Source of the DNA: Escherichia phage vB_EcoS_HZ_ZJUN2
Length of the DNA stretch: 64,000 bases
Sequence record: PP216084
Strand: one strand, 5' to 3'
How positions within the stretch are numbered: position 1 is the first letter of the stretch; each line of letters opens with the position of its first letter. The translations under genes were made by a program, and so were the position numbers. Positions 1-64,000 of this stretch are shown here, in pieces. The notes beneath the pieces were generated by a model. That model worked only from the letters and a program-made list of their open reading frames with translations, searched no databases and was not told where the DNA came from.

Positions 1-190
1 ATTATTCTCATTTAAGAAGTGGAATGATTCTCATTTAAGAAGTGGAATGCGAATGATAATTATTCTCATTTAAGAAGCGGAATGAGAACTATTCAAGAAG
101 TGGAATGAGAACTATTCAAGAAGCGAAATGATTCTCATCCTAGAAAGGGAATGCAAATGATAATGATTCTCATTTAAGAATGGAAGTGAG
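1..190. repeat. Degenerate tandem direct repeats, about 7 copies of a 23-30 bp unit (consensus ttctcatttaagaagtggaatga)
   Basis: Unit reiterated back to back across 1-190; contiguous, no unique spacers. Confidence 0.8.
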
Positions 191-315
191 AAACACTGTT
201 ATTTAAGTTATCCACAGACTTATTAACAGCACGATTTGACTTGACAGAATCCTAGCCATTTTGAGGCGTTATCCACCGACTTATCCACAGCTTATTCTAC
301 TGTATAAATATACAG
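184..315. repeat. Left arm of ~130 bp inverted repeat with three DnaA-box-like 9-mers and a 16 bp palindrome
   Basis: TTATCCACA at 208-216 and 281-289, TTATCCACC at 269-277; palindrome ctgtataaatatacag at 300-315; reverse complement aligns with 3648-3780. Confidence 0.75.
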
Positions 316-514
316 TATTCCTATGCAGTGAATAATTCTAATATAGGCTTAAAACGTCCTGAATCGCATTCTAGCGCGTTTTATTTTGGTGGGGATACTA
401 AAACAAGGGCAAAACTGGAGGAGGCTTAGAAATTAGTTAGCTCGCTAACGATCACACAAGGCGACACGTAACACCCTAATCATTAGCAGGCTAACCATCG
501 CGGGCGCGGTCAAA

Positions 515-538
515 TGAGAATCATTCTCATTTGAGAAT
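515..538. repeat. Interlocked short palindromes (tgagaat-c-attctca and attctca-ttt-gagaat)
   Basis: Direct reading; sequence related to the 1-190 repeat unit. Confidence 0.6.
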
Positions 539-682
539 TGGGGGCGCTCCCTGATAGTTGCGCCCGTGATTATTATAGTAGTGGGCAACCGTTACGCTTT
601 GCCCACTCCCGCCACTCATCTTGCTGTCTAGACTTGCGACGGCGTACTAAAAACCGCTTATACCAGTGATTAAACCATCGTT

Positions 683-886
683 TCATAGATCCCCCTCGGG
701 TAGTCGATGCGTGATCTTCTCCTCTTCCCCGTAGGAATCGACTAAATGCTGATAATAACCATCATGATCATAAATCACCTTATCATACTCACCACGCTCA
801 ACCGCTTGCCGGTTTTCCGGCGTATCGGGCACATAAAAAACGTCAACCATTGTACTGATTTTGGTTACAACAATTTTATTGCTCAT
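683..886 (-). CDS. Hypothetical protein, 67 aa
   Basis: ORF in track; acidic, no recognisable motif; last gene of minus-strand block. Confidence 0.5.
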   Translation of the reverse strand: MSNKIVVTKISTMVDVFYVPDTPENRQAVERGEYDKVIYDHDGYYQHLVDSYGEEEKITHRLPEGDL

Positions 887-996
887 AATAACGCCCTAGT
901 AAATATATTTTTGCCAATAGCGGCGAACGTTATCGCCACCAGCGGAATCATTAGCTGCCTTACTATTACCAACGAAAATATATAATCTCATTAGTA

Positions 997-1158
997 TTAT
1001 TTTCCCCGCATTAATTTATACATAACTAACATCCCACAAAACTGACCTAAAATAGTGCAGACAACAAGTGATAACACAATATTGCCTATGGTGTTATAAG
1101 TAACTACACCAACAATAAGGGATAATGCATACCCTAGCAGGGCAATATAAACAGCCAT
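997..1158 (-). CDS. Small hydrophobic membrane protein, 53 aa (below ORF-track cutoff)
   Basis: Hand translation MAVYIALLGYALSLIVGVVTYNTIGNIVLSLVVCTILGQFCGMLVMYKLMRGK; ATG 10 nt downstream of the stop of 1168-1509; AGGT upstream. Confidence 0.4.
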   Translation of the reverse strand: MAVYIALLGYALSLIVGVVTYNTIGNIVLSLVVCTILGQFCGMLVMYKLMRGK

Positions 1159-1167
1159 ATTATTTAC

Positions 1168-1509
1168 CTATTTTCGAAACGCTGTTTCAATACTATCAGC
1201 CGTGGATTGAATATACGCGCCTTTCATGATCAGGCGCTCGGTGCATATCTTGCGAAAAATATTAATAAAATCATCCTCATTTTCTGCAATTAATGCCTCA
1301 CCCATAACCTGAACGTCGCAAGATGCAAAGGTCAAAAATTGAAATGCTAGTTCACGGGCAACAACCGCATTAATCTTATAATGCGCCTTTCCCTCGTAAA
1401 TATTAACAACGCCCTTATAATCAGGCGAAAGCTGATTTAAGTAGTTTGCTAATAATCCCGGGCGGCAATTAGTAACAAAGCGATTGCCCTCGTAAATGAT
1501 CATTTGCAT
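1168..1509 (-). CDS. Hypothetical protein, 113 aa
   Basis: ORF in track; start ATG overlaps stop of upstream small ORF (ATGCAAATGA). Confidence 0.6.
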   Translation of the reverse strand: MQMIIYEGNRFVTNCRPGLLANYLNQLSPDYKGVVNIYEGKAHYKINAVVARELAFQFLTFASCDVQVMGEALIAENEDDFINIFRKICTERLIMKGAYIQSTADSIETAFRK

Positions 1510-1631
1510 AACCTCCCGATCAGATAGCCTGATAATAACATAAAGATCCCCAACGAAATGGGGTCATTCTTAAATAAGGTGGCGATAAAACCGCCAGCCA
1601 TTGCAAGGAGAACAACAAAAACGCTTTTCAT
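1500..1631 (-). CDS. Small two-helix membrane peptide, 43 aa (below ORF-track cutoff)
   Basis: Hand translation MKSVFVVLLAMAGGFIATLFKNDPISLGIFMLLSGYLIGRLCK; start ATG overlaps TGA stop of 1628-1840 (ATGA coupling). Confidence 0.4.
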   Translation of the reverse strand: MKSVFVVLLAMAGGFIATLFKNDPISLGIFMLLSGYLIGRLCK

Positions 1632-1840
1632 AGTACCCCACGAAACGCAGCGTAAAAGGTGGCAAAATGTTTAACTGTTTCAGCTATCACGTTGCCGCGC
1701 TTATCAAATTTTTTCTCAGTAACACGAAAGGCATTTTTATTACGTGCTACATATTCGATTTTACAGTCTGGACGCTCGAACGTGTTAACGTCCACCAGCT
1801 TAAAGCCTTTGGAACGAGCAAGGGAAACATTACGAATCAT
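1628..1840 (-). CDS. Hypothetical basic protein, 70 aa
   Basis: ORF in track; AAAGGAGAATAA RBS immediately upstream. Confidence 0.55.
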   Translation of the reverse strand: MIRNVSLARSKGFKLVDVNTFERPDCKIEYVARNKNAFRVTEKKFDKRGNVIAETVKHFATFYAAFRGVL

Positions 1841-1842
1841 TT

Positions 1843-1992
1843 TTATTCTCCTTTACTAGTCATGCAGCCCAGCAGATAAGAAAATGCAGCGATACCCGCG
1901 CCGATAATAACCGCGTGAACATCGAAAGCTATTGCAAACAAAGATAAAATAGCGCCCAAGATACCCGCCAGAATAGCTCGAAAAATAACCAT
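1843..1992 (-). CDS. Small membrane protein, 49 aa (below ORF-track cutoff)
   Basis: Hand translation MVIFRAILAGILGAILSLFAIAFDVHAVIIGAGIAAFSYLLGCMTSKGE; AGGAGA RBS upstream; its 3' end holds the RBS of the next gene. Confidence 0.4.
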   Translation of the reverse strand: MVIFRAILAGILGAILSLFAIAFDVHAVIIGAGIAAFSYLLGCMTSKGE

Positions 1993-2039
1993 TTTTATTC
2001 TCCTAGTTAGTGGGGGCGAAAGTAACGCCCCGTTATTAA

Positions 2040-2270
2040 TTACATTAAAACGATTTTGGCGGCTTGTTTTTTGGTGCAGTGTTCCGCTTTCAGGGTATCC
2101 AGCAAAAAGCCCGCCGTTTGCTGATCGATTTGATCATTATCATAAAGCGCCTGAATGGTGGTGTAAGTTTTAGCAATGCCGTATTCTTGCACCATTTCTT
2201 GAATGATCCAGCGATTTGATACCCAGCCTTTTCCAGTGAAAAGAGCGTCAGAAGAAGAAAAAGCAACCAT
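2040..2270 (-). CDS. Hypothetical protein, 76 aa
   Basis: ORF in track; followed on the minus strand by GC hairpin 2013-2031. Confidence 0.55.
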   Translation of the reverse strand: MVAFSSSDALFTGKGWVSNRWIIQEMVQEYGIAKTYTTIQALYDNDQIDQQTAGFLLDTLKAEHCTKKQAAKIVLM

Positions 2271-2331
2271 TATAAGCCTCCAAAATTTTTTGGGAAATTT
2301 TCAACCGTCCTCGAACGGTGTAAAGGCATTA

Positions 2332-2362
2332 TAACAAAAAGGCCGCCATAATCGGCGACCTT
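2332..2362 (-). terminator. Hairpin plus U-run, candidate intrinsic terminator after the 331 aa gene
   Basis: aaggccgcc-ataatc-ggcgacctt stem-loop at 2339-2362 with A-run 2334-2340 on the plus strand (U-run on minus). Confidence 0.45.
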
Positions 2363-2385
2363 TACAAAACTTTACATTAGACTAA

Positions 2386-3381
2386 TTATTGCTCGTTTTC
2401 GGTGTTAGTGGTAAAAGTAGAAATATCAATGCCCTTCACCATTTCATCGATCATTTCAGCAATGTTAAAACTTTGTACCATTTCTAGCATTGCCGCTTCC
2501 ATAGCTGCACCCGCTACCGCTTTCGCCTTCTGGTTACTCGGGGCGTACTGGTCAACCGCTACGCTCAGCAGGTTGGCAATGACTACTCGACCAATCGGCG
2601 TATCAATATAACCTTTAATCATGAACGGTGCTTTTTTAGCCGCTACTTTCGTGATTTGAGTCAATGCAATTTTACCCGCTTCCAGTTTTGCAGCATTTAC
2701 AACGGCGGACTTATTAGCGGCAACGATATTAGCGATCTTGGTCATAGTATTTTTTCCTTTGTTTTCAGTGATTTGAGTGTTAACGCTTTGAGTGTTAGAA
2801 TTTACAGTATGTTTTTCTATATTGTCAATAGGCTGATCCTCATCTTTCCAGAAAGAAAAGCCCGCTCTTTCGATATCCCCATCATATACGTATGGGTATA
2901 CTTCCGACGGTAACAAAAAATTGCCATCATCATCAAAGGCCATTACAGCCGCCAGACGATACCCGTCACCGATTGACCGATTCCAGCCAACGGATAAATA
3001 ACGCCAAAATGAATCAAGAAAATTTTCTACATCATAAAGATCCTTATCATAAGGCTCATAATTTTCTATTGAAAAAACTTCTAAGCCCGCCCCCGCATCA
3101 TAGGCTTTTACTGTGCTACCTTTTACAATTATAAAATCAGTATCCGGCCCCCTACTAGTAAGCAAGTGATTATCTCGATTATATAAGATAATCGTTGCCC
3201 CTTGCTTATATAAGGGTAGAAAGCTACGCATATCATAGGCGTCGAAATCATCAAAAAAATTCTGGTGAATATCTTCGACTTTGTTAACAAAGTGCTTAAT
3301 GCTGGTTGTTCTGCTACCGTCCAGCAGGTTGCGCAGCGCACCTTTTAAGACGGTTGCGTTATCTGGTTTATATAGCCTCAT
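2386..3381 (-). CDS. Hypothetical two-domain protein, 331 aa, pre-early-like region
   Basis: Long ORF with even codon usage; N-terminal acidic domain and C-terminal Ala/Lys-rich helical domain; no motif recognised. Confidence 0.7.
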   Translation of the reverse strand: MRLYKPDNATVLKGALRNLLDGSRTTSIKHFVNKVEDIHQNFFDDFDAYDMRSFLPLYKQGATIILYNRDNHLLTSRGPDTDFIIVKGSTVKAYDAGAGLEVFSIENYEPYDKDLYDVENFLDSFWRYLSVGWNRSIGDGYRLAAVMAFDDDGNFLLPSEVYPYVYDGDIERAGFSFWKDEDQPIDNIEKHTVNSNTQSVNTQITENKGKNTMTKIANIVAANKSAVVNAAKLEAGKIALTQITKVAAKKAPFMIKGYIDTPIGRVVIANLLSVAVDQYAPSNQKAKAVAGAAMEAAMLEMVQSFNIAEMIDEMVKGIDISTFTTNTENEQ

Positions 3382-3647
3382 TTGTTGGCCTCCCTCGTTA
3401 ATCGGTAGAAGAATGATAAAGGTAATTTTCTAGCATAGGCAAATATTATTTTACCTTTTTATTTTCCTTGCCTAACACCTAGTTTTATGCTAACCGCGCA
3501 GCGGTATAGTAAAGAGCAAAACACGGCGGAGCCACCAGGTCGACGCGTTGAGGCTTTACTTTAATATTACCTCACTGCGTTTAGCTCGTTAGAAAGCGTT
3601 TTAGGCGGCCTAAAATTGATTGCAGTCGTTAACACTGTCTTTCTACC

Positions 3648-3780
3648 CTGTATATTTATACAGTAGGATAACCTGTGGATAAGTCTGTGTAAAAGCCCTC
3701 ATATCGCCGCCTATCGTGTCAAATTATTTTGTGCTGTGGATAACGTTGTGGATAACTTAAATGATAGTGGTTCTCACTTA
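3648..3780. repeat. Right arm of the inverted repeat with three DnaA-box 9-mers (reverse orientation) and palindrome
   Basis: TGTGGATAA at 3674-3682, 3735-3743, 3747-3755; palindrome ctgtatatttatacag at 3648-3663; matches reverse complement of 184-315 with a central indel. Confidence 0.75.
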
Positions 3781-3950
3781 GGCCGATAGTTTCTTATAGT
3801 TATTATTTTTATAGTGATGATTTCTTATAGTTATTATTATAACGGTGATGATTTCTTATAGTTATTATTATATTGGTGATTATTTTTATAGTTATTATTT
3901 TTATAGTTATTATTTCTCATTAATTTATAATTATATTATATATCATGAAA
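3781..3950. repeat. AT-rich tandem repeat array (unit about 24 bp, gatgatttcttatagttattatt)
   Basis: At least 5 head-to-tail copies visible; the plus-strand ORF 3845-4048 is a translation artefact of this array. Confidence 0.75.
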
Positions 3951-4290
3951 TAGTTAGTTGGCTAATAAGATTTTCCGGGATTAATAGTCTGCTAATAATT
4001 CAGACCGTTACAATCCACCAGCATGATTATCATCCTAGCAATTATTAGTCTGCTATCTTTCTAATACACAACAACAAATAAAAGTCAAATATTTTATTTA
4101 ATAAATTAACGCAACGCCCCTCGATTTTTAAAAGTCAAGACCTTTTCCAACTATTTTTCAATTTTGCGTTTGTTAACGATTTGTTAAGTCGAAAATAGGC
4201 GGCCTAAAACGCGCCAGAACGCAATAAAGTTTTTAGCTATCCCATCATAAGGGATCACGCCGTTTATCGCTGCCACGAGCTTTTTAGATT

Positions 4291-4318
4291 TTGTCAAGTA
4301 GGGCAAGGCAAATATAAA
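4291..4318 (+). promoter_or_regulatory. Sigma70-like promoter candidate TTGTCA-16-TATAAA
   Basis: Hexamers at 4291-4296 and 4313-4318 in an AT-rich divergent control region. Confidence 0.35.
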
Positions 4319-4584
4319 TGAAAAATTTACTTGCCTATCTGCTATGTTTTGTGGTATTCGCGCGCCCGTTTCCTTTAAACTCGGGCAATCGCCGGACGTG
4401 TTGCCTTCTTTACATTTCTTTACAAAAATAAGGTTGCTCCTTTTTCGTTGTTTGTTATTATTTATCTCGTAGGGCGGCAATGACGAACTACACGGCGGGA
4501 AGTTTACCGCCGCGCTCTTTAAAAATTGGGTATATCTTAAAGCCTATCGGCGGTAAACTTATTACATTATAAGGAATCGACGAT

Positions 4585-4788
4585 ATGAAACAAACTTTAT
4601 TGATCACTGGTAAACCTATTAAGGCACTGGACAGCAGAACAAAAAATTTGTTGACAGTAGCGCAAAGATCGGTAAAATATCGATTTAAGCAGTACAAGAA
4701 AGGCCGCCAGCAAGGTTTGGAAATGATCTGGCGAAATATTATGATCGACCTGAAGGAAAATCATAAAAAACTGCAAAAAACAGCTTGA
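4585..4788 (+). CDS. Hypothetical small basic protein, 67 aa
   Basis: AAGGAA 8 nt upstream of ATG; Lys/Arg-rich; overlapped by antisense ORFs judged spurious. Confidence 0.35.
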   Translation: MKQTLLITGKPIKALDSRTKNLLTVAQRSVKYRFKQYKKGRQQGLEMIWRNIMIDLKENHKKLQKTA

Positions 4789-5017
4789 CACCATAGCCGA
4801 TAGGCTTTAAGATGTACCCAGTTCGATAAGAGCGATAACTTGATAAAATCTGACGGCCGGTACTTGCCATAATGTGCCCCGCCCCCTAACTGGGATATAG
4901 CGGCCCGCGTGGAGTTCCTTAAATTGATTTTATAATGGCGAGTGGATTTTTTCTTATTATCTGCTAGAAAGTAGCAGATAATGCGGAACAATCCACAAAT
5001 AACTTGGAGTTTATACC

Positions 5018-5269
5018 ATGAAAAACGTTATTAATGCGCCGAAAGTTGGTCAATCCGTTTTTATTCCTTTCGTTACTAAAACGGACGAATTAACCGGAAA
5101 AGCCGAACGTATTAAAGGCGCGGCGCTCATGCCGTTCGATACAATCGATGCGGTATACGCTGAAAATGAGCGCAGTAACAACGGAAAAACCGTTTTTAGC
5201 GTTCGCGTTAAATCTGGCGACGTTGTAAAGGTTGTTCAACGCAACGAAAAATGGGAAGCTGTATTATAA
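5018..5269 (+). CDS. Hypothetical pre-early protein, 83 aa
   Basis: Conserved initiation context cttGGAGtttatacc-ATG; followed by hairpin 5285-5310. Confidence 0.5.
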   Translation: MKNVINAPKVGQSVFIPFVTKTDELTGKAERIKGAALMPFDTIDAVYAENERSNNGKTVFSVRVKSGDVVKVVQRNEKWEAVL

Positions 5270-5284
5270 ATTAGTGTTAACTTT

Positions 5285-5310
5285 ATATGCCCCGAACTAC
5301 TGGGGCATAT
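5285..5310 (+). terminator. GC-rich palindromic hairpin after a pre-early cassette
   Basis: atatgcccc-gaactac-tggggcatat. Confidence 0.4.
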
Positions 5311-5370
5311 AACGATTAACATTATGTTAATCATTTAATCCCTTAAATTAAATTAATTGGAGTTTATATC

Positions 5371-5787
5371 ATGACTAACGTTAAAACCGAAAAAGCCGCA
5401 AAATTTTCTTGGAATGAAGAAAACACTCAGCAGGCTGTTACCATGTATCAGCAGTTAATCAACGAAAACGGGCTAGAATTCGCAAATAGCGACGGCTTGA
5501 AAGAGATCGCAAAGGCAGTAGGCGCGGCTTCTCCCGTATCCGTTCGGTCAAAATTGACCAGCGCGAAAGCCTATCAGAAAAGCGACAAGCCGCGCAAAGT
5601 TGGCGGCGGTAGTTCAATCCGCAAGGCTCATTATGTGCGAGTGATTGCAAAACATGCCATCGATTCCGGCATTATCAAGGACGCCGATGATCTGGCAAGC
5701 CTTGAAAGCGCGAAATTAGAAACGTTGGACGTCGTGGCGCAACTATTGGGCGTTGCCGATGAAGTAAAACAAGCCGCAGGCGAATAA
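5371..5787 (+). CDS. Putative DNA-binding protein, 138 aa (possible A2-like candidate)
   Basis: Conserved RBS context; carries the motif EIAKAVGAASPVSVRSKLTSAKAY also seen in 52881-53648 and 57438-57848; size fits a ~15 kDa pre-early protein. Confidence 0.5.
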   Translation: MTNVKTEKAAKFSWNEENTQQAVTMYQQLINENGLEFANSDGLKEIAKAVGAASPVSVRSKLTSAKAYQKSDKPRKVGGGSSIRKAHYVRVIAKHAIDSGIIKDADDLASLESAKLETLDVVAQLLGVADEVKQAAGE

Positions 5788-5794
5788 ATTTAAT

Positions 5795-5816
5795 TAGCGG
5801 GGAATACTCCCCGCTA
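5795..5816 (+). terminator. GC-rich palindromic hairpin after a pre-early cassette
   Basis: tagcgggg-aatact-ccccgcta. Confidence 0.4.
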
Positions 5817-5844
5817 TAATTTCCCTTTAATTGGAGTTATTAAA

Positions 5845-6042
5845 ATGATTTTCTTTCCTACTGAATCGCTCATTCTAGGCTTATTTATTATGGCGGCCTC
5901 GCTATTGTTCGCATATTTTCAAAATGACTTAGATTCATATTATTTTAAACGCAAATCTAAGTTAGCAAAGCGGTTAGGTCTGATTTGTTTTATTGCCGCC
6001 GTTGTTTGTGGTGTTAGTTCTAGCCTGATGCCTATTAGTTGA
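5845..6042 (+). CDS. Small membrane protein, 65 aa, two predicted TM helices
   Basis: Conserved RBS context ccctttaattGGAGtt; hydrophobic segments LILGLFIMAASLLFAY and LGLICFIAAVVCGV. Confidence 0.45.
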   Translation: MIFFPTESLILGLFIMAASLLFAYFQNDLDSYYFKRKSKLAKRLGLICFIAAVVCGVSSSLMPIS

Positions 6043-6054
6043 ATGTTGCAAATT

Positions 6055-6122
6055 ATAACGCCTATTATTCAAGGCGTTATATCTGGCAATATTTGCCAAT
6101 AACAAACGTTTTTTTTTTTTTT
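6055..6122 (+). terminator. Two hairpins followed by a T14 run
   Basis: ataacgcc...ggcgttat (6055-6080), tggcaatatttgccaa (6084-6099), T-run 6107-6122. Confidence 0.5.
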
Positions 6123-6147
6123 AATCCCTTTAATGGAGTTTATTATT

Positions 6148-7818
6148 ATGATTATTTCCGCAGAAAAACAAACCGTTATCCTGAAGCTGGCCGCTGACTT
6201 TAATTTTTATGGTAAACGTCTGCGCGCCACCCGGCTGGAAGTCTGCGACGATATATCAAAAGCGGTTTACGATACTGCAAAACACTCTACCGCGATTTGT
6301 GATTGGTTAGAAGCAAATAAACCAGCGAAACCGAAAACAGCGAAAGCGGTGAAAGCCATTAAAAACGACGAGCGCCCCGAAGCGGCTGGAATTATTTCTA
6401 GCACGGTGGAACAGTGGGAAGTAAAACAAGGTAAACGTTTTATTATTACATCGATTCAGAATAATACTTTCCCGCATAAAAACTTTTTAGCCTCGCTTGA
6501 GCAATATGCCCAATTTATTGGCGCTGATTTGCTTGTTTCTAAGTATATTTATAATAAAAACGGCTTTCAAAATGGTGAAGGCGCGGACGGTGTAAAATAT
6601 GATTCCGCGTTTGATAAATATATTTGCAGTAAAAACGTGTTTTTAAATAACCGCCGTTTTGCTTTCATGGCTGAAATTAATGTTTTGCCCACCGCAGATT
6701 ATCCGCTATCTGGATTCGCAGAAACTGCAACGGCGCTTAATCTGGAAGGTCTGGCAATTGGTCACGCTAAAATCACCGCCGAAAGCGTTCCAGCTTTAAA
6801 AGGTGAAGTGGTGCGCCGCATGTATTCCACCGGAACGGCAACGCTCAAAAACTACATTCAGCAGAAAGCAGGACAGAAAGCGGAGGCGCTGCATAATTTC
6901 GGGGCGCTGATTGTCGAGTTCGACGAAGACGGTGAGTTTTTTGTGCGCCAGCTTGAAACGATGGACGAAAGCGGCATGTTTTATGATCTGAATATCTGCG
7001 CCACTCCCGCCGGATGTTTTGAAACGTCGGGGCATGTTTTAGGTTTACAGTATGGCGACGTGCACGCTGAAAAATTAGATGAGGAGTGCGCCGCAGCGTC
7101 ATGGGGTCATGGTGATACTTATGGGCTAGTGGATATTCTTAAACCAAAATATCAATTCGTCCATGACGTTCACGATTTTACATCACGCAACCATCACAAC
7201 CGCGCTTCCGGTGTATTCCTAGCAAAACAATACGCCGCCGGACGTGATAAGGTTATGGATGATCTTATCGATACGGGGCGCGTACTGGAAGCAATGGAGC
7301 GCGATTTCTCGCAAACAATCATTGTTGAATCGAATCACGATCTGGCGTTATCTCGTTGGCTTGATGATCGAAATGCTAACATCAAAGACGACCCAGCAAA
7401 CGCCGAATTATATCACCGCCTGAATGCGGCTATCTATGCAGCTATCGCAAATCATGACGACACTTTCAACGTGCTAGATTATGCGCTGCGTAATGTTGCA
7501 GGCTGCGAGTTTAACGCCATTTTTTTAACGACTGATCAATCTTTTAAGATTGCAGGCATTGAGTGCGGTGTACACGGTCACAACGGCATTAACGGCAGCC
7601 GTGGAAACCCAAAACAATTTAAGAAATTGGGCAAATTAAACACCGGACACACCCACACCGCCAGCATTTACGGCGGCGTATACACGGCGGGCGTCGCTGG
7701 TTCCCTCGATATGGGCTACAACGTTGGCGCGTCAAGCTGGACGCAAACGCATTTAATTACATACGCAAACGGGCAACGCACTTTAATTGACTTTAAGAAC
7801 GGCAAATTTTTCGCATAA
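6148..7818 (+). CDS. A1: A1-like pre-early protein, 556 aa, calcineurin-like metallophosphatase (candidate DNase)
   Basis: Start moved to ATG at 6148 (the ATGGAG at 6133 is the RBS); motifs GDVHA, GHGD, ESNHD, GVHGHNG, TGHTHT; length equals recalled T5 A1. Confidence 0.6.
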   Translation: MIISAEKQTVILKLAADFNFYGKRLRATRLEVCDDISKAVYDTAKHSTAICDWLEANKPAKPKTAKAVKAIKNDERPEAAGIISSTVEQWEVKQGKRFIITSIQNNTFPHKNFLASLEQYAQFIGADLLVSKYIYNKNGFQNGEGADGVKYDSAFDKYICSKNVFLNNRRFAFMAEINVLPTADYPLSGFAETATALNLEGLAIGHAKITAESVPALKGEVVRRMYSTGTATLKNYIQQKAGQKAEALHNFGALIVEFDEDGEFFVRQLETMDESGMFYDLNICATPAGCFETSGHVLGLQYGDVHAEKLDEECAAASWGHGDTYGLVDILKPKYQFVHDVHDFTSRNHHNRASGVFLAKQYAAGRDKVMDDLIDTGRVLEAMERDFSQTIIVESNHDLALSRWLDDRNANIKDDPANAELYHRLNAAIYAAIANHDDTFNVLDYALRNVAGCEFNAIFLTTDQSFKIAGIECGVHGHNGINGSRGNPKQFKKLGKLNTGHTHTASIYGGVYTAGVAGSLDMGYNVGASSWTQTHLITYANGQRTLIDFKNGKFFA

Positions 7819-7828
7819 TTAAATTTAT

Positions 7829-7850
7829 AAGCGGGGTATATACCCCGCTT
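7829..7850 (+). terminator. Perfect 22 bp palindromic hairpin after A1-like gene
   Basis: aagcggggtata-taccccgctt. Confidence 0.45.
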
Positions 7851-7883
7851 ATGCCCCTTATTAAATTAATTGGAGTTATAAAC

Positions 7884-8276
7884 ATGAAAAAGCAAAATAT
7901 TCCATTCGATCGCGCTCAATCTTCCATTGTTCTGGTTTATTCAAATGGTGAGCGTTACCACGTCGAGGCCGGTCACGTTGTTGATGATTTAATCGAGTTT
8001 AATGAGGCGCTACAGATCACGACTTTCGCCTATACGCAAGGCCGCGCTAGTAGTCACATAAAGGCCGCAGGCGTTTATGTTGATACGGTGAAGCAGGAAA
8101 CGATTATCATCGACGCCGTAAAAGCTGGCCTAGCGTTTGCAGTTGTCGCACCTTGTCCCGCTTGCCTTGATGATCAGCTATCGAGTGCAAAGGTCTACAT
8201 TTGCGCGGGTATTCGTTCCCATGTATCCGGCGAAGATATTAGTTTTATCGCTGATGCGCTGGCTTATGGTCTTTGA
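7884..8276 (+). CDS. Hypothetical pre-early protein, 130 aa
   Basis: Start set to ATG at 7884 downstream of conserved ttaattGGAGtt; followed by hairpin 8290-8316. Confidence 0.5.
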   Translation: MKKQNIPFDRAQSSIVLVYSNGERYHVEAGHVVDDLIEFNEALQITTFAYTQGRASSHIKAAGVYVDTVKQETIIIDAVKAGLAFAVVAPCPACLDDQLSSAKVYICAGIRSHVSGEDISFIADALAYGL

Positions 8277-8289
8277 TAGTTGATTTATT

Positions 8290-8316
8290 ATTGCCCGCTG
8301 ATAAATAGCGGGCAAT
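8290..8316 (+). terminator. GC-rich hairpin after pre-early cassette
   Basis: attgcccgct-gataaat-agcgggcaat. Confidence 0.4.
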
Positions 8317-8356
8317 GCTGGATAAACTAAATCCCTTTAATGGAGAACGTAACAAA

Positions 8357-9091
8357 ATGAATCAAGTTAAAACGAATATTACCCGTAATTTTCCGCATGT
8401 TTCCCGCGTCATGATTTGGGATCTTGATGGCACTATCGTTAATTCATTCCATCGCGTAGCGCCTTGCTTTGATAGTGAGGGTAATCTAGATTTAAATAAG
8501 TATAAAAATGAGGCGTGCAAACATGATTTAATAATGCAAGATACACTCCTACCGCTTGTTACCTATATGCGCCAATGTATGAATGATGTTAATACGTTAA
8601 ACATTATTTGCACCGCTCGATTAATGAGCAAGTCGGACTATTATTATTTGCGCAAACAAGGATTGCGCGGGCGTGGGGATAGTAATATCCGTGTATTTTC
8701 CCGCGATACACTGCACAAATATTTTGAAGCTGATAAGGTTAGCGAAATATACCACAGCAAGGACGCAGTTTATAAAAGCTACTACTTTGAGTTATTTAAG
8801 CAGTTATATCCGAACGCTGATTTCACGATGATCGACGACCATAAAGGAGTATTGGCGGCGGCGGCATCATATGGATTTAAAACTCTGGACGCGCAAGCCG
8901 TTAATGATATTCTATCGATTGGGGTCACATTGATAGGTGAAACCTTTATCGACGAATCTCTTGAGGATGATAATGATTATCAGTTCCTAGCAGATCGCTT
9001 GCAATTATGTTGGGAAAGTATGACAGAAGAAGAACGCGCAGAATATAGTTGCAGCCCGCAACAATATATTGAGAAATTAAAAGTTGCGTAA
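8357..9091 (+). CDS. dmp: HAD-superfamily phosphatase, 244 aa, probable 5'-deoxyribonucleotidase (Dmp-like)
   Basis: Start set to ATG at 8357 after GGAGAACG RBS; HAD motif I DLDGT, motif II CTAR, C-terminal acidic DD; pre-early location. Confidence 0.5.
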   Translation: MNQVKTNITRNFPHVSRVMIWDLDGTIVNSFHRVAPCFDSEGNLDLNKYKNEACKHDLIMQDTLLPLVTYMRQCMNDVNTLNIICTARLMSKSDYYYLRKQGLRGRGDSNIRVFSRDTLHKYFEADKVSEIYHSKDAVYKSYYFELFKQLYPNADFTMIDDHKGVLAAAASYGFKTLDAQAVNDILSIGVTLIGETFIDESLEDDNDYQFLADRLQLCWESMTEEERAEYSCSPQQYIEKLKVA

Positions 9092-9108
9092 TAATTAAAG
9101 TTGAAATT

Positions 9109-9145
9109 GTTTCACCTTGCAATTAAAATGGTTGCAGGGTGAAAC
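9109..9145. terminator. 14 bp-arm inverted repeat hairpin between convergent transcription units
   Basis: gtttcaccttgcaa-ttaaaatgg-ttgcagggtgaaac (one mismatch). Confidence 0.45.
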
Positions 9146-9256
9146 AGTTAGCATGGTAATAGTAACGGGGGTGGCGGTTAGCAGACTAAGTATTCTCCCC
9201 CAACCCACTGCACCCACCCACGCGTACGTAATCCAAAGAATTTGGCAAAAGTCAAA

Positions 9257-9502
9257 TTAGTGCATAGAATGGTCATCAAACCTGTGTTCTGGTCTAAACT
9301 CACGGAATCTCTTCCGCGACGCCCGAGAACCATCATTCCACTCCAGCTCAAACTCCGCACGTTTCTCATCGAACTTCCGCTCCCTTTCCGCAATCTCCCG
9401 CGATACTTCCGCAATATATTTACGATGCCTGTCGATAGCCGCAGTCATTCCGAAAACTCCCGCGAGTATCCCGGTAATAAAAGCAATTACAATACTAAAC
9501 AT
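9257..9502 (-). CDS. Hypothetical membrane-anchored protein, 81 aa
   Basis: N-terminal TM helix then charged coiled segment; same strand as llp; overlapped by plus-strand ORF judged less likely. Confidence 0.4.
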   Translation of the reverse strand: MFSIVIAFITGILAGVFGMTAAIDRHRKYIAEVSREIAERERKFDEKRAEFELEWNDGSRASRKRFREFRPEHRFDDHSMH

Positions 9503-9605
9503 TATTTATATTCCCGCAACTTACGTTCAATACGAGCTAAGTGGTTATCCAAGACACATTGCCCTAGAATTACCACAACTAATAAAACAATAATTATTAC
9601 TCCCA

Positions 9606-9791
9606 TTAAATCCACCCCGCCATAGCTGCTAACCAAAAGCCTACGAAGACTAGGAATAATACAAAACCAAATCCATAAATATTAATCCACGCTTCATACA
9701 CTTCCCCGCGTCTGTTCTTTCTTTTGTTGCCGTTTGACATGTTTTTCATACTCCCGTAAATGTGGTATCTGGGATATTCTAGAAATTGCAC
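9606..9791 (-). CDS. Hypothetical small protein, 61 aa, C-terminal TM helix (uncertain)
   Basis: GTG start; overlaps alternative ORF 9694-9879 in another frame; cannot be resolved by eye. Confidence 0.25.
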   Translation of the reverse strand: MQFLEYPRYHIYGSMKNMSNGNKRKNRRGEVYEAWINIYGFGFVLFLVFVGFWLAAMAGWI

Positions 9792-9981
9792 GAACCATTA
9801 TAACTGTTCCTATGAGATCCATCATTTCATCAAACCCAGATTCTTCTAGAAGAAATGATGTTCCCATTACATCTTCCATAGTGTCTTGTATGACGTCCTG
9901 AATGATTTCATTAATCGCACTGTGAACTGCTTTGCCCTAGGAGTCATCTCAAGTGGCATTGGTTCCTGGAAGGGCTTCTCC

Positions 9982-10215
9982 TCAGAAAACTCCTTCACAT
10001 GTATTCCCCTCGGTAAAGTAGCTTACTGGAGCCCAGAAAGATCCATAGGCCATGATTGGTGCCACCAGGAACATATCCCCTTTTCTATCAAAAACATTAG
10101 CCTTATATTTCACATGATCTTGTACATAGTAGGCCTCACATTTAATATCTTTAGGCCCAAAAGTAGAGCAAGCCGAAAGAAGTACCACTGCCATAGCTAA
10201 AAATAATTTTTTCAT
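9982..10215 (-). CDS. llp: Lytic-conversion lipoprotein Llp-like, 77 aa precursor
   Basis: Signal peptide with lipobox LLSAC (Cys17), mature 61 aa; divergent from the receptor-binding gene as recalled for T5. Confidence 0.7.
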   Translation of the reverse strand: MKKLFLAMAVVLLSACSTFGPKDIKCEAYYVQDHVKYKANVFDRKGDMFLVAPIMAYGSFWAPVSYFTEGNTCEGVF

Positions 10216-10294
10216 TTACATTCTCCTCTGTTTAATTTATAATACTATTATACAGAATTATATCAATATAGGCAATTAAATTTTTGGAGAACTT

Positions 10295-12217
10295 ATGAGT
10301 TTTTTCGCTGGCAAGCTAAATAACAAATCTATACTCTCTCTACGTAGGGGTAGTGGCGGAGATACTAATCAACATATTAATCCTGACTCTCAGACCATAT
10401 TCCATTCAGATATGCCCCATGTAATTATAACGGAAACTCATTCCACGGGGTTAAGACTAGATCAAGGGGCTGGAGACTACTATTGGTCTGATATGCCTAG
10501 CAGAATCACCCAGTTACATAATAATGATCCTAATAGGGTTGTGCTGACGGAGATTGAGTTCTCAGATGGCTCTAGACATATGCTATCTGGCATGTCTATG
10601 GGGGTAGGGGCTAAAGCGTATGGAATTATAAATCCGCAGGTCATGTCTCAAGGTGGTTTAAAAACACAAATAACAGCTAGTGCTGATCTATCTCTTGATG
10701 TAGGCTATTTTAATAGTGGAACTAGTGGAACTATTCCCCAGAAGCTTAGAGACGGTACTGGATGTCAGCATATGTTTGGCGCCTTTAGTGGACGTAGAGG
10801 GTTTGCATCTAGTGCAATGTATTTAGGGGGTGCCGCTCTCTATAAATCTGCCTGGGACGGTTCAGGATATATTGTGCCTGCTGCAGGATCCATAACTATC
10901 CCTAGCGACTACGTTAGGCATCCCGGAGCTAGAAACTTTGGATTTAACGCCATATATGTTCGTGGTAGATCTTGTAATAGAGTTCTTTATGGTATGGAAG
11001 GGCCCAACTACACCACTGCTGGAGCTGTACATGGGGCGTCGAGTTCAGGGGCTCTTAACTTTATGTCTAATCCTAGCAATCCCTCGGCCCCTAAGTACTC
11101 TGTAGGTTTCGCACGTGCTGATCCCACTAACTATGCGTATTGGGAAAGTATGGGTGATCCGAATGATGCTGCTAATGGGCCCATAGGTATATATAGTGAG
11201 CACCTCGGTATTTATCCATCTAAAATTACCTGGTATGTTACTAACTTAGTGTATAATGGTTCAGGATATAGTATTGATAGTGGGCTATTTACTGGCAATG
11301 ATATTAAACTTAGTCCAAGAGAATTTATTATTAAAGGTATTAACGTTAATAATACATCGTGGAAGTTTATTAACTTTGTTGAGAAAAACTTTAATGTAGG
11401 GGGCAGAGCTGATTTTCGTGATGTTGGGTGTAACTTGAGTATGGGTTCCCCCTCTACTGGAGTTTCTGGAATAGCCACTTTTGGATTACCAACTGCGGAG
11501 AGTAATAACACTCCTAGTATTAAGGGGGGTAACGTTGGTGGTTTAAATACTAATGTAGTTAGTATTTATAACTTTTTACCTTCAGCATCTTGGTATGTTT
11601 CTAGTGATCCCCCAAAAATAGGCAGCAATTATGGGGATGTTTGGAGTGAGAATCTTTTACCTTTAAGGTTACTAGGAGGTAGCGGAAGTACTGTACTATC
11701 TGGTAACATAGTATTTCAGGGTAATGGTTACGTGCATGTTGGTACCGTGGGACTGGATCTTAATAGTAGTAGAAATGGTGCAATTGTATGTACTATGGAG
11801 TTCCTAGATGACACATGGTTGTCTGCCGGTGGTATTGGCTGCTTTAATCCTACGGAGATGCTATCTAAAGGTGCAGAATACGGAGATAGTAGGTTCAGAA
11901 TGGGTGGCAATACTATTGATAAAAAGCTACACCAAATATTATCTTTGCCTGCGGGGGAATACGTACCATTTTTTACTATTAAAGGTACTGTAGTAAACGC
12001 TTGTAAATTACAGGCTGCTGCGTACAACCCAACTCCGTACTGGGTATCTGGGTTGCCCGGATCCGTAGGTCAAACAGGTTACTATACTCTAACATATTAT
12101 ATGAGAAATGATGGAAATAATAATATCTCTATTTGGTTAGAATCCTCTATGAGCAATATAATTGGCATGAAAGCATGCTTACCAAATATTAAACTTATAA
12201 TTCAACGCCTTACCTAA
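10295..12217 (+). CDS. oad: Receptor-binding tail protein pb5-like, 640 aa
   Basis: Length equals recalled T5 pb5; Gly/Ser/Asn-rich beta-type composition; adjacent to llp. Confidence 0.65.
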
Positions 12218-12227
12218 AGGAGGAAAT

Positions 12228-12710
12228 ATGGCAAATGATGTATTAGTACCAGATCTTATGTCCCCTGAAGGGATGGATGTGATTGAAGCTTATTTACAGT
12301 GTGGCAGCGATGTGCCTTCTGCCGCACGTAGTCTTGGGATGTCCGAAATTGCTTTCCGAGATATTATGAATCGTAGTGAAGTTAAGAACTACTTAAATGA
12401 TATTTTTATGGAGAGTGGTTTCCGTAATAGGGATCGTTTATTTGGTGTTCTGGATGAAGTTATTAAGCGTAAGCTGGAGGAACTGGAAGAAACTGGCATG
12501 GGTTCTGACCAAGATATTATGGATATTCTCTGGAAAGCACATAAAATGAAAATGGAGGAAATGAAGATGATGGTAGAATTGGAGAAAGTGAAGGCAGCAG
12601 CCCGTACTCCAGCTAACCAGACCAACATTCAGAATAATATTATTGCTGGAGCCGGGGATCAAAACTACATGGACTTAATTACTTCTCTAGCTACTGGAGG
12701 TAAGAAGTAA
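12228..12710 (+). CDS. Putative terminase small subunit, 160 aa
   Basis: AAGGAGGAAAT RBS; HTH-like [17 protein letters not shown]; directly upstream of terminase large subunit. Confidence 0.5.
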
Positions 12711-14026
12711 TGGAAGTATCAAGACCCTACGTTAATACGGTAGATGTTATTGATTTCGGAATAGATAAACGTTTCTTTCGTCTACCCGTTTCAGGAATAC
12801 TAGCACAAGAAGGTATTACACCTAATGGTCCTCAAATAGCAATTATTAATGCTCTAGAAGACCCTAGACATCGTTTTGTAACGGCGTGTGTATCACGCCG
12901 TGTAGGTAAATCCTTCATCGCGTATACCCTTGGGTTCCTAAAATTGCTGGAACCTAACGTGAAGGTGTTGGTAGTTGCTCCTAACTACTCACTGGCCAAC
13001 ATCGGATGGTCTCAGATTCGTGGTCTTATTAAAAAGTACGGCCTACAAACCGAACGTGAGAACGCTAAAGATAAAGAAATTGAGTTAGCTAATGGTTCTC
13101 TGTTTAAACTAGCTTCCGCGGCGCAGGCTGACTCCGCCGTTGGACGTTCATATGATTTTATCATCTTTGACGAAGCGGCAATTTCCGATGTGGGTGGTGA
13201 TGCCTTCAGGGTTCAGTTGCGTCCTACCCTAGATAAACCTAATTCTAAGGCTCTATTTATCTCTACTCCTCGTGGTGGTAACTGGTTTAAAGAGTTTTAT
13301 GCCTATGGGTTTGATAATACGTTGCCTAACTGGGTATCTATTCATGGTACATATCGTGATAACCCACGTGCTGATCTAAATGACATCGAAGAAGCACGTC
13401 GTACAGTTAGTAAAAACTACTTCCGCCAAGAATACGAAGCTGACTTCTCTGTATTCGAAGGTCAGATATTTGATACCTTTAATGCTATTGATCATGTTAA
13501 AGACCTTAAAGGTATGCGTCACTTCTTTAAAGATGATGAAGCATTCGAAACATTGCTTGGCATTGACGTTGGTTATCGTGATCCTACAGCAGTTCTTACT
13601 ATTAAATATCATTATGATACGGATACTTACTATGTATTAGAAGAATACCAGCAGGCAGAGAAAACCACAGCTCAGCATGCTGCATATATTCAGCACTGTA
13701 TAGATCGTTATAACGTAGATCGTATCTTCGTTGACTCCGCGGCTGCCCAGTTCCGCCAGGACTTAGCTTATGAACATGAAATTGCATCAGCTCCAGCTAA
13801 AAAATCTGTCCTAGACGGTCTAGCATGCTTGCAAGCGTTATTCCAGCAGGGTAAGATTATTGTAGACGCTTCATGTTCCTCATTAATCCATGCATTGCAG
13901 AACTATAAATGGGATTTCCAAGAAGGTGAAGAAAAATTATCACGTGAAAAACCACGTCATGATGCTAACTCTCACCTTTGTGATGCTCTGCGCTATGGAA
14001 TTTACTCTATTTCCCGTGGTAAATAA
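12710..14026 (+). CDS. Terminase large subunit, 438 aa
   Basis: Walker A-like VSRRVGKS, Walker B DFIIFDEAA, C-terminal nuclease domain; precedes portal. Confidence 0.85.
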   Translation: MEVSRPYVNTVDVIDFGIDKRFFRLPVSGILAQEGITPNGPQIAIINALEDPRHRFVTACVSRRVGKSFIAYTLGFLKLLEPNVKVLVVAPNYSLANIGWSQIRGLIKKYGLQTERENAKDKEIELANGSLFKLASAAQADSAVGRSYDFIIFDEAAISDVGGDAFRVQLRPTLDKPNSKALFISTPRGGNWFKEFYAYGFDNTLPNWVSIHGTYRDNPRADLNDIEEARRTVSKNYFRQEYEADFSVFEGQIFDTFNAIDHVKDLKGMRHFFKDDEAFETLLGIDVGYRDPTAVLTIKYHYDTDTYYVLEEYQQAEKTTAQHAAYIQHCIDRYNVDRIFVDSAAAQFRQDLAYEHEIASAPAKKSVLDGLACLQALFQQGKIIVDASCSSLIHALQNYKWDFQEGEEKLSREKPRHDANSHLCDALRYGIYSISRGK

Positions 14027-14053
14027 ATAAGTATAGGATGGGATACTACTCAG

Positions 14054-14578
14054 TTGGTATCCCATTCCTACATTTTAAAATCCCCTTTACAAATTCGATA
14101 CGATTATGTATACTATATTCATACAGTTGAGGAGAACACTATGGCAAGCAATGTAAAATATAAACGCGATGCTATATCCCTTATGAGAGACGGAATAAAA
14201 AGTCAATATAAAAAAGACTCTCAATGTGCTATCTGCGGTTGTGCTGAAGAATTAGAGCTTCATCATTACCATACGGTGTCTCTACTAGTTAAAAAATTTG
14301 CTAAAGAACTCCAATTGGATTTCACTGACGAAGAAATAGTCCTTTCAAATAGGACGGCATTCTATGATCGATATAGGCATGAGCTAGTAGAAGACACTGT
14401 TACCCTTTGTGTACACCATCACCAATTATTACATAAGGTTTACACAAAAGAACCTCCTTTATTTTCTGCTAATAAGCAAAAAGTGTGGGTTCAAAAGCAG
14501 AAAGACAAATTACAGAATCCTCAAGAAAAGACACAAGTCAAGACTGAAACAAAATCAGGATTCGCAAGGTTCTTATAA
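14054..14578 (+). CDS. HNH homing endonuclease, 174 aa
   Basis: CAICGC...HHYH...CVHHH zinc/HNH motifs; free-standing between terminase and portal. Confidence 0.7.
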   Translation: MVSHSYILKSPLQIRYDYVYYIHTVEENTMASNVKYKRDAISLMRDGIKSQYKKDSQCAICGCAEELELHHYHTVSLLVKKFAKELQLDFTDEEIVLSNRTAFYDRYRHELVEDTVTLCVHHHQLLHKVYTKEPPLFSANKQKVWVQKQKDKLQNPQEKTQVKTETKSGFARFL

Positions 14579-15795
14579 TGGGTTTTAAAAGCTGGATTAC
14601 TGAAAAGCTAAATCCGGGTCAACGTATTATAAGAGACATGGAACCAGTTAGTCATCGCACTAACCGTAAGCCTTTTACCACTGGACAAGCCTACAGTAAA
14701 ATTGAGATTCTCAATAGAACTGCTAATATGGTTATAGATAGTGCGGCGGAGTGTTCTTATACTGTCGGAGATAAATATAATATTGTCACGTATGCCAATG
14801 GCATCAAGACAAAGACTCTAGACACTCTCTTAAATGTACGACCTAATCCATTCATGGATATAAGCACATTCCGTAGACTTGTAGTCACTGACCTACTTTT
14901 TGAAGGTTGTGCATACATCTATTGGGATGGCACAGCACTTTACCATGTCCCTGCTGCACTAATGCAAGTAGAGGCAGATGCCAATAAGTTTATCAAAAAA
15001 TTTATATTTAATAATCAGATAGACTATCGCGTAGATGAGATTATCTTTATAAAGGATAATAGTTACGTGTGTGGCACAAATTCTCAAATTTCTGGACAAT
15101 CTCGTGTTGCTACTGTTATTGATTCTCTTGAGAAACGTTCTAAGATGCTTAACTTTAAAGAGAAGTTTCTCGATAACGGAACCGTGATTGGTCTTATTCT
15201 TGAGACGGATGAAATCCTGAACAAGAAATTGCGTGAGCGTAAACAAGAAGAATTACAACTAGATTATAATCCTAGTACTGGTCAGTCCTCTGTCCTGATT
15301 CTAGATGGTGGTATGAAAGCTAAACCGTACTCCCAAATATCCTCTTTTAAAGATCTAGACTTTAAGGAAGACATTGAAGGATTTAATAAATCTATCTGTC
15401 TAGCCTTTGGTGTTCCGCAAGTGCTACTTGATGGTGGTAATAATGCGAACATTCGACCAAACATCGAACTGTTCTATTATATGACTATCATTCCTATGCT
15501 GAACAAGCTGACTAGTTCTCTTACTTTCTTTTTTGGTTATAAGATTACTCCTAATACTAAGGAAGTAGCTGCATTAACACCAGATAAAGAAGCTGAGGCT
15601 AAACATTTAACCTCATTGGTTAATAATGGTATTATGACTGGTAACGAAGCTCGTATAGAGCTGAACCTTGAACCTTTAGATGATGAGCAGATGAATAAGA
15701 TTCGCATTCCTGCTAACGTTGCTGGTTCTGCAACAGGTGTATCTGGTCAAGAAGGTGGCAGACCTCAAGGTTCCACCGAGGGAGATAAAGAATGA
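14578..15795 (+). CDS. Portal protein, 405 aa
   Basis: Position between terminase and head genes; size close to recalled T5 pb7. Confidence 0.8.
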   Translation: MGFKSWITEKLNPGQRIIRDMEPVSHRTNRKPFTTGQAYSKIEILNRTANMVIDSAAECSYTVGDKYNIVTYANGIKTKTLDTLLNVRPNPFMDISTFRRLVVTDLLFEGCAYIYWDGTALYHVPAALMQVEADANKFIKKFIFNNQIDYRVDEIIFIKDNSYVCGTNSQISGQSRVATVIDSLEKRSKMLNFKEKFLDNGTVIGLILETDEILNKKLRERKQEELQLDYNPSTGQSSVLILDGGMKAKPYSQISSFKDLDFKEDIEGFNKSICLAFGVPQVLLDGGNNANIRPNIELFYYMTIIPMLNKLTSSLTFFFGYKITPNTKEVAALTPDKEAEAKHLTSLVNNGIMTGNEARIELNLEPLDDEQMNKIRIPANVAGSATGVSGQEGGRPQGSTEGDKE

Positions 15796-16286
15796 TTGAT
15801 TATAATGGTCTAAAGACCATTTTTGGTGAAAAACTACCAGAATCTCATATCTTCTTTGCTACGGTTGCCGCGCATAAGTATGTTCCTAGCTATGCTTTTC
15901 TGCGTAGAGAACTAGGACTTTCATCTGCGCATACTAACCGTAAAGTATGGAAGAAATTTGTAGAGGCATATGGTAAAGCAGTTCCTCCTGCTCCGCCTGC
16001 TCCGCCCTTAACTCTTTCTAAAGATTTAGCTGCTAGCATGTCCGTTGAAGAGGGAGCAGCATTAACACTTTCTGTTACTGCAACCGGCGGCACTGGTCCT
16101 TATACTTACGCATGGACTAAAGATGGTTCTCCTATTCCTGGTGCTTCAGGAGCTACCTATACTAAGCCTGCAGCAGCTACAGAGGATTCTGGAGCCTATA
16201 AAGTAACTGTAACAGATAGTAAGCAAGTAAGCAAGGACTCTGCTACATGTGCTGTGACAGTTAATCCTACTGTTCCTGGAGGCTAA
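15792..16286 (+). CDS. Capsid decoration protein pb10-like, 164 aa, C-terminal Ig-like domain
   Basis: PAPPAPP linker then Ig-like region (TLSVTATGGTGPYTYAWTKDGSPI). Confidence 0.6.
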   Translation: MIDYNGLKTIFGEKLPESHIFFATVAAHKYVPSYAFLRRELGLSSAHTNRKVWKKFVEAYGKAVPPAPPAPPLTLSKDLAASMSVEEGAALTLSVTATGGTGPYTYAWTKDGSPIPGASGATYTKPAAATEDSGAYKVTVTDSKQVSKDSATCAVTVNPTVPGG

Positions 16287-16289
16287 TAA

Positions 16290-16922
16290 ATGACACAAGC
16301 TGCTATTGACTATAACAAGTTAAAATCAGCACCGGTTCATTTAGATGCTTATATTAAATCTATTGATAGCGAATCCAAAGAGGGTGTTGTAAAAATCCGT
16401 GGATTCGCTAATACAATTAGTAAAGATCGCGCTGGTGATGTAATCCCTGCTTCGGCATGGAAAACATCTAATGCACTTGCTAACTACATGAAAAACCCGA
16501 TTATTCTTTTCGGACATGACCATCGTCGTCCAATCGGCAAGTGTATTGATCTTAACCCTACTGAAATGGGTCTCGAAATCGAATGCGAGATCTATGAAAG
16601 TTCTGATCCGGCTATCTTTTCACTAATTAAAAACGGTGTACTGAAAACTTTTAGTATCGGATTCCGCTGCCTAGATGCAGAGTGGGATGAAGCTACTGAT
16701 ATATTTATTATTAAAGATTTAGAACTATACGAAGTTTCGGTAGTTTCTGTACCTTGTAATCAGGACTCAACATTCAACCTCGCTAAGAGTATGAATGGTC
16801 ATGATTATACTGAATGGCGTAAATCTTTTACTGCAATAAGTTCTAAAGCTGTCCCAGCTCAAGAACGTAATCTTTCTGAACTAGAAAAACTTGCGATAGC
16901 TTTAGGCTACGTTAAAGAATAA
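16290..16922 (+). CDS. Prohead protease, 210 aa
   Basis: Position between portal and major capsid; His-rich FGHDHRRPIGK segment; size fits recalled T5 pb11. Confidence 0.6.
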   Translation: MTQAAIDYNKLKSAPVHLDAYIKSIDSESKEGVVKIRGFANTISKDRAGDVIPASAWKTSNALANYMKNPIILFGHDHRRPIGKCIDLNPTEMGLEIECEIYESSDPAIFSLIKNGVLKTFSIGFRCLDAEWDEATDIFIIKDLELYEVSVVSVPCNQDSTFNLAKSMNGHDYTEWRKSFTAISSKAVPAQERNLSELEKLAIALGYVKE

Positions 16923-16939
16923 CGGAGAATTATTTAAAA

Positions 16940-18316
16940 ATGACTATTGATATTAATAAGCTGAAAGAAGAACTTGGTCTGGGTGATCTGGCTAAATCTC
17001 TGGAAGGTCTGACCGCTGCTCAGAAAGCTGCTGAAGCTGAACGTATGCGTAAAGAGCAGGAAGAAAAAGAACTGGCTCGTATGAATGATCTGGTTTCTAA
17101 AGCAGTTGGCGAAGATCGTCAGAAGCTAGAAGAAGCTCTGGAACTGGTTAAATCCCTGGATGAAAAATCTAAAAAGAGCGCAGAACTGTTTGCACAGACT
17201 GTAGAAAAACAGCAGGAAACTATTGTTGGTCTTCAGGATGAAATTAAATCTCTACTAGCAGCTCGTGAAGGTCGTTCCTTTGTCGGTGATAGCGTAGCTA
17301 AAGCACTGTATGGTACTCAAGAAAACTTTGAAGACGAAGTGGAGAAACTGGTTCTTCTGTCCTATGTGATGGAAAAAGGTGTATTTGATACCGAACATGG
17401 CCAGAGACACCTGAAAGCTGTAAACCAGTCCTCTTCAGTAGAAGTTTCTAGTGAAAGCTATGAAACTATTTTCTCCCAGCGTATTATTCGTGACCTGCAG
17501 AAAGAACTAGTAGTTGGTGCTCTGTTTGAAGAACTGCCAATGTCCAGCAAAATTCTTACTATGCTGGTTGAACCAGATGCTGGTAAAGCTACTTGGGTAG
17601 ATGCTAATACATATGGTACTGATGCTACTACTGGTAACGAAGTTAAAGGTGCTCTGACTGAAATTCAGTTCAAAACCTATAAACTGGCTGCTAAGTCCTT
17701 CATTACTGATGAAACTGAAGAAGATGCAATCTTCTCCCTGCTACCATTGCTGCGTAAGCGTCTGATTGAAGCACACGCTGTTTCTATCGAAGAAGCGTTT
17801 ATGACTGGTGACGGTACTGGTAAGCCTAAGGGTCTGCTGAAACTGGCTGAAGGCGATAGTGCTAAAGTTATTACTGAAGCTAAAGCTGATGGTTCTGTTC
17901 TAGTAACTGCTAAAACTATCTCTAAACTGCGTCGTAAACTGGGCCGTCATGGTCTGAAACTGAGCAAACTGGTACTTATCGTATCTATGGATGCTTACTA
18001 CGATCTGCTGGAAGATGAAGAATGGCAGGATGTTGCCCAGGTTGGTAATGATGCTGTTAAACTGCAAGGTCAGGTTGGTCGTATTTACGGTCTGCCGGTT
18101 GTAGTTTCTGAGTTCTTCCCGGCTAAAGCTACCTCCGCAGAGTTCGCAGTTATTGTTTATAAAGATAACTTCGTAATGCCGCGTCAGCGTGCTGTTACTG
18201 TTGAACGTGAGCGCCAAGCTGGTAAACAGCGTGATGCGTACTACGTTACTCAGCGTGTTAACCTGCAACGTTACTTTAATAATGGCGTTGTATCTGGTGC
18301 TTACGCTGCATCTTAA
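16940..18316 (+). CDS. Major capsid protein precursor, 458 aa, with N-terminal coiled-coil scaffold domain
   Basis: N-terminal ~160 aa charged coiled-coil then HK97-like body; high-expression codon usage; strong terminator downstream. Confidence 0.8.
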   Translation: MTIDINKLKEELGLGDLAKSLEGLTAAQKAAEAERMRKEQEEKELARMNDLVSKAVGEDRQKLEEALELVKSLDEKSKKSAELFAQTVEKQQETIVGLQDEIKSLLAAREGRSFVGDSVAKALYGTQENFEDEVEKLVLLSYVMEKGVFDTEHGQRHLKAVNQSSSVEVSSESYETIFSQRIIRDLQKELVVGALFEELPMSSKILTMLVEPDAGKATWVDANTYGTDATTGNEVKGALTEIQFKTYKLAAKSFITDETEEDAIFSLLPLLRKRLIEAHAVSIEEAFMTGDGTGKPKGLLKLAEGDSAKVITEAKADGSVLVTAKTISKLRRKLGRHGLKLSKLVLIVSMDAYYDLLEDEEWQDVAQVGNDAVKLQGQVGRIYGLPVVVSEFFPAKATSAEFAVIVYKDNFVMPRQRAVTVERERQAGKQRDAYYVTQRVNLQRYFNNGVVSGAYAAS

Positions 18317-18335
18317 TACAGGCTTTTCAGCCGAT

Positions 18336-18362
18336 AAGGAGAGCTTCGGCTCTCCTTTTTAT
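18336..18362 (+). terminator. Intrinsic terminator with UUCG tetraloop after major capsid gene
   Basis: aaggagagc-ttcg-gctctcctt followed by TTTTTATT. Confidence 0.7.
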
Positions 18363-18374
18363 TGGGAAAAATAA

Positions 18375-18887
18375 ATGCAAATCATCACAGCCGAAGATTA
18401 TAGATTATACGGTAGTTTAAAACGACCTGAATTAGAGTCTGGTGTAGAAATGATGATTACTGCTGCCAATGCGCTGATTACGAGCCTTCTAGGCATGGAT
18501 GATGCTGATGCGGTAGACCAGTTAATCAATACAAAACCTACACGTAGGAAATATTTTCTGAGCTCACCCTCTGCTACCTCCGTAACTAAAGTGACGATTA
18601 ACGATAATGAGATTGACCCAGAGCAGTATAAGCTATACTCTGACGGTATTATCCTTCTCAAATTTAACCCTCCAGAAGGTTATATGGATGTAGCATATAC
18701 ACAAGGTGGATTTAACCCAGTGCCTGAAGATCTCAAACTTGCAGCGTGTATGCTAGTAGATCATTGGCATAAACAAGATTATCGCCAAGCTAAAACAATT
18801 GGTGGTGAAACAGTAACCTTCAATAGCACTAAGTCTGGTATTCCAGAGCATATTCGTACTATTATTGAAGTATATAGGAGAGTATAA
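18375..18887 (+). CDS. Head completion / connector protein (p144-like), 170 aa
   Basis: First gene after capsid terminator; synteny with recalled T5 order. Confidence 0.45.
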   Translation: MQIITAEDYRLYGSLKRPELESGVEMMITAANALITSLLGMDDADAVDQLINTKPTRRKYFLSSPSATSVTKVTINDNEIDPEQYKLYSDGIILLKFNPPEGYMDVAYTQGGFNPVPEDLKLAACMLVDHWHKQDYRQAKTIGGETVTFNSTKSGIPEHIRTIIEVYRRV

Positions 18888-19654
18888 TGTCTCTTTCCGA
18901 TCTAGCTAAACAAATTATTAAAGAGCAGCTAGATACTGCAGGACGATCTGAAAATAATAAGAATACTGTTGTGTACTCTGTTGAGACAGGGTTAAAAGAT
19001 CCTACCAGAGATGGTACTATTGCTCAAGTATCCTTTAAGTTTTCAAAACCCGTATCACAAGATCTTCTTGATGTTAGAACAGCCTCTATACTAAAAGCTG
19101 TATCCTCTAGTTTAGATCTTTCGGGAGATTTAGGTGCTCTAGAAAATCTTATACAGGCAACCGCAGGTAAAAAATCTGCTGTAGGTAAAAAACGTTCTAC
19201 AGGCAGAGTAGAGGTAAACTTTGGGGATCCTAGAGACATAGAGGATGGATACTCAGGTGCAATAACAGGTGCTTCCGGACGTTTCGTGTCTAATAGCAAT
19301 ATGAAGGTTATACTAGAGATAGTTGCTAAAGAGTACTTAATAAAGGATATGAAAAAGACAGGAGCACCACTAAAATTTAGAACAGGTCGCTTTGCAAACT
19401 CTTTAAAAATTAAAGATGTTATGCTCCGTGATTCTGAGGCTAGTAAAGGCTCCCCTGAATTGAACGTAACATATAATTATATGACTCGTCCATATTCTGT
19501 GTTCAACCCTGCAGTATCTACCTACAGGAGACTATCTCTACGACCTTATCCTGGTGCTAGAAACCCCCAAAAACTTATTGGTGAGGCTATAGCAAAAGCT
19601 GCAAGAGACCTGATTCACTCTAGATATAAAATCAAGGTTAATCAAGGAACATAA
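18887..19654 (+). CDS. Neck / tail-terminator-like protein (p143-like), 255 aa
   Basis: Synteny only. Confidence 0.4.
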   Translation: MSLSDLAKQIIKEQLDTAGRSENNKNTVVYSVETGLKDPTRDGTIAQVSFKFSKPVSQDLLDVRTASILKAVSSSLDLSGDLGALENLIQATAGKKSAVGKKRSTGRVEVNFGDPRDIEDGYSGAITGASGRFVSNSNMKVILEIVAKEYLIKDMKKTGAPLKFRTGRFANSLKIKDVMLRDSEASKGSPELNVTYNYMTRPYSVFNPAVSTYRRLSLRPYPGARNPQKLIGEAIAKAARDLIHSRYKIKVNQGT

Positions 19655-19657
19655 TAA

Positions 19658-20143
19658 ATGGATCATAGAACAAGTATTGCACAAGCTCTGGTTGACCGTA
19701 TATCTAAACAGTTGGATGGCTCTCAACCTGACGAATATTTTAATAACCTATATGGAAACGTTTCTCGTCAAACTTATAAATTTGAGGAAATACGAGAGTT
19801 TCCCTATGTGGCAGTTCATATTGGAACTGAAACTGGGCAGTATCTTCCTTCGGGCCAACAGTGGATGTTTTTAGAACTTCCAATCCTGGTGTACGATAAA
19901 GAGAAAACAGACATTCAAGAGCAACTTGAAAAACTCGTAGCGGATATAAAAACCGTTATTGACACAGGTGGAAATTTAGAATATACTGTTAGTAAACCTA
20001 ATGGATCGACCTTCCCATGTGAGGCAACTGATATGATCATTACATCAGTTAGTACAGATGAGGGTCTACTGGCCCCGTATGGTTTAGCAGAAATAAATGT
20101 AACAGTGAGGTATCAGCCTCCACGTAGGTCACTTCGCAGATAA
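19658..20143 (+). CDS. Tail completion protein (p142-like), 161 aa
   Basis: Synteny; immediately upstream of tail tube gene. Confidence 0.45.
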   Translation: MDHRTSIAQALVDRISKQLDGSQPDEYFNNLYGNVSRQTYKFEEIREFPYVAVHIGTETGQYLPSGQQWMFLELPILVYDKEKTDIQEQLEKLVADIKTVIDTGGNLEYTVSKPNGSTFPCEATDMIITSVSTDEGLLAPYGLAEINVTVRYQPPRRSLRR

Positions 20144-20169
20144 GTTACAGATTAGGAGAAAATAATTAA

Positions 20170-21567
20170 ATGTCTTTACAACTATTACGTAATACTCGAA
20201 TCTTCGTGTCTACGGTTAAGACCGGTCACAATAAGACCAACACGCAAGAGATTCTAGTTCAGGATGATATTTCTTGGGGTCAGGACAGTAACTCAACAGA
20301 TATTACTGTTAATGAAGCTGGTCCGCGTCCAACTCGTGGTTCTAAACGTTTTAACGACTCTTTAAACGCAGCTGAGTGGAGTTTCTCTACTTATATCCTG
20401 CCATATAAAGATAAAACTACTAATAAACAGATTGTTCCTGACTATATGTTATGGCACGCTCTTTCTAGTGGTAAAGCTCTTAACCTAGAAGGTGATACAG
20501 GGGCACATAATAACGAAACCAATTTTATGGTTAACTTTAAAGATAATGCGTACCACGAGCTGGCAATGCTGCATATCTACATCCTGACTGACAAAGCATG
20601 GAGTTATATCGATTCCTGTCAGATTAATCAGGCAGAAGTTAACGTTGATATTGAGGATATTGGTCGTGTAACTTGGTCTGGTAATGGTAATCAGCTTATT
20701 CCTCTGGATGCGCAACCATTTGATCCAGATGAGGTAGGTATTGATGATGAAACTTATATGACTATTCAGAGTTCTTATATCAAGAACAAATTGACTATCC
20801 TGAAAATTAAGGATATGGATTCTGGCAAAGCATACGATATTCCTATTACTGGTGGTACTTTCACTATTAATAACAACATCACGTACCTAACCCCGAATAT
20901 TATGTCTCGTGTTAATATTCCAATTGGTTCCTTTACTGGTGCTTTTGAATTAACTGGTTCATTAACTGCTTATCTGAATGATAAATCTCTTGGTTCTATG
21001 GAGCTGTACAAAGACCTTATCAAAACTCTGAAGGTAGTTAACCGCTTCGAAATTGCTCTAGTACTTGGTGGTGAATACGATGAAGAACGTCCTGCGGCTA
21101 TTCTGGTAGCTAAACAAGCACACGTTAACATTCCTACTATTGAAACTGATGATGTACTTGGTACTTCAGTAGAGTTTAAAGCTATTCCATCTGATCTGGA
21201 TGCTGGTGATGAAGGTTACTTGGGCTTTTCTAGTAAATATACCAAAACAACTATTAATAACTTGATTGTTAATGGTGATGGTGCTACTGATGCTGTAACT
21301 GCAATTACTGTTAAATCTGCTGGTCAGGCTACTTCTGTTCGGACTGGACAAACTCTTCTGATGAGCGTTGAAGTTACTCCTTCTTCCGCAAAGAATAAGG
21401 AAGTTACTTGGGCTATCACTGCCGGTGATGCAGCTACAATTGATCCAGAATCTGGCCTATTAACTGCGGACACCACTAAAACTGGTGAAGTAACTGTAGA
21501 AGCTACTGCTAAAGATGGTTCTGGAGTTAAAGGTACTAAACAGATTACTGTAACAGCAGGTGGCTAA
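20170..21567 (+). CDS. Major tail tube protein pb6-like, 465 aa, C-terminal Ig-like (Big_2-type) domain
   Basis: C-terminal segment VTAITVKSAGQATSVRTGQTLLMSVEVTPSSAKNKEVTWAI typical of Big_2; size fits T5 pb6. Confidence 0.7.
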   Translation: MSLQLLRNTRIFVSTVKTGHNKTNTQEILVQDDISWGQDSNSTDITVNEAGPRPTRGSKRFNDSLNAAEWSFSTYILPYKDKTTNKQIVPDYMLWHALSSGKALNLEGDTGAHNNETNFMVNFKDNAYHELAMLHIYILTDKAWSYIDSCQINQAEVNVDIEDIGRVTWSGNGNQLIPLDAQPFDPDEVGIDDETYMTIQSSYIKNKLTILKIKDMDSGKAYDIPITGGTFTINNNITYLTPNIMSRVNIPIGSFTGAFELTGSLTAYLNDKSLGSMELYKDLIKTLKVVNRFEIALVLGGEYDEERPAAILVAKQAHVNIPTIETDDVLGTSVEFKAIPSDLDAGDEGYLGFSSKYTKTTINNLIVNGDGATDAVTAITVKSAGQATSVRTGQTLLMSVEVTPSSAKNKEVTWAITAGDAATIDPESGLLTADTTKTGEVTVEATAKDGSGVKGTKQITVTAGG

Positions 21568-21571
21568 TTAA

Positions 21572-22471
21572 ATGTACTACTCTCTAATGAGAGAGTCAAA
21601 AGTTATAGTTGAGTATGATGGTAGGGCATTTCATTTTGATGCCCTATCAAACTATGATATACAGACTTCCTACGAGGAATTCAAGACTCTTCGTAGGACT
21701 GTTCATCGTAGAACTAACTATGCAGACTCTATTATAAATGCTCAAACTCCCTCTTCTATCTCTCTAGCAGTAAATTTTAGTAATACTCTTACTGAAGCTA
21801 ACTTCTTTGAATGGTTAGGTTTTGATAGAAAAGGTAATACTTTCTTACTCCCACTATATAGTAGTAATATTGAACCTATTATGTTCAATATCTATATAGT
21901 AAATAAAGATAATAACTGTGTATATTTTGAAAACTGTTATGTATCTACGGTAGATTTTTCTTTAGATAAGAACATACCAATTCTTAATGTTGGTATTGAA
22001 TCAGGAAAATTTTCCGAAGTATCTACATATAGAGAAGCAGCTTCTATTATACAGGGTGAAGTAATGTCTTACAGCCCAGTAATAGCTTCTACTAATGGCA
22101 GCATCTTACCCGGTCTTATTTCTGCCTCTTTATCCTTCCAACAGCAGTGCTCCTGGAGAGAGGATAAGAGTGTTTTTGATATAAATAAAATTTATAATAA
22201 TAAAAGAGCCTATGTAACTGAAATGAATGCTTCGGCAACCATTTCTCTATACTACTTAAAACGTTTTGCAGGAGATATGGTTTATAATGTAGAACCGGAG
22301 ATAGATGTACCTTTAACGATAAGAAATAATAATATTTCTATAGATTTTCCTTCAGCACGTATTACAAAACGCCTAGAGTTCTCAGATGTGTATAGAGTTG
22401 AGTGGGATATTATACCTACTGCTTCTTCAGACCCAGTGAGAATAGATTTCTTTGGAGAAATTAAAAAATGA
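21572..22471 (+). CDS. Hypothetical tail-associated protein (p140-like), 299 aa
   Basis: Synteny between tail tube and chaperone genes. Confidence 0.4.
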   Translation: MYYSLMRESKVIVEYDGRAFHFDALSNYDIQTSYEEFKTLRRTVHRRTNYADSIINAQTPSSISLAVNFSNTLTEANFFEWLGFDRKGNTFLLPLYSSNIEPIMFNIYIVNKDNNCVYFENCYVSTVDFSLDKNIPILNVGIESGKFSEVSTYREAASIIQGEVMSYSPVIASTNGSILPGLISASLSFQQQCSWREDKSVFDINKIYNNKRAYVTEMNASATISLYYLKRFAGDMVYNVEPEIDVPLTIRNNNISIDFPSARITKRLEFSDVYRVEWDIIPTASSDPVRIDFFGEIKK

Positions 22472-22872
22472 TTAATTTAAAAGATATTACTCTTGATACT
22501 CGTACTATTACTCTTTCCTACCCAGGTATGCCGAACTTTAAACTAGAACTTAACTATATGTCTCGTGCTACCTCTAAACGTGTTATTTCCTCTGCTAAAC
22601 GCGATGAATGGGTTAACGGTACTTTGGTTCAGGTACAGGATGATGATAAGTTTATTGAAGCTTTCGTCGATGCTGCGATTAAAGGTTGGACTGGTTTGAC
22701 TGTAGGTGACGTTGAAAAACTGATGCTGATTGAAGCAGATGCTGATCCTGAGACTGAAGTTCCTTTTAGCCGCGATAATGCTGTAATGCTCATGCAGAAC
22801 TCTGCTGCGTTTGATTCTTGGATCAACCAGACAGTGTTCCACTTAGACACTTTTCGTAGCCCAAAAGCGTAA
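22468..22872 (+). CDS. Tail assembly chaperone (G-like), 134 aa
   Basis: Acidic small protein immediately upstream of tape measure region; ends in A-rich stretch CCCAAAAGCGTAA. Confidence 0.5.
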   Translation: MINLKDITLDTRTITLSYPGMPNFKLELNYMSRATSKRVISSAKRDEWVNGTLVQVQDDDKFIEAFVDAAIKGWTGLTVGDVEKLMLIEADADPETEVPFSRDNAVMLMQNSAAFDSWINQTVFHLDTFRSPKA

Positions 22873-22933
22873 AGAACTCCTAGATGCTGTTGCTGATTTT
22901 GCAGATAAATGTATTAAAAGCTCAGCATCTAAA

Positions 22934-23302
22934 ATGACCAAACAACAATATTTAATACTTTGTGAGTCAATGGGTATAGAACCTGATCCTAAGGCTATGC
23001 CTGTTGAACTCGAAGATTTTCCACCTATTGTATCTATTAGTATGAATATTTATAACAGTCTAATTGATTGTTTCATACCAGGTGACTTTCCTATTTTTAT
23101 AGGTAAAGATAAAGCTGCTCTAGGTGTTTTATTTGATATTTATGGGATTACTGATCCTATAGAAAAAGAATTTGTTCTACACATTATCAATATATTTGAT
23201 GCTAAAGCTGTAGATGCTGCACGTAAACGTGCTGAGAAGCATAAACCGCAAAACGGGAGAATTCCTAACGTTAAGCCACATGCTAAATCTCGAGCACGGT
23301 AA
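22934..23302 (+). CDS. Tail assembly chaperone extension (T-like), 122 aa; may be expressed as a +1 frameshift fusion
   Basis: ORF is in the +1 frame relative to 22468-22872 and is open from 22847, overlapping the upstream gene by 23 nt. Confidence 0.4.
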   Translation: MTKQQYLILCESMGIEPDPKAMPVELEDFPPIVSISMNIYNSLIDCFIPGDFPIFIGKDKAALGVLFDIYGITDPIEKEFVLHIINIFDAKAVDAARKRAEKHKPQNGRIPNVKPHAKSRAR

Positions 23303-23337
23303 AAGTTTCCTCCAATGGGCGTTCCACGATGAGGCTT

Positions 23338-23369
23338 GGCTCTGGGTGATTTGCCCAGAGCCTTTTTTA
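23338..23369 (+). terminator. Intrinsic terminator before tape measure gene
   Basis: ggctctggg-tgatttg-cccagagcc then TTTTTT; followed by the conserved TTTATTGGGAAAATAAA element. Confidence 0.65.
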
Positions 23370-23384
23370 TTGGGAAAATAAAAC

Positions 23385-26300
23385 ATGACTGATAAGCTAA
23401 TACGAGAATTACTAATAGACGTTAAACAGAAGGGGGCAACTCGTACTGCAAAGTCTATTGAAAACGTATCTGATGCGTTGGAAAACGCTGCTGCTGCTTC
23501 CGAACTGACAAATGAGCAGTTAGGTAAAATGCCCAAAACCCTTTACTCCATTGAGAGGGCAGCGGATAGAGCAGCGAAAAGTCTTACTAAAATGCAGGCA
23601 AGCAGAGGTATGCTTAGTGTTACTAAATCTATAAATGATATAGGAGCTAAGTTAGATGATCTCGCTATTACAATGATTGAAGTAGCAGATAAGTTAGAAG
23701 TCGGATTTGATGGGGTTTCTAGATCTGTTAAAACAATGGGTAATGATGTTGCAGCTGCAACAGAAAAAGTCCAGGATAGATTATATGATACTAATAGAGC
23801 GTTAGGTGGCACAGCTAGAGGTTTTAACGACACTGCTGGTGCCGCAACTAGGGCTTCTAGAGCTATAGGTAATACTTCTGGTTCAGCTCGTGGCGCTACT
23901 CGTGATTTTGCAGCAATGGCTAAAGTAGGTGGTAGTTTACCTATACTATACGCAGCTTTTGCTTCCAACATCTTCGTTTTGCAATCTGCATTCGAACAAC
24001 TTAAACTAGGTGATCAGCTAAATCGTCTAGAAAAATTTGGTGTTATAGTAGGTACTCAGACAGGTACTCCTGTTCAGTCCCTTGCTAGATCACTACAAGA
24101 GGCAGCTGGCTATGCAATCTCTTTTGAAGAAGCTATGAGGCAAGCATCCTCAGCGTCCGCTTATGGATTTGATGCTGAACAACTTAATAAATTTGGTTTA
24201 GTAGCTCGTCGTGCTGCTGCTGTTCTTGGCGTTGATATGACTGATGCACTTAATCGTGTAATTAAGGGTGTATCTAAACAAGAAATCGAACTTCTGGATG
24301 AGCTTGGTGTTACTATTCGTCTTAACGATGCTTATGCTGATTACGTTAAACAGCTAAATGCTGCAAACACAGGTATAACGTATAATATTAATAGCCTTAC
24401 TACCTTCCAGAAACAGCAAGCGTATGCTAATGCTGTTATAGCAGAATCTACTAAACGTTTTGGTTACTTAGATGAAGTTTTACGTGCTACTCCGTGGGAA
24501 CAGTTTGCTGCTAACGCAGATGCTGCACTAAGAACAATACAACAAGCTGCTGCTAAGTACTTAGGTCCAGTAATTGATGCTATCAACACAGTATTTTATA
24601 CTTCTCAAGCTTCTGTATCTGCTGAAGCAGCTAGAGCTCAAGAAAAAACTAATAGACAGATAGATCCTACCAATGTTGGTGCTGTTGCTCTAAGTTTGGC
24701 CGCTTCTGAAGAAGGTTATAATAAAGCTCTAGATATGTATAAGGAATCTCTTGATAAGCGTAATAAGCTAAAATCTGAGTTTGATAAACGAATGGAACAA
24801 GCAGATTTCTATACAAAATTAGCTATACGTCAAGTTGGTGAAGGTATTCCTGTTGGTCTTGCAGCAGCAGGTGCTTCGGAAGCTAATAAACAATTTGTAG
24901 CAGAAACTGCAGCTATGGGTCTACAAGTAGCTAGACTTGGTAAGGAAGTAGAGGATTCTACAGAGAACCTCAATGCTTGGAAATCAGCGTATCAAGCTGC
25001 TGGGGCTGCTGCTGCAAAGGCTAGTCCAGAGTTTCAGAAGCAAATTAATCTACAGAGAGATACTACTGATCCTGGTGCTGTATACGATTTTAATTCTACT
25101 GTATTAAAAGGTCTAACTGAGCAACAGAAAGCGTACAATCAGACCAAGAAAACTGCTAGTGACTTAGCTAATGATATACAGAACGTTGCTCAGAATACAG
25201 ATACCGCTGCTAAAACTAGTGCTGCTTTAGCAGATGCTATAAAAAACATAGAATCTCTATCTCTAGGTACTGGTAAGAGTGCTGATGAGTACGTTAAAAA
25301 TCTCAATCTAGGCTACAATACTCTGTCTGAAATGAAAACTGCGTCTCAGGCCTTATCTGAATATGTTAAACTAACTGGTAATGAAACTAAAAATCAGCTA
25401 GCAGTTCAACAGAAGATAGCTGATGTATACAACCAAACTAAGGATAAAGAAAAGGCACAGGAAGCAGGTAGACGTTTAGAGCTCCAACAGTTAGAAGAGC
25501 AAGAAGCTGCTTTACGCCGTGTTCTTCAAACAAACCAGGGGAATAAGGCTGTTGAGAAAGAAATTGAAAAAATCCAGCTGGAGAAACTTAAACTTACCAA
25601 TCAGGGTATGGAAGCCCAGAAGAAGGTCAAGGATTACACAGATAAAATTCTTGGTGTAGACCGTGAGATAGCTCTTCTGAATGACCGTACTATGACTAGC
25701 ACTCAGTATAGATTAGCACAGTTAAGGTTAGAACTAACCATAGAGGAAGAAAAATACGAGTGGTACTTAAAACAAGCGGATAAACAAAAAGAGGCAGAAC
25801 AGTCTAGACGTGCTCAAGCACAGATAAGTAGAGAGTTATGGGAAGCAGAGAAACAAGCTACTGCTACTCATGTATCCGCCCTTATGGATGCCTTAGAGGT
25901 TAGCCAAACGCAGAGAAATGTCACTGGTCAGTCACAGATTCTCACTGAAAGGTTATCTATTCTGCAGCAGCAGCTGGAACTGTCTAAAGGTAATACTGAA
26001 GAAGAAATTAAATATCGTAATGAGATTTATAAAACTTCAGCAGCCTTAGAGCAGCTTAGAAAACAGAGAGATAGCCAGATGCAGCAACAGGTAGGGTCTT
26101 CTGTAGGTGCTGTATATACTCCTACAACTGGACTATCTGGAGAAGATAAAGATTTTGCTGATATGGGAAATAGAATGGCTTCTTATGATCAGGCAATTTC
26201 TAAACTATCTGAGCTAAACTCTGAAGCAACCGCTGTAGCTCAAAGCATGGGTAACCTAACCAATGCTATGATTCAATTCTCTCAGGGATCTTTAGATACT

Positions 26301-27065
26301 ACATCTATGATTGCTTCCGGTATGCAGACTGTGGCCTCTATGATTCAATATAGTACTAGTCAACAGGTTAGTGCAATTGATCAGGCTATTGCAGCAGAGC
26401 AGAAACGAGATGGTAAATCTGAAGCATCTAAAGCTAAACTGAAAAAGTTAGAAGCTGAAAAGCTGAAGATTCAACAAGACGCAGCTAAGAAGCAGATTAT
26501 CATCCAAACTGCAGTAGCTGTAATGCAGGCGGCAACAGCTGTTCCATACCCGTTCTCTATTCCTCTGATGGTAGCGGCAGGTTTAGCAGGTGCTCTGGCC
26601 CTCGCCCAAGCATCCTCTGCATCGAGTATGTCGAGTATTGCTGATTCGGGAGCTGATACAACTAGTTACTTAACCTTAGGAGAGCGTCAAAAGAATATAG
26701 ATGTGTCCATGTCTGCTAATGCAGGTGAACTATCTTATATTCGTGGCGATCAAGGTATAGGTAGTGCCAACTCTTTCGTTCCTCGTGCTGAGGGTGGTAA
26801 TATGTACCCAGGGGTTAGTTACCAAATGGGTGAACATGGTACAGAAGTAGTTACCCCTATGGTTCCTATGAAAGCTACACCTAATGATGAGCTAAAAACC
26901 TCATCTAACTCAACTTCAGGAAGACCTATCATCCTGAATATTAGTGCTATGGATGCTGCAAGTTTTAGAGAGTTTGCTTCTAGTAATAGTGGTGCTCTAA
27001 GAGACGCAGTAGAATTAGCTCTGAATGAGAACGGTGCTAGTCTGAAAACATTAGGAAATTATTAA
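23385..27065 (+). CDS. Tape measure protein pb2-like, 1226 aa
   Basis: Very long Ala/Gln/Lys-rich coiled-coil ORF with hydrophobic C-terminal segment; position between chaperones and distal tail protein. Confidence 0.85.
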   Translation: MTDKLIRELLIDVKQKGATRTAKSIENVSDALENAAAASELTNEQLGKMPKTLYSIERAADRAAKSLTKMQASRGMLSVTKSINDIGAKLDDLAITMIEVADKLEVGFDGVSRSVKTMGNDVAAATEKVQDRLYDTNRALGGTARGFNDTAGAATRASRAIGNTSGSARGATRDFAAMAKVGGSLPILYAAFASNIFVLQSAFEQLKLGDQLNRLEKFGVIVGTQTGTPVQSLARSLQEAAGYAISFEEAMRQASSASAYGFDAEQLNKFGLVARRAAAVLGVDMTDALNRVIKGVSKQEIELLDELGVTIRLNDAYADYVKQLNAANTGITYNINSLTTFQKQQAYANAVIAESTKRFGYLDEVLRATPWEQFAANADAALRTIQQAAAKYLGPVIDAINTVFYTSQASVSAEAARAQEKTNRQIDPTNVGAVALSLAASEEGYNKALDMYKESLDKRNKLKSEFDKRMEQADFYTKLAIRQVGEGIPVGLAAAGASEANKQFVAETAAMGLQVARLGKEVEDSTENLNAWKSAYQAAGAAAAKASPEFQKQINLQRDTTDPGAVYDFNSTVLKGLTEQQKAYNQTKKTASDLANDIQNVAQNTDTAAKTSAALADAIKNIESLSLGTGKSADEYVKNLNLGYNTLSEMKTASQALSEYVKLTGNETKNQLAVQQKIADVYNQTKDKEKAQEAGRRLELQQLEEQEAALRRVLQTNQGNKAVEKEIEKIQLEKLKLTNQGMEAQKKVKDYTDKILGVDREIALLNDRTMTSTQYRLAQLRLELTIEEEKYEWYLKQADKQKEAEQSRRAQAQISRELWEAEKQATATHVSALMDALEVSQTQRNVTGQSQILTERLSILQQQLELSKGNTEEEIKYRNEIYKTSAALEQLRKQRDSQMQQQVGSSVGAVYTPTTGLSGEDKDFADMGNRMASYDQAISKLSELNSEATAVAQSMGNLTNAMIQFSQGSLDTTSMIASGMQTVASMIQYSTSQQVSAIDQAIAAEQKRDGKSEASKAKLKKLEAEKLKIQQDAAKKQIIIQTAVAVMQAATAVPYPFSIPLMVAAGLAGALALAQASSASSMSSIADSGADTTSYLTLGERQKNIDVSMSANAGELSYIRGDQGIGSANSFVPRAEGGNMYPGVSYQMGEHGTEVVTPMVPMKATPNDELKTSSNSTSGRPIILNISAMDAASFREFASSNSGALRDAVELALNENGASLKTLGNY

Positions 27066-27070
27066 AACTG

Positions 27071-27099
27071 GAGGAGGACTTTGAGTCCTCCTTTTCTTT
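27071..27099 (+). terminator. Intrinsic terminator after tape measure gene
   Basis: ggaggac-tttga-gtcctcc then TTTTCTTT. Confidence 0.6.
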
Positions 27100-27118
27100 A
27101 TGGAAAAATAAAAATTTC

Positions 27119-27147
27119 TTGATAAAATTTTCTAATACTATTATAAT
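27119..27147 (+). promoter_or_regulatory. Sigma70-like promoter candidate TTGATA-17-TATAAT
   Basis: Hexamers at 27119-27124 and 27142-27147; upstream of pb9-like gene with AGAGGAGAAAT RBS. Confidence 0.4.
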
Positions 27148-27174
27148 ATTGTTATTAAAGAGGAGAAATTAACT

Positions 27175-27789
27175 ATGAGATTACCAGACCCATACACGAA
27201 TCCAGAACTTTCAGGATTAGGATTCGAAAGTGTTAACCTGATTGATAATGACCCAGTAATTCGTGATGAGTTACCAAATGGTAAAGTTAACGAAGTTAAG
27301 GTATCCGCTCAATACTGGGGTATAAATATTTCTTATCCAGAATTATTTCCAGATGAATATAGTGTTCTAGATGCTTTTATTCTAGAATACAAAAGGACTG
27401 GTGGTTATATAGATGTTATATTACCTCAATACGAAGCTTTTAGAGTTAGAGGTAATACTAGCCTAGTAAATATACCTGCTGGACAGAAGGGTTCTAATAT
27501 AACTATGGATACAAAAGGACTTCTCACAGGTATTCCAAAACCGGGGGATCTATTTAAGCTATCTAACCATCCAAAAGTATATAAAATAACATCATTCAAT
27601 AAATCAGGCAATACGTGGTCTATAAACTTATACCCTGATTTATTTATAACTACTACTGGGGCTGAGAAACCAGTGTTTAACGGAATACTATTTAGAACAA
27701 AACTCATGAATGGTGATGCTTTCGGATCTACATTAAATAATAACGGAACATATTCCGGCATCTCATTAAATTTACGGGAAAGTTTATGA
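27175..27789 (+). CDS. Distal tail protein pb9-like, 204 aa
   Basis: Position directly after tape measure; length equals recalled T5 pb9. Confidence 0.6.
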   Translation: MRLPDPYTNPELSGLGFESVNLIDNDPVIRDELPNGKVNEVKVSAQYWGINISYPELFPDEYSVLDAFILEYKRTGGYIDVILPQYEAFRVRGNTSLVNIPAGQKGSNITMDTKGLLTGIPKPGDLFKLSNHPKVYKITSFNKSGNTWSINLYPDLFITTTGAEKPVFNGILFRTKLMNGDAFGSTLNNNGTYSGISLNLRESL

Positions 27790-30635
27790 AGAAAATACTA
27801 GATAGTGCTAGAAACTACTTAAAAAATAATAGCAGAATAAAAACTGCTAGTCTAATTTCCCTAGAATTACCTGGCTCTACTGGTACTAGTACTGCTTTTA
27901 TTTATTTAACTGATTATTTTAGAGATGTACTATATAATGGTATTTTGTACCAGGCTGGTAAGGTTAAGTCCATTAGCACACATAAACAAAATAGAGATTT
28001 ATCTATTGGCAGTCTATCTTTTACTATTACAGGTACAGCGCAGGATGAAGTACTGAAACTAGTGCAGAATGGTGTGTCCTTTTTAGATAGACTAGTATCA
28101 ATCCACCAAGCAATTATTACAGAGGATGGTTCTATTTTACCTGTAGACCCAGACACAAATGGCCCATTATTATATTTTAGAGGGAGAATTACCGGCGGGG
28201 GTATTAAGGACAACATTAGTACTTCTGGGGTTGGAACCTCTACAATTACTTGGAATTGTTCTAACCAATTCTATGATTTTGATAGGGTTAATGGTAGATT
28301 TACTGATGATGCTTCTCATAGGGGGCTTGAGGTTGTAGCAGGACAATTAGTTCCATCTAACGGGGCTAAAAGACTTGAGTACCAAGAAGATTATGGGTTC
28401 TTTCATGCCAATAAAAGCATCTCTATTCTAGCAAAGTATCAGGTACAGGAAGAAAGATACAAGCTAAAGTCTAAGAAAAAACTATTTGGTTTATCTAGAA
28501 GCTATAGTCTTAAAAAGTATTATGAGACTGTTACTAAAGAAATAGATATAGATTTTAACCTTGCTGCTAAGTATATACCAGTAGTTTATGGTGTACAGAA
28601 AATACCGGGAATACCTATTTTTGCGGATACGGAACTACACAATCCTAATATAGTTTACGTAGTATATGCTTTTGCTGAAGGAGAGATAGACGGTTTTCTT
28701 GACTTTTCCTTCGGGGATAACCCTATGATTTGTATGGACTCTAATGATAGCTCTGCTAGAACCTGTTTCGGTGTTAAAAAAGTAGCAGGAGACACCATGC
28801 AAAGAATAGCATCAGGAGTATCTTCTAGTAGTCCTTCTGTGCATGGTCAGGAATATAAGTATAATGATGGTAATGGTGATATAAGGATTTGGACTTACCA
28901 TGGAAAAGCTGATCAAACTGCTTCTGAAGTATTAGTAGACATAGCGAAAGAACGTGGGTTCTACCTTCAAAATATGAACGGTAATGGGCCCGAGTACTGG
29001 GATACTAGGTATAAGCTACTAGATACTGCATACGCGGTAGTACGCTTTACTATTAATGAAAATAGAACTGAGATCCCAGAAGTTAGTGCTGAGATTCAGG
29101 GTAAGAAGATAAAAATCTATCATTCTGATGGTAGAGTAACTGCTAATAGCACTAGTTTAAATGGTATTTGGCAAACACTTGATTACTTAACTTCAGATAG
29201 ATACGGTGCTAACATTACTATTGATCAGTTTCCTCTTCAACAATTGATACAGGAAGCTGCTATCCTAGATATTATAGATGAATCTTACCAAGTATCCTGG
29301 CAGCCATACTGGAGATACGTTGGGTGGACTGATCCATTAGCAGAAAATAGACAAATAGTACAAATGAATACTATTCTAGATACATCTGAATCAGTATTTA
29401 AAAACGTGCAAGGTTTACTAGAATCCTACGGTGGGGCTATTAACAACTTATCTGGCCAGTATAGGATTACTGTAGAAAAATACTCTAATACTCCATTAGA
29501 GATTAATTTTCTGGATACTTATGGTGATTTAGAGCTATCAGATACTACTGGTAGAAATAAATTCAACTCAGTTCAAGCATCTATCGTAGATCCTGCTCTT
29601 AGCTGGAAAACTAACTCTATTACCTTTTACAACTCTAAATATAAAGAGCAAGATAAAAATTTAGACAAAAAATTACAATTATCTTTTGCAAATATAACTA
29701 ACTACTATACTGCTAGAAGTTTTGCAGACAGAGAGCTTAAAAAATCTAGATATTCTAGAACCCTCTCATTTTCTTTACCATACCAATTCATTGGTATTGA
29801 GCCTAATGATGCTATTGCATTTACATACGACCGTTATGGATGGGATAAGAAATACTTTTTAGTAGATGAAGTAGAAAACTCTAGAGAAGGAAAGATAAAC
29901 GTCACCCTACAGGAATATGGAGAAGATGTATTTATCAACTCTGATCAAGTAGATAATAGCGGTAATGATATACCAGATATTAGTAACAACGTTCTTCCTC
30001 CTAGAGATTTTAAATATACTCCTACACCCGGTGGTTTAGTTGGTTCTATAGGAAAAAATGGTGAGTTATCTTGGCTTCCAAGCTTAACTAATAACGTAGT
30101 TTATTACTCTATCGTGCATTCCGGTCATGCTGAGCCTTATATTGTGCAGCAACTAGAAACAAATCCCAATGAACGCATGATCCAAGAGATAATTGGAGAA
30201 CCTGCAGGTTTAGCAATATTTGAAATAAGGGCTGTGGATATAAACGGTAGAAGAAGTTCTCCAGTAACATTATCTATAGAACTTAACTCTGCTAAAAACC
30301 TAAGCGTAGTGTCTAATTTTAGAGTAACTAATACGGCCTCTGGGGATGTAACTGAGTTTGTCGGCCCAGATGTAAAACTAGCTTGGGATAGGATACCGGA
30401 AGAAGATATAATAGAAAGTATATTCTATACTCTGGAGATCTATGATTCTCAGAATAGAATGCTAAGAAGTGTACGCATTGAAAATCAGTATACTTATGAC
30501 TATTTATTAATGTATAATAAGGCAGATTTTGCTCTTCATAACAGTGGTGCTCTAGGGATCAATAGAAAACTATATTTTCGTATTAGAGCAGAAGGAGATG
30601 ATGGAGAACAGTCTGTGGAGTGGGCATCCATTTAA
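27786..30635 (+). CDS. Baseplate hub / tail tip protein pb3-like, 949 aa
   Basis: Position after distal tail protein; length equals recalled T5 pb3. Confidence 0.65.
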   Translation: MKKILDSARNYLKNNSRIKTASLISLELPGSTGTSTAFIYLTDYFRDVLYNGILYQAGKVKSISTHKQNRDLSIGSLSFTITGTAQDEVLKLVQNGVSFLDRLVSIHQAIITEDGSILPVDPDTNGPLLYFRGRITGGGIKDNISTSGVGTSTITWNCSNQFYDFDRVNGRFTDDASHRGLEVVAGQLVPSNGAKRLEYQEDYGFFHANKSISILAKYQVQEERYKLKSKKKLFGLSRSYSLKKYYETVTKEIDIDFNLAAKYIPVVYGVQKIPGIPIFADTELHNPNIVYVVYAFAEGEIDGFLDFSFGDNPMICMDSNDSSARTCFGVKKVAGDTMQRIASGVSSSSPSVHGQEYKYNDGNGDIRIWTYHGKADQTASEVLVDIAKERGFYLQNMNGNGPEYWDTRYKLLDTAYAVVRFTINENRTEIPEVSAEIQGKKIKIYHSDGRVTANSTSLNGIWQTLDYLTSDRYGANITIDQFPLQQLIQEAAILDIIDESYQVSWQPYWRYVGWTDPLAENRQIVQMNTILDTSESVFKNVQGLLESYGGAINNLSGQYRITVEKYSNTPLEINFLDTYGDLELSDTTGRNKFNSVQASIVDPALSWKTNSITFYNSKYKEQDKNLDKKLQLSFANITNYYTARSFADRELKKSRYSRTLSFSLPYQFIGIEPNDAIAFTYDRYGWDKKYFLVDEVENSREGKINVTLQEYGEDVFINSDQVDNSGNDIPDISNNVLPPRDFKYTPTPGGLVGSIGKNGELSWLPSLTNNVVYYSIVHSGHAEPYIVQQLETNPNERMIQEIIGEPAGLAIFEIRAVDINGRRSSPVTLSIELNSAKNLSVVSNFRVTNTASGDVTEFVGPDVKLAWDRIPEEDIIESIFYTLEIYDSQNRMLRSVRIENQYTYDYLLMYNKADFALHNSGALGINRKLYFRIRAEGDDGEQSVEWASI

Positions 30636-32692
30636 TGATTTCGAATAATGCACCAGCCAAAATGGTCTTAAATAGTATAATGACTGGATATACAATGGCG
30701 TATGTCCAGCACTCTATATATACTGACTATGACGTTATTGGTAGATCTTTTTGGTTAAAGACTGGAGAAAGTATAGATAGACGTGATTATACTGGTATAG
30801 ATACTTTCTTCGTAATGATTAATAATCTAACCCCTTCAACCTATTATGAGATTCAAGGGGCTTTTTATGATTCTATTATAGATTCTGAGCTACTAGAGGC
30901 TAAAATTGGTATCATTCTATCTAATGATACCAATTTTAAGACAAAAGAGAAGCCAACAATTGTTGCAGCAAGATCTGAGTCAGAACCTGTGGATGTTGGG
31001 GTAGGCGCACCGATAGTTGTTGTTGAAACAACTGGTGAAGCAAGCTACTGTACTATTGAGTTAAAAAGTACAGCTTCTGAAGACAGTCCTTGGACTAAGT
31101 ATTACATTGGGGCTTTAGGTTCTACTATTAAATTTGGCGGAGTTCCTATCGGAGATTATAAGATCAGAATATCTGGTCAAGTAACTATGCCTGATGGTGT
31201 TACAGTTGATTCTTCTGGGTATTATGAATTCCCTAATATTTTAACAGTAGCTTATAATTTTGTTCCTCCTACCGCACCGATTAATATTATTTTTAAAGCT
31301 GCACGAATTGCTGATGGTAAAGAACGCTATGATGTTAGAATTGAGTGGGATTGGGAACGCGGTGGTGGTGCTAATGTTCGTGAGTTCTTGGTTACATATA
31401 TAAATTCTGAAGAATACGCTAAGACTGGCTGGGCTAAAGCTCAAAAGATAAACGTTGGTGCTGCCAGAGCTGCAACAATTATATCATTCCCATGGAAAGT
31501 TGAGCATACTTTTAAGGTATCATCAATTGCCTGGGGACCAAATAAGCAGGATATAACAGAATCAGCTCCGGTAACATTTATATTGAATGAAGATACTCCT
31601 CTAGACAACAGCTTTGTCAATGAGACTGGTATTGATGTTAACTACGCCTTTATTAAGGGTAGCATGAAAGATGGAGAAATCTGGAGACAGACATTCTTAA
31701 TCGATGCAGCTACTGGTGCTATTAACATTGGTCTGCTAGATGAAGAGGGAAAAGCACCTATTTCTTTTGATCCTATAAACCGTGTTGTTAACGTTGATGG
31801 TAAAGTAATTACTAGAGATATTAATGCTGCGAACTTTATCATGACTAACTTATCTGGTAAGGATAATCCAGCAATTTACACTCAAGGTAAATCTTGGGGA
31901 GATAATAACTCCGGTATTTGGATGGGTATGGATAATACCTCTGCCAAAGCTAAGTTAGACATTGGTAATGCCACACAGTGGATTCGTTATGATGGTGATG
32001 TGCTACGTATTTCTAGTGGAGTAGTTATTGGAACTCCTAATGGCGACGTAGATATTGGTACTGGGATGCAGGGTAAACAAACAGTATTTGTTTATAAGTT
32101 AGCAACATCTCTACCCGCTAAACCACTAGAACAAGATTACCCACCTCCTGGTTGGTCTAAAACCCCACCTAACCGCACAGATATGACTCAAAATATTTAT
32201 GCGACTACAGGTACACTTGACCCAGTAACTAATAAGCTACTTACGGGTACTAGCTGGTCTGACGTAGTTCAATGGAGTGGTACTGAAGGTACTATAGGTG
32301 CAGATGGGCAAAGAGGTCCTGGCATGTATTCTTTAGGTATTCCAGGTCTTGGAGGCTGGGATGATGGACAAGCTAACGCCTTCTTCCAGAATAACTTTGG
32401 TAGTCCACCAGTTAGATATGATGTATTGACTGAGTTTAATAGTAATGCTCCGCAATCTGCATTTACTCGTCAATGGAATGGTTCCAGTTGGATTAACCCT
32501 GCAATGGTTCTTCATGGCAACATGATTGTTAATGGAACTGTGACTGCTGATAAGATTGTGGCAGGAAATGCCTTCTTATCACAAATCGGTGTTAATATAA
32601 TCTATGATAGAAATGCCGCGTTATCAGGGAACCCTGAAGCATACTACAAGATGAAGATAGACCTAAATAGTGGGTATATCCATATAAGGTAA
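30620..32692 (+). CDS. Central straight fibre protein pb4-like, 690 aa
   Basis: Synteny; repeated beta-rich segments consistent with fibronectin-like tandem domains. Confidence 0.55.
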
Positions 32693-32697
32693 TTATA

Positions 32698-33120
32698 ATG
32701 AGTACAGAAAACCGAGTTATTGATATTATTATTGATGAAAAAGTACCTTATGGTCTTATCATGCAATTTATGGATGTTGATGATAGTGTATATCCCCCAA
32801 CAGAAGTTCCTGTTAACTTAACCGGATATTCACTCCGAGGAACTATTAAGTCTAGCTTAGACGAGAACGCCGAAGTTCTAGCTAACTTTAAAACTCGTGT
32901 TATTGATGCTGCTCAAGGTGCTGCTGCAATTAGTCTTTCCGTTGCAGACGTTACTAATATTGGTGAAAAAGCATCTAAAGAACGTGATAAGTATAACCCA
33001 AGACAACGTTTTGCTGGTTATTATGATATCCTAATGACTCGTGATGTAATTGGCTCTGAAGTCAGTTCTTTCCGTATTATGGAAGGTAAAGTATACATCA
33101 GCGATGGAGTAACTCAATAA
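32698..33120 (+). CDS. Collar protein p132-like, 140 aa
   Basis: Synteny (immediately upstream of fibre genes); stop overlaps fibre start. Confidence 0.5.
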
Positions 33121-36100
33121 TGGCACTTAAAACTAAAATTATTGTACAGCAGATCCTGAACATAGATGACACTACAACTACTGCTAGTAAGTATCCTAAA
33201 TATACAGTAGTTTTAGGTAATTCTACTAGTTCTATTACTGCTGGTGAATTAACTGCTGCTGTAGAGGCCGCTGCAGGATCCGCTGCTGCTGCTAAAAATT
33301 CTGAAATAGCAGCTAAAGACTCTGAAAATAAAGCTAAAGATTCAGAAATTCAGGCAGGTATTCATGCTGATGCTTCTGAGGCTTCAGCAACCCAGTCTGC
33401 TGCTTCTGCTGCTGAATCTGAAAAACAAGCTAACTTATCTCAAAGTAGTGCTGAAAACTCTGCTGCTTCTGCCTTAGAATCTAAAAATTTTAGAGACGCT
33501 GCCGCACTTGCTGCTCAAAATGCAGAGCAGAGTAAGATTTTAGCAGATCAAGCTCAAAGAGCGGCAGAAGCTGCCCAGACAGCGGCTGAAACAGCTAGGA
33601 CTGGCGCTGAAACAGCAAAAGCTGGAGCAGATGCTGCTGCTACAACTGCTGGAGAACACGCTGCTGCTGCGAAACAATCAGAATTAAATGCTAAAACTTC
33701 TGAGACTAATGCTGCTAGCTCTGCTACAGAAGCGGGTGACAAAGCTATTGATGCTACTACTGAAGCAGATCGTGCTAAAGCTGAAGCAGATCGTGCAACT
33801 CAGATTGTTGATAGTAAACTTGATAAGGTAGATATTTCTGGCTTCATCAAAGTTTATAAGACTAAAGCAGAAGCCGATGCTGATGTTGGAAGTCGTGTAC
33901 TAGGGGAGAAGATCCTAGTATGGAACCAAACTGATTCAAAGTACGGATGGTATAAAGTAGCTGGAACTGCTGAAGCTCCTGTTTTAGAGCTAGTAGAGAC
34001 AGAGCAAAAGCTAGTTTCTATTAACAACGTTCGTGCAGATGACGCAGGTAACGTACAGATTACTCTTCCTGGTGGTAACCCCTCTCTATGGCTGGGTGAA
34101 GTTACTTGGTTCCCTTATGATAAGGATTCAGGTGTTGGCTACCCTGGTGTTCTTCCTGCTGATGGTCGTGAAGTTCTTCGAGTAGACTATCCAGATACTT
34201 GGGAAGCTATTGAGGCTGGCTTAATCCCTTCTGTTACCGAAGAACAATGGCAAGCAGGTGCAACTCTCTACTTCTCCACTGGTAATGGTACTACTACTTT
34301 CCGTCTACCTGATATGATGCAGGGGCAGGCTTTCCGTGCACCTACTAAGGGGGAAGAAGATGGTGGTGCTATCAAGGAACAAATCCCTTATATCACTACT
34401 GTGAATGGAATTAGTCCTGCTGACGATACTGGAGCTATTAAGCTCCCTTACGTGGCGATGGTTAATGGAACTATTATACCAGATGAGAATGGAAACCTAG
34501 CACTAGGTAACGTTGTTACTAAGAATGTTTGGAATGGCACTAATGGAGAAGTTCTGCTTCGCGGTGCTTTTGGTTTAGGTGGTGTTGGTATTACATTAAA
34601 TGAACCAGATCTAGTATCCTTCTTTAAAGCTATGAGGGCCTTTGGTTCTGGGTATTATCGCAACGATACTGGAGTTGAAGGCTTGCCCGCGTATTCTGCA
34701 GGTTTCTACTCTAGAACAGCAGATACTAACTCATTTATCTGTTCTGGGTATGGTAGTGCCGTAGTATTTGCAGCTGCAATCAATGATGCTATTTTAGATA
34801 GTGAAAACCCTATTGTTCATACTAATATTCTTTATGGTACTGTTAATAAGCCGGATCTAAATGGTGATACTAATGGAGTTCTTAGTGTTGGTAAAGGTGG
34901 TACTGGAGCTACCACAGTTAGTGCTGCTAAGAAAGCTTTAGAAGTTGGTGGAGTTTTCTGTAATGATAGCCCAGCTGATGCTGCTTTCAACTCTCTCCAG
35001 AGCCCTGCTGGTATTCATGAGTTTAGACTAACTAATGAGGGGTTATGGGGTGTATGGAAGAAGGAGGAAGAAACGGTAGCTGCGTTGCCTATAGGCTCTG
35101 GAGGTACGGGAGCTACTGATAAAGTTGCTGCACGTGATAACTTTGGATTGGGGTATCATAATACTCCTAGATTTACTGGGGTAGATCTATCTAACCCCGA
35201 AAGTATACCCTATAGTGGTATCCTTAACCTAAACAGGCTAAAGGAATCTGATCAAAATGTTATTACTCAGGGTAGAATCTATCATGAGATGCAATCAGGC
35301 TTGGCTAAAATTACCCTTCATATTAACAATACTTTAAATAGTGCAAACCGTTATATACAGTTTGTAGAAAATGGTGATTTAACTGGGCTACAGAATGTAC
35401 ATGCAGTTAACTACCTTGCAAGTGGTTATGTTACAGCCCAGGGATGGATCAAAGGCGGGGAAAAAATCTATATACAGCAAACAGGTGGTGGCAACAGGGA
35501 AATTAGTATGGCTGTACCTACTCCTAATAATGACCCTGGTGCTGGTTCTTGGGTTAACTTACTACAGGGTAACTGGTATAACGGTTACTGGCAAGTAGGT
35601 GGTATCCGTGGTAGTGGACAAGATTTAACCTGTCTTCGCATTGGTGTTAATAACGCTGGTACTGATTGGAAGGAATTCAATTTCTACAACACCTATGGTG
35701 GCCATATAACTGCTCCAAAAGGTTTTCGTGGTCAGTGTACTCAAGGATATTGGGGCTTAGAGTGGGATTACATGGGCGCTCCATTTCATGCAGAGTCTGT
35801 AACAAATAATGATGGTGGTTGGTCTCCTATAGTATCGGGAGGTTCTTTATCCGCTGGTGGATATCATTTAAGAATAGGCCTTGGCTGTATCTCTAATGGT
35901 AACACTGCATGGCCTGACGCTGCTCTTAAGTTAAATGGGGATGGCCAGTTCCACCGTTCATTCAACTTTAGAACAAACGGTAGCGTGTATACTTGGGGTA
36001 ATGATCCTTGGGGAGGTAACTATGACTTTGCTATGAACCCTTCTTCAGATAGAGATATCAAAAGAGATATTAATTATGATGATGGGTTAGCCTCCTATGA

Positions 36101-36470
36101 GAATATAAAGCAATTTAAACCTACCACATTTATCTATAAACTAGATAAGTATAATCGTGTACGCCGTGGTGTTATTGCTCAAGATCTTTATAAAATTGAC
36201 CCTGAGTACGTAAAACTGGTTCCTGGTTCCCCTATCATAGAAACTCCAGAACATCATTGCTGTGACGAAAAAACTGAGAACGTAGAAAGTAAGATCATTG
36301 ACTATGAGGATGATACTTTAGCTCTGGATATTAACCCAATTGCTATTGATACAGCTTTAGCAGTTCGTTACTTATCTCTAAAGTTCGAAGAGTCCCAGGA
36401 AGAACTGAAGTCCGTTAAGGCAGAACTGGCAGAGTTAAAAGCTCTAGTAGCCACTCTGGTAAATAAGTAA
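33120..36470 (+). CDS. L-shaped tail fibre protein (LtfA-like), 1116 aa, with C-terminal intramolecular chaperone domain
   Basis: N-terminal Ala/Ser/Glu coiled-coil; repeated GGTGAT motifs; C-terminal SDRDIKRDI...RRGVIAQDL segment typical of self-cleaving chaperone. Confidence 0.75.
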   Translation: MALKTKIIVQQILNIDDTTTTASKYPKYTVVLGNSTSSITAGELTAAVEAAAGSAAAAKNSEIAAKDSENKAKDSEIQAGIHADASEASATQSAASAAESEKQANLSQSSAENSAASALESKNFRDAAALAAQNAEQSKILADQAQRAAEAAQTAAETARTGAETAKAGADAAATTAGEHAAAAKQSELNAKTSETNAASSATEAGDKAIDATTEADRAKAEADRATQIVDSKLDKVDISGFIKVYKTKAEADADVGSRVLGEKILVWNQTDSKYGWYKVAGTAEAPVLELVETEQKLVSINNVRADDAGNVQITLPGGNPSLWLGEVTWFPYDKDSGVGYPGVLPADGREVLRVDYPDTWEAIEAGLIPSVTEEQWQAGATLYFSTGNGTTTFRLPDMMQGQAFRAPTKGEEDGGAIKEQIPYITTVNGISPADDTGAIKLPYVAMVNGTIIPDENGNLALGNVVTKNVWNGTNGEVLLRGAFGLGGVGITLNEPDLVSFFKAMRAFGSGYYRNDTGVEGLPAYSAGFYSRTADTNSFICSGYGSAVVFAAAINDAILDSENPIVHTNILYGTVNKPDLNGDTNGVLSVGKGGTGATTVSAAKKALEVGGVFCNDSPADAAFNSLQSPAGIHEFRLTNEGLWGVWKKEEETVAALPIGSGGTGATDKVAARDNFGLGYHNTPRFTGVDLSNPESIPYSGILNLNRLKESDQNVITQGRIYHEMQSGLAKITLHINNTLNSANRYIQFVENGDLTGLQNVHAVNYLASGYVTAQGWIKGGEKIYIQQTGGGNREISMAVPTPNNDPGAGSWVNLLQGNWYNGYWQVGGIRGSGQDLTCLRIGVNNAGTDWKEFNFYNTYGGHITAPKGFRGQCTQGYWGLEWDYMGAPFHAESVTNNDGGWSPIVSGGSLSAGGYHLRIGLGCISNGNTAWPDAALKLNGDGQFHRSFNFRTNGSVYTWGNDPWGGNYDFAMNPSSDRDIKRDINYDDGLASYENIKQFKPTTFIYKLDKYNRVRRGVIAQDLYKIDPEYVKLVPGSPIIETPEHHCCDEKTENVESKIIDYEDDTLALDINPIAIDTALAVRYLSLKFEESQEELKSVKAELAELKALVATLVNK

Positions 36471-36513
36471 GAGTATAGGGGAGTAATTCTCCCCTATTTA
36501 CTAAGGAAATACT

Positions 36514-38757
36514 ATGTCACGTAATTTAATGCCTAAATCTGGCGCAATGGCGCCTTACGTAGTAGTTAACAGAGACGCTGCAGTTGCAGGAGTATTCTCT
36601 GTTGATGGAGAGGCTGGTGCTGTTGTACTAACCTCCAAGTATCTTCAAATATCTAACTATACTATAGATAAAGAAGAATTAAATACTCGTTTAACTGGTA
36701 TTGATAGTTCCATTCAGAACAATGTAGAGGCTATTGGCAATATTAATACTGCAATTGGTAGTATTAATAGTACTCTCAATACTAAAGCTGCTAAAGGTGC
36801 TAATAATGATATTACAGAATTAAATGCGCTTACTAAGGCTATTACTATAGCTCAGGGTGGGACAGGTGCTAGCACTGCGGAAAATGCTAGAGTTAACTTA
36901 GAGCTTAATAGGTTTAAGCAGTTCCCCGGTGAAACTCTAGTATATAGTCCTTCTGCGACAAACTATCTTACTGTTGGTGAAGGTACTACATGGGGAGTTT
37001 ATAGCACAGCTTCTGGTACATTTATACCTTTACCTATTCAATCTGGTGGGACAGGTGCTAGTACTCCTGCGGAGGCCTTAACTAAGCTGCTAGATGGTAA
37101 ACCTCTAGCATTAGCCGCCGATGGTCAAGCACCTTATGATGCTGTTACTGTTCGTCAGCTAGCTAATATCTCAGGAGGAGGTGGTGCTAGCATGAGTGGA
37201 GTTATGAATAATCGTATCGGTGCTGTTGAATGGTTCAATGGTAACCGTACTAAACTGCCAGCCGGCTATATACCAGCAGATGGTCAGTTAGTTAGCCGTA
37301 CTGATGCTAAAACAGCAGATCTATGGTCTGCGGTATCTAGTGGTCTATTTTACTCTGTTTCCGACGCTTTATGGATTAATAGTGGGGATCCTGTTAGACC
37401 CTGCGCTTGGAGAGCTTCCTACTCTACTGGTGATGGTTCTACTACTTTCCGAGTTCCAGATCTTAACGGTACTCAGTTAAATAGTATTAAGCATTTATTT
37501 TTATCTGGTAGTTCAGGTGCTACTAATGAACCTTCGGCTAATCAGGTGTGGAATCAGGTTGCCCCTAATATTACTGGTAATTTCTACACTCATGGTAGTA
37601 ACGCAGATGCTGCAGATGCCATGGGGGCTTTTTATTTAAATGCTCAAGATACAGGTAGTTCATTTAATATAGGAGGTACAGATAAGGGAGACCACTTAGG
37701 ATTTTCGGCCTCTAGAAGTAGCAAGACATACGGTCGTGGTGTGGCTTACCAACCAGACCCTGGTGGTACCAGCCCTATTGGTGATCTATACCCTAACCAT
37801 GCAGCCGGTATTTGGATTATCCGTGCTAACGGTTCTTTTAACGCTGCTAGTACAGACTTTTCTTCTATTAATGCTGATGCCTCGGCTCCTGCAGTTAGTA
37901 CAACTGTATTAGGTGGTAAACTAACCTCTCAATACAGAGTGGGTGCAACAGATGCGTATAGGATGCGTATGTATGCTCAAGGTGCCTATGCGCGAAACTT
38001 AGTGGGTGTTATAGCTGTAGAAAACCAATTAGCAAGTGAGATAGATGTGGCCCACTTTAATTTCGGGTTAGATGGTGCAATTAGGTTGGGAAAAGCTATA
38101 GGAGGTTCTTCAACTTCTTTAGCTTATGGGTACACTCCTTTTAGAGCACAAGATTGGTGGAATACTTCCCCCTATGGAGCTTTTGTCCCTATTGTTGGTG
38201 GAGGTACAGGAGGGCCTGGAGGCGCTTGGAGAAGCTATACGGCTCTAGGTACACTTACTATGGGTAGTGATATTAACACTCACCCAAATGCAATGCTTAC
38301 ACAATGCTGGGATTACAATCTTAGTACTGGGGAATCCCCTAGTGGTAACACTGTTAGAAATACTATCTTTAATGGTACTAGTTATGATATTACTTTTGGT
38401 GATAATGCAGGTACTGTTAACTATATATTTAGTAAGTCTCCAATTTCAGATCGTAATAAGAAAAAGGATATTGAATCCTTAAGCACTTCCATTGCTCTGG
38501 AGAATATTAAGCAGATGGAGTATATCTCATTTAAGTACATATATGATAAAGGGAATCAGGTACGTAGAGGTTTTATCGCGCAACAACTAGAGGAGATTGA
38601 TAGTCAATATGTAAGAAAATACGAATCTTCCGACGGTTCTACTTCTCTGGCCCTAGATGAGAATGTGCTTCTATTAGATGCTTTGGCGGCAATTCAAAAT
38701 CTAAGTAATCAGATAGAGGAGCTAAAACTTCAGATAGCTGAGTTAAAGGCTAAGTAA
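36514..38757 (+). CDS. Second tail fibre protein (LtfB-like), 747 aa, with C-terminal intramolecular chaperone domain
   Basis: GGTGAST motifs at two sites; C-terminal SDRNKKKDI...RRGFIAQQL segment paralogous to the preceding fibre. Confidence 0.7.
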   Translation: MSRNLMPKSGAMAPYVVVNRDAAVAGVFSVDGEAGAVVLTSKYLQISNYTIDKEELNTRLTGIDSSIQNNVEAIGNINTAIGSINSTLNTKAAKGANNDITELNALTKAITIAQGGTGASTAENARVNLELNRFKQFPGETLVYSPSATNYLTVGEGTTWGVYSTASGTFIPLPIQSGGTGASTPAEALTKLLDGKPLALAADGQAPYDAVTVRQLANISGGGGASMSGVMNNRIGAVEWFNGNRTKLPAGYIPADGQLVSRTDAKTADLWSAVSSGLFYSVSDALWINSGDPVRPCAWRASYSTGDGSTTFRVPDLNGTQLNSIKHLFLSGSSGATNEPSANQVWNQVAPNITGNFYTHGSNADAADAMGAFYLNAQDTGSSFNIGGTDKGDHLGFSASRSSKTYGRGVAYQPDPGGTSPIGDLYPNHAAGIWIIRANGSFNAASTDFSSINADASAPAVSTTVLGGKLTSQYRVGATDAYRMRMYAQGAYARNLVGVIAVENQLASEIDVAHFNFGLDGAIRLGKAIGGSSTSLAYGYTPFRAQDWWNTSPYGAFVPIVGGGTGGPGGAWRSYTALGTLTMGSDINTHPNAMLTQCWDYNLSTGESPSGNTVRNTIFNGTSYDITFGDNAGTVNYIFSKSPISDRNKKKDIESLSTSIALENIKQMEYISFKYIYDKGNQVRRGFIAQQLEEIDSQYVRKYESSDGSTSLALDENVLLLDALAAIQNLSNQIEELKLQIAELKAK

Positions 38758-38764
38758 AAGAAAA

Positions 38765-38793
38765 CCCCAGTGGATTGTCCACTGGGGTTTTTT
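38765..38793. terminator. Bidirectional intrinsic terminator between convergent late and early units
   Basis: ccccagtgg-attgt-ccactgggg flanked by AAAA upstream and TTTTTT downstream. Confidence 0.7.
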
Positions 38794-38794
38794 A

Positions 38795-39067
38795 TTAATC
38801 TTTACTTCCTTTGATAATACCTAAGTTATACACGGCTAACATGGCTTTGAGAGTTGGATCTTGAGACTCATTACATAGGTTCAAGAATCCTTCTTCATCC
38901 CAATGTTCCACATTACCAAACATATCGACTTTAAGTACAATTTTGTTAAGATCAGGCTGAGCAACAGCCACATGATAGAAATTAGTAGGTTCAACTAAGT
39001 CTAAGCCTACCCCATTAGGGTCAACAAAATTATTTACTTCCTGAACTTCCAAATCCACCTTCTCCAC
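38795..39067 (-). CDS. Hypothetical acidic protein, 90 aa
   Basis: ORF in track; overlaps dUTPase start by 38 nt. Confidence 0.45.
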   Translation of the reverse strand: MEKVDLEVQEVNNFVDPNGVGLDLVEPTNFYHVAVAQPDLNKIVLKVDMFGNVEHWDEEGFLNLCNESQDPTLKAMLAVYNLGIIKGSKD

Positions 39068-39476
39068 GATCAGTCTCCTCTAGTTCGTCAACGATTTCAA
39101 AATTATGAGTTGAGTAGTGTGGCACTACTACTAGCTGACAAAGTCTTTCAAAATTCTCCAGAGTTTGAATTTCAGAACCATAGTTATAAAGGTTCATCTT
39201 AATAGTTCCACGATAGTCTGAGTCGATCACTCCTGCGGTATTTGCAATCATCAAATGACGTTTACCTAAAGAACTACGAGGAACTACCAAACCGAACCAA
39301 CCTCGCGGAATTTCCACCGCGACACCGGTGTCAATCATCAAGGATTTGCCTGGTGCAATAGCACGTAAATCTGCAGCAGGATTAGTACCAAAGAATGCTC
39401 GCAGGTCCATACCTGCGGCATCTTTGGAACCAATCTTAGGCATACAATCTGGATGAGTTAATTTAATTTTAATCAT
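39030..39476 (-). CDS. dut: dUTPase, 148 aa
   Basis: Motifs AAGMDLRA, PRSSLG, GVIDSDYRG typical of trimeric dUTPases. Confidence 0.8.
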   Translation of the reverse strand: MIKIKLTHPDCMPKIGSKDAAGMDLRAFFGTNPAADLRAIAPGKSLMIDTGVAVEIPRGWFGLVVPRSSLGKRHLMIANTAGVIDSDYRGTIKMNLYNYGSEIQTLENFERLCQLVVVPHYSTHNFEIVDELEETDRGEGGFGSSGSK

Positions 39477-40348
39477 TGTTCTGCAATCTCCAAAATATCT
39501 TTTGTAAACTTATCTAATACATCTTGACCTACAGCAGCAATAGCATCCACACAGTAGGTAGGTAAATCAACCAGAATTAGGTTTCGATAAAGCAATTCTT
39601 CCGAAGCATTTAAATTCTGTATATATTTCTGTTTTCCAGGCAATGGAAGCTGATCAATAATATCCAGAACGTTACCAAATTCACGAATAATATTATACCC
39701 GCGTTTTGCCCCAATACCTTCAACACCTCGGATATTATCCCCTAAATCACCCATAATTGCTTTCAAAGAGATAAACTGCTCTACATCGTCAACACTATGA
39801 TGCTCATACATATCACGAAGATGATATTCACGGCGTGTTGTGAAAGAGAAGCGAGAAACTTTATCTGTTAATAAAGTATCCCAGTCACCGTCTGTAGAAA
39901 TCAACCAAATGTGGTCATATAGATGCCCGATTAGCTTAACAATATAGGCTGCCATGTCATCTGCCTCTACACCACGAATAGTGAATGTTGGGAATGTAGT
40001 TTCACATAGTTCGAAAGCATCTTTCAAATACTCGAAGAACTGCTCATCTAACGCTTTCTCCTCTTCCGTACGCTGAGAGTATTTCTCATCTCGATTCCCT
40101 TTATACTCGGGGAGATGCTCCAGGCGGAATGCAGACTTCCCTTTATCTCCTAAAACTATTGTAGTTCTAGCAGAATAAGATTTTGCAAGAGACTGAATAG
40201 TGGAAACATAACTTGAGGCAAATGGTTTTTTACTATTGTTATGCTTGAAGCGAAAGCCTAAGTTAGTTCCATCGACAATCATTAGATTACGACGGGAAGC
40301 CATTTCAGCTTCCTCTTCTTCAATAAATTTTCCCCAGGATTTACTCAT
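39473..40348 (-). CDS. D15: Flap endonuclease / 5'-3' exonuclease (D15-like), 291 aa
   Basis: N-terminal MIVDGTNLGFRF PIN-like nuclease motif, helix-hairpin-helix region; length equals recalled T5 D15. Confidence 0.8.
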   Translation of the reverse strand: MSKSWGKFIEEEEAEMASRRNLMIVDGTNLGFRFKHNNSKKPFASSYVSTIQSLAKSYSARTTIVLGDKGKSAFRLEHLPEYKGNRDEKYSQRTEEEKALDEQFFEYLKDAFELCETTFPTFTIRGVEADDMAAYIVKLIGHLYDHIWLISTDGDWDTLLTDKVSRFSFTTRREYHLRDMYEHHSVDDVEQFISLKAIMGDLGDNIRGVEGIGAKRGYNIIREFGNVLDIIDQLPLPGKQKYIQNLNASEELLYRNLILVDLPTYCVDAIAAVGQDVLDKFTKDILEIAEQ

Positions 40349-40830
40349 TATTTAATTAAGTCCTCAACAGATGCATGATGTAGCCACGGCTCAAATAAAC
40401 CAATTACGATTTCCATGTCTTTCTTATTTAACACCATATGGGTACGACTCATTAAGTTGTCAACCATCGGGTCTGAGCTATCCAAAGCTATTAACCACTG
40501 TCCTCTGTCTTTTTTGAATATTAATGCAGGTTTGGAGTTCATCTGCTCACCTTCACGTGAGCACTGCTGCCACCATTTCTCTAGGGTGGATTCGCCAACA
40601 TTAAATAAATTACTTGATATATTATCATCTTTATACCACTTAACTTCGAAGCAGTATTTACTAATGTGTCCGCTTTGTGGTGGAAGGTAGATGTCACCTT
40701 TCAGTCCGTGGCTCTGGCCAAAAGCACCAGAGCCAGGAACACGTTCCCACTCAAGACCTGTACGTTCACGTAAAATATCTCTTACCTGATATTCACCACG
40801 TTTACCCTTCTCTCTACTATCTACAGCCAT
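40348..40830 (-). CDS. D14-like protein, 160 aa, possible resolvase-like nuclease
   Basis: KGKRGEYQVRDILRE...VPGSGAFG resembles Hjc-type resolvase N-terminus; weak. Confidence 0.4.
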   Translation of the reverse strand: MAVDSREKGKRGEYQVRDILRERTGLEWERVPGSGAFGQSHGLKGDIYLPPQSGHISKYCFEVKWYKDDNISSNLFNVGESTLEKWWQQCSREGEQMNSKPALIFKKDRGQWLIALDSSDPMVDNLMSRTHMVLNKKDMEIVIGLFEPWLHHASVEDLIK

Positions 40831-41339
40831 TATTCCTCTGGGAAATTTAATACTGCGAAATCACCGAAGTATTCTTTTGCTTTAATATCATATGCTTTGG
40901 CGGCCTCCTCTAGAGTATTAAAAGATCCTAAGTTCTCTCTAATACCAGTATTAGGGTTCTTAATTCTAGCCCTGGGTTTACCATCTCTACCGTTGGGGAA
41001 ATCTAAACCTTTATACTTAGTAGTCTTAGATCTAGAAGCTCTATTTTGGGCTTGCTGGGACTTAGAAGCATTACGTAAGTTATCTGGAGTATCATTTTGT
41101 CTATTTCTATCTTTATGATCCACTGAGTCTGCCCAGGTACCGTTTGTCATAAAGTAAATTAAATCGTATACTCTATATTCCGTCCCCTTAATACTTGTTC
41201 TATAATATCCATCTTTCGATAGGGATCCAACTCGAGACCCTCTTTTAGCTGATCCTACCGATTTTCTATAGAATAGAGTACCATCCCTAATTTCATACCT
41301 ATCCTGTAGGAACTCTATAGTTATATCTTGCTTTTTCAT
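40830..41339 (-). CDS. HNH homing endonuclease with AP2 DNA-binding domain, 169 aa
   Basis: HNH_3-like DHKDRNRQNDTPDNL and AP2-like YKGLDF...NTLEEAAKAYDIKAKEYFG. Confidence 0.65.
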   Translation of the reverse strand: MKKQDITIEFLQDRYEIRDGTLFYRKSVGSAKRGSRVGSLSKDGYYRTSIKGTEYRVYDLIYFMTNGTWADSVDHKDRNRQNDTPDNLRNASKSQQAQNRASRSKTTKYKGLDFPNGRDGKPRARIKNPNTGIRENLGSFNTLEEAAKAYDIKAKEYFGDFAVLNFPEE

Positions 41340-43174
41340 TCTAAGTAGGAGAATCCTTCTGCATCTTTTTTGACAGTAATCTTATGAGCCAGTGGGTGAG
41401 AATGCCCATGAGAAACAATGATAGAATTTAGACTTTCTTCCTCATTTAATAGTTCAACAAGGGTGTCAAGTCCTTTAGTATCAATAAAGCTAATTACTTC
41501 ATCGAGGAATAGAAGATTAATATTAACTTTACTAATAGATGTTAGTAGCATTCGAATAGCTAACAGTGTTGCTAGGTTGATTCTACTTTGCTGACCAGTA
41601 GAGCAGTTCTCCATACTGGTACGATTTCCATCATTGAAGATTACTACTTGTAATTTTGTTTCATCAAGTTCAAATCCAAGTGCGAACTTACCCCCAGTCA
41701 TAATGGAAAGGTATTTATTAATTAGTTCTTCAAATACTTTCACACTATGCTCTAGCTTATATCCTACCAGATTTTTCAATGCGGCGATTAGAATATCGAG
41801 ATCAGCAACAGCCTCTGATACCTCATCCAGTTTGGAAGTAATCTCAGACATTTCTGCCTCAGCTTTCTCAATCTGTTCTAGTTTCGCCCTATATTTTGCA
41901 TTGGCTAACTCGACATTTGCATTATGCTCTTTGGCAATTGCAACCTTAGAACGGCCATCAGCGATTTCCTGTTCTAATTGTCGGATTTGCACCTGTAGGT
42001 TTTGCACATTGAGTTCTTCAAAAGAAGCATCACTCATTGAATTTTTGAACTCGTCTCTAGCTACCACTGCTTTATCCAAAGCATCCTTTGCTCTAGTATA
42101 CGCAACGTACTCAAGTTGTTCTTTCTTCAACTGTTCTAACTTAGCTTCAAGAGATTGCTTCTCTTTGAACAGAGGATCATATTCTGTTCTAGCCATATTC
42201 ATTGCTTTTTGAGCAGCAGTTGTATCCAGATGAGTACCACAAGTAGGACATTCAGTATTTGCAGCCTCTTGCTTGAACTTCTGATAACGTTTCTTAACTT
42301 CGCTCGCACGTGAGGTCACAATCGTTAGGTCACGCGTAACACTCGAGATCTCTTCATTTTGGTCGGTGGGCGCAGGCAAATTTTTGAAAGGCTCGAAAGA
42401 TTGTTCGGCAACTTGTACAGCTTTGTCCAAATTACGCAATTTAGTAATATTAGCCTCTTGAGACTTGGCTAATGCCGCCTTAATTTTCGATTCAGTAAGT
42501 TCTTGTGCTAATGGCTCTTCATCAAACTCCGGTACTTCTACAGGTTCCTGCAAAGTTCCCAGATTATTCTTTCCATTAAGGATTTTCGTAATTACAGCCA
42601 TTTGGCCCTGCAAATTATTTAAGGTATTTGCTATTTCTTTACGGTCAGCCTTAATAGTTTCTGACATTTCTTTATACTGTTCTTGATTGAACAAGTTAAC
42701 AAGAAAAGCCTTACGTGTTGCATCTGTTGCTTTTAGAAAGTCTAGATTGGAACCCACTGATTGATAAATCAGTTTGGTGAATGTTTGGAAGTCACCACCC
42801 ATAATCTCTTCAATCATCTTGTATGTTTGAGTTGCCGTGTGGCCACTAATATCTTCTCCATTCTTAATAAGAGTTACTTTAGCAGTTGATTTAACTACTT
42901 TATGCAATTCATACTCATCTTCATCTTTTGAGAAGTAAGCGTGCATATCATACTCTTTTTTCGGAGAAGACCAGGAGAACAGAGCGTCCTTCTTAATACC
43001 GCGTGAGTTCTTATTATAAAATAGTTCTTCAATAACAGTGGCGATGGTGGATTTTCCTAATCCATTGCCACCAATTAGCTGAGTAACTGGATTCTTATCG
43101 AAATGAATTACGATGTCCTTACCGTAAGACATAACGTTACTAAATTTTAGTGTCTTAATTGTAATCTTTGACAT
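41336..43174 (-). CDS. D13: SbcC/Rad50-like recombination ATPase (D13-like); ORF track extends to 43255 but ATG at 43174 is the likely start
   Basis: N-terminus MSKITIKTLKFSNVMSY, Walker A GGNGLGKST, long coiled-coil with CPTC zinc hook, D-loop LLFLDEV. Confidence 0.75.
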   Translation of the reverse strand: MSKITIKTLKFSNVMSYGKDIVIHFDKNPVTQLIGGNGLGKSTIATVIEELFYNKNSRGIKKDALFSWSSPKKEYDMHAYFSKDEDEYELHKVVKSTAKVTLIKNGEDISGHTATQTYKMIEEIMGGDFQTFTKLIYQSVGSNLDFLKATDATRKAFLVNLFNQEQYKEMSETIKADRKEIANTLNNLQGQMAVITKILNGKNNLGTLQEPVEVPEFDEEPLAQELTESKIKAALAKSQEANITKLRNLDKAVQVAEQSFEPFKNLPAPTDQNEEISSVTRDLTIVTSRASEVKKRYQKFKQEAANTECPTCGTHLDTTAAQKAMNMARTEYDPLFKEKQSLEAKLEQLKKEQLEYVAYTRAKDALDKAVVARDEFKNSMSDASFEELNVQNLQVQIRQLEQEIADGRSKVAIAKEHNANVELANAKYRAKLEQIEKAEAEMSEITSKLDEVSEAVADLDILIAALKNLVGYKLEHSVKVFEELINKYLSIMTGGKFALGFELDETKLQVVIFNDGNRTSMENCSTGQQSRINLATLLAIRMLLTSISKVNINLLFLDEVISFIDTKGLDTLVELLNEEESLNSIIVSHGHSHPLAHKITVKKDAEGFSYLE

Positions 43175-44132
43175 ATTTCGCAGCTCTAGCCAAGATTCTA
43201 TCAATGTCGCCTTGAGATAGCTTCTCGACTTCACGGAAGTAAAGTTCAAGTTCACCTAACATATCAAGATCAACAAGATTTAACTTAGCGTCTTTAGTAA
43301 CTCGATGGTTAATCTTCTTATCTAATAAATCAGAGTCTTTGATAGACTTTAGTTGAACAACGTCGCCAGTAACTTCATAGACTACACGATCATAATCACT
43401 AGGTTCCATCTCTTCACCAGCTCCGATTGTTTTACGAATCAGTTGTGGTAAATCCCCTAGTTCAATCCATTCTACTTTTAATGTGTCGGTATCAACGATA
43501 AAGCAACCATTTGTACCTTTTGTGCGTTCTCTATGGAACGTTGTAGTTAATGGAGAACCTGGGTAGAGAAGTCTAGTAGATCCGATAGTCTGGCTATTAG
43601 TATAAGAATGTAAATCGCCAGCAATTACAGTATCATAACAGTTGTACTTAGTTAGATCAATTTCTGGTTTTACATGTGGAGGGATTTCACCACGAACATG
43701 CGTGAAACATAGTTTTGATTCAGCAGGTTTCCATTTGGATTTATGGATCTCATCATACGGAACAATATCAAATTCAGGGGAACGATATGGTTTGGTAATT
43801 ACTTCCCACTTACCACTCGTTACCTTATTAATAACCCCCGCGTAATGATACAGACACGAAATGGTTTTAGTTATTAATTCATGATTACCTGTAAATACCA
43901 TTCCTATATGATCTAGTCTAGACATAAATTTTTCTAGAAGTTCTACTTCTTCCGACGACGGGTCGGAATGATCAAATAAATCACCGCCAATAATATGCAA
44001 ATCACAGTTATGATTATGGAATATATCATTTAACCGTTCTCCTAGCATCAGGAAGCGACGCTTCTGCCATTCTTTGGGTATCTTATCTTGGCCCAGCTTA
44101 ATATGATGATCAGCACTAAATAATATTCTCAT
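43155..44132 (-). CDS. D12: SbcD/Mre11-like nuclease (D12-like), 325 aa
   Basis: Phosphoesterase motifs SADHH, GGDLFDH, GNHE. Confidence 0.8.
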   Translation of the reverse strand: MRILFSADHHIKLGQDKIPKEWQKRRFLMLGERLNDIFHNHNCDLHIIGGDLFDHSDPSSEEVELLEKFMSRLDHIGMVFTGNHELITKTISCLYHYAGVINKVTSGKWEVITKPYRSPEFDIVPYDEIHKSKWKPAESKLCFTHVRGEIPPHVKPEIDLTKYNCYDTVIAGDLHSYTNSQTIGSTRLLYPGSPLTTTFHRERTKGTNGCFIVDTDTLKVEWIELGDLPQLIRKTIGAGEEMEPSDYDRVVYEVTGDVVQLKSIKDSDLLDKKINHRVTKDAKLNLVDLDMLGELELYFREVEKLSQGDIDRILARAAKYVKDYN

Positions 44133-44135
44133 AAG

Positions 44136-44162
44136 TTAAAAAGAAAGGGGCCGAAGCCCCTC
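44136..44162 (-). terminator. Hairpin with UUCG loop plus U-run (attenuator/terminator candidate)
   Basis: aggggc-cgaa-gcccct at 44145-44160 with A-run 44138-44144 on plus strand. Confidence 0.45.
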
Positions 44163-44168
44163 TATTCA

Positions 44169-44942
44169 TTAGTCATCCAGATCGCTTGCAGCTTCTTGGT
44201 CAATACCTTTCTGGGAACCAGCATTGCTGTTACCAGATTTGGCATCATCATCTTTATTCTCACGACCTTCCATGAAGGCTTGAATTGCTTCTTTCTGCTC
44301 TTCATAGGTAGGAACCGGATAGGTTTGTTCCAGAGAAGGAACTTTCTCGAACTTAATGATGTCGCCATCTTCGTCACACATAGCTTCACCAATCAGATCT
44401 ACATCCGCAGCATATTGCTTAGATTCTGCACTGTTAGGATCTTGCAGCTTAATCTGGAACTGCATAGCAGCAATCTGCTGTACATCATACTCAGTATCGA
44501 AACCTTTGCCTTTTTTCTCGATAGAAATATCAATATCAAACGGAGTTGCCAGGTTCAACTGCTTCATGATAGACTGGATGCCTTTCAGAATAGTAGCCTT
44601 GACTTCCATTACTTTCAGTTTGTTATCAGAACGGTCAATAACAAAGGCGATATAGTTTTTCTTCGGTTTCAGCGGAACACGATTACCATCTTTATCCAGC
44701 TCTTTCTCGAAGAAGCCCATCTCATGAACCGGATCAGCTTTACCACGAACAAAGCTCTCTTTGTCACGGTTAAAACGGAGACATTCGAAAGGAGCTACGT
44801 TACCCTCTTTATTAGTCAGCCAATAGACATAACGTGGAAGAACACCAGAAACGATACGAACACGAGTGATGCCGTTGTTGAACTTCAGGAATTCGATTTT
44901 ATCGTTAGAACCGCCAGTAGTTTCGCCCCAAGACTTAGCCAT
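44169..44942 (-). CDS. D11-like protein, 257 aa, with acidic C-terminal tail
   Basis: C-terminus DDDAKSGNSNAGSQKGIDQEAASDLDD; function not recognised. Confidence 0.5.
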   Translation of the reverse strand: MAKSWGETTGGSNDKIEFLKFNNGITRVRIVSGVLPRYVYWLTNKEGNVAPFECLRFNRDKESFVRGKADPVHEMGFFEKELDKDGNRVPLKPKKNYIAFVIDRSDNKLKVMEVKATILKGIQSIMKQLNLATPFDIDISIEKKGKGFDTEYDVQQIAAMQFQIKLQDPNSAESKQYAADVDLIGEAMCDEDGDIIKFEKVPSLEQTYPVPTYEEQKEAIQAFMEGRENKDDDAKSGNSNAGSQKGIDQEAASDLDD

Positions 44943-45219
44943 ATTTTATTTCCTCTTTAAAGATTAATTTCGATTTGTTAATTGCGATTAGTGGGTTAGT
45001 GTCGATTACTAAACGTGGTATCCATACTGGAACATATTGCATGTCCAAGCTAGGATCGTTTGTAAACTTGTATTCGGCATAATTTCGTAGACTTAAAATT
45101 CCTAGATATTCTGCCAGTTGTCTATTAGACAATTTATTTGGATTATCAACTATTGTTGATTCATTCAAAATGAATGAGGAACCGACCAATAATTGGTGAG
45201 CATCAGGCTCTGTAAGCAT
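44935..45219 (-). CDS. Hypothetical protein, 94 aa
   Basis: ORF in track; downstream of tandem early promoters. Confidence 0.4.
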   Translation of the reverse strand: MLTEPDAHQLLVGSSFILNESTIVDNPNKLSNRQLAEYLGILSLRNYAEYKFTNDPSLDMQYVPVWIPRLVIDTNPLIAINKSKLIFKEEIKYG

Positions 45220-45326
45220 TCTTTTGAATAGCTTAATAATTAGGTCGGAATTTCCTCTAGCTAGTAAGTATAGCTTTTCATAATCGAAGAATTTAATTTT
45301 TGTTTTCTCCTCGAATTTATGTATAT

Positions 45327-45356
45327 ATTATACTAGATTTCGAGAGAATTTAGCAA
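45327..45356 (-). promoter_or_regulatory. T5-type early promoter (TTGCTA-18-TATAAT on minus strand)
   Basis: Reverse complement gives TTGCTA...TATAAT then conserved leader ATAAATTCGAGGAG. Confidence 0.5.
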
Positions 45357-45427
45357 CTAAAATTTTTATTTTTCTGCTTCGGACTTTCTTATCAATCCGA
45401 AACTTTCTCTCTCAAATTTATGTATAT

Positions 45428-45457
45428 ATTATACATCATTTATGAGCTGTTGCCAAA
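45428..45457 (-). promoter_or_regulatory. T5-type early promoter (TTGGCA-17-TATAAT), overlaps 3' end of helicase gene
   Basis: Reverse complement; followed by leader ATAAATTTGAGAGAG. Confidence 0.45.
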
Positions 45458-46792
45458 TGCAATTTTAGCTAATTGAACTGCTTTCTCCGGAGTCATAGTA
45501 ATAGTTTTCCACCCGTTGTTACGATATACTGCCATACGTCCAGAAGCCTGTCTTAGTCCAGTGCCACCTTTCATAATTAGATCTACAACAATAGGGTCTA
45601 GTTTACCCTCGACAATACGTTGAACACGTCCTGCAAGCTGTTCAATGAGAGATTCATTATTAATGAGACTTCCCATTATTAAACAAGATAACTCATTAAG
45701 AGAAATACCTTCAGAGAAGATACTTTGAGCTGCTGCAAGTACACAAGGTCCACCTTTTGCTATATCTTCCTGAATTTTTAATCGGTCATCTAAGTGGGTT
45801 GCCCCTATAATTTCATATGTTGTAACACCACGCTGTGCAAGAGCTTCTAGTACTGTTTGGATTAACTCTGTTCTGTCACTTACAATGAGTACTTTATGCC
45901 CCATATTCACATATAAATGTGCTAGATTTATAATAGTCTCTCGATATTCAGGATGGTTGTACACATCATTAGCACGTAATGCCCAGGGTACGTTTTGGTT
46001 TCCTGATAACTCAACAGGTACGGAGTACCTATGGATTGTAGGTGCAACAGTATTATTAACCGGTGGGCTAAAGATCTTATATCCAAAGAAATCTTTGAAC
46101 ATAACTTGTAGACCATCTTTACGTTTTAATGTTCCAGATAGTCCAATCTTATAGCGAGCACATGATATTTCTAGGAAGTTAGTGAAAGTTGTGGCCACAC
46201 AATGGTGAACTTCATCAACTATAACAGTACCGAATACTTTAGACAGATTATTCGCATGTTTATTCACTGTTTGAATATTACTGACCACAATTGGTGGATC
46301 AATATTGTATTTCCCAGAACCTATGATACCCGGTTCAAACCCAAACCATTTACGAACTTCTGCCGCCCACATTTCACGAATAGATGTGTTGGTACAAATT
46401 ACCAAAGTTTTCTGGCCAAATTTATACGCAAGTGCAAGGGCTAGGATAGTTTTACCAAATCCAGGCTTACCATTAATAATACAGGTATCATCGCATTCTT
46501 CGTATATTGGAAGCTGATCTTCTTCACGCAGCTTGAACTTAGGTTTTGGTATATCTACCGGAGCTAATGTGCGTTTATCAACTAATTCATATTTTACTCC
46601 TTTAACATCTAGTAAATCCAGACGCGTGATAGGAATCCACTTAATCTCTTTAGCAACAACACCACTATTCTTATACATAATAGGGTATTTACTAGTCATT
46701 GTCTCTATGTGATAAGTGGTTTGCTTACTACAATAATCCCAAAGTTCATCATCGGGCTTGAAATATGCTTTATTAGATATAACAACCTTCAT
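45440..46792 (-). CDS. D10: SF2 DNA helicase (D10-like), 450 aa
   Basis: Walker A GKPGFGKT, DExH box VIVDEVHH, helicase C-terminal motifs. Confidence 0.8.
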   Translation of the reverse strand: MKVVISNKAYFKPDDELWDYCSKQTTYHIETMTSKYPIMYKNSGVVAKEIKWIPITRLDLLDVKGVKYELVDKRTLAPVDIPKPKFKLREEDQLPIYEECDDTCIINGKPGFGKTILALALAYKFGQKTLVICTNTSIREMWAAEVRKWFGFEPGIIGSGKYNIDPPIVVSNIQTVNKHANNLSKVFGTVIVDEVHHCVATTFTNFLEISCARYKIGLSGTLKRKDGLQVMFKDFFGYKIFSPPVNNTVAPTIHRYSVPVELSGNQNVPWALRANDVYNHPEYRETIINLAHLYVNMGHKVLIVSDRTELIQTVLEALAQRGVTTYEIIGATHLDDRLKIQEDIAKGGPCVLAAAQSIFSEGISLNELSCLIMGSLINNESLIEQLAGRVQRIVEGKLDPIVVDLIMKGGTGLRQASGRMAVYRNNGWKTITMTPEKAVQLAKIAFGNSS

Positions 46793-47286
46793 AATTTTAT
46801 TCTAAGTCTAGGAATTTCAGGCTCCTCTTGATGGACTTGATAAATAACAGGGCTATTATTTACCAGAATATAGCTTATATAAGCTGGAACATAGGATAAT
46901 ACAAATGGATATGGAACTTTAGCTACATAGCATTGGTATTTTCCGTTATAAATTCTAGCTGAATGCAAAACTTTAGAGGTGACAACATCATAGAACGTAG
47001 TTTTCTTCCAGTTAATAAGATTTCCATCAGAATCTATAAATTGGCTACGCTTTGACCCAACTAATTGAGACAACATTGATATTCTACCCCTAATAGGATA
47101 GAGCTTGTATGGTAATTCTTTCCGTTTCTCAAATAGAATAAGTCTACGTTGAGAAAAAGTGCCAGGCAACTTCCTGTTATCTAGCACATATTTATTATAC
47201 CTTGTTGTAATTACGGAATAATCACCTTCTTGCTCAATTGATACAAACGCCCGTAAAGCATATACGGGCAATTTGAAATCAAGCAC
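46789..47286 (-). CDS. Hypothetical protein, 165 aa
   Basis: ORF overlapping both neighbours by 4-8 nt; function not recognised. Confidence 0.45.
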   Translation of the reverse strand: MLDFKLPVYALRAFVSIEQEGDYSVITTRYNKYVLDNRKLPGTFSQRRLILFEKRKELPYKLYPIRGRISMLSQLVGSKRSQFIDSDGNLINWKKTTFYDVVTSKVLHSARIYNGKYQCYVAKVPYPFVLSYVPAYISYILVNNSPVIYQVHQEEPEIPRLRIKL

Positions 47287-49846
47287 CGAGAATCCTTCTC
47301 ACGTTATCCAAATCTTTACATACAGCAATAAACTTATCATCCTTGTATTTGCTATGATCTGGATGCTCTTTATCCATTGCAGCTAGTTTCTTATACTCGA
47401 ACTCTGCATCAAGTAATACACCCTTGACATAACGAGTATATTCATCATCATCAATACAAGCGATTGATGGATGCTGCTTCTTCATCTTACCACAAGAGTA
47501 GTCACGAGAACCTCCAGCTTCAGAATCAGAATCAATACCAATCGGACAACCAGGAATACTGATACCACGATCTTTCTGAATATTACGAATCAGGATTTCA
47601 TTGTATTGATCGATCAAATCCTCACGAACAATAGCAACTACGGAGTCATGAACCAGCATAACAATCTTCATCTCTTGTTCTAGACCAAGAGAAATGATCT
47701 CATTATCTGCATCTACAGCACCTAAAAGGAGACTATCAGAAGAAGCAGACTGAATGATTGCGTTAAATCCAGAACGGATTTCTTCACCCTGAACACCACG
47801 GTCTTCGGAGTGGATATTATGCAGACGACGTTTACGACCAAAGTGACTATAGATAAATCCATGATTCTTGATCTGATCGTGGCACTTATCAATCCAACGC
47901 TTAAGCTGTGGGAACTGACCGAAGTAAGTTTCAATGTACTCTTTAGCATCTGCAACAGTACATTCTACAAACGGTTCGCCTGTCTTAGCAGCTTGTTCCA
48001 AAAGAGCCTCATTAACAGAATGAGCTACTTTAGCCGGGCCAGAACCATACAAAATACCAAAGGTGATTGCTTTAGCTGCTTGACGCAGGGCTGGGAATAA
48101 CTTTTTAACATCACGAGGTTCGCATTGGAGCTTAAATACCATGTGTGCGATGTTAGAGTGGAAGTCAGGGTATTTATCTGGTTCATTTCTCATGTTGATA
48201 AATACTTGTTGCATATTTCTATCACCAGATAGAACAGCAGCATAATAAACTTCCGCAGTTGTTAAGTCCCATGCAATTACACGATACCCAGGAGGAGCTA
48301 CTACACAACCCTTGATAATAGATTCATCACGAGGTAACTGTTGCAGGTTCAGTTTACCAGAAGAACTCAGGCGACCAGAAGTAGTCATATGCTCATGGAA
48401 GCCAGTACGAATGCAACCATCAGCATCAATGCTCAGAAGAATCTTCTCAACGTAAGTAGAGATCAGCTTAGTCAGCTTACGAATCTCTAGTAGGGTCTTA
48501 GCAATTGGATGTTGCGTAGACAATTCGTTCAGAGCTTCTGCATCTGTAGAGTCTGCTCCAGTATCAGTCAATTTACCTGTTGGAGTTAAGCCAACATAAT
48601 CAAACAGAAGAACACGGAGTTGTTTAACAGAGTTTGGGTTAAACGCTTCGTTCTGATCTTTCTCTAGCTGAACGACTTCTGGATAAGTATACAGCTTTTC
48701 ACGAGCTTTATTCAGATTATGAGTTAACTGGTACTGTGCTTCTTTCAAGCGATCAATAGAAATTGGTACACCACGATCCTCAACACGCTGGAGAAATACA
48801 CAACCAGGCATTAGAACATCGTAATATAGACTGCAAAGTTTTTCATTCTTCTCAATTTTTGGTAAGAAGAAATTGTGCAAACGTAGGGTGGCATCAGTAT
48901 CTTTCGCAGCGTAAGGCCACATAATATCAAACGGAATTAAATCATAGGTGAAATCTTCTTTCTTGATTTTATGTGCTTTGCAGTAATCCTCCTTGAACTT
49001 ATCTAGTTCAAAGTCATAGTCACCCATATCGGTATACTTCATTGCTAGAGATTTCAAGCCATGAGTACCACGACGCTCATCTAGAGCATAATGCTGCAAC
49101 ATTGTATCATGGAGCCTGCGTTCTTTATGTGCTTTATCAAAAGCAAGTCCCAGATGGTACTTATAAAAGTGCATATCAAACTTCAAGTTGTGAAAAACAA
49201 TAGTGTGGTTTTCACTATCCAGAATTTTCTGGAGATAATATACTGCAACCTCTGTGAGACAATCAGAATCGATATACACACCCTGATACTCTTGGTGAGA
49301 CATAGAAACACCAAGCAGATAACCATCTCGACAGTATAGTGCTGAGGTTTCGGAGTCGAATGCGACAGGTCCGATAACCATATTATACACCATCTTGATA
49401 TATTCTTCCGCCTCGTCAGGGTCAGTAATAGGACGGTAATCACCAGCTTTTGCAATCTTCTCACGACCATTGATAATATCGTGGATATTTTCTACTGTTG
49501 CATCGAAAACTGGTTTCATTTCAGGCTTAAAGTGTAACTGGGCTGGGCTGATACTCGCAATCCAGTTAGCATATCCATTATACTCTACACGTTTACCAGT
49601 ATAGTCACCAATGCCTTTCTTACCTGCGAAATACAGGAAAGGTTCAGCACCTACTAGTATAACAAAATCGTAATCATTCGGATCAAATGGGTTTTCTGGT
49701 GTTCCAATAGTAATGTGCTTTTTAAGCAAACGACCGGATAACCTCTCGTTACACATATGGAATACATCAACTTCCTCGCCGTATAGCTGGAAATGTTTAT
49801 CGTAACGAGTGTTATTTAGAGCTTTATCAACTACTGCGATTTTCAA
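47279..49846 (-). CDS. DNA polymerase, family A, 855 aa, with 3'-5' exonuclease domain
   Basis: Pol A motif B RQAAKAITFGILYG, motif C LVHDSV; exo motif FHNLKFDMHF; apparent TTG start after AAGAGGAGA RBS. Confidence 0.9.
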   Translation of the reverse strand: MKIAVVDKALNNTRYDKHFQLYGEEVDVFHMCNERLSGRLLKKHITIGTPENPFDPNDYDFVILVGAEPFLYFAGKKGIGDYTGKRVEYNGYANWIASISPAQLHFKPEMKPVFDATVENIHDIINGREKIAKAGDYRPITDPDEAEEYIKMVYNMVIGPVAFDSETSALYCRDGYLLGVSMSHQEYQGVYIDSDCLTEVAVYYLQKILDSENHTIVFHNLKFDMHFYKYHLGLAFDKAHKERRLHDTMLQHYALDERRGTHGLKSLAMKYTDMGDYDFELDKFKEDYCKAHKIKKEDFTYDLIPFDIMWPYAAKDTDATLRLHNFFLPKIEKNEKLCSLYYDVLMPGCVFLQRVEDRGVPISIDRLKEAQYQLTHNLNKAREKLYTYPEVVQLEKDQNEAFNPNSVKQLRVLLFDYVGLTPTGKLTDTGADSTDAEALNELSTQHPIAKTLLEIRKLTKLISTYVEKILLSIDADGCIRTGFHEHMTTSGRLSSSGKLNLQQLPRDESIIKGCVVAPPGYRVIAWDLTTAEVYYAAVLSGDRNMQQVFINMRNEPDKYPDFHSNIAHMVFKLQCEPRDVKKLFPALRQAAKAITFGILYGSGPAKVAHSVNEALLEQAAKTGEPFVECTVADAKEYIETYFGQFPQLKRWIDKCHDQIKNHGFIYSHFGRKRRLHNIHSEDRGVQGEEIRSGFNAIIQSASSDSLLLGAVDADNEIISLGLEQEMKIVMLVHDSVVAIVREDLIDQYNEILIRNIQKDRGISIPGCPIGIDSDSEAGGSRDYSCGKMKKQHPSIACIDDDEYTRYVKGVLLDAEFEYKKLAAMDKEHPDHSKYKDDKFIAVCKDLDNVRRILGA

Positions 49847-49907
49847 ATTTAATCTCCTCTTGGTAAGTAAGTATAACTTCAGTGTTTCTTCTCTAACTTA
49901 CCAATAT

Positions 49908-49937
49908 ATTATACCAAATCTTTAAGCGATTCAGCAA
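49908..49937 (-). promoter_or_regulatory. T5-type early promoter (TTGCTG-18-TATAAT) overlapping primase stop codon
   Basis: Reverse complement; drives DNA polymerase gene. Confidence 0.5.
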
Positions 49938-50799
49938 CTAAAATTTCAATACGTTTTGCTAACATATCAATTTCATCTTTGTTTAAATCACCAGGATCTT
50001 TGCCTTCGGGCAGAAGAAAGTTAGCAACTACAGGTGTTAAACGCGTTTTTGTACGAATTAGCTTGGCCAACGCTTGTGCAGCTTTATTACCCGAAGCATC
50101 ATTATCTAGTAAGATAACAACAACTTTTACACCAGCAATAATATAAGGACTGAACTTATCTGCAATGTTATCTGAAGTGAACTGATGTGTACCAAAGCAG
50201 CAAGAAGCATAGTCTATACCGTTATCCTCTAGGTTCAGCATATCAAAGATACCTTCAACTAGAATAAGAACTGGAGTATTATATCGTACAGGGAAAATCG
50301 GTGGTGAAACTTGTTTTGGTTTTACTAAGTATTTAGGAGGGGCAGAACTGTTTATAGAACGACCCAAAAATAGGATATTGCGTCCAACAGCATCTGTGAT
50401 TGGGAATACAATTCTGCCTTCCCAGTCTGCTTGATGTTGGAAAGCAAAATATTTCTTCAAGGTCTTAGAACTTATACCTCGGAAATCACCTTCGAAAAGG
50501 TAAGCAGATTCAGGAATTGCAAGATTCGTTGATCCATTCCTAATCTCTGAAATCTTTTTACGTACCTGTGATAGTCTTGGAGACTGTCGGTACTGAGTCT
50601 CATTAAAATAATGGTAAATGCTCGGTATACCTTTACCGAAGCCACAACTCAAGCAGTGCATAATACCTGTTTCAGGATCAATACGCAAACTTGGGTGTTT
50701 ATCGTCATGATCTGGATTGAGACAACATATAAGAATATCACCACCTGTATCTTTATACTCAATGCCTTTCAGATCAAGTAGTTCTGTTATTCTACTCAT
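49909..50799 (-). CDS. DNA primase, 296 aa (zinc-binding N-terminus plus TOPRIM)
   Basis: CCLNPDHDDKH...HCLSCG zinc motif; TOPRIM EGIFD and LLDNDASG. Confidence 0.75.
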   Translation of the reverse strand: MSRITELLDLKGIEYKDTGGDILICCLNPDHDDKHPSLRIDPETGIMHCLSCGFGKGIPSIYHYFNETQYRQSPRLSQVRKKISEIRNGSTNLAIPESAYLFEGDFRGISSKTLKKYFAFQHQADWEGRIVFPITDAVGRNILFLGRSINSSAPPKYLVKPKQVSPPIFPVRYNTPVLILVEGIFDMLNLEDNGIDYASCCFGTHQFTSDNIADKFSPYIIAGVKVVVILLDNDASGNKAAQALAKLIRTKTRLTPVVANFLLPEGKDPGDLNKDEIDMLAKRIEILVAESLKDLV

Positions 50800-51329
50800 G
50801 AGTTTAGCTCCTCTAGTGCAGGATAATTAGATATATCAAAAATCTCTATAACAGCACGTTCTCCATGTAGATTAGTTCTCAGTATATTTGCTGAGTTTAC
50901 AGCTAATTCTAACTCTTCATACTTAAATCTGCCACCATTTTTAAGGTTGCCATTAGAGTCTCTTACCTGTACCCTCCATTTTTGTTTTTCAATATCCCAA
51001 GCAACTCCTAAGTACCCAGATTTACTACATGCTGTTTTATTTCTACTATTTTCCTGGGCTGTAGCATCTCTTAGATTACACCACCTATTATCAAAGGGTA
51101 TTCTGTTTACATGGTCTACTTTTTCAGGCAGTGTATTCTCCATAAATAGAAAAGCCATACGATGAGCTTTGTAATCCTTTCCATCTATGCCAATAATTAT
51201 ATAGTCATTAGAGTCTTTTCTAGTTACTATACTCCCAGCTTTCTGATTGCCTCTAGATACTTTTCTAGTAAACTCCCCAGTTTCTGGGGAGTAATCAAAT
51301 AACTCTTTTAGCCTTTCCTGTGTTATCAT
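50796..51329 (-). CDS. HNH homing endonuclease with AP2 domain, 177 aa
   Basis: HNH_3-like DHVNRIPFDNRWCNL and AP2-like YLGVAWDIEKQKWRVQV; inserted between helicase and primase. Confidence 0.65.
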   Translation of the reverse strand: MITQERLKELFDYSPETGEFTRKVSRGNQKAGSIVTRKDSNDYIIIGIDGKDYKAHRMAFLFMENTLPEKVDHVNRIPFDNRWCNLRDATAQENSRNKTACSKSGYLGVAWDIEKQKWRVQVRDSNGNLKNGGRFKYEELELAVNSANILRTNLHGERAVIEIFDISNYPALEELNS

Positions 51330-52849
51330 ATATCGCTGGCCTGTTCACCTGTTGAATTTTCAGCTTTGTCTTTCTTAGCACGTTTAGGTTGAGCCGGCTT
51401 ATCCTTCTCAATAGGGATAACGAACTCAGCTTCCATTTGAGATATATCTTCCATTGCTAGGTTGGTAGTGTTATCCATTCGCAGAGTTTCCCAGTTCATT
51501 TTAGGCATAAACTTCACGCTATCAGAAGAACGAGTCTTAACGAAGTCAAACATAATAGCACCTTGACCATTATCAGCTTTTGCAGCATTAAGATTAGCAG
51601 CCATGTCTGCGGAATCAAGAATCCCCTTTGACATACGTGTTCTACCATCTTGATCGATCTGGTAAGGAGCTACACCAGCCACGTTATGTTTCTGGCAGAT
51701 AGATTTGAAAGACGAGCTAACAACCATCTGTTCTTTCCAGTCATACATATCAATGGTTTTAGAGTCTGGAAGTCGGGTTTGGTTAATATAGTCCAGTAAG
51801 GCTACTGTAACTTTATCTCCATATCTAGCAACTAATTTATTTAGTTCTACGTCAACTGTTGTAATAGACAGCTCAGGGTCATAAACAATAATCATAGGAG
51901 TATGTAGTTCATACCCTTCTATTAGCTTACTCTCCATATCGTAGAAATCACTCATCTTAGCCATTGTGTATTGTTTAACGAAGTTATCAAAAAGCTCTTC
52001 ACCACCATTAAACATTCTAGCTCTAGTTCTGGCTAATCTCAACAGAGCTGCACCTTCTAGAGTATTATTACGCATTGCTAGTGCTGATACACCTGCTAAC
52101 ATGGCTAGATTACGTCTAAATACTTCATGTTCTTTCATCTCAATTGAGAAGTATGGAGCAATATCTCCATTCAAATATTGCTGAACCTGTATGTTTGAAC
52201 AGATAATGGATTTACCAGTACCACGCCAACCACCAAGCAGTAACGTTTCTGTGCGAGCTAAACCAATTTGAGCGTCGAACTCATTACAAATACCAAGAGC
52301 GATTAAGTTCAGTTTGGTATCTTCTTCTCTCTGGAAAATACGCATGTTATCTGCGTTGAATACTTTTCCAGTATTCGTTACTTTCTCTTCTAATTTTAAG
52401 TGAAGGGAGGCAACTCGGTTGAGAATTTCTCCCTGATCCAGCATTGTTAAATCTTGAAGCACGTCTGTTTCTAGAAGCTTCAGGAATAGATCCTGCGTAT
52501 ATTCGGCTTCTAGGACTTCAAGTGCCTGTTCCATGCTCACTTCTGGAATTTGAGTGTTAGCTAAGACGACTAGAGCTTGAGAAAGGCGGGCGTTCCTATT
52601 AGCTTCAAGCATAAGTGCGTCAATGGACGGCATTGTGTTATATTTTTTATAATAATTCTGGACGGCTTGGTAAATTGAGGAGAAAGCGTCATTAAAATGA
52701 TCTTTATGCAGTTTTGAGAATGTTTCCAATGCTATTTGCTTCTGTTCTGAAGCAAGAAGCATCTTCAACACTACAGCTTGCACGTTAAACAAGGTCATTC
52801 TCCTTTGCACGCTTTCGTGCCTTCTAAATGCAAAAAGGGGAAGGAGCAT
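51326..52849 (-). CDS. Replicative DNA helicase, DnaB-like, 507 aa
   Basis: RecA-like core with Walker A GGWRGTGKS; true start possibly at internal Met18. Confidence 0.75.
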   Translation of the reverse strand: MLLPLFAFRRHESVQRRMTLFNVQAVVLKMLLASEQKQIALETFSKLHKDHFNDAFSSIYQAVQNYYKKYNTMPSIDALMLEANRNARLSQALVVLANTQIPEVSMEQALEVLEAEYTQDLFLKLLETDVLQDLTMLDQGEILNRVASLHLKLEEKVTNTGKVFNADNMRIFQREEDTKLNLIALGICNEFDAQIGLARTETLLLGGWRGTGKSIICSNIQVQQYLNGDIAPYFSIEMKEHEVFRRNLAMLAGVSALAMRNNTLEGAALLRLARTRARMFNGGEELFDNFVKQYTMAKMSDFYDMESKLIEGYELHTPMIIVYDPELSITTVDVELNKLVARYGDKVTVALLDYINQTRLPDSKTIDMYDWKEQMVVSSSFKSICQKHNVAGVAPYQIDQDGRTRMSKGILDSADMAANLNAAKADNGQGAIMFDFVKTRSSDSVKFMPKMNWETLRMDNTTNLAMEDISQMEAEFVIPIEKDKPAQPKRAKKDKAENSTGEQASDI

Positions 52850-52861
52850 AGCCCCCTCCCC
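52832..52861 (-). terminator. Imperfect GC hairpin plus U5 run, terminator candidate
   Basis: gggga-agg...cc-tcccc stem at 52837-52861 with A5 at 52832-52836 on plus strand. Confidence 0.4.
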
Positions 52862-52880
52862 TTAGGTTTAATTTACCAGA

Positions 52881-53648
52881 TTATTCAGCAGCCGCAGCTT
52901 TTGCATCCAGTTTAGCACGCTTAGCGGCACCATCATAGTCCTTAGCAACCAGACCACGACGAGACAGCATAGATTTAACACCACGCTCAGACTTACCAGT
53001 TTTCTCAGCGATCTCAGCAACAGTCATGTTAACCAGATCCAGACCTTCTAACAGATCTTCACGAGTTTTAGCACTTGAAGTTTCCTGTACCGGCATAGCA
53101 GCGATACGACCTTCACGAAGCAGGCTCAGAGCTTTACCACGGATCTGCTTAATATTGCGACCGAAGTGAGCAGCGATAGCTTCAATAGTAGCACCAGCAA
53201 CAACCTGATTAACAAAATCAGTTTCTTCATCCGGAGTGAAGGAACGAACAGCGGCAGCTTTTTCGGTTGGTTTAACAGAAGCGGTCATTTCCAGACTCAG
53301 GATCTTACCCTGTACCTGTTTAGCACCGAACTGACCACCAGCTACAGCAGCAGCGATTTCAGCATAGGTATACTGACCAGCATGAGCGTTCAGGAAATCA
53401 ACCAGCTCAGCTTCCTGCTCAGGAGTCCACGGGGATTTCTGTACTTCGTTAGCTTTCTGTACTTCAAAACCTTCTTTACGCAGTTTAGAGCCAACAGAGC
53501 GAGCAGTAACATCTTTGCCAGTTTCAGCAGCTAGTTCAGCAGCAATAGCAGCTACTTGTTCTTGAGAGATTACAGCAACACCCAGAGCAGTGGCTTTTGC
53601 TTTCAGAGACTCGGTTACACCTTCTACGTTCCAGTTCAGTTTAGACAT
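52881..53648 (-). CDS. Repeated-motif DNA-binding protein, 255 aa (possible D5-like)
   Basis: Four tandem copies of a ~30 aa unit of form EIAxxxGxxxxxxRxKL; size fits a ~29 kDa dsDNA-binding protein. Confidence 0.45.
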   Translation of the reverse strand: MSKLNWNVEGVTESLKAKATALGVAVISQEQVAAIAAELAAETGKDVTARSVGSKLRKEGFEVQKANEVQKSPWTPEQEAELVDFLNAHAGQYTYAEIAAAVAGGQFGAKQVQGKILSLEMTASVKPTEKAAAVRSFTPDEETDFVNQVVAGATIEAIAAHFGRNIKQIRGKALSLLREGRIAAMPVQETSSAKTREDLLEGLDLVNMTVAEIAEKTGKSERGVKSMLSRRGLVAKDYDGAAKRAKLDAKAAAAE

Positions 53649-54423
53649 TATTATTTTTCTCCAATAGTTCTTTAATCGACAGGATTTCTATCCCATTCGT
53701 TTCGGCTTTCTTATAAGATGAGGAAGAACGTTTTGATTCATCCTCACAGATTAGGTATTTGACGTCTTTGGTAACGGATTTCTTAACCGTATACCCTAGA
53801 CCTTCTAAATAGTTTGTTGCATCCGTTCTATTTGCAAAATCTTGCAAAGATCCGGTAATACATACCGCGATTCCATTTGGCTTGGCAACTAATTCATCCG
53901 TAGTGATAATATTAGCTTTAGTGCCCTTAATACCAGTTGAGAATTTCCACGGTAGTTCGATAACATCCTTGCCTTGTGGGGAATTTAGCCAGGCTTTGTA
54001 ATTTTCTCCAGCCTTGCCGTCAGCCTTCACATCATGGAAGCTAGTGCAATTTTGGGATAATTTCTTTGCTGCAACCTCTCCAATTAGAGGGATTCCTAAA
54101 GAACCGAGAACTGAACCAAAGTCAATGTCTCCGCGAACTTTAGTATTTAATTCGCTAATTAACTTAGCGGCAACCTTGCTACCCACGGCTCTAACCAAAT
54201 CTTCTTCGGTTAGGTAAAATAGTTCTGAAATCTTCGTCAGCTCCAGCTTCTCAATAGTTTTTGGGCCAAAGCCCTTTAACTTCATTTTTGAACAGAAGTT
54301 CTCAATTAACTTGCTTGATTGCGCTGGACAGTTGGACTTATTACGACAGAATAATTGTCCGTTGACAAGATCTAGCTTAGAACCACAAGAGGGACATTGT
54401 GTTGGAATTTCGATTTTCATCAA
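53641..54423 (-). CDS. ligB: NAD-dependent DNA ligase, C-terminal half (Zn finger, HhH, BRCT), 260 aa
   Basis: CPSCGS...CRNKSNC zinc finger, HhH GFGPKTIEKL, BRCT-like CITGSL...YLICED. Confidence 0.75.
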   Translation of the reverse strand: MMKIEIPTQCPSCGSKLDLVNGQLFCRNKSNCPAQSSKLIENFCSKMKLKGFGPKTIEKLELTKISELFYLTEEDLVRAVGSKVAAKLISELNTKVRGDIDFGSVLGSLGIPLIGEVAAKKLSQNCTSFHDVKADGKAGENYKAWLNSPQGKDVIELPWKFSTGIKGTKANIITTDELVAKPNGIAVCITGSLQDFANRTDATNYLEGLGYTVKKSVTKDVKYLICEDESKRSSSSYKKAETNGIEILSIKELLEKNNNV

Positions 54424-54450
54424 ATTTCTTCCTTATCAATTTATATAAAT

Positions 54451-54479
54451 ATTATAGCAAGTATTTAAGCATTTAGCAA
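54451..54479 (-). promoter_or_regulatory. T5-type early promoter (TTGCTA-17-TATAAT) in the ligase spacer
   Basis: Reverse complement; followed by leader ATTTATATAAATTGATAAGGAAG. Confidence 0.5.
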
Positions 54480-54622
54480 CTACAATTTTAATTAACTTTG
54501 CTTACCCTCGCCATAACTTTCTATCCCTCAACTGAATGATAATAGTATATACCTAAGCGGCGAAAATGTCAATAACCACTTTATAATTCCGATATGGTAG
54601 ATGGGTAGCAAAGGGTTATGTA

Positions 54623-55597
54623 TTAATCGTATACTCGCTCTACTATGCACGGGATTACACCACCAGCACGAATCACTCGAATCTGGCAACCGATCTCTAG
54701 ATCGAGAGAGTTAATATAATCAACGTTATTAAGAGTTGCTTTAACAATTGTAGCATCATCAATAATTACCGGTTCGAAATAACCAACTGGAGTTACTTTA
54801 CCAGAAGCCCCTACCTGCCATTCAACTTTAGTAAGAGTTGTAATCTCGCCTTCTTCATCCTCTTTAATGGCGAAGGCTCCACGAGGGAATTTATTAGTCC
54901 AGCCTTCACGGAAGAATTTGTTGTTGTCATTAATACGAACAACTTTACCGTCCGTCGGAATCCATTTAAAGAAGGAACGCACATTAACAACTGTTAAGAA
55001 GTTCTCATTCTCTAGCCAAAGCATATCTTTTAAGTATGCTTCTGTAATACCTACAGATTCAGCAGAACATTGGATACCATAAGCAACAAAGATTAAACCG
55101 CCTTCTCCAATGCGTTGTACGAAAGCATCACTATCTTTGAGGTTAATAGCACCAGAGGCAAAGTTACGTTTATTTTCTACTTCTTTTGTAATTAGAACTT
55201 CACCAGTGATTTGAGTAGGTACTTTTTGGGAAATCTTTTTAGGAATATTCAGCAATCTTACGTTGCTTGTGACATCATTCCCCAGAATACCATTACCACG
55301 AGTTAATGCTTGAACAAATTCACCGTTAATATATAATAGAGAAATTGCACAACCATCTAACTTATCAGTTTCTACCTGACCTAAAGGATTAAATGGTGGT
55401 TTATCCCCACGATTATAATAAACTTTCTGTAAAGAATACATACGGTACAGATGTGGAATATCTCCCTTAGGCCCGATCTCTTCTTCTAGTGGGAAGCGTT
55501 TTACCAGGCAATCATACTCCTCATCAGAGATTAAAGACATGCCTTGATAATATGCTTCTTGACAACGCTTAATAAAGCCTCTTACATTATTCATCAT
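54623..55597 (-). CDS. ligA: NAD-dependent DNA ligase, N-terminal adenylation and OB half, 324 aa
   Basis: Adenylation motif KLDG (TDKLDGCAIS), NAD-ligase domain order; separate ORF from the C-terminal half. Confidence 0.8.
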   Translation of the reverse strand: MMNNVRGFIKRCQEAYYQGMSLISDEEYDCLVKRFPLEEEIGPKGDIPHLYRMYSLQKVYYNRGDKPPFNPLGQVETDKLDGCAISLLYINGEFVQALTRGNGILGNDVTSNVRLLNIPKKISQKVPTQITGEVLITKEVENKRNFASGAINLKDSDAFVQRIGEGGLIFVAYGIQCSAESVGITEAYLKDMLWLENENFLTVVNVRSFFKWIPTDGKVVRINDNNKFFREGWTNKFPRGAFAIKEDEEGEITTLTKVEWQVGASGKVTPVGYFEPVIIDDATIVKATLNNVDYINSLDLEIGCQIRVIRAGGVIPCIVERVYD

Positions 55598-55787
55598 CGG
55601 CGATTTCCATCTTGAGTTCTTTATTATATTGTGTAACCATGTCCATCAAATCAGCAGATTCTTTCAGAAACGCATCTTTGTACACCTTTTGATTTACTGT
55701 GCCTATGCTATCTTGATAATTAATACGTGCTGTGGAAAGTAGATTAAGTTTTGCTTGAATCTTGGGAAGTGTTACTGTCATTGCCAT
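55587..55787 (-). CDS. Hypothetical protein, 66 aa
   Basis: ORF in track, start overlapping ligase gene. Confidence 0.4.
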   Translation of the reverse strand: MAMTVTLPKIQAKLNLLSTARINYQDSIGTVNQKVYKDAFLKESADLMDMVTQYNKELKMEIADDE

Positions 55788-56060
55788 TCACCGTACCTCA
55801 TATGCTTTAGGCTGTCTAGTGGATCCGTGCCATGTATAATTTTTGCAAAGATGCAAATATGTAGTTTTTACTAGCCTATCCGATAATGGAGAGTATATTT
55901 CAGCTATTAATACTTCTTTTTCGTAATAAAGTGAAATCAGTTTATACCCAGTTCTAGTTTTAGTATACTTTTCCCCATTAATCTTTTCCTCCCACATGAG
56001 TATGAGAGGCTGTCCGATATATGGAAAAGGTTTAAGTGTACTTATATTTATCTTTTTCAC
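55788..56060 (-). CDS. Hypothetical protein, 90 aa
   Basis: GTG start; downstream of promoter 56091-56119. Confidence 0.45.
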   Translation of the reverse strand: MKKINISTLKPFPYIGQPLILMWEEKINGEKYTKTRTGYKLISLYYEKEVLIAEIYSPLSDRLVKTTYLHLCKNYTWHGSTRQPKAYEVR

Positions 56061-56090
56061 TTTGCAACCCTCTCATTAATTTATATAAAT

Positions 56091-56119
56091 ATTATATAAC
56101 AAAACTGAGTTGAAAGCAA
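56091..56119 (-). promoter_or_regulatory. T5-type early promoter (TTGCTT-17-TATAAT)
   Basis: Reverse complement; conserved leader ATTTATATAAATTAATGAGAGGG. Confidence 0.5.
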
Positions 56120-56125
56120 ATACAT

Positions 56126-56437
56126 TTATTCTTTTTCCGCCAGGCGTTTAGCTTCTTTTTCTACTTCTAATAAAACCTCACTATTAGATAATATTTTAGT
56201 AAATGCCTTAAATAAATGAGATGTTGTTTCTAGAGTGTATGGCATACTGAATCCACTTTTTGTTGGAAACCATTCACCTTCTATATCTTGGAGCCAGTAC
56301 CTAATTCCTAAGTATAGATTCCCCCTAAACTCAGATACAGTTAGCCTAACCTGTTGGCCATCTTCTCTCTCCCAGATAACTATGGACTGATCATCTACAT
56401 GTCCAACATAATCCTGATTTACATTATCTCCTGACAT
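56126..56437 (-). CDS. PC4/Sub1-like ssDNA-binding protein, 103 aa
   Basis: VSEFRGNLYLGIRYW...GEWFPTKSGFSM resembles the PC4 core VxxFRGKxYxDIREYW...PGKKGISL. Confidence 0.55.
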   Translation of the reverse strand: MSGDNVNQDYVGHVDDQSIVIWEREDGQQVRLTVSEFRGNLYLGIRYWLQDIEGEWFPTKSGFSMPYTLETTSHLFKAFTKILSNSEVLLEVEKEAKRLAEKE

Positions 56438-57084
56438 TTTATTGCTCCCTGACTTAGGAGATATTCCTCTGCCTCCTCTGGTTGAATACTGAAAAACTCA
56501 GTAGAACCGTCAAATATTGACTCTGTAAATATCTGCATACTAGAAAAGAATTGATGGGCTTTATTTTCTAGGGTATATGCAGAGCCTTCATAAGAGTATA
56601 CCCCATATATACTCAGATCCACCAAATTAGAATCTTTTTTAATCTCTTGAAGTCTTCTATCTGGGTTTTTAGATGTTCCTATTTTTGTTCCTAGCTGCGG
56701 GCTATAAAATAGATACAAATAGCTTGTAGCCGCACAGATAGGGCAAGATCTTCTAGCATTTTTAATCTTATCCACGCTGCTAACCCATCTATGTCCTTCT
56801 ACACACTCGAACTCTGCTTGACTACGGGAATTAATATAGGGAGATATAAGTTTTATACCCCTACTGGCTAGCTGTTGGTTTATTTGCTCTACAGTAAGCT
56901 TAGCTTTATTACTACAATGTGGGCAACCACTACCCTTTCTTATATTATTTAGGTAAGCTTTCCATTGGTGGCCCTTTAAGCATTTAAACATGGCTGGTGT
57001 TCTTATGTTAACCCATTCACTTACTATACTAAAGCCTCGTGACTCTAATTCTTTATTTATTTGTTTTGCTGTTAACTTTTTCAC
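56419..57084 (-). CDS. Zinc-ribbon repeat protein with C-terminal GIY-YIG-like (T5orf172-type) domain, 221 aa
   Basis: Two repeats of CxxGHxW...CPxC; C-terminal SYLYLFYSPQLGTKIGTSKNPDRRLQE resembles GIY-YIG core. Confidence 0.45.
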   Translation of the reverse strand: MKKLTAKQINKELESRGFSIVSEWVNIRTPAMFKCLKGHQWKAYLNNIRKGSGCPHCSNKAKLTVEQINQQLASRGIKLISPYINSRSQAEFECVEGHRWVSSVDKIKNARRSCPICAATSYLYLFYSPQLGTKIGTSKNPDRRLQEIKKDSNLVDLSIYGVYSYEGSAYTLENKAHQFFSSMQIFTESIFDGSTEFFSIQPEEAEEYLLSQGAIKCQEIM

Positions 57085-57131
57085 TATACTTTATATACAA
57101 CAAAGGAGAGCCGAAGCTCTCCTTTTCTTTA

Positions 57132-57422
57132 CTATTTTTTACCTACTGGCGTAGCTCTATCAAGTTCACTAGACAATGAAGTGATACGTTTTACCTTATT
57201 TACCGGGATGAATCGGAAGCTATCATTAGTACGGCTAAATACTAGAATCTCGTCGTCTTTTGGTTGGCGAATACGCTCCTGGGCGAATCGTTTACTGAGA
57301 TACTTATCAGAAAAGTCCATAGTACCTTGAAGATACGTAGTACCTTTTTGACGTAATTTCTCATAATGAAGGTAGAACTCGTTATGAGCTTCACATGCGG
57401 AGATGATTTCTTGTTTATTCAT
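57132..57422 (-). CDS. Hypothetical protein, 96 aa
   Basis: ORF in track; hairpin 57103-57126 downstream. Confidence 0.45.
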   Translation of the reverse strand: MNKQEIISACEAHNEFYLHYEKLRQKGTTYLQGTMDFSDKYLSKRFAQERIRQPKDDEILVFSRTNDSFRFIPVNKVKRITSLSSELDRATPVGKK

Positions 57423-57437
57423 GCAAAAATCCCCTTA

Positions 57438-57848
57438 TTACTTAGTGATAGCTCGGATTGCTTCTGCCAGATGAGCAGCCGCTTTACCGGTCAGTTTGTC
57501 GATAATTGCATCATCCAGAAAATCTGGTGCTAGGCCAGCATCAGAGAATGCTGAACGCAGGTCGGCATGAGCTTGGGCTTTGGAAGTACGAGAACCGCCA
57601 GAAGCTTTTTCTCCAGTAGATGCGCTAGATTTAGAAGCAGAGCCAGCAGCTTTCTTGATATACAAACCTGCTTTAGTCAGCTTCATACGAAAACCGTTCG
57701 GAGTTACACCATTTTCCTGGGCAATTTCGCTAACAATTTCCATGCTAACACCCGGACGTTCATCCTCTGGGAATTGCTCCATACGAGCAACGTATTCGGA
57801 AGACATTTTTTCGAACAGTTCATCAGTCCACTGAGTTGGAGTAGTCAT
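57438..57848 (-). CDS. Repeated-motif DNA-binding-like protein, 136 aa
   Basis: Contains EIVSEIAQENGVTPNGFRMKLTKAGL unit shared with 52881-53648 and 5371-5787; AAGGAAAT RBS. Confidence 0.5.
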   Translation of the reverse strand: MTTPTQWTDELFEKMSSEYVARMEQFPEDERPGVSMEIVSEIAQENGVTPNGFRMKLTKAGLYIKKAAGSASKSSASTGEKASGGSRTSKAQAHADLRSAFSDAGLAPDFLDDAIIDKLTGKAAAHLAEAIRAITK

Positions 57849-57904
57849 ATTTTATATTTCCTTAATTAAGAATTAAACAGAATAGTTCTTTCAAACTATG
57901 AGAA

Positions 57905-57933
57905 TATTATATCAAGAATTATAGGATTAAGCA
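57905..57933 (-). promoter_or_regulatory. T5-type early promoter (TTGCTT-17-TATAAT)
   Basis: Reverse complement; drives 57438-57848. Confidence 0.5.
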
Positions 57934-57951
57934 ACTGAAATTTTTCTGTAG

Positions 57952-58227
57952 TTACTCCACCAGGCCAACAGCGAGCATATCATCAATGCTGGCAATCTCC
58001 CAATCGTCGGCAATAGCTTCGCATACTGTTAACGTAACAACCTCACTATAGGGATAATTACCAGCTACCCAGGTATGCTGGGTAACTACATCCAAATCAG
58101 TATCCAAAGTTAATAATACTAAACCGTTATTATCGTTATTCCAACTTTTACGATATAAGGTTTTTGTTTCACCATCTTTCAGTAAATCTGTTAGTTTACT
58201 CACGGCGTTTTCCTTTTTCTTTATCAA
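57952..58227 (-). CDS. Hypothetical protein, 91 aa
   Basis: ORF in track; overlaps upstream gene end. Confidence 0.45.
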   Translation of the reverse strand: MIKKKENAVSKLTDLLKDGETKTLYRKSWNNDNNGLVLLTLDTDLDVVTQHTWVAGNYPYSEVVTLTVCEAIADDWEIASIDDMLAVGLVE

Positions 58228-58900
58228 GTTTCAGGGCAGCCTTAACAGCTTCGTTAATCAACGTAATAATTTCTTCACGAGTCCATTTATATCCCAGAGA
58301 CTTTACGTCAACCCCTAACTTTTCCAGATGTTTAACAGAAGCCAGCTCGTAATTCATATAATGGACGTTCTGTTGTTTGCCCTCTGATAGAAGCCATACA
58401 CGGTAGCAACCAACAGGATTATCCATTGCTTTTTTGATTTCACCGATACACTGGTATCCAGGAACCCAAACAAGCTCACCAACTGCAAATTCTTCTGCTA
58501 CAGCATCATCAGGAATAATTGGAGGATTCAATGGATCTACAATATCGTTCAAACGAAGTAGAGCACCGTATCGTTCCAGAACAGATTTAACCATTGCTAC
58601 AGAGCGATAATTACGATCGGCAATTTCTTCAAAAGAATCACCAGACAAATACTGCTCAATAACGTTAGCTAACTCAATGCCTTCAATGAGAGTGCCGCGT
58701 TTCTTTTTCTTCATTTCGGCAACTTGAATCTGGCGGTCTTGCCATTCTTCAATCATCCTTTCCATAGTTGGGTTGGACGATACGCCGAGCATTTCACATG
58801 CTGCTTTCTTAGTACCACCGTTCTCCAGATGCTCTATAACCTTTTTAAAGACTTCATCTGGGATTTCATGGATATGTTTCTTTCTACGAGAAACAGCCAT
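58196..58900 (-). CDS. Putative HTH DNA-binding regulator, 234 aa
   Basis: N-terminal HTH-like GTKKAACEMLGVSSNPTMERMIEE; first gene behind the PN25-like promoter. Confidence 0.5.
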   Translation of the reverse strand: MAVSRRKKHIHEIPDEVFKKVIEHLENGGTKKAACEMLGVSSNPTMERMIEEWQDRQIQVAEMKKKKRGTLIEGIELANVIEQYLSGDSFEEIADRNYRSVAMVKSVLERYGALLRLNDIVDPLNPPIIPDDAVAEEFAVGELVWVPGYQCIGEIKKAMDNPVGCYRVWLLSEGKQQNVHYMNYELASVKHLEKLGVDVKSLGYKWTREEIITLINEAVKAALKLDKEKGKRRE

Positions 58901-58931
58901 ATTTAAACTCCTCTCTCAAATTTATGAATCT

Positions 58932-58960
58932 ATTATACAGAAATTTTTTGCACTATGCAA
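58932..58960 (-). promoter_or_regulatory. Strong T5 early promoter, near-identical to PN25 core and leader
   Basis: Reverse complement reads AAATTTATTTGCAT...TTTCTGTATAATAGATTCATAAATTTGAGAGAGGAGTTT, matching my recollection of PN25. Confidence 0.7.
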
Positions 58961-58968
58961 ATAAATTT

Positions 58969-59211
58969 TTACGATTCCTTGAGCAAAGAAGCAAGTTCAG
59001 CATAGACTTTATCTAACTCAAAGCCGATGCGAAGAGACACGTTTGTTTTCCGTTGTTTAAGTAACCACTCGGATATGTTAGGGATGCCAGCTAGTCTAGC
59101 AGGAACCACCCTACATAGCTTTTCCGAAGTATCATAAACAGGAACTTTACGTTCTTTTACTGGAAACTTCCTTGTTTCCCATTTTTTATTATTCACTGTC
59201 ATTTCTAGCAC
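58969..59211 (-). CDS. Hypothetical basic protein, 80 aa
   Basis: ORF in track; overlaps the end of the 928 aa gene. Confidence 0.4.
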   Translation of the reverse strand: MLEMTVNNKKWETRKFPVKERKVPVYDTSEKLCRVVPARLAGIPNISEWLLKQRKTNVSLRIGFELDKVYAELASLLKES

Positions 59212-61975
59212 CTAGCTCTGACATTGCTTCTTCTGCCATAGCCTTCTCTTCCTCTGTCATGAATTTGAAAGGAATTGGCATACACTCGATTTTACAATAG
59301 GTTCTGTACCAGTCTACGATATTCTCCGTGTTCATATCTTTACCAATACCCATCATACCAAGATACATTCTAGCATATTTTGGGTTAGCACTCTGGCCTG
59401 TTTTAAGGAAGAAATCCTTTTTCTTACCTTTTAGAGCTTCTATGAATGGTTTAATGGTTACATTTGAACACTTCTTAATGTCTTCCCAGAACATCTCGTG
59501 CATCTTATGAAAGAATGCAGCTCGATCATTTGGTTTATCTTTGATATATTGTTCAACATGCTCAACTGTTACATCTTTAATAGACTCAAGATGATAATAG
59601 CGAACAATAAGTAGTTTAGCTTCATACGCATCAGCATGACGTGGAGCACAATAATCCGGAGTTGAATGTAGAATAGCTTTGATTCGCTCTTCCGTATACT
59701 CTTTTCCTGCACCTTCGATAGTTCCCCAGCTTTCACTGAAAATATCAATAGTTGCACCCTGATCAAGCAAGTAATAGCGTAGAGTACTAGTATAGTTTCT
59801 AGATTCCAGCTCCCTGCGACGTGCATATAGTTGCTGTGCTAACTCCAGCCAACCCTCATCAATGTTATATTGCTCAGAACCTGCGGAGAATCCACTCGTA
59901 GATTTATCAATAAAATAATAAATGTTCTGAGCGCCACGGTCGCGCCTGATTGCTTGGAAACGCATGTTTGGCGCTTGGTTTGAGGTTCTAGTGATAACGA
60001 ATACGTTATCAAAATAGTTGAAGTCAACACCACTAGTTACGGATGGACTACATAATAAGCAATCAATTTGTTGGTCAATTAGCTCATTAGTTGTGTAATC
60101 CAGGATACGTCGAATATCTACATCAGACGTAGAGTTTGAATGGATTTCCTTAACTAACGCACCCGTATTACGACGCAATGCCATGCCCTTCTCATTCAGT
60201 TCATCAGGGCCACAATCAGATACCAGAATAGATTTCTCCCCCATCTCTAGAGAAGTCTGAAGTGCAACCCAAATACTGGATTCGTCAGGGAATTCATAAG
60301 CATGAGCTTTTGATAGCATCTTACGGTGATGATTATAAAATGCTACTGGTTTATCAAAATCAATTAGAGAACCATATGCTTCAATAGTTTCGGCACTAAT
60401 ATCACCATCTGATAGAATCACAGTTTTAGCTGTCATGAGGATGTCACGTAGAACTTGAATACATTCGCGACGTTGTTTAACAACTGGGGCGAATAATAGA
60501 TCATTCATTACAGCGTCACATTCATCAATAAAGATGGTGTCTATTTGACCAATAAAACTTTTGAACTTATGCAAAGAGTGAATAGTTGTGGACATACGAT
60601 CAATAGCCCCACGTTTAAAGTTGAGCATATCTACAGACTTATCATATTGTCCTGCGCTAAATTTCTTAGCGTTTGAAGATACCAGCGCTCTAGTATTTGT
60701 AACTGCTAAAAAGTTGCCAGGAAGAACACCTGCGTCCAGCCATTTAGTTACTGCCGTAGTTTTACCAGTACCAAGACTTGCCTTAACAAAGGTTATGTGG
60801 CCTTTTGGAGGCACAATGTTAATCTTCAGGTATGGAACTTCTGGTGGAGAATCCACTTCTAATTTCTTGAGTGGAACACCCTTCAGATTTAATGGAATCT
60901 CACGTTTAGAATTATTAACAAACGCTTTGAGAGCCTGCTTACGACCGTTATTAAAGTAATCTTGAATATTACGACTGTTATCTTTAGTTGCAATATATTC
61001 AGATAAAGCGGGTTTAATCTCACGTTCTAGCCATGCGAAATCAACACCATCCTCTAATGCTCTATGGTATAGTTTAGGGATAATACGCAAGTACACCCCA
61101 TCCTCAGCTTCTTCCAATTCGCTGATAGTTTCTTCTACTTTATCAGACGCGATCTTTTTGCCTTTAATTTGGTCAAGTAAGGAATAGAATTCCTCTTTGA
61201 ACTCCCCTCTAGTTGTTTCATAGTCAACCAGATTATTAGGCAAATTTACCTTCGAACCTTTAACATACACCAGACGTGGCTTACTCTCCGCTTTAAACGG
61301 ATCAACAATACCATCACTAAATAAAGGATCGGCAAAATAATGGAGCTGGACAGATGAATAATAAGCTAAGTCGGCAATGTCAAAACCGAATTTTTGCTTA
61401 CTACTATCATTGATAGACGTAAATAAGAACTTTAACTGACCTTGAGTTACCTTGACGTTAGATTCTAGCATTAAGTGCATTCGGATACCTGGTTTTAGGC
61501 CAGCCGAAGACGATGCATGAGCAATAAATCCTGCATCAAGAGGAAACATGTCCTCACTAATACTATTCAACATCTTAATAATGTGGCGGGCCATACCTAC
61601 AAGATTAAACTTGTCGTATCCACCGGTATCTAGGATACCATCCACGTCCATAGCAATAATATTGCTATGGTTGGATACATTAAAGTTACCTTTCTTACGC
61701 CGCACGTTATTTTTAGGTGCAAGACATCGACCTCGTACCGCAACGATATGAGGGTCTGACGTTAAACGTCTCATAAGAGGTAACATTTCGGCAAGGCTTT
61801 GCGGGTCATGCTCTTCTATTACATCAAATTTGAATGGCATAGAGGCTGGTTTACCTTCTGGATGCTCTTTCGAGAATCGCTTGGCAAAGGTATAATCTTC
61901 CGCTTTGATTTCTCGCCAAATACCTGTTGCTAAATCGCGAGAAAATCCGGCGTGACCTTGAAGAATAGAAAACAC
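59189..61975 (-). CDS. Large replication protein, 928 aa; origin-binding-protein-like helicase with distinct N-terminal domain
   Basis: Walker A SLGTGKTT, Walker B IFIDECDA, helicase-C-like segment; N-terminal ~350 aa unassigned. Confidence 0.6.
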   Translation of the reverse strand: MFSILQGHAGFSRDLATGIWREIKAEDYTFAKRFSKEHPEGKPASMPFKFDVIEEHDPQSLAEMLPLMRRLTSDPHIVAVRGRCLAPKNNVRRKKGNFNVSNHSNIIAMDVDGILDTGGYDKFNLVGMARHIIKMLNSISEDMFPLDAGFIAHASSSAGLKPGIRMHLMLESNVKVTQGQLKFLFTSINDSSKQKFGFDIADLAYYSSVQLHYFADPLFSDGIVDPFKAESKPRLVYVKGSKVNLPNNLVDYETTRGEFKEEFYSLLDQIKGKKIASDKVEETISELEEAEDGVYLRIIPKLYHRALEDGVDFAWLEREIKPALSEYIATKDNSRNIQDYFNNGRKQALKAFVNNSKREIPLNLKGVPLKKLEVDSPPEVPYLKINIVPPKGHITFVKASLGTGKTTAVTKWLDAGVLPGNFLAVTNTRALVSSNAKKFSAGQYDKSVDMLNFKRGAIDRMSTTIHSLHKFKSFIGQIDTIFIDECDAVMNDLLFAPVVKQRRECIQVLRDILMTAKTVILSDGDISAETIEAYGSLIDFDKPVAFYNHHRKMLSKAHAYEFPDESSIWVALQTSLEMGEKSILVSDCGPDELNEKGMALRRNTGALVKEIHSNSTSDVDIRRILDYTTNELIDQQIDCLLCSPSVTSGVDFNYFDNVFVITRTSNQAPNMRFQAIRRDRGAQNIYYFIDKSTSGFSAGSEQYNIDEGWLELAQQLYARRRELESRNYTSTLRYYLLDQGATIDIFSESWGTIEGAGKEYTEERIKAILHSTPDYCAPRHADAYEAKLLIVRYYHLESIKDVTVEHVEQYIKDKPNDRAAFFHKMHEMFWEDIKKCSNVTIKPFIEALKGKKKDFFLKTGQSANPKYARMYLGMMGIGKDMNTENIVDWYRTYCKIECMPIPFKFMTEEEKAMAEEAMSELGARNDSE

Positions 61976-62483
61976 AACAATACTCCTGTGTTGGTTAATC
62001 GAAAATCTTTTCTTTAGGACTATTCAGAAAGAATAGAACAACTATTACTACTATTTACGTAAACATCAATTATCATCAAGCAATATGAATAAGTTATCAT
62101 ATCTCAGTGCTGTGCTCTCTTCGCTCATATACAGAATAGAACCTAGGTCATTGGCCGCTAAGCCGATTCTATTTGTCCTCACTATCCTATTGGTAGGTGA
62201 CTACTGTACGTGCCGCCATTCGCTGCTCTTTTCGTTCGCACCCCCATATAAAGCTCTGCCTATATAACGAGCTAAATATGCACGGTTTGGATTTACCTTT
62301 CCGAATTCAGGGTACACAGATCACTTAATTGAAGATTAACTAATGCAATATAAACACTAGTAATAGTTAAAACAACCCTTAATGGGGCAGCCTAACTGTT
62401 CCGTATCGCGGATTGTAAACAAGAAAAATTAGCAAAATCAATTTTTACTAATGTCTCTCAATTCAATATAAATATTATATCAA

Positions 62484-62512
62484 GATTTTGGGCATCATGC
62501 AAGTAAATTTTT
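62484..62512 (-). promoter_or_regulatory. T5-type early promoter (TTGCAT-17-TATAAT) with AT-rich UP region
   Basis: Reverse complement; fires into a ~500 nt region without a long ORF before the 928 aa gene. Confidence 0.55.
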
Positions 62513-62593
62513 CCCAAAGGTGCTATCAGTGTCTTTGAGCATAGAGAAAACCGAGCCAAAATGACTCGGTAATCAGAGTTCAGCTAATAAAAA

Positions 62594-62986
62594 TCATTTG
62601 TCATTTAGGCCTGGAACATAGATCCCAACACGGTTTAATTGTTCTTTAGCTTCTTTGAGAATATCTGGAGTGTATTCCCAAATATCATCTTCCACCTGTA
62701 AAAGATGGGGCGAACAACCGTCATCCGGCACACGACATATGGCCAAACCACGTGGATGGAATATAGAGAAGTTTAGGGCAACAATCAAGCCCATAGCAGA
62801 CAATTCATTCCAATCCAATTCCCATTCCCCGGCGTATCCAGACAGGAAAACACCAACACAGGGATCATCTGTTTGCTGCTCAGGAAAAGTGAAGGAGGCT
62901 TGTCTTACCCCCAACCAACGTTGTAGCAGCTTTTCCGCACGCTTCACCAAACTAGGGTCAATCTGACGCCAAAATACTTGTTCCAT
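62594..62986 (-). CDS. Hypothetical protein, 130 aa, paralog of 62996-63424
   Basis: Shared motifs PC[VI]G, W[EK]ELD, MGL[IV], ALN, PGL[NT]. Confidence 0.55.
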   Translation of the reverse strand: MEQVFWRQIDPSLVKRAEKLLQRWLGVRQASFTFPEQQTDDPCVGVFLSGYAGEWELDWNELSAMGLIVALNFSIFHPRGLAICRVPDDGCSPHLLQVEDDIWEYTPDILKEAKEQLNRVGIYVPGLNDK

Positions 62987-62995
62987 TCTGCCTCC

Positions 62996-63424
62996 TTAAG
63001 CAGTTAAACCTGGGATCATATACCCGAAACGTCGAAGTTTCTGAATCCCCTCATTTACTTCTTCCGGTGAGTAAGACCAACCATAACGTTCATTAACTTG
63101 AAAACCAGGAGATTCACTAGTTTTATAGTTAACAACGAGGCGATGCTTAGCAGGCATAAACAGCTTATAGTTTAACGCAAAAACTAAGCCCATTTCATCT
63201 AACTCTTTCCAGCCGACAATCTCTTCAAGACCATCCTCTACCTGAACAATTAAACCAATACAGGGAGCCTCATCAATATCATCTTTAAAGGCAAAGGAGA
63301 TTTCGTTATTCTCACACCATATTTTCAAAGAGTTAATAGCCTCATTATACAGGCTAGCCGGGAGAGTACGCCAAAAGTTAACCAAAATTGGGTTAGCTTC
63401 TTTAGAGAATACATTATTGAACAT
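62996..63424 (-). CDS. Hypothetical protein, 142 aa, paralog of 62594-62986
   Basis: Same motif set and spacing as the neighbour; tandem arrangement with 9 nt gap. Confidence 0.55.
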   Translation of the reverse strand: MFNNVFSKEANPILVNFWRTLPASLYNEAINSLKIWCENNEISFAFKDDIDEAPCIGLIVQVEDGLEEIVGWKELDEMGLVFALNYKLFMPAKHRLVVNYKTSESPGFQVNERYGWSYSPEEVNEGIQKLRRFGYMIPGLTA

Positions 63425-63426
63425 AT

Positions 63427-63933
63427 TTACACCTTAAATTGCTGTAAGGATTTACACATTTCAAGATCTGGGCTAAATTCTAGCATATAGCTAACAGCTT
63501 TTAAATCTTGAAGATTTATCCCAGTCCTACCGTTGACTATAACCGTTGGATACTGATACATCATAGCACCCGCATCATCAAGCACACACCAATGTTTGAG
63601 CTTATGCTTTTCAACGAAGCGAAGAACAGAATTACCCCTAGATAATCCACCCCCAGTAAAATCCGTTGTACCAAGAAAACGATCGATAAGACCTAATCCG
63701 GTCATAATCCGAACGTTCTCCATCTCATTTCTAACAGAGAACCAAGATGATACTCCAACAATCATTATCGGAGAAAGACGAATAAAGTCCTGAAAAGCCT
63801 TGAGAAGCGGTTTGAAAACCCAGTCACTTCCAAAGAAAATCTTTTCATCATCAGGTGCATGATGGTGGGAGATGCTCGAATTGAGCACTCCATCAATGTC
63901 CAGAAAAATAATTGGAGTATTACTTATTTCCAT
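63427..63933 (-). CDS. HAD-like hydrolase (putative phosphatase), 168 aa
   Basis: N-terminal IIFLDIDGVLNS (HAD motif I) and later VLDDAG. Confidence 0.5.
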   Translation of the reverse strand: MEISNTPIIFLDIDGVLNSSISHHHAPDDEKIFFGSDWVFKPLLKAFQDFIRLSPIMIVGVSSWFSVRNEMENVRIMTGLGLIDRFLGTTDFTGGGLSRGNSVLRFVEKHKLKHWCVLDDAGAMMYQYPTVIVNGRTGINLQDLKAVSYMLEFSPDLEMCKSLQQFKV

Positions 63934-64000
63934 TTTTGTTCCTTTCTAAGAACGTATCATACTCAACCGTATCAACATATATAACACCATAGTCATCGGA

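What the first reader, a model, noticed from the sequence alone, without database searches (positions are those of the whole stretch)
33120..38757. Two consecutive tail-fibre genes, each with its own C-terminal self-cleaving chaperone domain
The 1116 aa and 747 aa proteins both end in a ~120 aa segment with the S-D-R/K-x-K-D-I signature and an RRG[VF]IAQ motif characteristic of intramolecular chaperone (peptidase S74-type) domains, and both contain GGTGA[TS] attachment-like repeats. T5 has a single 1396 aa L-shaped fibre, so this locus is a mosaic host-range module predicting two distinct receptor-binding tips.
Basis: partly seen in the sequence, partly recalled or inferred. Interest (0 to 1): 0.5.

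Follow-up and report, generated by a model that had tools for sequence, protein, structure and literature searches.

The report
Branched two-protein T5-like side fibre
This is the already-described two-gene (LtfA + LtfB) side tail fibre locus of a T5-like phage, in which each protein carries its own self-cleaving folding domain and its own host-binding tip; it is an ordinary member of a published system, notable only for pairing two known alleles in a combination not seen in the phage collection searched.

Summary
Window 33120-36470 (1116 aa) and 36514-38757 (747 aa) are intact adjacent genes, each ending in a Pfam Peptidase_S74 intramolecular chaperone domain. The catalytic Ser/Lys pair aligns with T5 pb1 Ser1264/Lys1269 (LtfA S976/K981, LtfB S645/K650).

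The locus is ltfC-ltfA-ltfB of a T5-like phage (Markadamsvirinae). This is the branched lateral tail fibre described for DT57C and DT571/2 by Golomidova et al. 2016, who already named SPC35 as a two-ltf phage. LtfA is 94.8% identical to SPC35 LtfA, and its exact sequence is GenBank WVX92453.1 (Escherichia phage vB_EcoS_HZ_ZJUN2). LtfB is 94.8% identical to HdH2 LtfB. About 30% of T5-like records in the phage collection carry this architecture.

LtfA has the conserved LtfC-binding N-terminus and the internal domain shared with kuravirus fibres. LtfB has the conserved 45-aa N-terminal adaptor. These two elements occur in near-identical numbers of records, with matching organism breakdowns.

The repeats coincide with homology breakpoints, so they look like module junctions. 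Only the allele pairing (SPC35-type LtfA with HdH2-type LtfB) is new here. Verdict: already known, low interest.

The parts
32698..33120 (+). ltfC: collar / lateral-fibre attachment protein (140 aa). Its TAA stop shares one base with the ltfA ATG (TAATG).
   Evidence: Pfam LtfC PF23926, E 1.6e-15. PHROG 'collar tail protein for L-shaped tail fibre attachment'. Sequence at 33118-33122. Role taken from the DT57C cryo-EM study (PMC10713586).
33120..36470 (+). ltfA: lateral tail fibre protein A, 1116 aa (predicted mature form 975 aa).
   Evidence: ORF. 94.8% identical over its full length to SPC35 LtfA. Exact sequence is WVX92453.1. PHROG 5481 tail fibre, full length.
33120..33809 (+). LtfA aa 1-230: N-terminal LtfC-binding strands (aa ~1-40) followed by an Ala-rich trimeric coiled coil with 21-nt (heptad) periodicity.
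   Evidence: phmmer to DT57C LtfA chain 8hqz_d, aa 1-458, E 4.6e-242. 45.7% identity to T5 pb1 aa 1-215. 21-nt tandem periodicity. Structural role from PMC10713586.
33810..34445 (+). LtfA aa 231-442: proposed LtfB-docking domain, shared with kuravirus fibre proteins (phiEco32 gp14, SU10 gp12) and absent from T5 pb1.
   Evidence: 41.6% identity to phiEco32 gp14 aa 239-461. SU10 gp12 chain 7z47_D, E 3e-43. No T5 pb1 match for this segment. Occurs in 245 phage records (154 T5-like + 91 others), matching the distribution of the LtfB N-terminus.
34881..35165 (+). LtfA aa 588-682: two GGTGAT repeat units (aa 593-598 at 34896-34913; aa 661-666 at 35100-35117). This is a shaft/junction element before the variable tip.
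   Evidence: Motif positions. Sw2 and HdH2 nucleotide homology ends at aa 597 and aa 612.
35166..36044 (+). LtfA aa 683-975: beta-rich distal (receptor-binding) region.
   Evidence: AF2 model with mean pLDDT 78.6, all-beta. No solved-structure match apart from the IMC part. Closest relatives outside T5-like phages are fibres of ~50-kb siphoviruses and Enterobacter/E. coli prophages. In DT57C and DT571/2 the equivalent LtfA region switches host specificity (PMC4728585).
36045..36467 (+). LtfA aa 976-1116: intramolecular chaperone (Peptidase S74). Predicted cleavage is between Ser975 and Ser976; the dyad is S976 (36045-36047) and K981 (36060-36062). It contains a ~29-aa insertion (aa 1035-1063) with an HHCC motif.
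36475..36497 (.). Perfect 9-bp-stem hairpin in the 43-nt ltfA-ltfB spacer, followed by the RBS AAGGA (36503-36507) 6 nt upstream of the ltfB ATG.
   Evidence: Scan and sequence. The spacer is absent in HdH2 and Sw2, where ltfA and ltfB abut.
36514..38757 (+). ltfB: lateral tail fibre protein B, 747 aa (predicted mature form 644 aa).
   Evidence: ORF. 94.8% identical over its full length to HdH2 LtfB, 39.7% to DT571/2 LtfB, 34.6% to phiEco32 gp15. PHROG 6921 tail fibre, full length.
36514..36648 (+). LtfB aa 1-45: conserved N-terminal adaptor, proposed to dock on LtfA.
   Evidence: 100% identical to HdH2. 71-76% identical to the kuravirus (phiEco32/SU10-type) second fibre protein over aa 1-45/48 while the rest diverges. 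Same observation in PMC4728585.
36823..37110 (+). LtfB aa 104-199: two GGTGAS repeat units (aa 115-120 at 36856-36873; aa 178-183 at 37045-37062).
   Evidence: Motifs. SPC35 and DT571/2 nucleotide homology stops at 36871/36870, inside repeat 1. 41 of 91 LtfB-family proteins begin their similarity at aa 170-199, at repeat 2.
37111..37863 (+). LtfB aa 200-450: shaft region with a tail-collar-like segment. It is also similar to LtfA aa 325-399.
   Evidence: Pfam Collar PF07484, 24.0 bits against a cutoff of 24. BLASTP LtfA vs LtfB, E 5e-10. Homology to DT57C LtfA aa 444-838. ECOP18 nucleotide homology ends at aa 454.
37864..38445 (+). LtfB aa 451-644: beta-rich distal (receptor-binding) region. 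This is the most variable module.
   Evidence: Shared at the nucleotide level only with HdH2 and Sw2. 46-47% identical modules in fibres of ~44-kb siphoviruses. AF2 model pLDDT mostly 75-90. No solved counterpart.
38446..38754 (+). LtfB aa 645-747: intramolecular chaperone (Peptidase S74). Predicted cleavage is between Ile644 and Ser645; the dyad is S645 (38446-38448) and K650 (38461-38463).
38759..38793 (.). Strong bidirectional intrinsic terminator. It closes the late tail-gene operon and the convergent early operon.
   Evidence: 16-bp stem with T-runs on both strands. T5 and HdH2 have an annotated bidirectional terminator at the same position.

Best explanation
The locus encodes the branched lateral (L-shaped) tail fibre of a T5-like siphovirus.

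Proposed mechanism, step by step:
1. ltfC, ltfA and ltfB are transcribed together as late genes. ltfC and ltfA are translationally coupled (TAATG), ltfB has its own RBS, and one bidirectional terminator ends the unit.
2. LtfA trimerises. Its first ~40 residues are clamped under the dodecameric LtfC collar at the tail tip, and a ~190-residue coiled coil projects outwards.
3. The domain at aa 231-442 serves as the dock for the conserved 45-residue N-terminus of the LtfB trimer. LtfB therefore forms a side branch while LtfA continues to its own tip.
4. Each protein folds its beta-rich distal region with the help of its own C-terminal intramolecular chaperone. Once the trimer is correct, the chaperone removes itself through a Ser-Lys dyad (LtfA Ser976/Lys981, LtfB Ser645/Lys650). 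This leaves mature proteins of 975 and 644 residues with exposed tips.
5. The two tips reversibly bind two different surface polysaccharides, most likely O-antigen types. This lets the phage cross the O-antigen layer of two host serotypes before the central fibre protein engages its outer-membrane receptor.

The fibre is built from exchangeable modules. The GGTGA[ST]-containing repeats and a site near LtfB aa 450 act as junctions at which modules have been swapped with other T5-like phages, kuraviruses and T1-like phages.

Shown here: the genes, domains, catalytic residues, predicted IMC fold, homologies, breakpoints and matching distributions. Inferred from DT57C, DT571/2, T5 and phiR2-01 experiments: assembly order, branching, cleavage, and O-antigen as the ligand.
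For: Gene order pb3-pb4-ltfC-ltfA-ltfB, then a convergent dut operon, is identical to DT571/2, HdH2, SPC35, ECOP18 and Sw2.

Attachment elements:
- LtfA aa 1-458 matches the cryo-EM chain of DT57C LtfA (8hqz_d, E 4.6e-242).
- LtfA aa 231-442 matches SU10 gp12 (7z47_D, E 3e-43).
- LtfB aa 1-45 is 71-76% identical to the kuravirus second fibre protein.
- The LtfB N-terminus and the LtfA docking domain occur in almost the same numbers of records: 235 vs 245 in total, about 148 vs 154 T5-like and about 87 vs 91 others, with matching organism breakdowns.
- T5 pb1 lacks the docking domain.

Chaperone domains:
- Both C-termini pass the Pfam S74 gathering threshold.
- Ser and Lys align with T5 Ser1264/Lys1269. 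The role of Ser1264 was shown by the S1264A mutant and crystal structure; Lys1269 is the proposed partner (PMC4690869).

Published experiments on relatives:
- Genetics in DT57C and DT571/2 show that LtfA C-terminal swaps switch O-antigen specificity and that LtfB mutants lose a second host type (PMC4728585).
- DT57C cryo-EM finds no LtfB density on the tail core (PMC10713586).
- Both fibre proteins of phiR2-01 were detected by proteomics (PMC8624392).

Mosaic structure.
Against: Nothing here tests this phage directly.
- No LtfA-LtfB complex was modelled or observed.
- The docking domain is only 42% identical to the kuravirus protein. For SU10 the two homologous proteins are described as proximal and distal halves of one kinked fibre, not as a branch (PMC9509320).
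- The monomeric AF2 models of the tips match no solved receptor-binding domain, so carbohydrate binding is inferred, not shown.
- The receptors of SPC35-type LtfA and HdH2-type LtfB are not known from the papers read.
Confidence: 0.85

Rival explanations
1. Serial fibre. LtfB is the distal half-fibre joined end-to-end to LtfA, as the proximal (gp12) and distal (gp13) long-tail-fibre proteins are described for kuravirus SU10. Only the LtfB tip would then contact the host, and the LtfA C-terminal region would be a joint rather than a receptor-binding domain.
For: The SU10 paper describes the homologous pair as proximal and distal parts of one 700-A fibre with a single elbow (PMC9509320). LtfA aa 231-442 and LtfB aa 1-45 are homologous to those proteins.
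Against: - LtfA carries its own S74 chaperone with an intact dyad. That domain matures free C-terminal tips.
- The docking homology lies at aa 231-442, more than 500 residues before the mature LtfA end.
- The kuravirus first protein ends in a different domain (Phage_tail_C_2) without S74.
- In DT57C and DT571/2, exchanging the LtfA C-terminal region switches host specificity, and ltfB nonsense mutants keep the LtfA-dependent host (PMC4728585).
Confidence: 0.07
2. Two independent fibres. LtfB attaches to the tail tip by itself, not through LtfA, giving two separate fibre sets rather than a branched one.
For: At low contour, DT57C maps show weak densities near the tail tip that the authors discuss as possibly folded-back LtfB (PMC10713586).
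Against: - LtfB has no similarity to any T5 tail protein, whereas the tail-tip proteins here are T5-like.
- No robust LtfB density is seen on the DT57C core.
- The LtfB N-terminus occurs in almost the same number of records, with the same organism breakdown, as the LtfA internal domain, including in podoviruses that have a quite different tail.
Confidence: 0.04
3. One of the two genes is a redundant or decaying passenger left by recombination. Only one functional receptor-binding fibre protein would remain.
For: - The locus is a recombination hot spot. Laboratory passage of DT530 and DT571/2 produced LtfA-LtfB fusions (PMC4728585).
- A 264-aa fragment 99% identical to the LtfB C-terminus is annotated in a 'Shigella sonnei' record.
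Against: - Both ORFs are intact with conserved catalytic residues.
- Each is ~95% identical over its full length to genes in independently isolated phages.
- There are no long direct repeats between the two genes here.
- The adaptor (100% vs HdH2) and the chaperone domains (100% vs SPC35, 99% vs HdH2) are the best conserved parts.
Confidence: 0.03

Closest known systems
LtfA/LtfB branched lateral tail fibres of T5-like phages DT57C and DT571/2 (Golomidova et al. 2016, PMC4728585; structure of the attachment site in Ayala et al. 2023, PMC10713586)
   Same: - Same gene order ltfC-ltfA-ltfB and same flanking genes.
- LtfA aa 1-442 is 87% identical to DT571/2 LtfA.
- LtfB aligns over its full length at 40% identity, with an identical first 20 residues.
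- Both proteins end in S74 chaperones.
   Different: The distal halves are different alleles. LtfA beyond aa ~442 and LtfB beyond aa ~120 share no nucleotide homology with DT571/2. The O-antigen specificities (O22-like/O87 and O81 in those phages) therefore cannot be transferred. There is also no long ltfA/ltfB direct repeat here.
Salmonella phage SPC35 (LtfA allele) and Escherichia phage vB_EcoS_HdH2 (LtfB allele)
   Same: LtfA is 94.8% identical over all 1116 aa to SPC35_0123. LtfB is 94.8% identical over all 747 aa to HdH2 gp102. The exact LtfA sequence is WVX92453.1 of Escherichia phage vB_EcoS_HZ_ZJUN2.
   Different: SPC35 pairs this LtfA with a different 695-aa LtfB (similar only over aa 1-192). 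HdH2 pairs this LtfB with a different 1027-aa LtfA (similar over aa 1-675). No record in the phage collection covers the whole 5.6-kb locus; the best covers 84%.
[quoted passage not shown] 2015, PMC4690869)
   Same: The N-terminal attachment region and coiled coil are homologous (46% identity over 230 aa). Both have a C-terminal S74 chaperone with the same Ser...Lys dyad.
   Different: T5 has one 1396-aa protein, no LtfB-docking domain, no GGTGA repeats and no second fibre gene. There is no sequence similarity to the pb1 bullet-shaped receptor-binding domain.
Kuravirus long tail fibre pair (phiEco32 gp14/gp15; SU10 gp12/gp13, PDB 7Z47)
   Same: The LtfA docking domain matches gp14/gp12 (42% identity, E 3e-43). 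LtfB matches gp15 over its full length (35% identity), with a 71-76% identical N-terminal 45 aa. GGTGA repeats are present.
   Different: These are podoviruses, and the first protein attaches to the adaptor rather than to an LtfC collar. The first protein ends in Phage_tail_C_2 and has no S74 chaperone. The SU10 fibre is described as proximal plus distal parts rather than as branched.
Endosialidase-type C-terminal intramolecular chaperone domains (phage K1F endoNF 3GW6, GA-1 gp12 3GUD, MyRF ICA 7DC3)
   Same: Pfam family, catalytic dyad, predicted fold and terminal coiled-coil helix all agree.
   Different: The cargo is a thin fibre tip rather than a tailspike enzyme. The LtfA copy has a ~29-residue insertion carrying an HHCC motif.

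Membership tests
Peptidase S74 / C-terminal intramolecular chaperone domain (PF13884) | Sequence match to the family model above the curated threshold, at the extreme C-terminus of a fibre or spike protein | tested here: met
   LtfA aa 976-1032 scores 39.2 bits and LtfB aa 645-700 scores 49.4 bits, against a cutoff of 22.
Peptidase S74 / C-terminal intramolecular chaperone domain (PF13884) | Catalytic Ser with Lys five residues downstream, aligned with T5 pb1 Ser1264/Lys1269 | tested here: met
   In the MAFFT alignment, S976/K981 and S645/K650 fall in the same columns as T5 S1264/K1269. The residue roles come from PMC4690869.
Peptidase S74 / C-terminal intramolecular chaperone domain (PF13884) | IMC fold: a mixed alpha/beta body followed by a long C-terminal helix that forms the trimeric coiled coil | tested here: met
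Peptidase S74 / C-terminal intramolecular chaperone domain (PF13884) | Autoproteolytic release of the domain after trimer folding | not testable with these tools
   This needs virion mass spectrometry, or expression of wild-type against S976A / S645A proteins.
Branched LtfA/LtfB lateral tail fibre of T5-like phages | Gene order ltfC-ltfA-ltfB between the straight-fibre gene (pb4) and the convergent dut operon | tested here: met
   pb4 domains, LtfC; terminator. The order is the same in DT571/2, HdH2, SPC35, ECOP18 and Sw2.
Branched LtfA/LtfB lateral tail fibre of T5-like phages | LtfA N-terminus homologous to the LtfC-bound part of DT57C LtfA / T5 pb1 | tested here: met
   8hqz_d E 4.6e-242 over aa 1-458. 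The first 20 residues are identical to DT571/2, HdH2 and SPC35.
Branched LtfA/LtfB lateral tail fibre of T5-like phages | Internal LtfA domain homologous to phiEco32 gp14, and LtfB N-terminal ~45 aa homologous to phiEco32 gp15 (the proposed contact) | tested here: met
   LtfA aa 223-442 vs gp14 aa 239-461: 41.6% identity, E 3.6e-45. LtfB aa 1-45 is 71-76% identical in kuraviruses. The two elements occur in 245 vs 235 records.
Branched LtfA/LtfB lateral tail fibre of T5-like phages | Physical attachment of LtfB to LtfA, giving a branched fibre | not testable with these tools
   Only monomer structure prediction was available. The claim is inferred from PMC4728585 and PMC10713586.
Branched LtfA/LtfB lateral tail fibre of T5-like phages | Each protein has its own receptor specificity (different O-antigens) | not testable with these tools
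   The two distal regions are divergent and independently exchangeable, which is consistent with separate specificities, but binding was not tested.
T5 pb1-type single L-shaped fibre | One ~1400-aa protein carrying the bullet-shaped receptor-binding domain (4UW7) | tested here: not met

The most novel reading that the evidence does not exclude
The ~30-residue GGTGA[ST] repeat units (h-x-h-x-x-GGTGA-[ST]-x3-A-[RK]-x-[NA]-L) may be dedicated 'splice points' of enterobacterial phage fibres. They would be structurally neutral and conserved at the DNA level, so that homologous recombination at them exchanges whole distal cassettes between T5-like, T1-like and phiEco32-like phages. The pairing seen here (an LtfA allele known from Salmonella/E. 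coli phage SPC35 with an LtfB allele known from E. coli phage HdH2) would be a fresh product of such exchange and could give a two-genus host range.
Probability: 0.3. Interest if true: 0.35.

Novelty: already known. Interest (0 to 1): 0.12.

Why it matters
It matters little for basic biology, because the architecture, its genetics and the attachment structure are already published. It has practical value for annotation: both genes should be named ltfA and ltfB rather than the generic 'tail fiber protein' or 'chaperone of endosialidase' used in many records. It also helps host-range prediction and engineering. The module map (docking domain, adaptor, GGTGA junctions, tip, chaperone) shows where tips can be swapped. 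The SPC35-type LtfA / HdH2-type LtfB pairing predicts recognition of two different O-antigens, which is easy to test.

Tried and rejected
- **Database failures.** A homologue search with the LtfB tip alone returned just 3 proteins. A full-length LtfB search timed out. Two attempts to fetch the contig of the 99%-identical 'Shigella sonnei' fragment failed because the server was unavailable.
- **NCBIfam.** It returned no family for either protein.
- **Internal promoter or terminator between ltfA and ltfB.** The promoter-like count equals the shuffled expectation (20 vs 19.3). The spacer hairpin lacks a T-run on the + strand, so no regulatory claim is made.
- **Long direct repeats between ltfA and ltfB** (the cause of fusion deletions in DT57C-type phages). 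None longer than 43 nt at 81% identity were found.
- **Literature on the GGTGA motif.** The search returned only primer sequences. A search for the source phage name found no relevant paper.
- **'Attachment-like' role for the GGTGA repeats.** Rejected, because the attachment elements map elsewhere.
Full report
**1. Observation**

One runs 33120-36470 (1116 aa) and the other 36514-38757 (747 aa), both on the + strand and both starting with ATG. Each ends in a Pfam Peptidase_S74 ('chaperone of endosialidase') domain that scores above the curated threshold: LtfA aa 976-1032 at E 8.6e-10, and LtfB aa 645-700 at E 5.5e-13.

RRGVIAQ (aa 1015) and RRGFIAQ (aa 684) are present. GGTGAT (LtfA aa 593 and 661) and GGTGAS (LtfB aa 115 and 178) are also present. 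GGTGA[TS] is found nowhere else in any of the six frames of the 64-kb window, and only 0.003 copies are expected by composition.

The literal pattern S-D-[RK]-x-K-D-I does not match either protein. The true strings are SDRDIKRDI and SDRNKKKDI, that is Ser with Lys at +5. The segments that would be released are 141 and 103 residues, not about 120 each.

**2. What the window is**

The first 25 kb of the window is 90-93% identical at the nucleotide level to many T5-like phages (Demerecviridae, Markadamsvirinae), with the same gene content. Upstream of the finding lie pb3, pb4 (four PB4 Pfam domains, E 1e-198) and a 140-aa LtfC-family protein. Downstream, on the other strand, lie DUF7369, dUTPase, flap endonuclease and the D14 nuclease.

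The same order, ltfC-ltfA-ltfB followed by a convergent dut operon, is annotated in DT571/2, HdH2, SPC35, ECOP18 and Sw2. T5 itself has one 1396-aa ltf gene at this position.

The ltfC stop overlaps the ltfA start (TAATG). ltfB has its own AAGGA ribosome-binding site after a 43-nt spacer that contains a hairpin. A strong bidirectional terminator (38759-38793) follows the ltfB stop, as annotated in T5 and HdH2.

**3. Identity of the two proteins**

LtfA is 94.8% identical over all 1116 residues to SPC35 LtfA. LtfB is 94.8% identical over all 747 residues to HdH2 LtfB. The exact LtfA sequence is in GenBank as WVX92453.1, 'tail fiber protein [Escherichia phage vB_EcoS_HZ_ZJUN2]', so the window probably comes from that phage or a near-identical one.

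SPC35 carries a different LtfB (695 aa, similar only to aa 1-192). HdH2 carries a different LtfA (1027 aa, similar to aa 1-675). No record in the phage collection covers the whole 5.6-kb locus; the best covers 84% at 91% identity. The allele pairing is therefore unseen in that collection, but each allele is known.

**4. Anatomy**

LtfA:
- aa 1-458 match the DT57C LtfA chain of cryo-EM entry 8HQZ (E 4.6e-242).
- aa 1-230 match T5 pb1 aa 1-215 at 46% identity. This is the part that is woven under the dodecameric LtfC collar and then forms a trimeric coiled coil (PMC10713586). The DNA shows 21-nt periodicity there.
- aa 231-442 have no T5 counterpart. They are 42% identical to phiEco32 gp14 aa 239-461 and match SU10 gp12 (7Z47_D, E 3e-43).
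- Two GGTGAT repeat units follow (aa 588-682), then a beta-rich region (aa 683-975), then the chaperone (aa 976-1116).

LtfB:
- aa 1-45 are 100% identical to HdH2 and 71-76% identical to the second fibre protein of kuraviruses, although the rest of those proteins is only about 35% identical.
- Two GGTGAS units follow (aa 104-199), then a collar-like shaft (aa 200-450; Pfam Collar at threshold), a beta-rich tip (aa 451-644) and the chaperone (aa 645-747).

**5. The chaperone domains**

In a MAFFT alignment with T5 pb1, DT571/2 LtfA and LtfB, phiEco32 gp15, SPC35 LtfB and HdH2 LtfA, Ser976/Lys981 and Ser645/Lys650 fall in the columns of T5 Ser1264/Lys1269. In T5, the Ser1264Ala mutant blocks autoproteolysis, and cleavage occurs at the Thr1263-Ser1264 bond. 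The chaperone is a trimeric coiled coil with beta-hairpin 'tentacles' gripping the tip, and only the processed protein competes with phage for the receptor (PMC4690869).

LtfA has a ~29-residue insertion (aa 1035-1063, containing HHCC) that LtfB lacks. It lies in the same alignment columns as an extended stretch of the T5 pb1 chaperone. It is modelled as a low-confidence hairpin.

**6. The tips**

Outside the chaperones, BLASTP finds only short similarities between LtfA and LtfB: the collar-like segment and the GGTGA units. Profile-profile comparison does show that the last ~130 mature residues plus the chaperone are distant homologues (LtfB aa 511-747 vs LtfA aa 849-1109, probability 99.9%). 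The two tips are thus divergent versions of one kind of distal domain, preceded by unrelated segments.

Neither tip matches any solved receptor-binding domain, including the T5 'bullet'. Monomer models of intertwined trimers are a poor basis for such a search, so this result is weak.

Both tip families also occur in fibres of 44-51-kb siphoviruses (for example Pubbukkers, McMelon, vojen, SFP17 and Klebsiella phage Samwise) and in Enterobacter and E. coli prophages. The modules are therefore shared well beyond T5-like phages.

**7. Mosaicism**

blastn against six relatives gives sharp boundaries:

| Relative | Where nucleotide homology ends or resumes |
|---|---|
| DT571/2 | ends at LtfA aa 424; in ltfB covers aa 1-119 only |
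| Sw2 | ends at LtfA aa 597 |
| HdH2 | ends at LtfA aa 612; resumes exactly at the ltfB start |
| SPC35 | ends at LtfB aa 120 |
| ECOP18 | ends at LtfB aa 454 |

Three of these ends (Sw2, SPC35, DT571/2) fall inside a GGTGA hexapeptide, and the HdH2 end is 14 residues after one. Among 91 LtfB-family proteins, 41 begin their similarity at aa 170-199 (the second GGTGAS unit) and 11 at aa 430-459. Many of these are related sequences, so these counts are not independent events.

The pattern fits a reading of the repeats as junctions between exchangeable modules. It does not fit 'attachment' repeats.

**8. Docking hypothesis tested by distribution**

| Element (tblastn query) | Records matched | T5-like | Other |
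|---|---|---|---|
| LtfB aa 1-100 | 235 | 148 (>=80% coverage) | ~87 kuraviruses (first 45-48 residues only) |
| LtfA aa 231-442 | 245 | 154 (>=60% identity) | 91 (<60% identity: kuraviruses and a few Erwinia phages) |

The organism breakdowns are almost identical:

| Organism label | LtfB aa 1-100 | LtfA aa 231-442 |
|---|---|---|
| Escherichia | 111 | 112 |
| Salmonella | 91 | 95 |
| Shigella | 5 | 5 |
| Klebsiella | 3 | 3 |
| Yersinia | 2 | 2 |

LtfC at >=60% identity is present in about 509 records, so about 30% of T5-like records have the two-gene locus. The matching distributions, across two virus families with unrelated tails, support a direct partnership between the two elements.

**9. 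Published function**

Golomidova et al. 2016 (PMC4728585) reported the following:
- DT57C and DT571/2 have ltfA and ltfB instead of one ltf. SPC35, phiR2-01 and AKFV33 share this arrangement.
- All of these proteins end in pfam13884 domains with predictable cleavage sites.
- Exchanging the LtfA C-terminal region switches specificity between O22-like and O87 O-antigens.
- LtfB recognises a third type, most probably O81.
- The fibres are needed only on O-antigen-producing hosts.

Cryo-EM of DT57C found LtfA but no LtfB density on the tail core (PMC10713586). In phiR2-01 both fibre proteins were detected by proteomics (PMC8624392). The BASEL study notes that Markadamsvirinae lateral fibres consist of one polypeptide or of two or more proteins (PMC8594841). 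O-antigen glucosylation protects S. Typhimurium from SPC35 (cited in PMC12541327). This suggests, but does not prove, that one of the SPC35 fibre proteins reads the O4,12 antigen.

**10. Rivals**

The main alternative is a serial fibre. For SU10 the homologous proteins are described as proximal and distal halves of a kinked fibre (PMC9509320). That reading is unlikely here for three reasons:
- LtfA keeps its own chaperone and more than 500 residues beyond the docking domain.
- The kuravirus first protein ends in a different domain without S74.
- The DT57C genetics assign specificity to the LtfA tip.

Independent attachment of LtfB, and decay of one gene, are each poorly supported (see the rival entries).

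**11. Verdict**

The finding is correct and well read, but it describes a known system. Each gene is about 95% identical to annotated genes, the exact LtfA is in GenBank, and the architecture and mechanism were published in 2016 and 2023. What is specific to this window is the pairing of an SPC35-type LtfA with an HdH2-type LtfB, and a clean example of module boundaries at GGTGA repeats. Interest is low.

Noticed in passing
window 34896-34913, 35100-35117, 36856-36873, 37045-37062: The four GGTGA[TS] hexapeptides sit in ~30-residue repeat units. Nucleotide homology to Sw2, SPC35 and DT571/2 ends inside a hexapeptide, and homology to HdH2 ends 14 residues after one. 41 of 91 LtfB-family proteins start their similarity at the second LtfB unit. 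The repeats look like recombination junctions between fibre modules.
   Followed up: partly
window 36222-36308 (LtfA aa 1035-1063): The LtfA chaperone domain carries a ~29-residue insertion containing HHCC that is absent from the LtfB chaperone. It is conserved in the LtfA-tip family and modelled with low confidence. It lies in the same alignment columns as an extended stretch of the T5 pb1 chaperone and could be the 'tentacle' hairpin. The two His and two Cys suggest a possible metal site, which was not tested.
   Followed up: partly
window 36475-36497: A perfect 9-bp-stem hairpin lies in the 43-nt ltfA-ltfB spacer, with no T-run on the coding strand. The spacer exists in SPC35-, ECOP18- and DT571/2-type loci but not in HdH2 or Sw2, where the two genes abut. 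Its role (mRNA processing or stability, or a recombination scar) is unknown.
   Followed up: no
window 40830-41339 (- strand): A 169-aa HNH_3 endonuclease ORF (Pfam E 3e-7) is inserted between the D14 nuclease gene and the SbcC-like D13 gene. DT571/2 and HdH2 have no gene at that position. It is probably a homing endonuclease.
   Followed up: partly
proteins P0001 and P0239 (relatives of window 36514-38757 and 33120-36470): The exact LtfA sequence is WVX92453.1 of Escherichia phage vB_EcoS_HZ_ZJUN2. The exact LtfB sequence is not in the protein collection. A 264-aa protein 99% identical to LtfB aa 484-747 is annotated as 'Shigella sonnei' on a 110,460-bp contig. The contig could not be fetched.
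   Followed up: partly
phage collection hits H120 (PQ773600.1) and H172 (MG065642.1): Records labelled 'Corynebacterium phage CPphiVTCCBPA_418' and 'Campylobacter phage A148' contain this enterobacterial T5-like fibre locus at 84-95% protein identity. The host labels are probably wrong, or the records are contaminated.
   Followed up: no
window 35166-36044 and 37864-38445: Both distal tip modules have their closest non-T5 relatives (35-58% identity) in lateral fibres of 44-51-kb siphoviruses and in Enterobacter / E. coli prophages. Tip cassettes therefore circulate across phage families.
   Followed up: partly

What the first reader, a model, noticed from the sequence alone, without database searches (positions are those of the whole stretch)
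40830..51329. Two paralogous HNH-AP2 homing endonucleases embedded in the replication gene cluster
ORFs 40830-41339 and 50796-51329 share the same HNH_3 plus AP2 architecture and each sits between two essential replication or recombination genes with 1-4 nt overlaps, the usual signature of selfish homing endonuclease genes.
Basis: partly seen in the sequence, partly recalled or inferred. Interest (0 to 1): 0.4.

Follow-up and report, generated by a model that had tools for sequence, protein, structure and literature searches.

The report
Two homing endonuclease genes in T5-like phage
Two small selfish nuclease genes sit between essential replication and recombination genes of a T5-like phage; both are real and very probably mobile, but both are already annotated in public T5-like phage genomes, so the finding is ordinary.

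Summary
The window is a T5-like phage (Demerecviridae). ORF 40830-41339(-) ("HEG1", 169 aa) lies between D13 (SbcC/Rad50-like) and D14. ORF 50796-51329(-) ("HEG2", 177 aa) lies between the DnaB-like helicase and the primase. The junctions overlap by ATGA or TAATG.

Both proteins pass the Pfam HNH_3 cutoff. The AP2 domain fails the Pfam cutoff but is confirmed another way for each. HEG1 matches solved plant AP2/ERF domains directly. HEG2 matches them through a homologue profile and a pLDDT-93 model.

The two proteins are only 28% identical, so they are distant family members and not recent duplicates.

HEG2 is T5 hegJ ("putative H-N-H-endonuclease P-TflX"). HEG1 is absent from T5 and is annotated as a homing endonuclease in SP3, polluks and others.

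Among 30 close relatives, the D13|D14 site is empty in 28 and the helicase|primase site in 21. All four presence/absence combinations occur.

Every carrier genome has a cluster of substitutions 40-75 bp from the insertion. For HEG2 these lie in the primase 5' end. For HEG1 they lie in the D13 3' end. I read these as target-site immunity patches.

Both genes are intact and under purifying selection. Verdict: free-standing homing endonuclease genes, already known; nuclease activity is untested.

The parts
40830..41339 (-). HEG1: 169-aa HNH_3 + AP2 free-standing homing endonuclease gene, inserted between D13 and D14
   Evidence: ORF. HNH_3 30.4 bits. AP2 through PDB hits to WRI1, ERF096 and AtERF1, and I-HmuI hit. 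100% identical to Salmonella phage SP33; 90-94% to SP3, JLBYU43, polluks and others, several annotated 'HNH homing endonuclease'. dN/dS 0.10 and all 10 orthologues intact. Caveat: Gln96 aligns with the I-HmuI residue I recall as the metal-binding Asn96.
50796..51329 (-). HEG2: 177-aa HNH_3 + divergent AP2 homing endonuclease gene, orthologue of T5 hegJ (T5.120, 'putative H-N-H-endonuclease P-TflX'), inserted between the DnaB-like helicase and the primase
   Evidence: ORF. HNH_3 32.6 bits. 92% nt identity to T5 hegJ at the same position. Profile hits to AP2 and I-HmuI. AF2 model pLDDT 93.3 with AP2 fold. dN/dS 0.05.
41336..43174 (-). D13 (SbcC/Rad50-like ATPase), upstream neighbour of HEG1; its stop codon overlaps the HEG1 ATG (ATGA). 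The mechanical ORF starts at GTG 43255; relatives annotate a 612-aa protein, which puts the ATG at 43174
   Evidence: Pfam AAA_15, SMC_N and SbcC_Walker_B; annotation in relatives.
40348..40830 (-). D14 (phage PDDEXK endonuclease), downstream neighbour of HEG1; its ATG overlaps the HEG1 stop (TAATG)
   Evidence: PF24608, E 1.8e-47; junction read.
49909..50799 (-). DNA primase (zinc ribbon + Toprim), downstream neighbour of HEG2; its ATG overlaps the HEG2 stop (ATGA)
   Evidence: Pfam Toprim_2, Zn_ribbon_DnaG and DNAG_N; junction read.
51326..52849 (-). DnaB-like replicative helicase (T5 D6), upstream neighbour of HEG2; its stop overlaps the HEG2 ATG (ATGA)
   Evidence: PF03796 DnaB_C; T5 annotation.
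41390..41402 (-). Predicted HEG1 target region and immunity patch in D13, just after the IIVSH H-loop codons. T5 reads CAT ACG CAT CCA TTA; the window reads CAT TCT CAC CCA CTG (one Thr-to-Ser change, the rest synonymous), 52-64 nt before the D13 stop
   Evidence: Present in 10/10 HEG1+ genomes, in 2/2 genomes with another endonuclease gene at this site, and in 1/26 empty genomes (L005); sequence read. That this is the cleavage site is inferred.
50725..50758 (-). Predicted HEG2 target region and immunity patch in the primase 5' end (nt +41 to +74, just before the zinc-ribbon Cys codons); all changes in the patch are synonymous except one Glu-to-Asp in L061
   Evidence: Positions +50 and +65 differ in 10/10 HEG2+ against 0/18 HEG2- genomes, and +62 in 9/10. 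At least four different patch haplotypes occur among carriers, while empty alleles are almost invariant there; sequence read. That this is the cleavage site is inferred.
40774..41451 (.). 678-bp mismatch-free tract shared with Salmonella phage SP33, covering HEG1, 56 nt of D14 and 112 nt of D13 including the patch; the flanks are about 3% diverged
   Evidence: Mismatch list; segment identities. Fits a recently shared recombination or co-conversion tract centred on the gene.
40834..40838 (-). GAGGA Shine-Dalgarno-like sequence for D14, supplied by the 3' end of HEG1; absent at empty sites (…GAATAAAACATG)
   Evidence: Function inferred.
50808..50813 (-). GAGGAG Shine-Dalgarno-like sequence for the primase, supplied by the 3' end of HEG2. 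At empty sites the primase ATG sits in the helicase-stop ATGA context, which HEG2 occupies in this window
   Evidence: Function inferred.

Best explanation
Both ORFs are free-standing homing endonuclease genes of the I-HmuI-like HNH (HNH_3, His-Me finger group 2) + AP2 family, carried by a T5-like phage.

Proposed mechanism. Steps 1 and 5 are partly shown by sequence. Steps 2 to 4 are inferred from how characterised phage homing endonucleases work.
1. Each gene is transcribed inside a replication/recombination operon. It is translated at a low level by termination-reinitiation at the ATGA overlap with the upstream gene.
2. In a cell co-infected by a related phage lacking the gene, the C-terminal AP2 domain recognises a sequence in the neighbouring essential gene. 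For HEG1 this would be the D13 3' end just after the H-loop codons. For HEG2 it would be the primase 5' end just before the zinc-ribbon codons.
3. The HNH domain nicks or cuts there, 40-75 bp from the empty insertion point.
4. Recombinational repair from the carrier genome copies the endonuclease gene and flanking DNA into the recipient.
5. The carrier genome is protected by the substitution patch in its own copy of the target. Each insertion also carries a Shine-Dalgarno sequence for the downstream gene, so the host operon is not harmed.

The two genes are independent acquisitions of the same family, not a duplication.
For: Family: HNH_3 above cutoff; I-HmuI and AP2 matches; AP2 fold in a pLDDT-93 model; phrog_99 'HNH endonuclease' at E 1e-44 and 1e-57. 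The HNH_3 + AP2 architecture is a described homing endonuclease family (PMC5714182; PMC10448857, citing Magnani 2004).

Sporadic, precise insertion:
- The 12-kb region matches 513 phage records, but full-length HEG1 occurs in only 20, and HEG2-like sequence at 80% identity or more in about 45.
- In IMG/VR, 28/30 and 21/30 close relatives are empty, with clean junctions.
- HEG1 occurs in both Tequintavirus and Epseptimavirus.
- All four presence/absence combinations exist. Window, JLBYU43 and polluks are +/+. SP3, SP33 and LmqsSP1 are +/-. T5 and SP01 are -/+. Many are -/-.
- The same sites hold different endonuclease genes in other phages: SHSML-45 and phA11 at D13|D14, and a 67% variant in NR01 at helicase|primase.

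Immunity patches: perfect or near-perfect association of clustered, almost entirely synonymous substitutions with carriage. Carriers show several distinct haplotypes, which argues for repeated selection at that spot and against simple hitch-hiking.

Recent transfer: a 678-bp identical tract with SP33 centred on HEG1.

Still functional: all orthologues are intact, with dN/dS 0.10 and 0.05.

Literature: differences among T5-like genomes are attributed mainly to homing endonuclease genes (PMC10644984).
Against: - No biochemical or genetic test exists for either protein. The T5 name is 'P-TflX', where P means putative, and I found no paper characterising it.
- HEG1 departs from family-conserved positions. 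Gln96 replaces the Asn that aligns with the I-HmuI residue I recall as the metal ligand Asn96. Tyr-Asp replaces the conserved His-Arg. Both changes are in all HEG1 orthologues, so HEG1 may be weakened, altered in chemistry or inactive.
- The substitution patches are correlations among related genomes without phylogenetic correction. They could partly reflect linkage with the insertion.
- The HEG1 patch is shared with genomes carrying a different endonuclease gene at the same site, so it cannot be assigned to HEG1 specifically.
- HEG2's identity to its closest relative (SP01) is not higher than in the flanks.
Confidence: 0.85

Rival explanations
1. The genes are mainly inter-phage competition weapons (marker exclusion). 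They cut essential genes of co-infecting relatives to the benefit of the carrier phage, and their own spread is a by-product. Bracketing the D13-to-primase block could mobilise the whole replication module as a 'HEG island'.
For: The predicted targets lie in essential or near-essential genes (D13 H-loop region, primase zinc-ribbon region). The two genes bracket a roughly 9.5-kb replication block. HEG islands flanking core operons are described in PMC10448857. Relatives have further endonuclease gene sites at D11|D12 and D5|helicase.
Against: The molecular mechanism is the same as homing, so sequence data cannot separate the two readings. The two genes assort independently, with all four combinations seen. 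That argues against obligatory joint mobilisation of the block.
Confidence: 0.35
2. One or both proteins, HEG1 especially, are no longer nucleases. They would be domesticated or decaying DNA-binding proteins, for example an AP2-type regulator, that persist by linkage.
For: HEG1 carries Gln at the position of the Asn metal ligand and lacks the family's conserved His-Arg pair. It has no promoter of its own.
Against: The Asp74-His75 pair, Asn87 and Asn99 are retained. dN/dS is 0.10 with every orthologue intact across two genera. A very recent shared tract is centred on the gene. The sporadic distribution argues against a needed regulatory role. HEG2 has all motif residues.
Confidence: 0.1
3. They are accessory replication or recombination factors of the phage, for example the enzyme that makes the T5 single-strand interruptions, retained because of their position in the replication cluster.
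For: They sit inside replication/recombination operons. I-HmuI-type HNH enzymes are nickases (my own knowledge). T5-like virion DNA carries site-specific nicks (PMC10644984; nick annotated in T5 D13).
Against: T5 itself lacks HEG1, and 21/30 close relatives lack HEG2. The annotated T5 nick consensus Pu-GCGC does not occur in either predicted target region. The annotated nick in D13 is about 1 kb from the HEG1 site.
Confidence: 0.03

Closest known systems
T5 hegJ (T5.120, YP_006948.1, 'putative H-N-H-endonuclease P-TflX')
   Same: HEG2 is its orthologue: 92% nt identity, 95% aa identity, same 177-aa length, same position between D6 (DnaB-like helicase) and the primase, same ATGA overlaps.
   Different: The alleles differ, and so does the synonymous patch haplotype in the primase 5' end. 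The closest allele is in Salmonella phage SP01, at 99.3% nt. The T5 protein is itself uncharacterised.
HNH homing endonuclease between D13 and D14 in Salmonella phages SP33, SP3, polluks, 1-23 and LmqsSP1, and Escherichia phages JLBYU43 and HildyBeyeler
   Same: HEG1 is the same gene: 100% nt identity to SP33, 90-94% to the others, and the same junctions.
   Different: Nothing substantive. Several records call it 'hypothetical protein'.
I-HmuI (PDB 1u3e), intron-encoded HNH nicking homing endonuclease of Bacillus phage SPO1
   Same: Same HNH_3 / His-Me group 2 catalytic domain, with the Asp-His…Asn-Leu-Arg…Asn motif. Probably acts close to, but not at, the insertion point.
   Different: I-HmuI is intron-encoded and uses NUMOD/HTH DNA-binding modules. 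The window's proteins are free-standing and use an AP2 domain. HEG1 has Gln at the Asn96 position.
HNH-AP2 homing endonucleases of phages, cyanobacteria and protists (Magnani et al. 2004; 'IPA-HNH' genes of ICP1 in PMC10448857)
   Same: N-terminal HNH plus C-terminal AP2 architecture, free-standing, clustered beside essential genes.
   Different: The ICP1 proteins are too divergent for the HNH_3 Pfam profile (PMC10448857). Both window proteins pass it.
T4-type free-standing homing endonucleases (Seg and Mob proteins, e.g. SegB, MobE)
   Same: Intergenic position between conserved genes, cleavage at a distance inside a neighbouring gene, immunity through nucleotide polymorphism, and co-conversion of flanks (PMC2330249 and my own knowledge of SegF/SegG/MobE). 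Searches show the matching sequence signatures here.
   Different: Seg proteins are GIY-YIG enzymes. Mob proteins are HNH enzymes of a different Pfam group without AP2. Here the inference rests on comparative sequence only.

Membership tests
HNH_3 / His-Me finger group 2 (I-HmuI-like) endonuclease | Match to PF13392 above the gathering threshold | tested here: met
   30.4 bits (HEG1) and 32.6 bits (HEG2) against a cutoff of 24.8. I-HmuI 1u3e hit at E 1.8e-4 for HEG1 and 3.3e-8 for the HEG2 profile.
HNH_3 / His-Me finger group 2 (I-HmuI-like) endonuclease | Catalytic motif Asp-His (general base), Asn-Leu-Arg, and Asn metal ligand | tested here: inconclusive
   HEG2 has D72, H73, N85 and N94/N97, all invariant or nearly so in its family. 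HEG1 has D74, H75, N87 and N99, but Gln96 aligns with I-HmuI Asn96 in all orthologues. The residue roles in I-HmuI are from my memory of Shen et al. 2004 and were not checked here.
HNH-AP2 homing endonuclease family | C-terminal AP2 DNA-binding domain | tested here: met
   Pfam AP2 is below threshold (13.8 and 14.1 bits against 33.3). HEG1 nevertheless hits solved AP2/ERF domains at E 3.8e-10. The HEG2 profile hits them at E 2.6e-10, and the HEG2 model's top fold matches are AP2 domains. HEG2's AP2 domain is divergent.
Free-standing homing endonuclease gene (functional class) | Presence/absence polymorphism at one precise site among closely related genomes, without disruption of neighbouring genes | tested here: met
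   Site 1 is empty in 28/30 and site 2 in 21/30 close relatives. Junctions are clean and the neighbours intact.
Free-standing homing endonuclease gene (functional class) | Carrier genomes differ from non-carriers at a nearby target sequence (self-immunity) | tested here: met
   Clustered substitutions associated with carriage: primase +41 to +74 (10/10 against 0/18 at two positions) and D13 -64 to -52 (10/10 against 1/26). The association is shown. That this is the recognition or cleavage site is inferred.
Free-standing homing endonuclease gene (functional class) | Site-specific cleavage or nicking of the empty allele, and biased inheritance in mixed infection | not testable with these tools
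   Needs an in vitro cleavage assay and phage crosses. I found no published data for these two proteins.
Orthologue of T5 hegJ | High identity and conserved genomic position | tested here: met
   HEG2: 92% nt identity over 534/534 nt, between D6 and pri. HEG1 has no T5 counterpart.

The most novel reading that the evidence does not exclude
The comparative data locate the targets of two uncharacterised T5-family endonucleases to about 15-35 bp. One lies just after the D13 Rad50-type H-loop codons and the other just before the primase zinc-ribbon codons.

Several independent escape haplotypes exist, including a Thr-to-Ser change in D13, and different endonuclease genes occupy the same sites in other phages. 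Together these hint at an ongoing arms race in which the endonuclease genes shape both the nucleotide and the protein sequence of core replication genes.

The most novel reading not excluded is that HEG1, with Gln in place of the metal-binding Asn, has altered chemistry (a strict nickase or a binding-only protein) yet still drives gene conversion. Alternatively, the pair could act together as a HEG island that moves the whole D13-to-primase module.
Probability: 0.15. Interest if true: 0.4.

Novelty: already known. Interest (0 to 1): 0.2.

Why it matters
It matters little beyond correct annotation. Homing endonuclease genes are already recognised as the main source of gene-content differences among T5-like phages (PMC10644984), and the HNH-AP2 architecture is a described family.

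The modest added value is practical. The comparison gives concrete, testable target predictions for two uncharacterised enzymes: window 41390-41402 in D13 and 50725-50758 in the primase gene. It also shows that each insertion brings a ribosome-binding site for the gene downstream. This could guide cleavage assays or the engineering of T5-like therapeutic phages, where such genes bias marker inheritance in mixed infections.

Tried and rejected
- Pfam AP2 at normal thresholds gave nothing, and at E up to 10 only sub-threshold partial hits. AP2 was therefore established through PDB sequence, profile and fold searches.
- phmmer of HEG2 alone against the PDB gave only noise.
- tblastn of both proteins against the window found no further family members.
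- The promoter scan of 39000-53000 gave fewer sigma-70-like sites than shuffles (39 against 44.8) and none specific to the endonuclease genes. I dropped the idea of an endonuclease-specific promoter. The terminator-like sites match the operon boundaries annotated in T5.
- A literature search for hegJ, P-TflX and F-TflVIII found no characterisation. One paper reading failed on a term that was too short.
- I considered a recent in-genome duplication and rejected it: 28% identity, and HEG2 is closer to homologues from unrelated sources.
- I considered a link to the T5 genomic nicks and rejected it: the genes are absent from many nicked relatives, including HEG1 from T5, and there is no GCGC in the predicted targets.
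- The HEG2/SP01 comparison shows no identity tract centred on the gene, so the co-conversion argument is made only for HEG1/SP33.

Full report
**Context.** The window is part of a T5-like phage genome (Demerecviridae, Markadamsvirinae). The 12-kb stretch 40000-52000 matches 513 phage records by megablast, and 430 of them cover at least 80% of it. These include T5 itself at about 95% identity and many Salmonella and Escherichia phages. All genes in 39000-55600 are on the minus strand. By Pfam and the T5 annotation they run in this order:
- split NAD-ligase
- D5
- DnaB-like helicase (D6)
- HEG2
- primase
- DNA polymerase
- T5.123
- D10 helicase
- T5.125
- D11
- D12
- D13
- HEG1
- D14
- D15 flap endonuclease
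- dUTPase

**Observation check.** ORF 40830-41339(-) encodes 169 aa (HEG1) and ORF 50796-51329(-) encodes 177 aa (HEG2).
- Three junctions overlap by ATGA: D13 stop/HEG1 start, helicase stop/HEG2 start, and HEG2 stop/primase start. The HEG1 stop/D14 start junction overlaps by TAATG.
- Both proteins pass the Pfam HNH_3 gathering threshold, at 30.4 and 32.6 bits against 24.8.
- The AP2 claim does not pass Pfam, at 13.8 and 14.1 bits against 33.3, so I tested it separately.
- HEG1's C-terminal 65 residues match solved plant AP2/ERF domains directly: WRI1 E 3.8e-10, ERF096 2.6e-5, AtERF1 1.8e-4. Its N-terminal half matches I-HmuI at E 1.8e-4.
- HEG2 alone finds nothing relevant in the PDB.
- A database search for HEG2 returned 117 homologues, about a third of them with precomputed AP2 plus HNH_3 hits.
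- A profile of HEG2 plus 42 of these homologues (alignment A1) hits WRI1 (2.6e-10), I-HmuI (3.3e-8) and TEM1-AP2 (2.8e-6).
- An AlphaFold model of HEG2 from that alignment has pLDDT 93.3 and a C-terminal three-strand sheet plus long helix.
- The model's best Foldseek PDB matches are AP2 domains (1gcc, 7et5, 5wx9; probability 0.99-1.00; rmsd 2.8-3.7 Å over about 62 columns).
- The shared HNH_3 + AP2 architecture is therefore confirmed, with a divergent AP2 domain in HEG2.

**How the two proteins are related.** They align at 28% identity over about 145 residues (E 2e-10), and both match phrog_99 end to end. HEG2 is 37-50% identical to proteins from unrelated metagenomes and bacteria, which is closer than it is to HEG1. 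They are members of one family that arrived separately, not a local duplication. No other copy is in the window.

**Identity with known genes.**
- HEG2 is the orthologue of T5 hegJ (T5.120, 'putative H-N-H-endonuclease P-TflX'). It shares 92% nt identity, the same length and the same neighbours. The nearest allele is in Salmonella phage SP01 at 99.3%.
- HEG1 has no counterpart in T5, where D13 and D14 are adjacent. It is 100% identical to a 'hypothetical protein' of Salmonella phage SP33.
- HEG1 is also 90-94% identical to genes annotated 'HNH homing endonuclease' or 'homing endonuclease' in SP3, polluks, 1-23, LmqsSP1, JLBYU43 and HildyBeyeler. These span the genera Tequintavirus and Epseptimavirus.

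**Distribution.** I fetched 51 IMG/VR loci around D14 and 78 around the primase, and measured the distance between the flanking genes.
- Among the 30 closest relatives (flanking protein at least 97% identical), the D13|D14 site is empty in 28. At empty sites 3 nt (AAC) separate the D13 stop codon from the D14 ATG.
- One of the two occupied sites holds HEG1 (SP3). The other holds a different HNH-AP2 gene only 46% identical to it (SHSML-45).
- The helicase|primase site is empty in 21 of 30, with the helicase stop overlapping the primase ATG by ATGA. It is occupied in 9, one of them by a 67%-identical variant (NR01).
- More distant relatives are empty at the helicase|primase site. Most are also empty at the D13|D14 site, though seven have unclassified 213-833-nt gaps there (L033, L036, L044, L048-L050).
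- In GenBank, full-length HEG1 occurs in 20 of the 513 matching records, and HEG2 at 80% identity or more in about 45.
- All four combinations occur, so the two genes assort independently. Window, JLBYU43 and polluks carry both. SP3, SP33 and LmqsSP1 carry only HEG1. T5 and SP01 carry only HEG2. Many carry neither.
- Relatives also carry family members at two further sites that are empty in the window. These are D11|D12 (NR01, L005, SHSML-45, HildyBeyeler) and D5|helicase (L061, L073).

**Anatomy of the insertions.**
- At site 2 the insertion is exactly 530 bp. HEG2 takes over the ATGA coupling context that the primase uses in empty genomes, and the 3' end of HEG2 supplies a GAGGAG seven nt upstream of the primase ATG.
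- At site 1 the D13 stop changes from TAA to TGA to create the ATGA overlap, and the 3' end of HEG1 supplies GAGGA upstream of the D14 ATG. Empty genomes read GAATAAAACATG at this junction, with no such motif.
- Neither gene has a promoter-like site above chance, and both lie inside operons.
- I infer low-level, translationally coupled expression of the endonucleases, with compensation for the downstream gene.

**Substitutions linked to carriage.** I compared flanks of carriers and non-carriers position by position.

Site 2 (10 carriers, 18 empty):
- There is no association anywhere in the last 900 nt of the helicase gene. A tight cluster appears at primase nt +41 to +74.
- Positions +50 and +65 differ in 10/10 carriers against 0/18 empty genomes, and +62 in 9/10.
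- All changes in the patch are synonymous except one Glu-to-Asp change in L061.
- Carriers show at least four different haplotypes, for example CTC to CTT or TTA, and GGG to GGT, GGA or unchanged.
- All 18 empty genomes read GACACAGGTGGGGACATCCTCATCTGTTGT.
- This region encodes the residues just before the primase zinc-ribbon cysteines.

Site 1 (10 carriers, 26 empty):
- The cluster lies 52-64 nt before the D13 stop. T5 reads CAT ACG CAT CCA TTA. Carriers read CAT/CAC TCT/TCC CAC/CAT CCA/CCG CTG. One change is Thr to Ser and the rest are synonymous.
- It lies immediately after the IIVSH H-loop codons.
- The variant is present in all 10 HEG1 carriers. It is also present in both genomes with a different endonuclease gene at this site (SHSML-45, phA11), and in one empty genome (L005).

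This is the pattern expected if the endonucleases recognise or cut these sequences in empty genomes and carriers are protected. That interpretation is an inference. The association was not corrected for phylogeny, although the multiple haplotypes argue against simple hitch-hiking.

**Signs of recent movement and of function.**
- Against SP33, the window has a mismatch-free tract of 678 bp (40774-41451). It covers HEG1, 56 nt of D14 and 112 nt of D13 including the patch. The flanks are about 3% diverged, and the next longest identical run nearby is 290 bp.
- No comparable tract surrounds HEG2 in the SP01 comparison.
- All 10 HEG1 and 9 HEG2 orthologues examined are intact. Mean pairwise dN/dS is 0.10 for HEG1 and 0.05 for HEG2, against 0.015-0.034 for the neighbouring genes. 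Both proteins are therefore maintained by selection.

**Caveat on HEG1.** In an alignment with I-HmuI and six family members from T5-like phages, HEG1 and all its orthologues have Gln96 where the others have Asn. That position aligns with I-HmuI Asn96, the metal ligand as I recall from Shen et al. 2004. They also have Tyr-Asp where the family has a conserved His-Arg. Asp74-His75, Asn87 and Asn99 are kept. HEG1 could therefore have altered or reduced activity.

The last 25 residues of HEG1's AP2 domain are nearly identical to those of the otherwise 46%-identical SHSML-45/phA11-type proteins. The last 75 nt are 94.7% identical. This suggests mosaic exchange between endonuclease genes at this site and possibly a shared target.

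**Comparison with known systems.**
- HNH_3/I-HmuI-type nucleases joined to AP2 domains are a described class of homing endonucleases (PMC5714182; PMC10448857, citing Magnani et al. 2004).
- Such genes clustering beside, and bracketing, essential phage genes has been described as 'HEG islands' (PMC10448857).
- Homing endonuclease genes are named as the main source of differences among T5-like genomes (PMC10644984; also PMC3326045).
[quoted passage not shown] 2004, cited in PMC2330249 and PMC3326045). These lie in the tRNA region, not here.
- I found nothing on hegJ/P-TflX or on the D13|D14 gene.

**Verdict.** Both genes are free-standing HNH-AP2 homing endonuclease genes (confidence about 0.85). 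They were independently acquired and are dispensable. They are already present, and mostly already annotated as such, in public genomes. The only additions here are predicted target/immunity patches and the ribosome-binding-site detail. Interest is low.

Noticed in passing
window 56419-57084 (-): 221-aa ORF with T5orf172/MUG113 (GIY-YIG-related), treble-clef zinc finger and CapR-homology domains. This is the architecture of T5orf172-type homing endonucleases described in PMC10448857, so it may be a third mobile nuclease gene in the window, of a different family.
   Followed up: no
window 53641-54423 (-) and 54623-55597 (-): The NAD-dependent DNA ligase is split into two ORFs separated by a 199-nt gap. 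The upstream ORF has the adenylation and OB domains. The downstream ORF has the HhH and BRCT domains. I did not check what the gap contains or whether relatives carry an insertion there.
   Followed up: no
window 44133-44168 (D11|D12) and 52850-52880 (D5|helicase); loci L001, L005 and L024 at about 674-1204; L061 and L073 at about 1434-2015; L137 6300-6510: Relatives carry further HNH-AP2 family members at these two intergenic sites, which are empty in the window. The replication module therefore has at least four insertion sites for endonuclease genes across the group.
   Followed up: partly
L005 (IMGVR_UViG_2974662754), D13 3' end, locus about 3930-3945: This genome has an empty D13|D14 site but carries the same substitution patch as the carriers. 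It could be a resistant empty allele, arising either from loss of the gene or from co-conversion without it.
   Followed up: partly
window 50680-50799 (primase first 120 nt) compared with L052-L086: Empty (HEG2-) genomes are unusually uniform in the first 120 nt of the primase gene (0.8-1.5% pairwise divergence, against 3-7% further in). Carriers differ by about 10% from one another there. The reverse holds in the helicase 3' end, at 1-2% among carriers against 3-6% among empty genomes. I have no firm explanation for this asymmetry.
   Followed up: partly
window 40830-40904; hits H61-H74: The 3'-terminal 75 nt or so of HEG1 are 90-95% identical to the ends of otherwise different endonuclease genes at the same site in phA11, phC11, Kenya-K36/K42, SHSML-45, Shivani and others. 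This suggests mosaic recombination between endonuclease genes.
   Followed up: partly
L139 3357-3358 (T5 record 78573-78574), inside D13: The T5 record annotates a major single-chain interruption (nick; consensus Pu-GCGC) within D13, about 1 kb upstream of the HEG1 insertion point. It appears unrelated to the predicted HEG1 target.
   Followed up: no
window 62594-62986 (-) and 62996-63424 (-): Two adjacent ORFs (130 and 142 aa) each contain two DUF7415 repeats, so they are tandem paralogues of unknown function.
   Followed up: no
window 43175-43255 and 52835-52863: The mechanical ORF starts of D13 (GTG 43255) and of the helicase (ATG 52849) are probably too far upstream. Relatives annotate D13 as 612 aa and T5 D6 as 502 aa, and a strong terminator-like hairpin overlaps 52835-52863.
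   Followed up: partly

What the first reader, a model, noticed from the sequence alone, without database searches (positions are those of the whole stretch)
53641..55597. NAD-dependent DNA ligase encoded as two separate genes with a promoter in the 200 bp spacer
The adenylation/OB half (54623-55597) and the Zn-finger/HhH/BRCT half (53641-54423) are separate ORFs separated by a non-coding spacer that contains a full TTGCTA-17-TATAAT promoter (54451-54479). The two halves must assemble in trans, and the C-terminal half can be transcribed independently.
Basis: partly seen in the sequence, partly recalled or inferred. Interest (0 to 1): 0.45.

Follow-up and report, generated by a model that had tools for sequence, protein, structure and literature searches.

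The report
Known split T5-type DNA ligase
This is the two-gene (LigA/LigB) NAD-dependent DNA ligase of T5-like phages, separated by two named T5 promoters; the sequence is as described, but the arrangement has been annotated since 2005 and a relative's two-subunit enzyme has a solved structure, so it is ordinary.

Summary
On the minus strand, ligA (54623-55597; adenylation and OB domains) and ligB (53641-54420; Zn finger, HhH, BRCT) are separate genes. A 199-nt AT-rich spacer lies between them, with stop codons in all frames.

The window is a T5-like phage (Tequintavirus). The T5 RefSeq record annotates the same two genes. It also annotates two promoters in this spacer, P-K 28b and P-K 28a.

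The cut falls exactly at the OB|Zn boundary (about E. coli LigA residues 393/400). Both halves are under strong purifying selection. PDB 9hu3, [quoted passage not shown] (released January 2026), is a 55-60% identical homologue.

Findings I did not see stated elsewhere:
- The tandem promoter pair in front of ligB, and a D5 gene immediately downstream (usually within 8 nt; 32 nt in Vibrio D252), are conserved in eight genera.
- Relatives carry 0-3 extra genes after ligA, including a homing-endonuclease-like gene.
- Uncultured T5-like phages carry unsplit 555-586-aa versions. One has a consensus promoter inside the linker codons.

Verdict: a real feature, already known, low interest.

The parts
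54623..55597 (-). [quoted passage not shown] It carries the domain Ia motif, the nucleotidyltransferase domain with KLDG (K79), and the OB fold. It is 324 aa from the first ATG; T5 annotates the second ATG at 55594.
   Evidence: ORF. Pfam aden and OB domains. phrog_3359, and positions 9-381 of the full-length phrog_3869. PDB 9hu3_A at E 1.3e-102, and residue 321 aligned to E. coli LigA 390. dN/dS 0.03-0.06.
54424..54622 (-). Non-coding ligA-ligB spacer: 199 nt, 30.7% GC, stops in all frames. It is almost entirely filled by the two promoters.
   Evidence: It differs from T5 at 1 of 199 bases while dS of the flanking genes is 0.12-0.19. Rfam finds nothing in it.
54518..54592 (-). Promoter equivalent to T5 'P-K 28b' (T5P36). 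The -35 TTGACA is at 54572-54567 and the -10 TATACT at 54549-54544. The inferred transcription start is about 54537.
   Evidence: Consensus scan, 11/12. T5 RefSeq feature mapped through alignment A2. TTGAC[ACG]-17-TATA[CA]T is present in all 8 genera.
54488..54514 (-). Eight-codon mini-ORF (MARVSKVN*) behind an SD-like GAGGGA in the P-K 28b leader. It is probably not a gene.
   Evidence: Sequence. It is conserved within T5/DT57C/bastian but not in KEY, My1 or River4.
54425..54499 (-). Promoter equivalent to T5 'P-K 28a' (T5P37). The -35 TTGCTA is at 54479-54474 and the extended -10 TGcTATAAT at 54459-54451. The inferred start is about 54444, leaving a 24-nt leader with the SD AAGGAAG.
   Evidence: TGnTATAATA is invariant in 8 genera. 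A 19-nt repeat of its -10 and discriminator lies at 56078-56096.
53641..54420 (-). ligB, the NAD-dependent DNA ligase subunit B. It carries a four-Cys Zn finger (C9, C12, C25, C31), the HhH domain and BRCT. It is 259 aa from the ATG.
   Evidence: phrog_3498, and positions 388-654 of phrog_3869. Residue 3 aligns to E. coli LigA 402, and 9hu3_B matches at E 2e-80. AF2 model pLDDT 85.7, with 9hu3_B then 2owo as top folds. dN/dS 0.09-0.17.
52881..53648 (-). D5 DNA-binding protein gene. Its start overlaps the ligB stop by 8 nt (ATGTCTAA). It is the second gene of the P-K 28b/a transcription unit.
   Evidence: In the relatives whose downstream gene was annotated as D5 or shown to be its homologue, D5 follows ligB (or the fused ligase) directly; in the others a gene of similar size occupies that position.
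52835..52863 (-). Intrinsic-terminator-like hairpin 18 nt after D5 (13 pairs followed by a T run). It is the likely end of the ligB-D5 unit.
   Evidence: Terminators are annotated at the equivalent place in PR1 and KEY.
56091..56119 (-). Early-promoter-like site TTGCTT-17-TATAAT upstream of orf90, orf66 and ligA. It is the inferred promoter of the ligA unit and the likely counterpart of T5P35.
   Evidence: Sequence. It shares 19 nt with P-K 28a. T5 records annotate a promoter with 'repeat b' upstream of ligA. The link is inferred; I did not align the two directly.

Best explanation
The window comes from a T5-like phage (Tequintavirus, Demerecviridae). The feature is that family's well-known two-subunit NAD+-dependent DNA ligase.

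LigA carries domain Ia, the adenylyltransferase domain and the OB fold. It should adenylate itself from NAD+. LigB carries the Zn finger, the HhH DNA-binding domain and BRCT. It supplies the DNA-clamping half that bacterial LigA-type enzymes need for nick sealing. The polypeptide is cut exactly at the flexible OB|Zn linker, and the two proteins assemble around nicked DNA as a heterodimer.

The 199-nt spacer is not debris. It consists of two tandem sigma-70 early promoters, known in T5 as P-K 28b and P-K 28a. Together with any read-through from ligA, they drive a bicistronic ligB-D5 unit that ends at the hairpin after D5. ligA belongs to the upstream unit (promoter, orf90, orf66, ligA).

Shown here:
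- the gene structure;
- homology to both chains of the solved heterodimer;
- near-identity to the annotated T5 promoters;
- conservation of the arrangement across the family;
- purifying selection on both halves.

Inferred:
- promoter activity in this particular phage;
- the extent of the transcription unit;
- subunit stoichiometry;
- the idea that the promoters' main client is D5.
For: - **Identity of the locus.** The region is 97% identical to T5-like phages, which annotate ligase subunits A and B. It matches 446 records, 429 of them over most of the query. DT57C and T5 annotate the same genes.
- **Promoters.** The T5 RefSeq record places 'P-K 28b' and 'P-K 28a' in the spacer. The window's spacer matches T5's at 198 of 199 bases.
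- **Solved homologue.** 9hu3 chains A and B match at E 1e-102 and 2e-80. They come from Providencia phage PR1. The entry is titled a heterodimeric DNA ligase on nicked DNA.
- **Clean cut.** LigA residue 321 aligns to E. coli LigA 390, and LigB residue 3 to 402. Against the full-length phage ligase profile, the halves cover positions 9-381 and 388-654 of 656.
- **Conserved catalytic features.** KLDG, the Ia motif and the four Zn-finger cysteines are all present.
- **Selection.** dN/dS is 0.03-0.17 for both halves.
- **Family-wide split.** Every sampled T5-family record, down to 47% protein identity, shows the ligase in at least two pieces; every sampled phage ligase at 30% identity or less is one piece.
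- **Conserved promoter pair.** It is present in eight genera. Of 27 promoter-element columns, 19 are invariant, against 14 of 183 other columns (Fisher p = 2e-12).
- **A truncated LigA-type enzyme.** It adenylates itself but cannot ligate (PMC1684257).
Against: - No experiment on this phage's proteins or transcripts exists in what I could read.
- I could not find the paper behind 9hu3. Heterodimer function rests on the PDB title and on homology.
- No terminator follows ligA in the window. ligB may therefore also be transcribed by read-through, so 'independent' transcription is additive rather than exclusive.
- Motif IV carries Arg where E. coli has Lys290. The Providencia phage PR1 subunit A (9hu3_A) also has Arg there, so it is probably tolerated.
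Confidence: 0.92

Rival explanations
1. The split is a sequencing or assembly artefact, or a recent frameshift. The real gene would be one continuous ligase ORF.
For: Nothing found here supports it. One record, Salmonella phage GSW6, shows the ligase in three pieces, so artefactual extra breaks do occur.
Against: The spacer is 199 nt with stops in every frame, and the two genes are in different frames. The same architecture is present in hundreds of independently sequenced phages from several genera. The spacer is more conserved than synonymous sites. A heterodimer has been crystallised.
Confidence: 0.01
2. The spacer is the scar of a mobile element that split the gene: a group I intron, an intein, or a homing-endonuclease cassette. 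The promoters would be incidental.
For: The site just after ligA is a landing place for extra genes in relatives.
- Single small ORFs sit there in Salmonella phage bastian, Erwinia KEY and Proteus PM135.
- Two or three genes sit there in Vibrio phages.
- Klebsiella phage vB_Kpn24-P3 has a T5orf172/MUG113 endonuclease with treble-clef zinc fingers at this site.
- That endonuclease is 34% identical to a gene elsewhere in the window.
Against: - Rfam finds no intron RNA in the spacer.
- The spacer holds no ORF longer than 8 codons.
- Neither half has extra residues or a Hint/intein domain.
- Apart from that one endonuclease, the intervening ORFs tested (from bastian, KEY, River4, D252 and Serratia Kamaji) show no endonuclease domains.
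- The insertions are sporadic and always lie upstream of the conserved promoter pair, while the split and the promoters are family-wide. The insertions therefore look secondary.
Confidence: 0.07
3. LigB is not mainly a ligase subunit. It would be made from its own strong promoters, together with D5, as an independent DNA- or nick-binding factor, with ligase complementation a secondary role.
For: ligB sits immediately upstream of D5 in all eight genera compared (overlapping it by 8 nt in the window), behind two strong promoters and apart from ligA. In PR1 a terminator is annotated between ligA and ligB. The title of 9hu3 mentions a 'phage nick sequence', which ties the enzyme to T5-type genome nicks.
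Against: LigB keeps every LigA C-terminal module, in order. It co-crystallises with LigA on nicked DNA. Fused versions exist in related phages, so the two halves work as one enzyme. I found no evidence for a separate role.
Confidence: 0.05

Closest known systems
Bacteriophage T5 ligA/ligB (T5.116/T5.117; dnlj1/dnlj2), described with the T5 genome (Wang et al. 2005, Virology 332:45, as cited in PMC1684257)
   Same: The two genes, the order, the split point and the downstream D5 gene are the same. The spacer matches at 198 of 199 bases, including the annotated promoters P-K 28b and P-K 28a. dN against T5 is 0.007-0.02.
   Different: The differences are minor. The window has two extra small ORFs (90 and 66 aa) between the upstream promoter and ligA. 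It also has a 221-aa endonuclease-like gene further upstream. T5 lacks all three.
Providencia phage PR1 heterodimeric NAD+ DNA ligase, PDB 9hu3 / 9i5i (released 2026-01-14)
   Same: It is a two-chain enzyme with the same domain split. Chain A matches over query residues 4-324 at E 1.3e-102. Chain B matches at E 2e-80 and 55% identity. The promoter pair upstream of ligB is also the same.
   Different: It belongs to a different genus (Priunavirus). The PR1 record annotates a terminator right after ligA, which the window lacks. I could not read the publication.
Bacterial LigA (E. coli LigA, PDB 2owo)
   Same: The domain order is the same: Ia, NTase, OB, Zn, HhH, BRCT. The KxDG lysine, the four-Cys zinc finger and BRCT are all present.
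   Different: E. coli LigA is one 671-aa chain. The phage enzyme is cut between about residues 393 and 400. It is also more compact, 583 aa in total, at roughly 25-30% identity.
Unsplit compact ligases of uncultured T5-like phages (P0154, P0162, P0173 and others; 555-586 aa)
   Same: They are 38-45% identical to LigA. Their length equals LigA plus LigB. The six whose contigs were read (P0154, P0162, P0173, P0176, P0183, P0186) are followed directly by a 237-253-aa gene, shown to be a D5 homologue for P0154 and P0173. Four contigs (P0154, P0162, P0185, P0186) also show DnaB downstream, and two of them primase.
   Different: Each is a single ORF with a 10-25-residue linker where T5 has a stop codon, the promoters and a start codon. 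All are known only from metagenomes.

Membership tests
NAD+-dependent DNA ligase (LigA family) | Nucleotidyltransferase domain with the KxDG adenylation lysine | tested here: met
   PF01653 at E 1.4e-23. KLDG at residues 79-82 aligns with E. coli K115-LDG.
NAD+-dependent DNA ligase (LigA family) | N-terminal domain Ia, the NAD+-specific YY/YH...SDxEYD motif | tested here: met
   'AYYQGMSLISDEEYDCL' aligns with the Ia region of the PR1 subunit A (PDB 9hu3_A), and more weakly with that of the ligase in 1v9p. That this motif specifies NAD+ rests on established knowledge of LigA, not on a test made here.
NAD+-dependent DNA ligase (LigA family) | OB-fold domain after the NTase domain | tested here: met
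   PF03120 at E 3.3e-22, residues 253-322. It aligns to E. coli residues 284-390.
NAD+-dependent DNA ligase (LigA family) | Four-Cys zinc finger, HhH domain and BRCT domain | tested here: met
   C9, C12, C25 and C31 are invariant in 34 homologues. BRCT scores 32.7 bits against a cut-off of 21.3. HhH scores below its cut-off by sequence (24.5 against 27). The AF2 model nevertheless matches 9hu3_B and 2owo.
NAD+-dependent DNA ligase (LigA family) | All domains on one polypeptide | tested here: not met
   There are two genes, a 199-nt spacer and different reading frames. This is what separates the T5 type from canonical LigA.
NAD+-dependent DNA ligase (LigA family) | NAD+-dependent nick sealing | not testable with these tools
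   This needs an enzyme assay. It is inferred from homology and from the title of 9hu3.
T5-type heterodimeric ligase (LigA and LigB subunits) | Split at the OB|Zn junction, with both halves homologous to the solved heterodimer | tested here: met
   The cut falls between positions 381 and 388 of the 656-position full-length profile.
T5-type heterodimeric ligase (LigA and LigB subunits) | Gene order: ligA, 0-3 ORFs, two promoters, ligB, D5 | tested here: met
   Window. Relatives in eight genera.
T5-type heterodimeric ligase (LigA and LigB subunits) | Physical association of the two subunits on nicked DNA | not testable with these tools
   Shown only for the PR1 homologue, by the PDB entry title.
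T5 early promoters P-K 28b / P-K 28a | Sequence identity with the features annotated in T5 | tested here: met
   The NC_005859 features at 66366-66440 and 66459-66533 map to window 54592-54518 and 54499-54425. The spacer has one mismatch, which lies between the core elements.
T5 early promoters P-K 28b / P-K 28a | Sigma-70 architecture, plus the ATATT discriminator reported for T5 early promoters (PMC7472727) | tested here: met
   TTGACA-17-TATACT and TTGCTA-17-TGcTATAAT are both present. P-K 28a reads TATAATATT. P-K 28b reads TATACTATT, a partial match.
T5 early promoters P-K 28b / P-K 28a | Transcription initiation in vitro or in vivo | not testable with these tools
   The promoter names follow the functionally mapped T5 promoters of Gentz and Bujard 1985 (cited in PMC7472727). 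That paper is not held in the library.
Intron-, intein- or homing-endonuclease-interrupted gene | Structured intron RNA, an intein (Hint) domain, or an endonuclease ORF at the junction | tested here: not met
   Rfam finds nothing in the spacer at E up to 1. No ORF there exceeds 8 codons. Neither half has extra domains or residues.

The most novel reading that the evidence does not exclude
The conserved entity may be the promoter position rather than the split. On this reading, T5-like phages need strong early promoters for the abundant DNA-binding protein D5. Those promoters sit at the one place in the upstream ligase gene that tolerates arbitrary sequence, the OB-Zn linker. Most lineages then broke the gene there, which also uncouples the dosage of the DNA-binding half (LigB) from the catalytic half.

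Three observations support this:
- The promoter pair and an adjoining D5 gene are conserved in eight genera.
- Unsplit ligases followed directly by a D5-sized gene (a confirmed D5 homologue in two) exist in uncultured T5-like phages.
- One unsplit gene (P0154, seen on three contigs) carries TTGAAT-18-TGcTATAATATATT inside its linker codons.

Two observations weaken it. Three other unsplit genes examined lack a convincing linker promoter. My tree cannot say how many fission or fusion events occurred, or in which direction.
Probability: 0.2. Interest if true: 0.45.

Novelty: already known. Interest (0 to 1): 0.15.

Why it matters
As a discovery it matters little. The split T5 ligase has been annotated since 2005, its spacer promoters carry names from the classical T5 promoter work, and a heterodimer structure on nicked DNA is in the PDB.

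It remains a clean natural example of gene fission at a domain linker that leaves the enzyme working. T5 packages a nicked genome, so how its own ligase is dosed and regulated is a fair biological question.

The small additions made here give a cheap way to test why the gene is split. They are the family-wide conservation of the promoter pair and the adjoining D5 gene, the insertion hot-spot after ligA, and the unsplit relatives.

Tried and rejected
- **Rfam.** A permissive scan of 53400-55800 found nothing in the spacer.
- **Leader RNA structure.** The P-K 28b leader folds into a hairpin that pairs the mini-ORF with the P-K 28a -10 region (z = -3.2). An alignment fold across eight genera gave zero conserved pairs, so I dropped it as a family-wide element.
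- **Endonuclease domains in intervening ORFs.** Pfam and PHROGs searches of the ORFs between ligA and ligB in relatives found none. The exception is the Klebsiella vB_Kpn24-P3 gene.
- **Literature.** Four searches for the 9hu3 paper or any paper on a split or heterodimeric ligase found nothing beyond PMC1684257. A search for 'K28a/K28b' gave only unrelated hits. Gentz and Bujard 1985 is not held.
- **Fused relatives in IMG/VR.** Three single-protein scans found nothing, and a fourth found only split relatives.
- **Phylogeny.** NJ with 100 bootstraps separates the compact T5-type clade from long bacterial-type ligases in 100 of 100 replicates. It gives no support for one fission event: split forms were monophyletic in 0 of 100.
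- **Linker promoters in fused genes.** Testing whether they are general gave one perfect case, two one-mismatch cases at chance frequency, and one with none.
- **Shuffled-alignment control.** The run timed out. I replaced it with a Fisher test.
Full report
**What is in the sequence.**

On the minus strand there are two ORFs. The first, 54623-55597, encodes 324 aa. The second, 53641-54423, encodes 260 aa from a TTG, or 259 aa from the ATG at 54420.

Pfam finds the NAD-ligase adenylation domain (E 1.4e-23) and OB domain (3.3e-22) in the first ORF. It finds BRCT (8.8e-08), with weaker HhH hits, in the second.

The 199 nt between them are 30.7% GC, against 38-39% in the genes. They contain stops in all three frames, and the two genes lie in different frames. 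No single frameshift can join them.

A better match lies upstream in the same spacer: TTGACA-17-TATACT at 54572..54544, 11 of 12 positions. Promoter-like matches in general are at chance frequency in this region, 15 found against 12.4 expected. The consensus match alone proves nothing.

**Where the window comes from, and what is already annotated.**

The region is 97% identical to T5-like phages. It matches 446 phage records, and 429 of them cover most of the query. [quoted passage not shown] DT57C and T5 show the same gene order: ligA, ligB, D5, then the helicase D6.

The T5 RefSeq record annotates two promoters in the ligA-ligB spacer, named 'P-K 28b' and 'P-K 28a'. A second T5 record calls them putative early promoters T5P36 and T5P37. 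The window's spacer differs from T5's at one base. The named features map to window 54592-54518 and 54499-54425, which are my two consensus hits.

[quoted passage not shown] It also shows that a LigA-type enzyme truncated after the OB domain adenylates itself but cannot ligate (PMC1684257). Other papers list the two subunits as routine annotation (PMC3632103, PMC4319617).

**The halves form one enzyme.**

A search of PDB sequences finds a two-chain entry, 9hu3 (also 9i5i). Chain A, 'DNA ligase (NAD(+))', matches LigA at E 1.3e-102. Chain B, 'DNA ligase subunit B', matches LigB at E 2e-80.

Chain B is 100% identical to the ligB product of Providencia phage vB_PreS_PR1, a T5-like phage.

An AlphaFold model of the window's LigB (pLDDT 85.7) finds 9hu3_B as its best fold match. 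The entry title is 'PR1 phage heterodimeric DNA ligase in complex with 21-mer nicked DNA containing phage nick sequence', released 2026-01-14. E. coli LigA on nicked DNA (2owo) follows as the fourth match. I could not find the associated paper.

**Exact split point and integrity.**

LigA residue 321 aligns with E. coli LigA residue 390. LigB residue 3 aligns with residue 402. The cut therefore lies in the short linker between the OB fold and the zinc finger, and only about six linker residues are unaccounted for.

PHROGs gives the same picture. LigA covers positions 9-381, and LigB positions 388-654, of a 656-position full-length phage ligase profile. Each half also has its own stand-alone family.

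The functional motifs are in place:
- The KLDG adenylation motif (K79) is present.
- The domain Ia motif is present.
- The four zinc-finger cysteines are invariant in 34 homologues.

Both genes are under strong purifying selection. dN/dS is 0.03-0.06 for ligA and 0.09-0.17 for ligB, measured against T5, DT57C and bastian. This rules out an artefact or a pseudogene.

**The spacer is a pair of conserved promoters feeding ligB and D5.**

I aligned the 210 nt upstream of ligB from eight genera: the window, Erwinia KEY, Klebsiella KpGranit, Pectobacterium My1, Providencia PR1, Proteus PM135, and Vibrio River4 and D252.

- All eight have TTGAC[ACG]-17-TATA[CA]T.
- A second promoter follows 59-69 nt later, with an invariant extended -10, TGnTATAATA.
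- That -10 ends 26-31 nt before the ligB start.
- 19 of 27 promoter-element columns are invariant, against 14 of 183 other columns (Fisher p = 2e-12).

Within the T5 group the spacer is far more conserved than synonymous sites of the flanking genes. It diverges 0.5-3%, against dS of 0.12-0.55. That fits two roughly 70-nt promoters filling nearly all of it.

ligB overlaps the D5 start by 8 nt in the window. In all eight genera compared, the next gene (annotated D5 in five of them) follows within 8 nt in seven and 32 nt in Vibrio D252. A terminator-like hairpin follows D5 at 52863-52835.

No terminator separates ligA from the promoters in the window, although one is annotated there in PR1. My reading is as follows. 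ligA is the last gene of an upstream unit, and ligB-D5 is a unit with its own two strong early promoters plus read-through. The transcript starts (about 54537 and 54444) and the operon extent are inferred, not shown.

**No intron or endonuclease remnant here, but the site is an insertion hot-spot in relatives.**

Rfam finds nothing in the spacer. The longest ORF in it is an 8-codon mini-ORF.

In relatives, extra genes sit directly after ligA and always upstream of the promoter pair:
- one small ORF in Salmonella phage bastian, Erwinia KEY and Proteus PM135;
- two in Vibrio D252, and three in River4, including a DprA-like protein;
- a 232-aa T5orf172/MUG113 endonuclease with treble-clef zinc fingers in Klebsiella phage vB_Kpn24-P3.

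That endonuclease is 34% identical (E 7e-45) to the window's own ORF at 56419-57084, which is absent from T5 and DT57C. Because these insertions are sporadic while the split and the promoters are family-wide, I treat them as secondary.

**How widespread the split is, and its unsplit relatives.**

Among isolated phages, every sampled T5-family record down to 47% identity (Vibrio phages) shows the ligase in at least two pieces. Every sampled more distant phage ligase, at 30% identity or less, is one piece.

The 120 best LigB homologues in the large protein collection are mostly stand-alone proteins of 247-263 aa; two shorter entries (214 and 190 aa) are partial.

A search of 50%-identity cluster representatives with LigA finds about 54 stand-alone LigA-type clusters. 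It also finds about 14 clusters of compact single-chain ligases of 555-586 aa, which is the sum of the two halves, at 38-45% identity.

These come from metagenomes. Their nearest isolates are the split Demerecviridae enzymes, at about 40% identity.

On the six contigs that extend far enough, a 237-253-aa gene follows the fused ligase directly. For P0154 and P0173 it is a D5 homologue, 37-38% identical to the window's D5. Four contigs also show DnaB downstream, two of them followed by primase, and one by PolA. One such protein occurs on three contigs from two data sources.

A neighbour-joining tree separates this compact clade from long bacterial-type ligases in 100 of 100 bootstraps. It cannot separate split from fused forms (0 of 100). 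The number and direction of fission or fusion events is therefore open.

**An anecdote that fits a promoter-first reading.**

In the fused gene of P0154, the OB-Zn linker codons read TTGAAT-18-TGcTATAATATATT. That is a perfect extended -10, plus the ATATT discriminator reported for T5 early promoters (PMC7472727). The sequence is identical on a second contig from an independent data source.

Only two TGNTATAATA sites occur in that 11.7-kb locus, and 0.39 are expected. The other one is intergenic.

Three other fused genes do not show this convincingly. Their one-mismatch versions occur at chance frequency. I record it as a lead, not a finding.

**Verdict.**

The feature is already known: split T5 LigA/LigB, promoters P-K 28b and P-K 28a, and a solved heterodimer. 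I therefore score interest low.

What remains open is why the gene is split and whether the promoters chiefly serve D5.

Noticed in passing
window 56419-57084 (-): A 221-aa ORF with two treble-clef zinc fingers (DUF4379/CapR) and a MUG113/T5orf172 domain, a homing-endonuclease-like architecture. It lies between the homologues of T5.114 and T5.115 and is absent from T5 and DT57C. It is 34% identical (E 7e-45) to the endonuclease found between ligA and ligB in Klebsiella phage vB_Kpn24-P3.
   Followed up: partly
window 55587-56060 (-): Two small ORFs of 90 and 66 aa (phrog_35018 and phrog_8267, function unknown) lie between an early-promoter-like site (56119-56091) and ligA. The second overlaps the ligA start. 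T5 has neither, and DT57C has only the 66-aa one.
   Followed up: partly
window 54424-54622: The non-coding spacer diverges 0.5-3% from T5, DT57C and bastian, while synonymous divergence of the flanking genes is 0.12-0.55. That is 10-20 times slower than neutral. Two adjoining promoters probably explain most of it, but the stretch between them is conserved too.
   Followed up: partly
window 54415-54540 (-): The RNA from the upstream promoter to ligB folds into a long hairpin (-26.1 kcal/mol, z = -3.2). It pairs the mini-ORF region with the -10 region of the downstream promoter. It is not conserved across genera; the alignment fold gave no pairs.
   Followed up: yes
L023 5952-5986 and L024 4685-4719 (uncultured T5-like phage; fused ligase P0154): A consensus extended -10 promoter, TTGAAT-18-TGcTATAATATATT, is encoded inside the OB-Zn linker of an unsplit ligase gene, exactly where T5 is split. 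Three other fused genes lack a convincing equivalent.
   Followed up: partly
L006 2469-3672; L007 2457-2917; L002 1793-1987; L003 1743-2069; L013 1670-2284: Relatives carry one to three extra genes between ligA and the promoter pair. They are mostly of unknown function, with one DprA-like protein in Vibrio phage River4. The site behaves as a hot-spot for accessory genes.
   Followed up: partly
window 27119-27190 (+): A strong promoter match, TTGATA-17-TATAAT, is followed by ATTAAAGAGGAGAAATTAACTATGAGA. From memory, this is identical to the 'RBSII' ribosome-binding region of pQE/pDS expression vectors. I did not verify that with any tool.
   Followed up: no
Salmonella phage GSW6, NC_111398.1 10829-12783: This record shows the ligase in three pieces, with three 'NAD-dependent DNA ligase' CDS. 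It may be an extra frameshift or a sequencing error in one half.
   Followed up: no
window 52835-52863 (-): The terminator-like hairpin after D5 overlaps the longest-ORF start of the downstream DnaB-like helicase gene (51326-52849). The annotated helicase start may be too far upstream.
   Followed up: no
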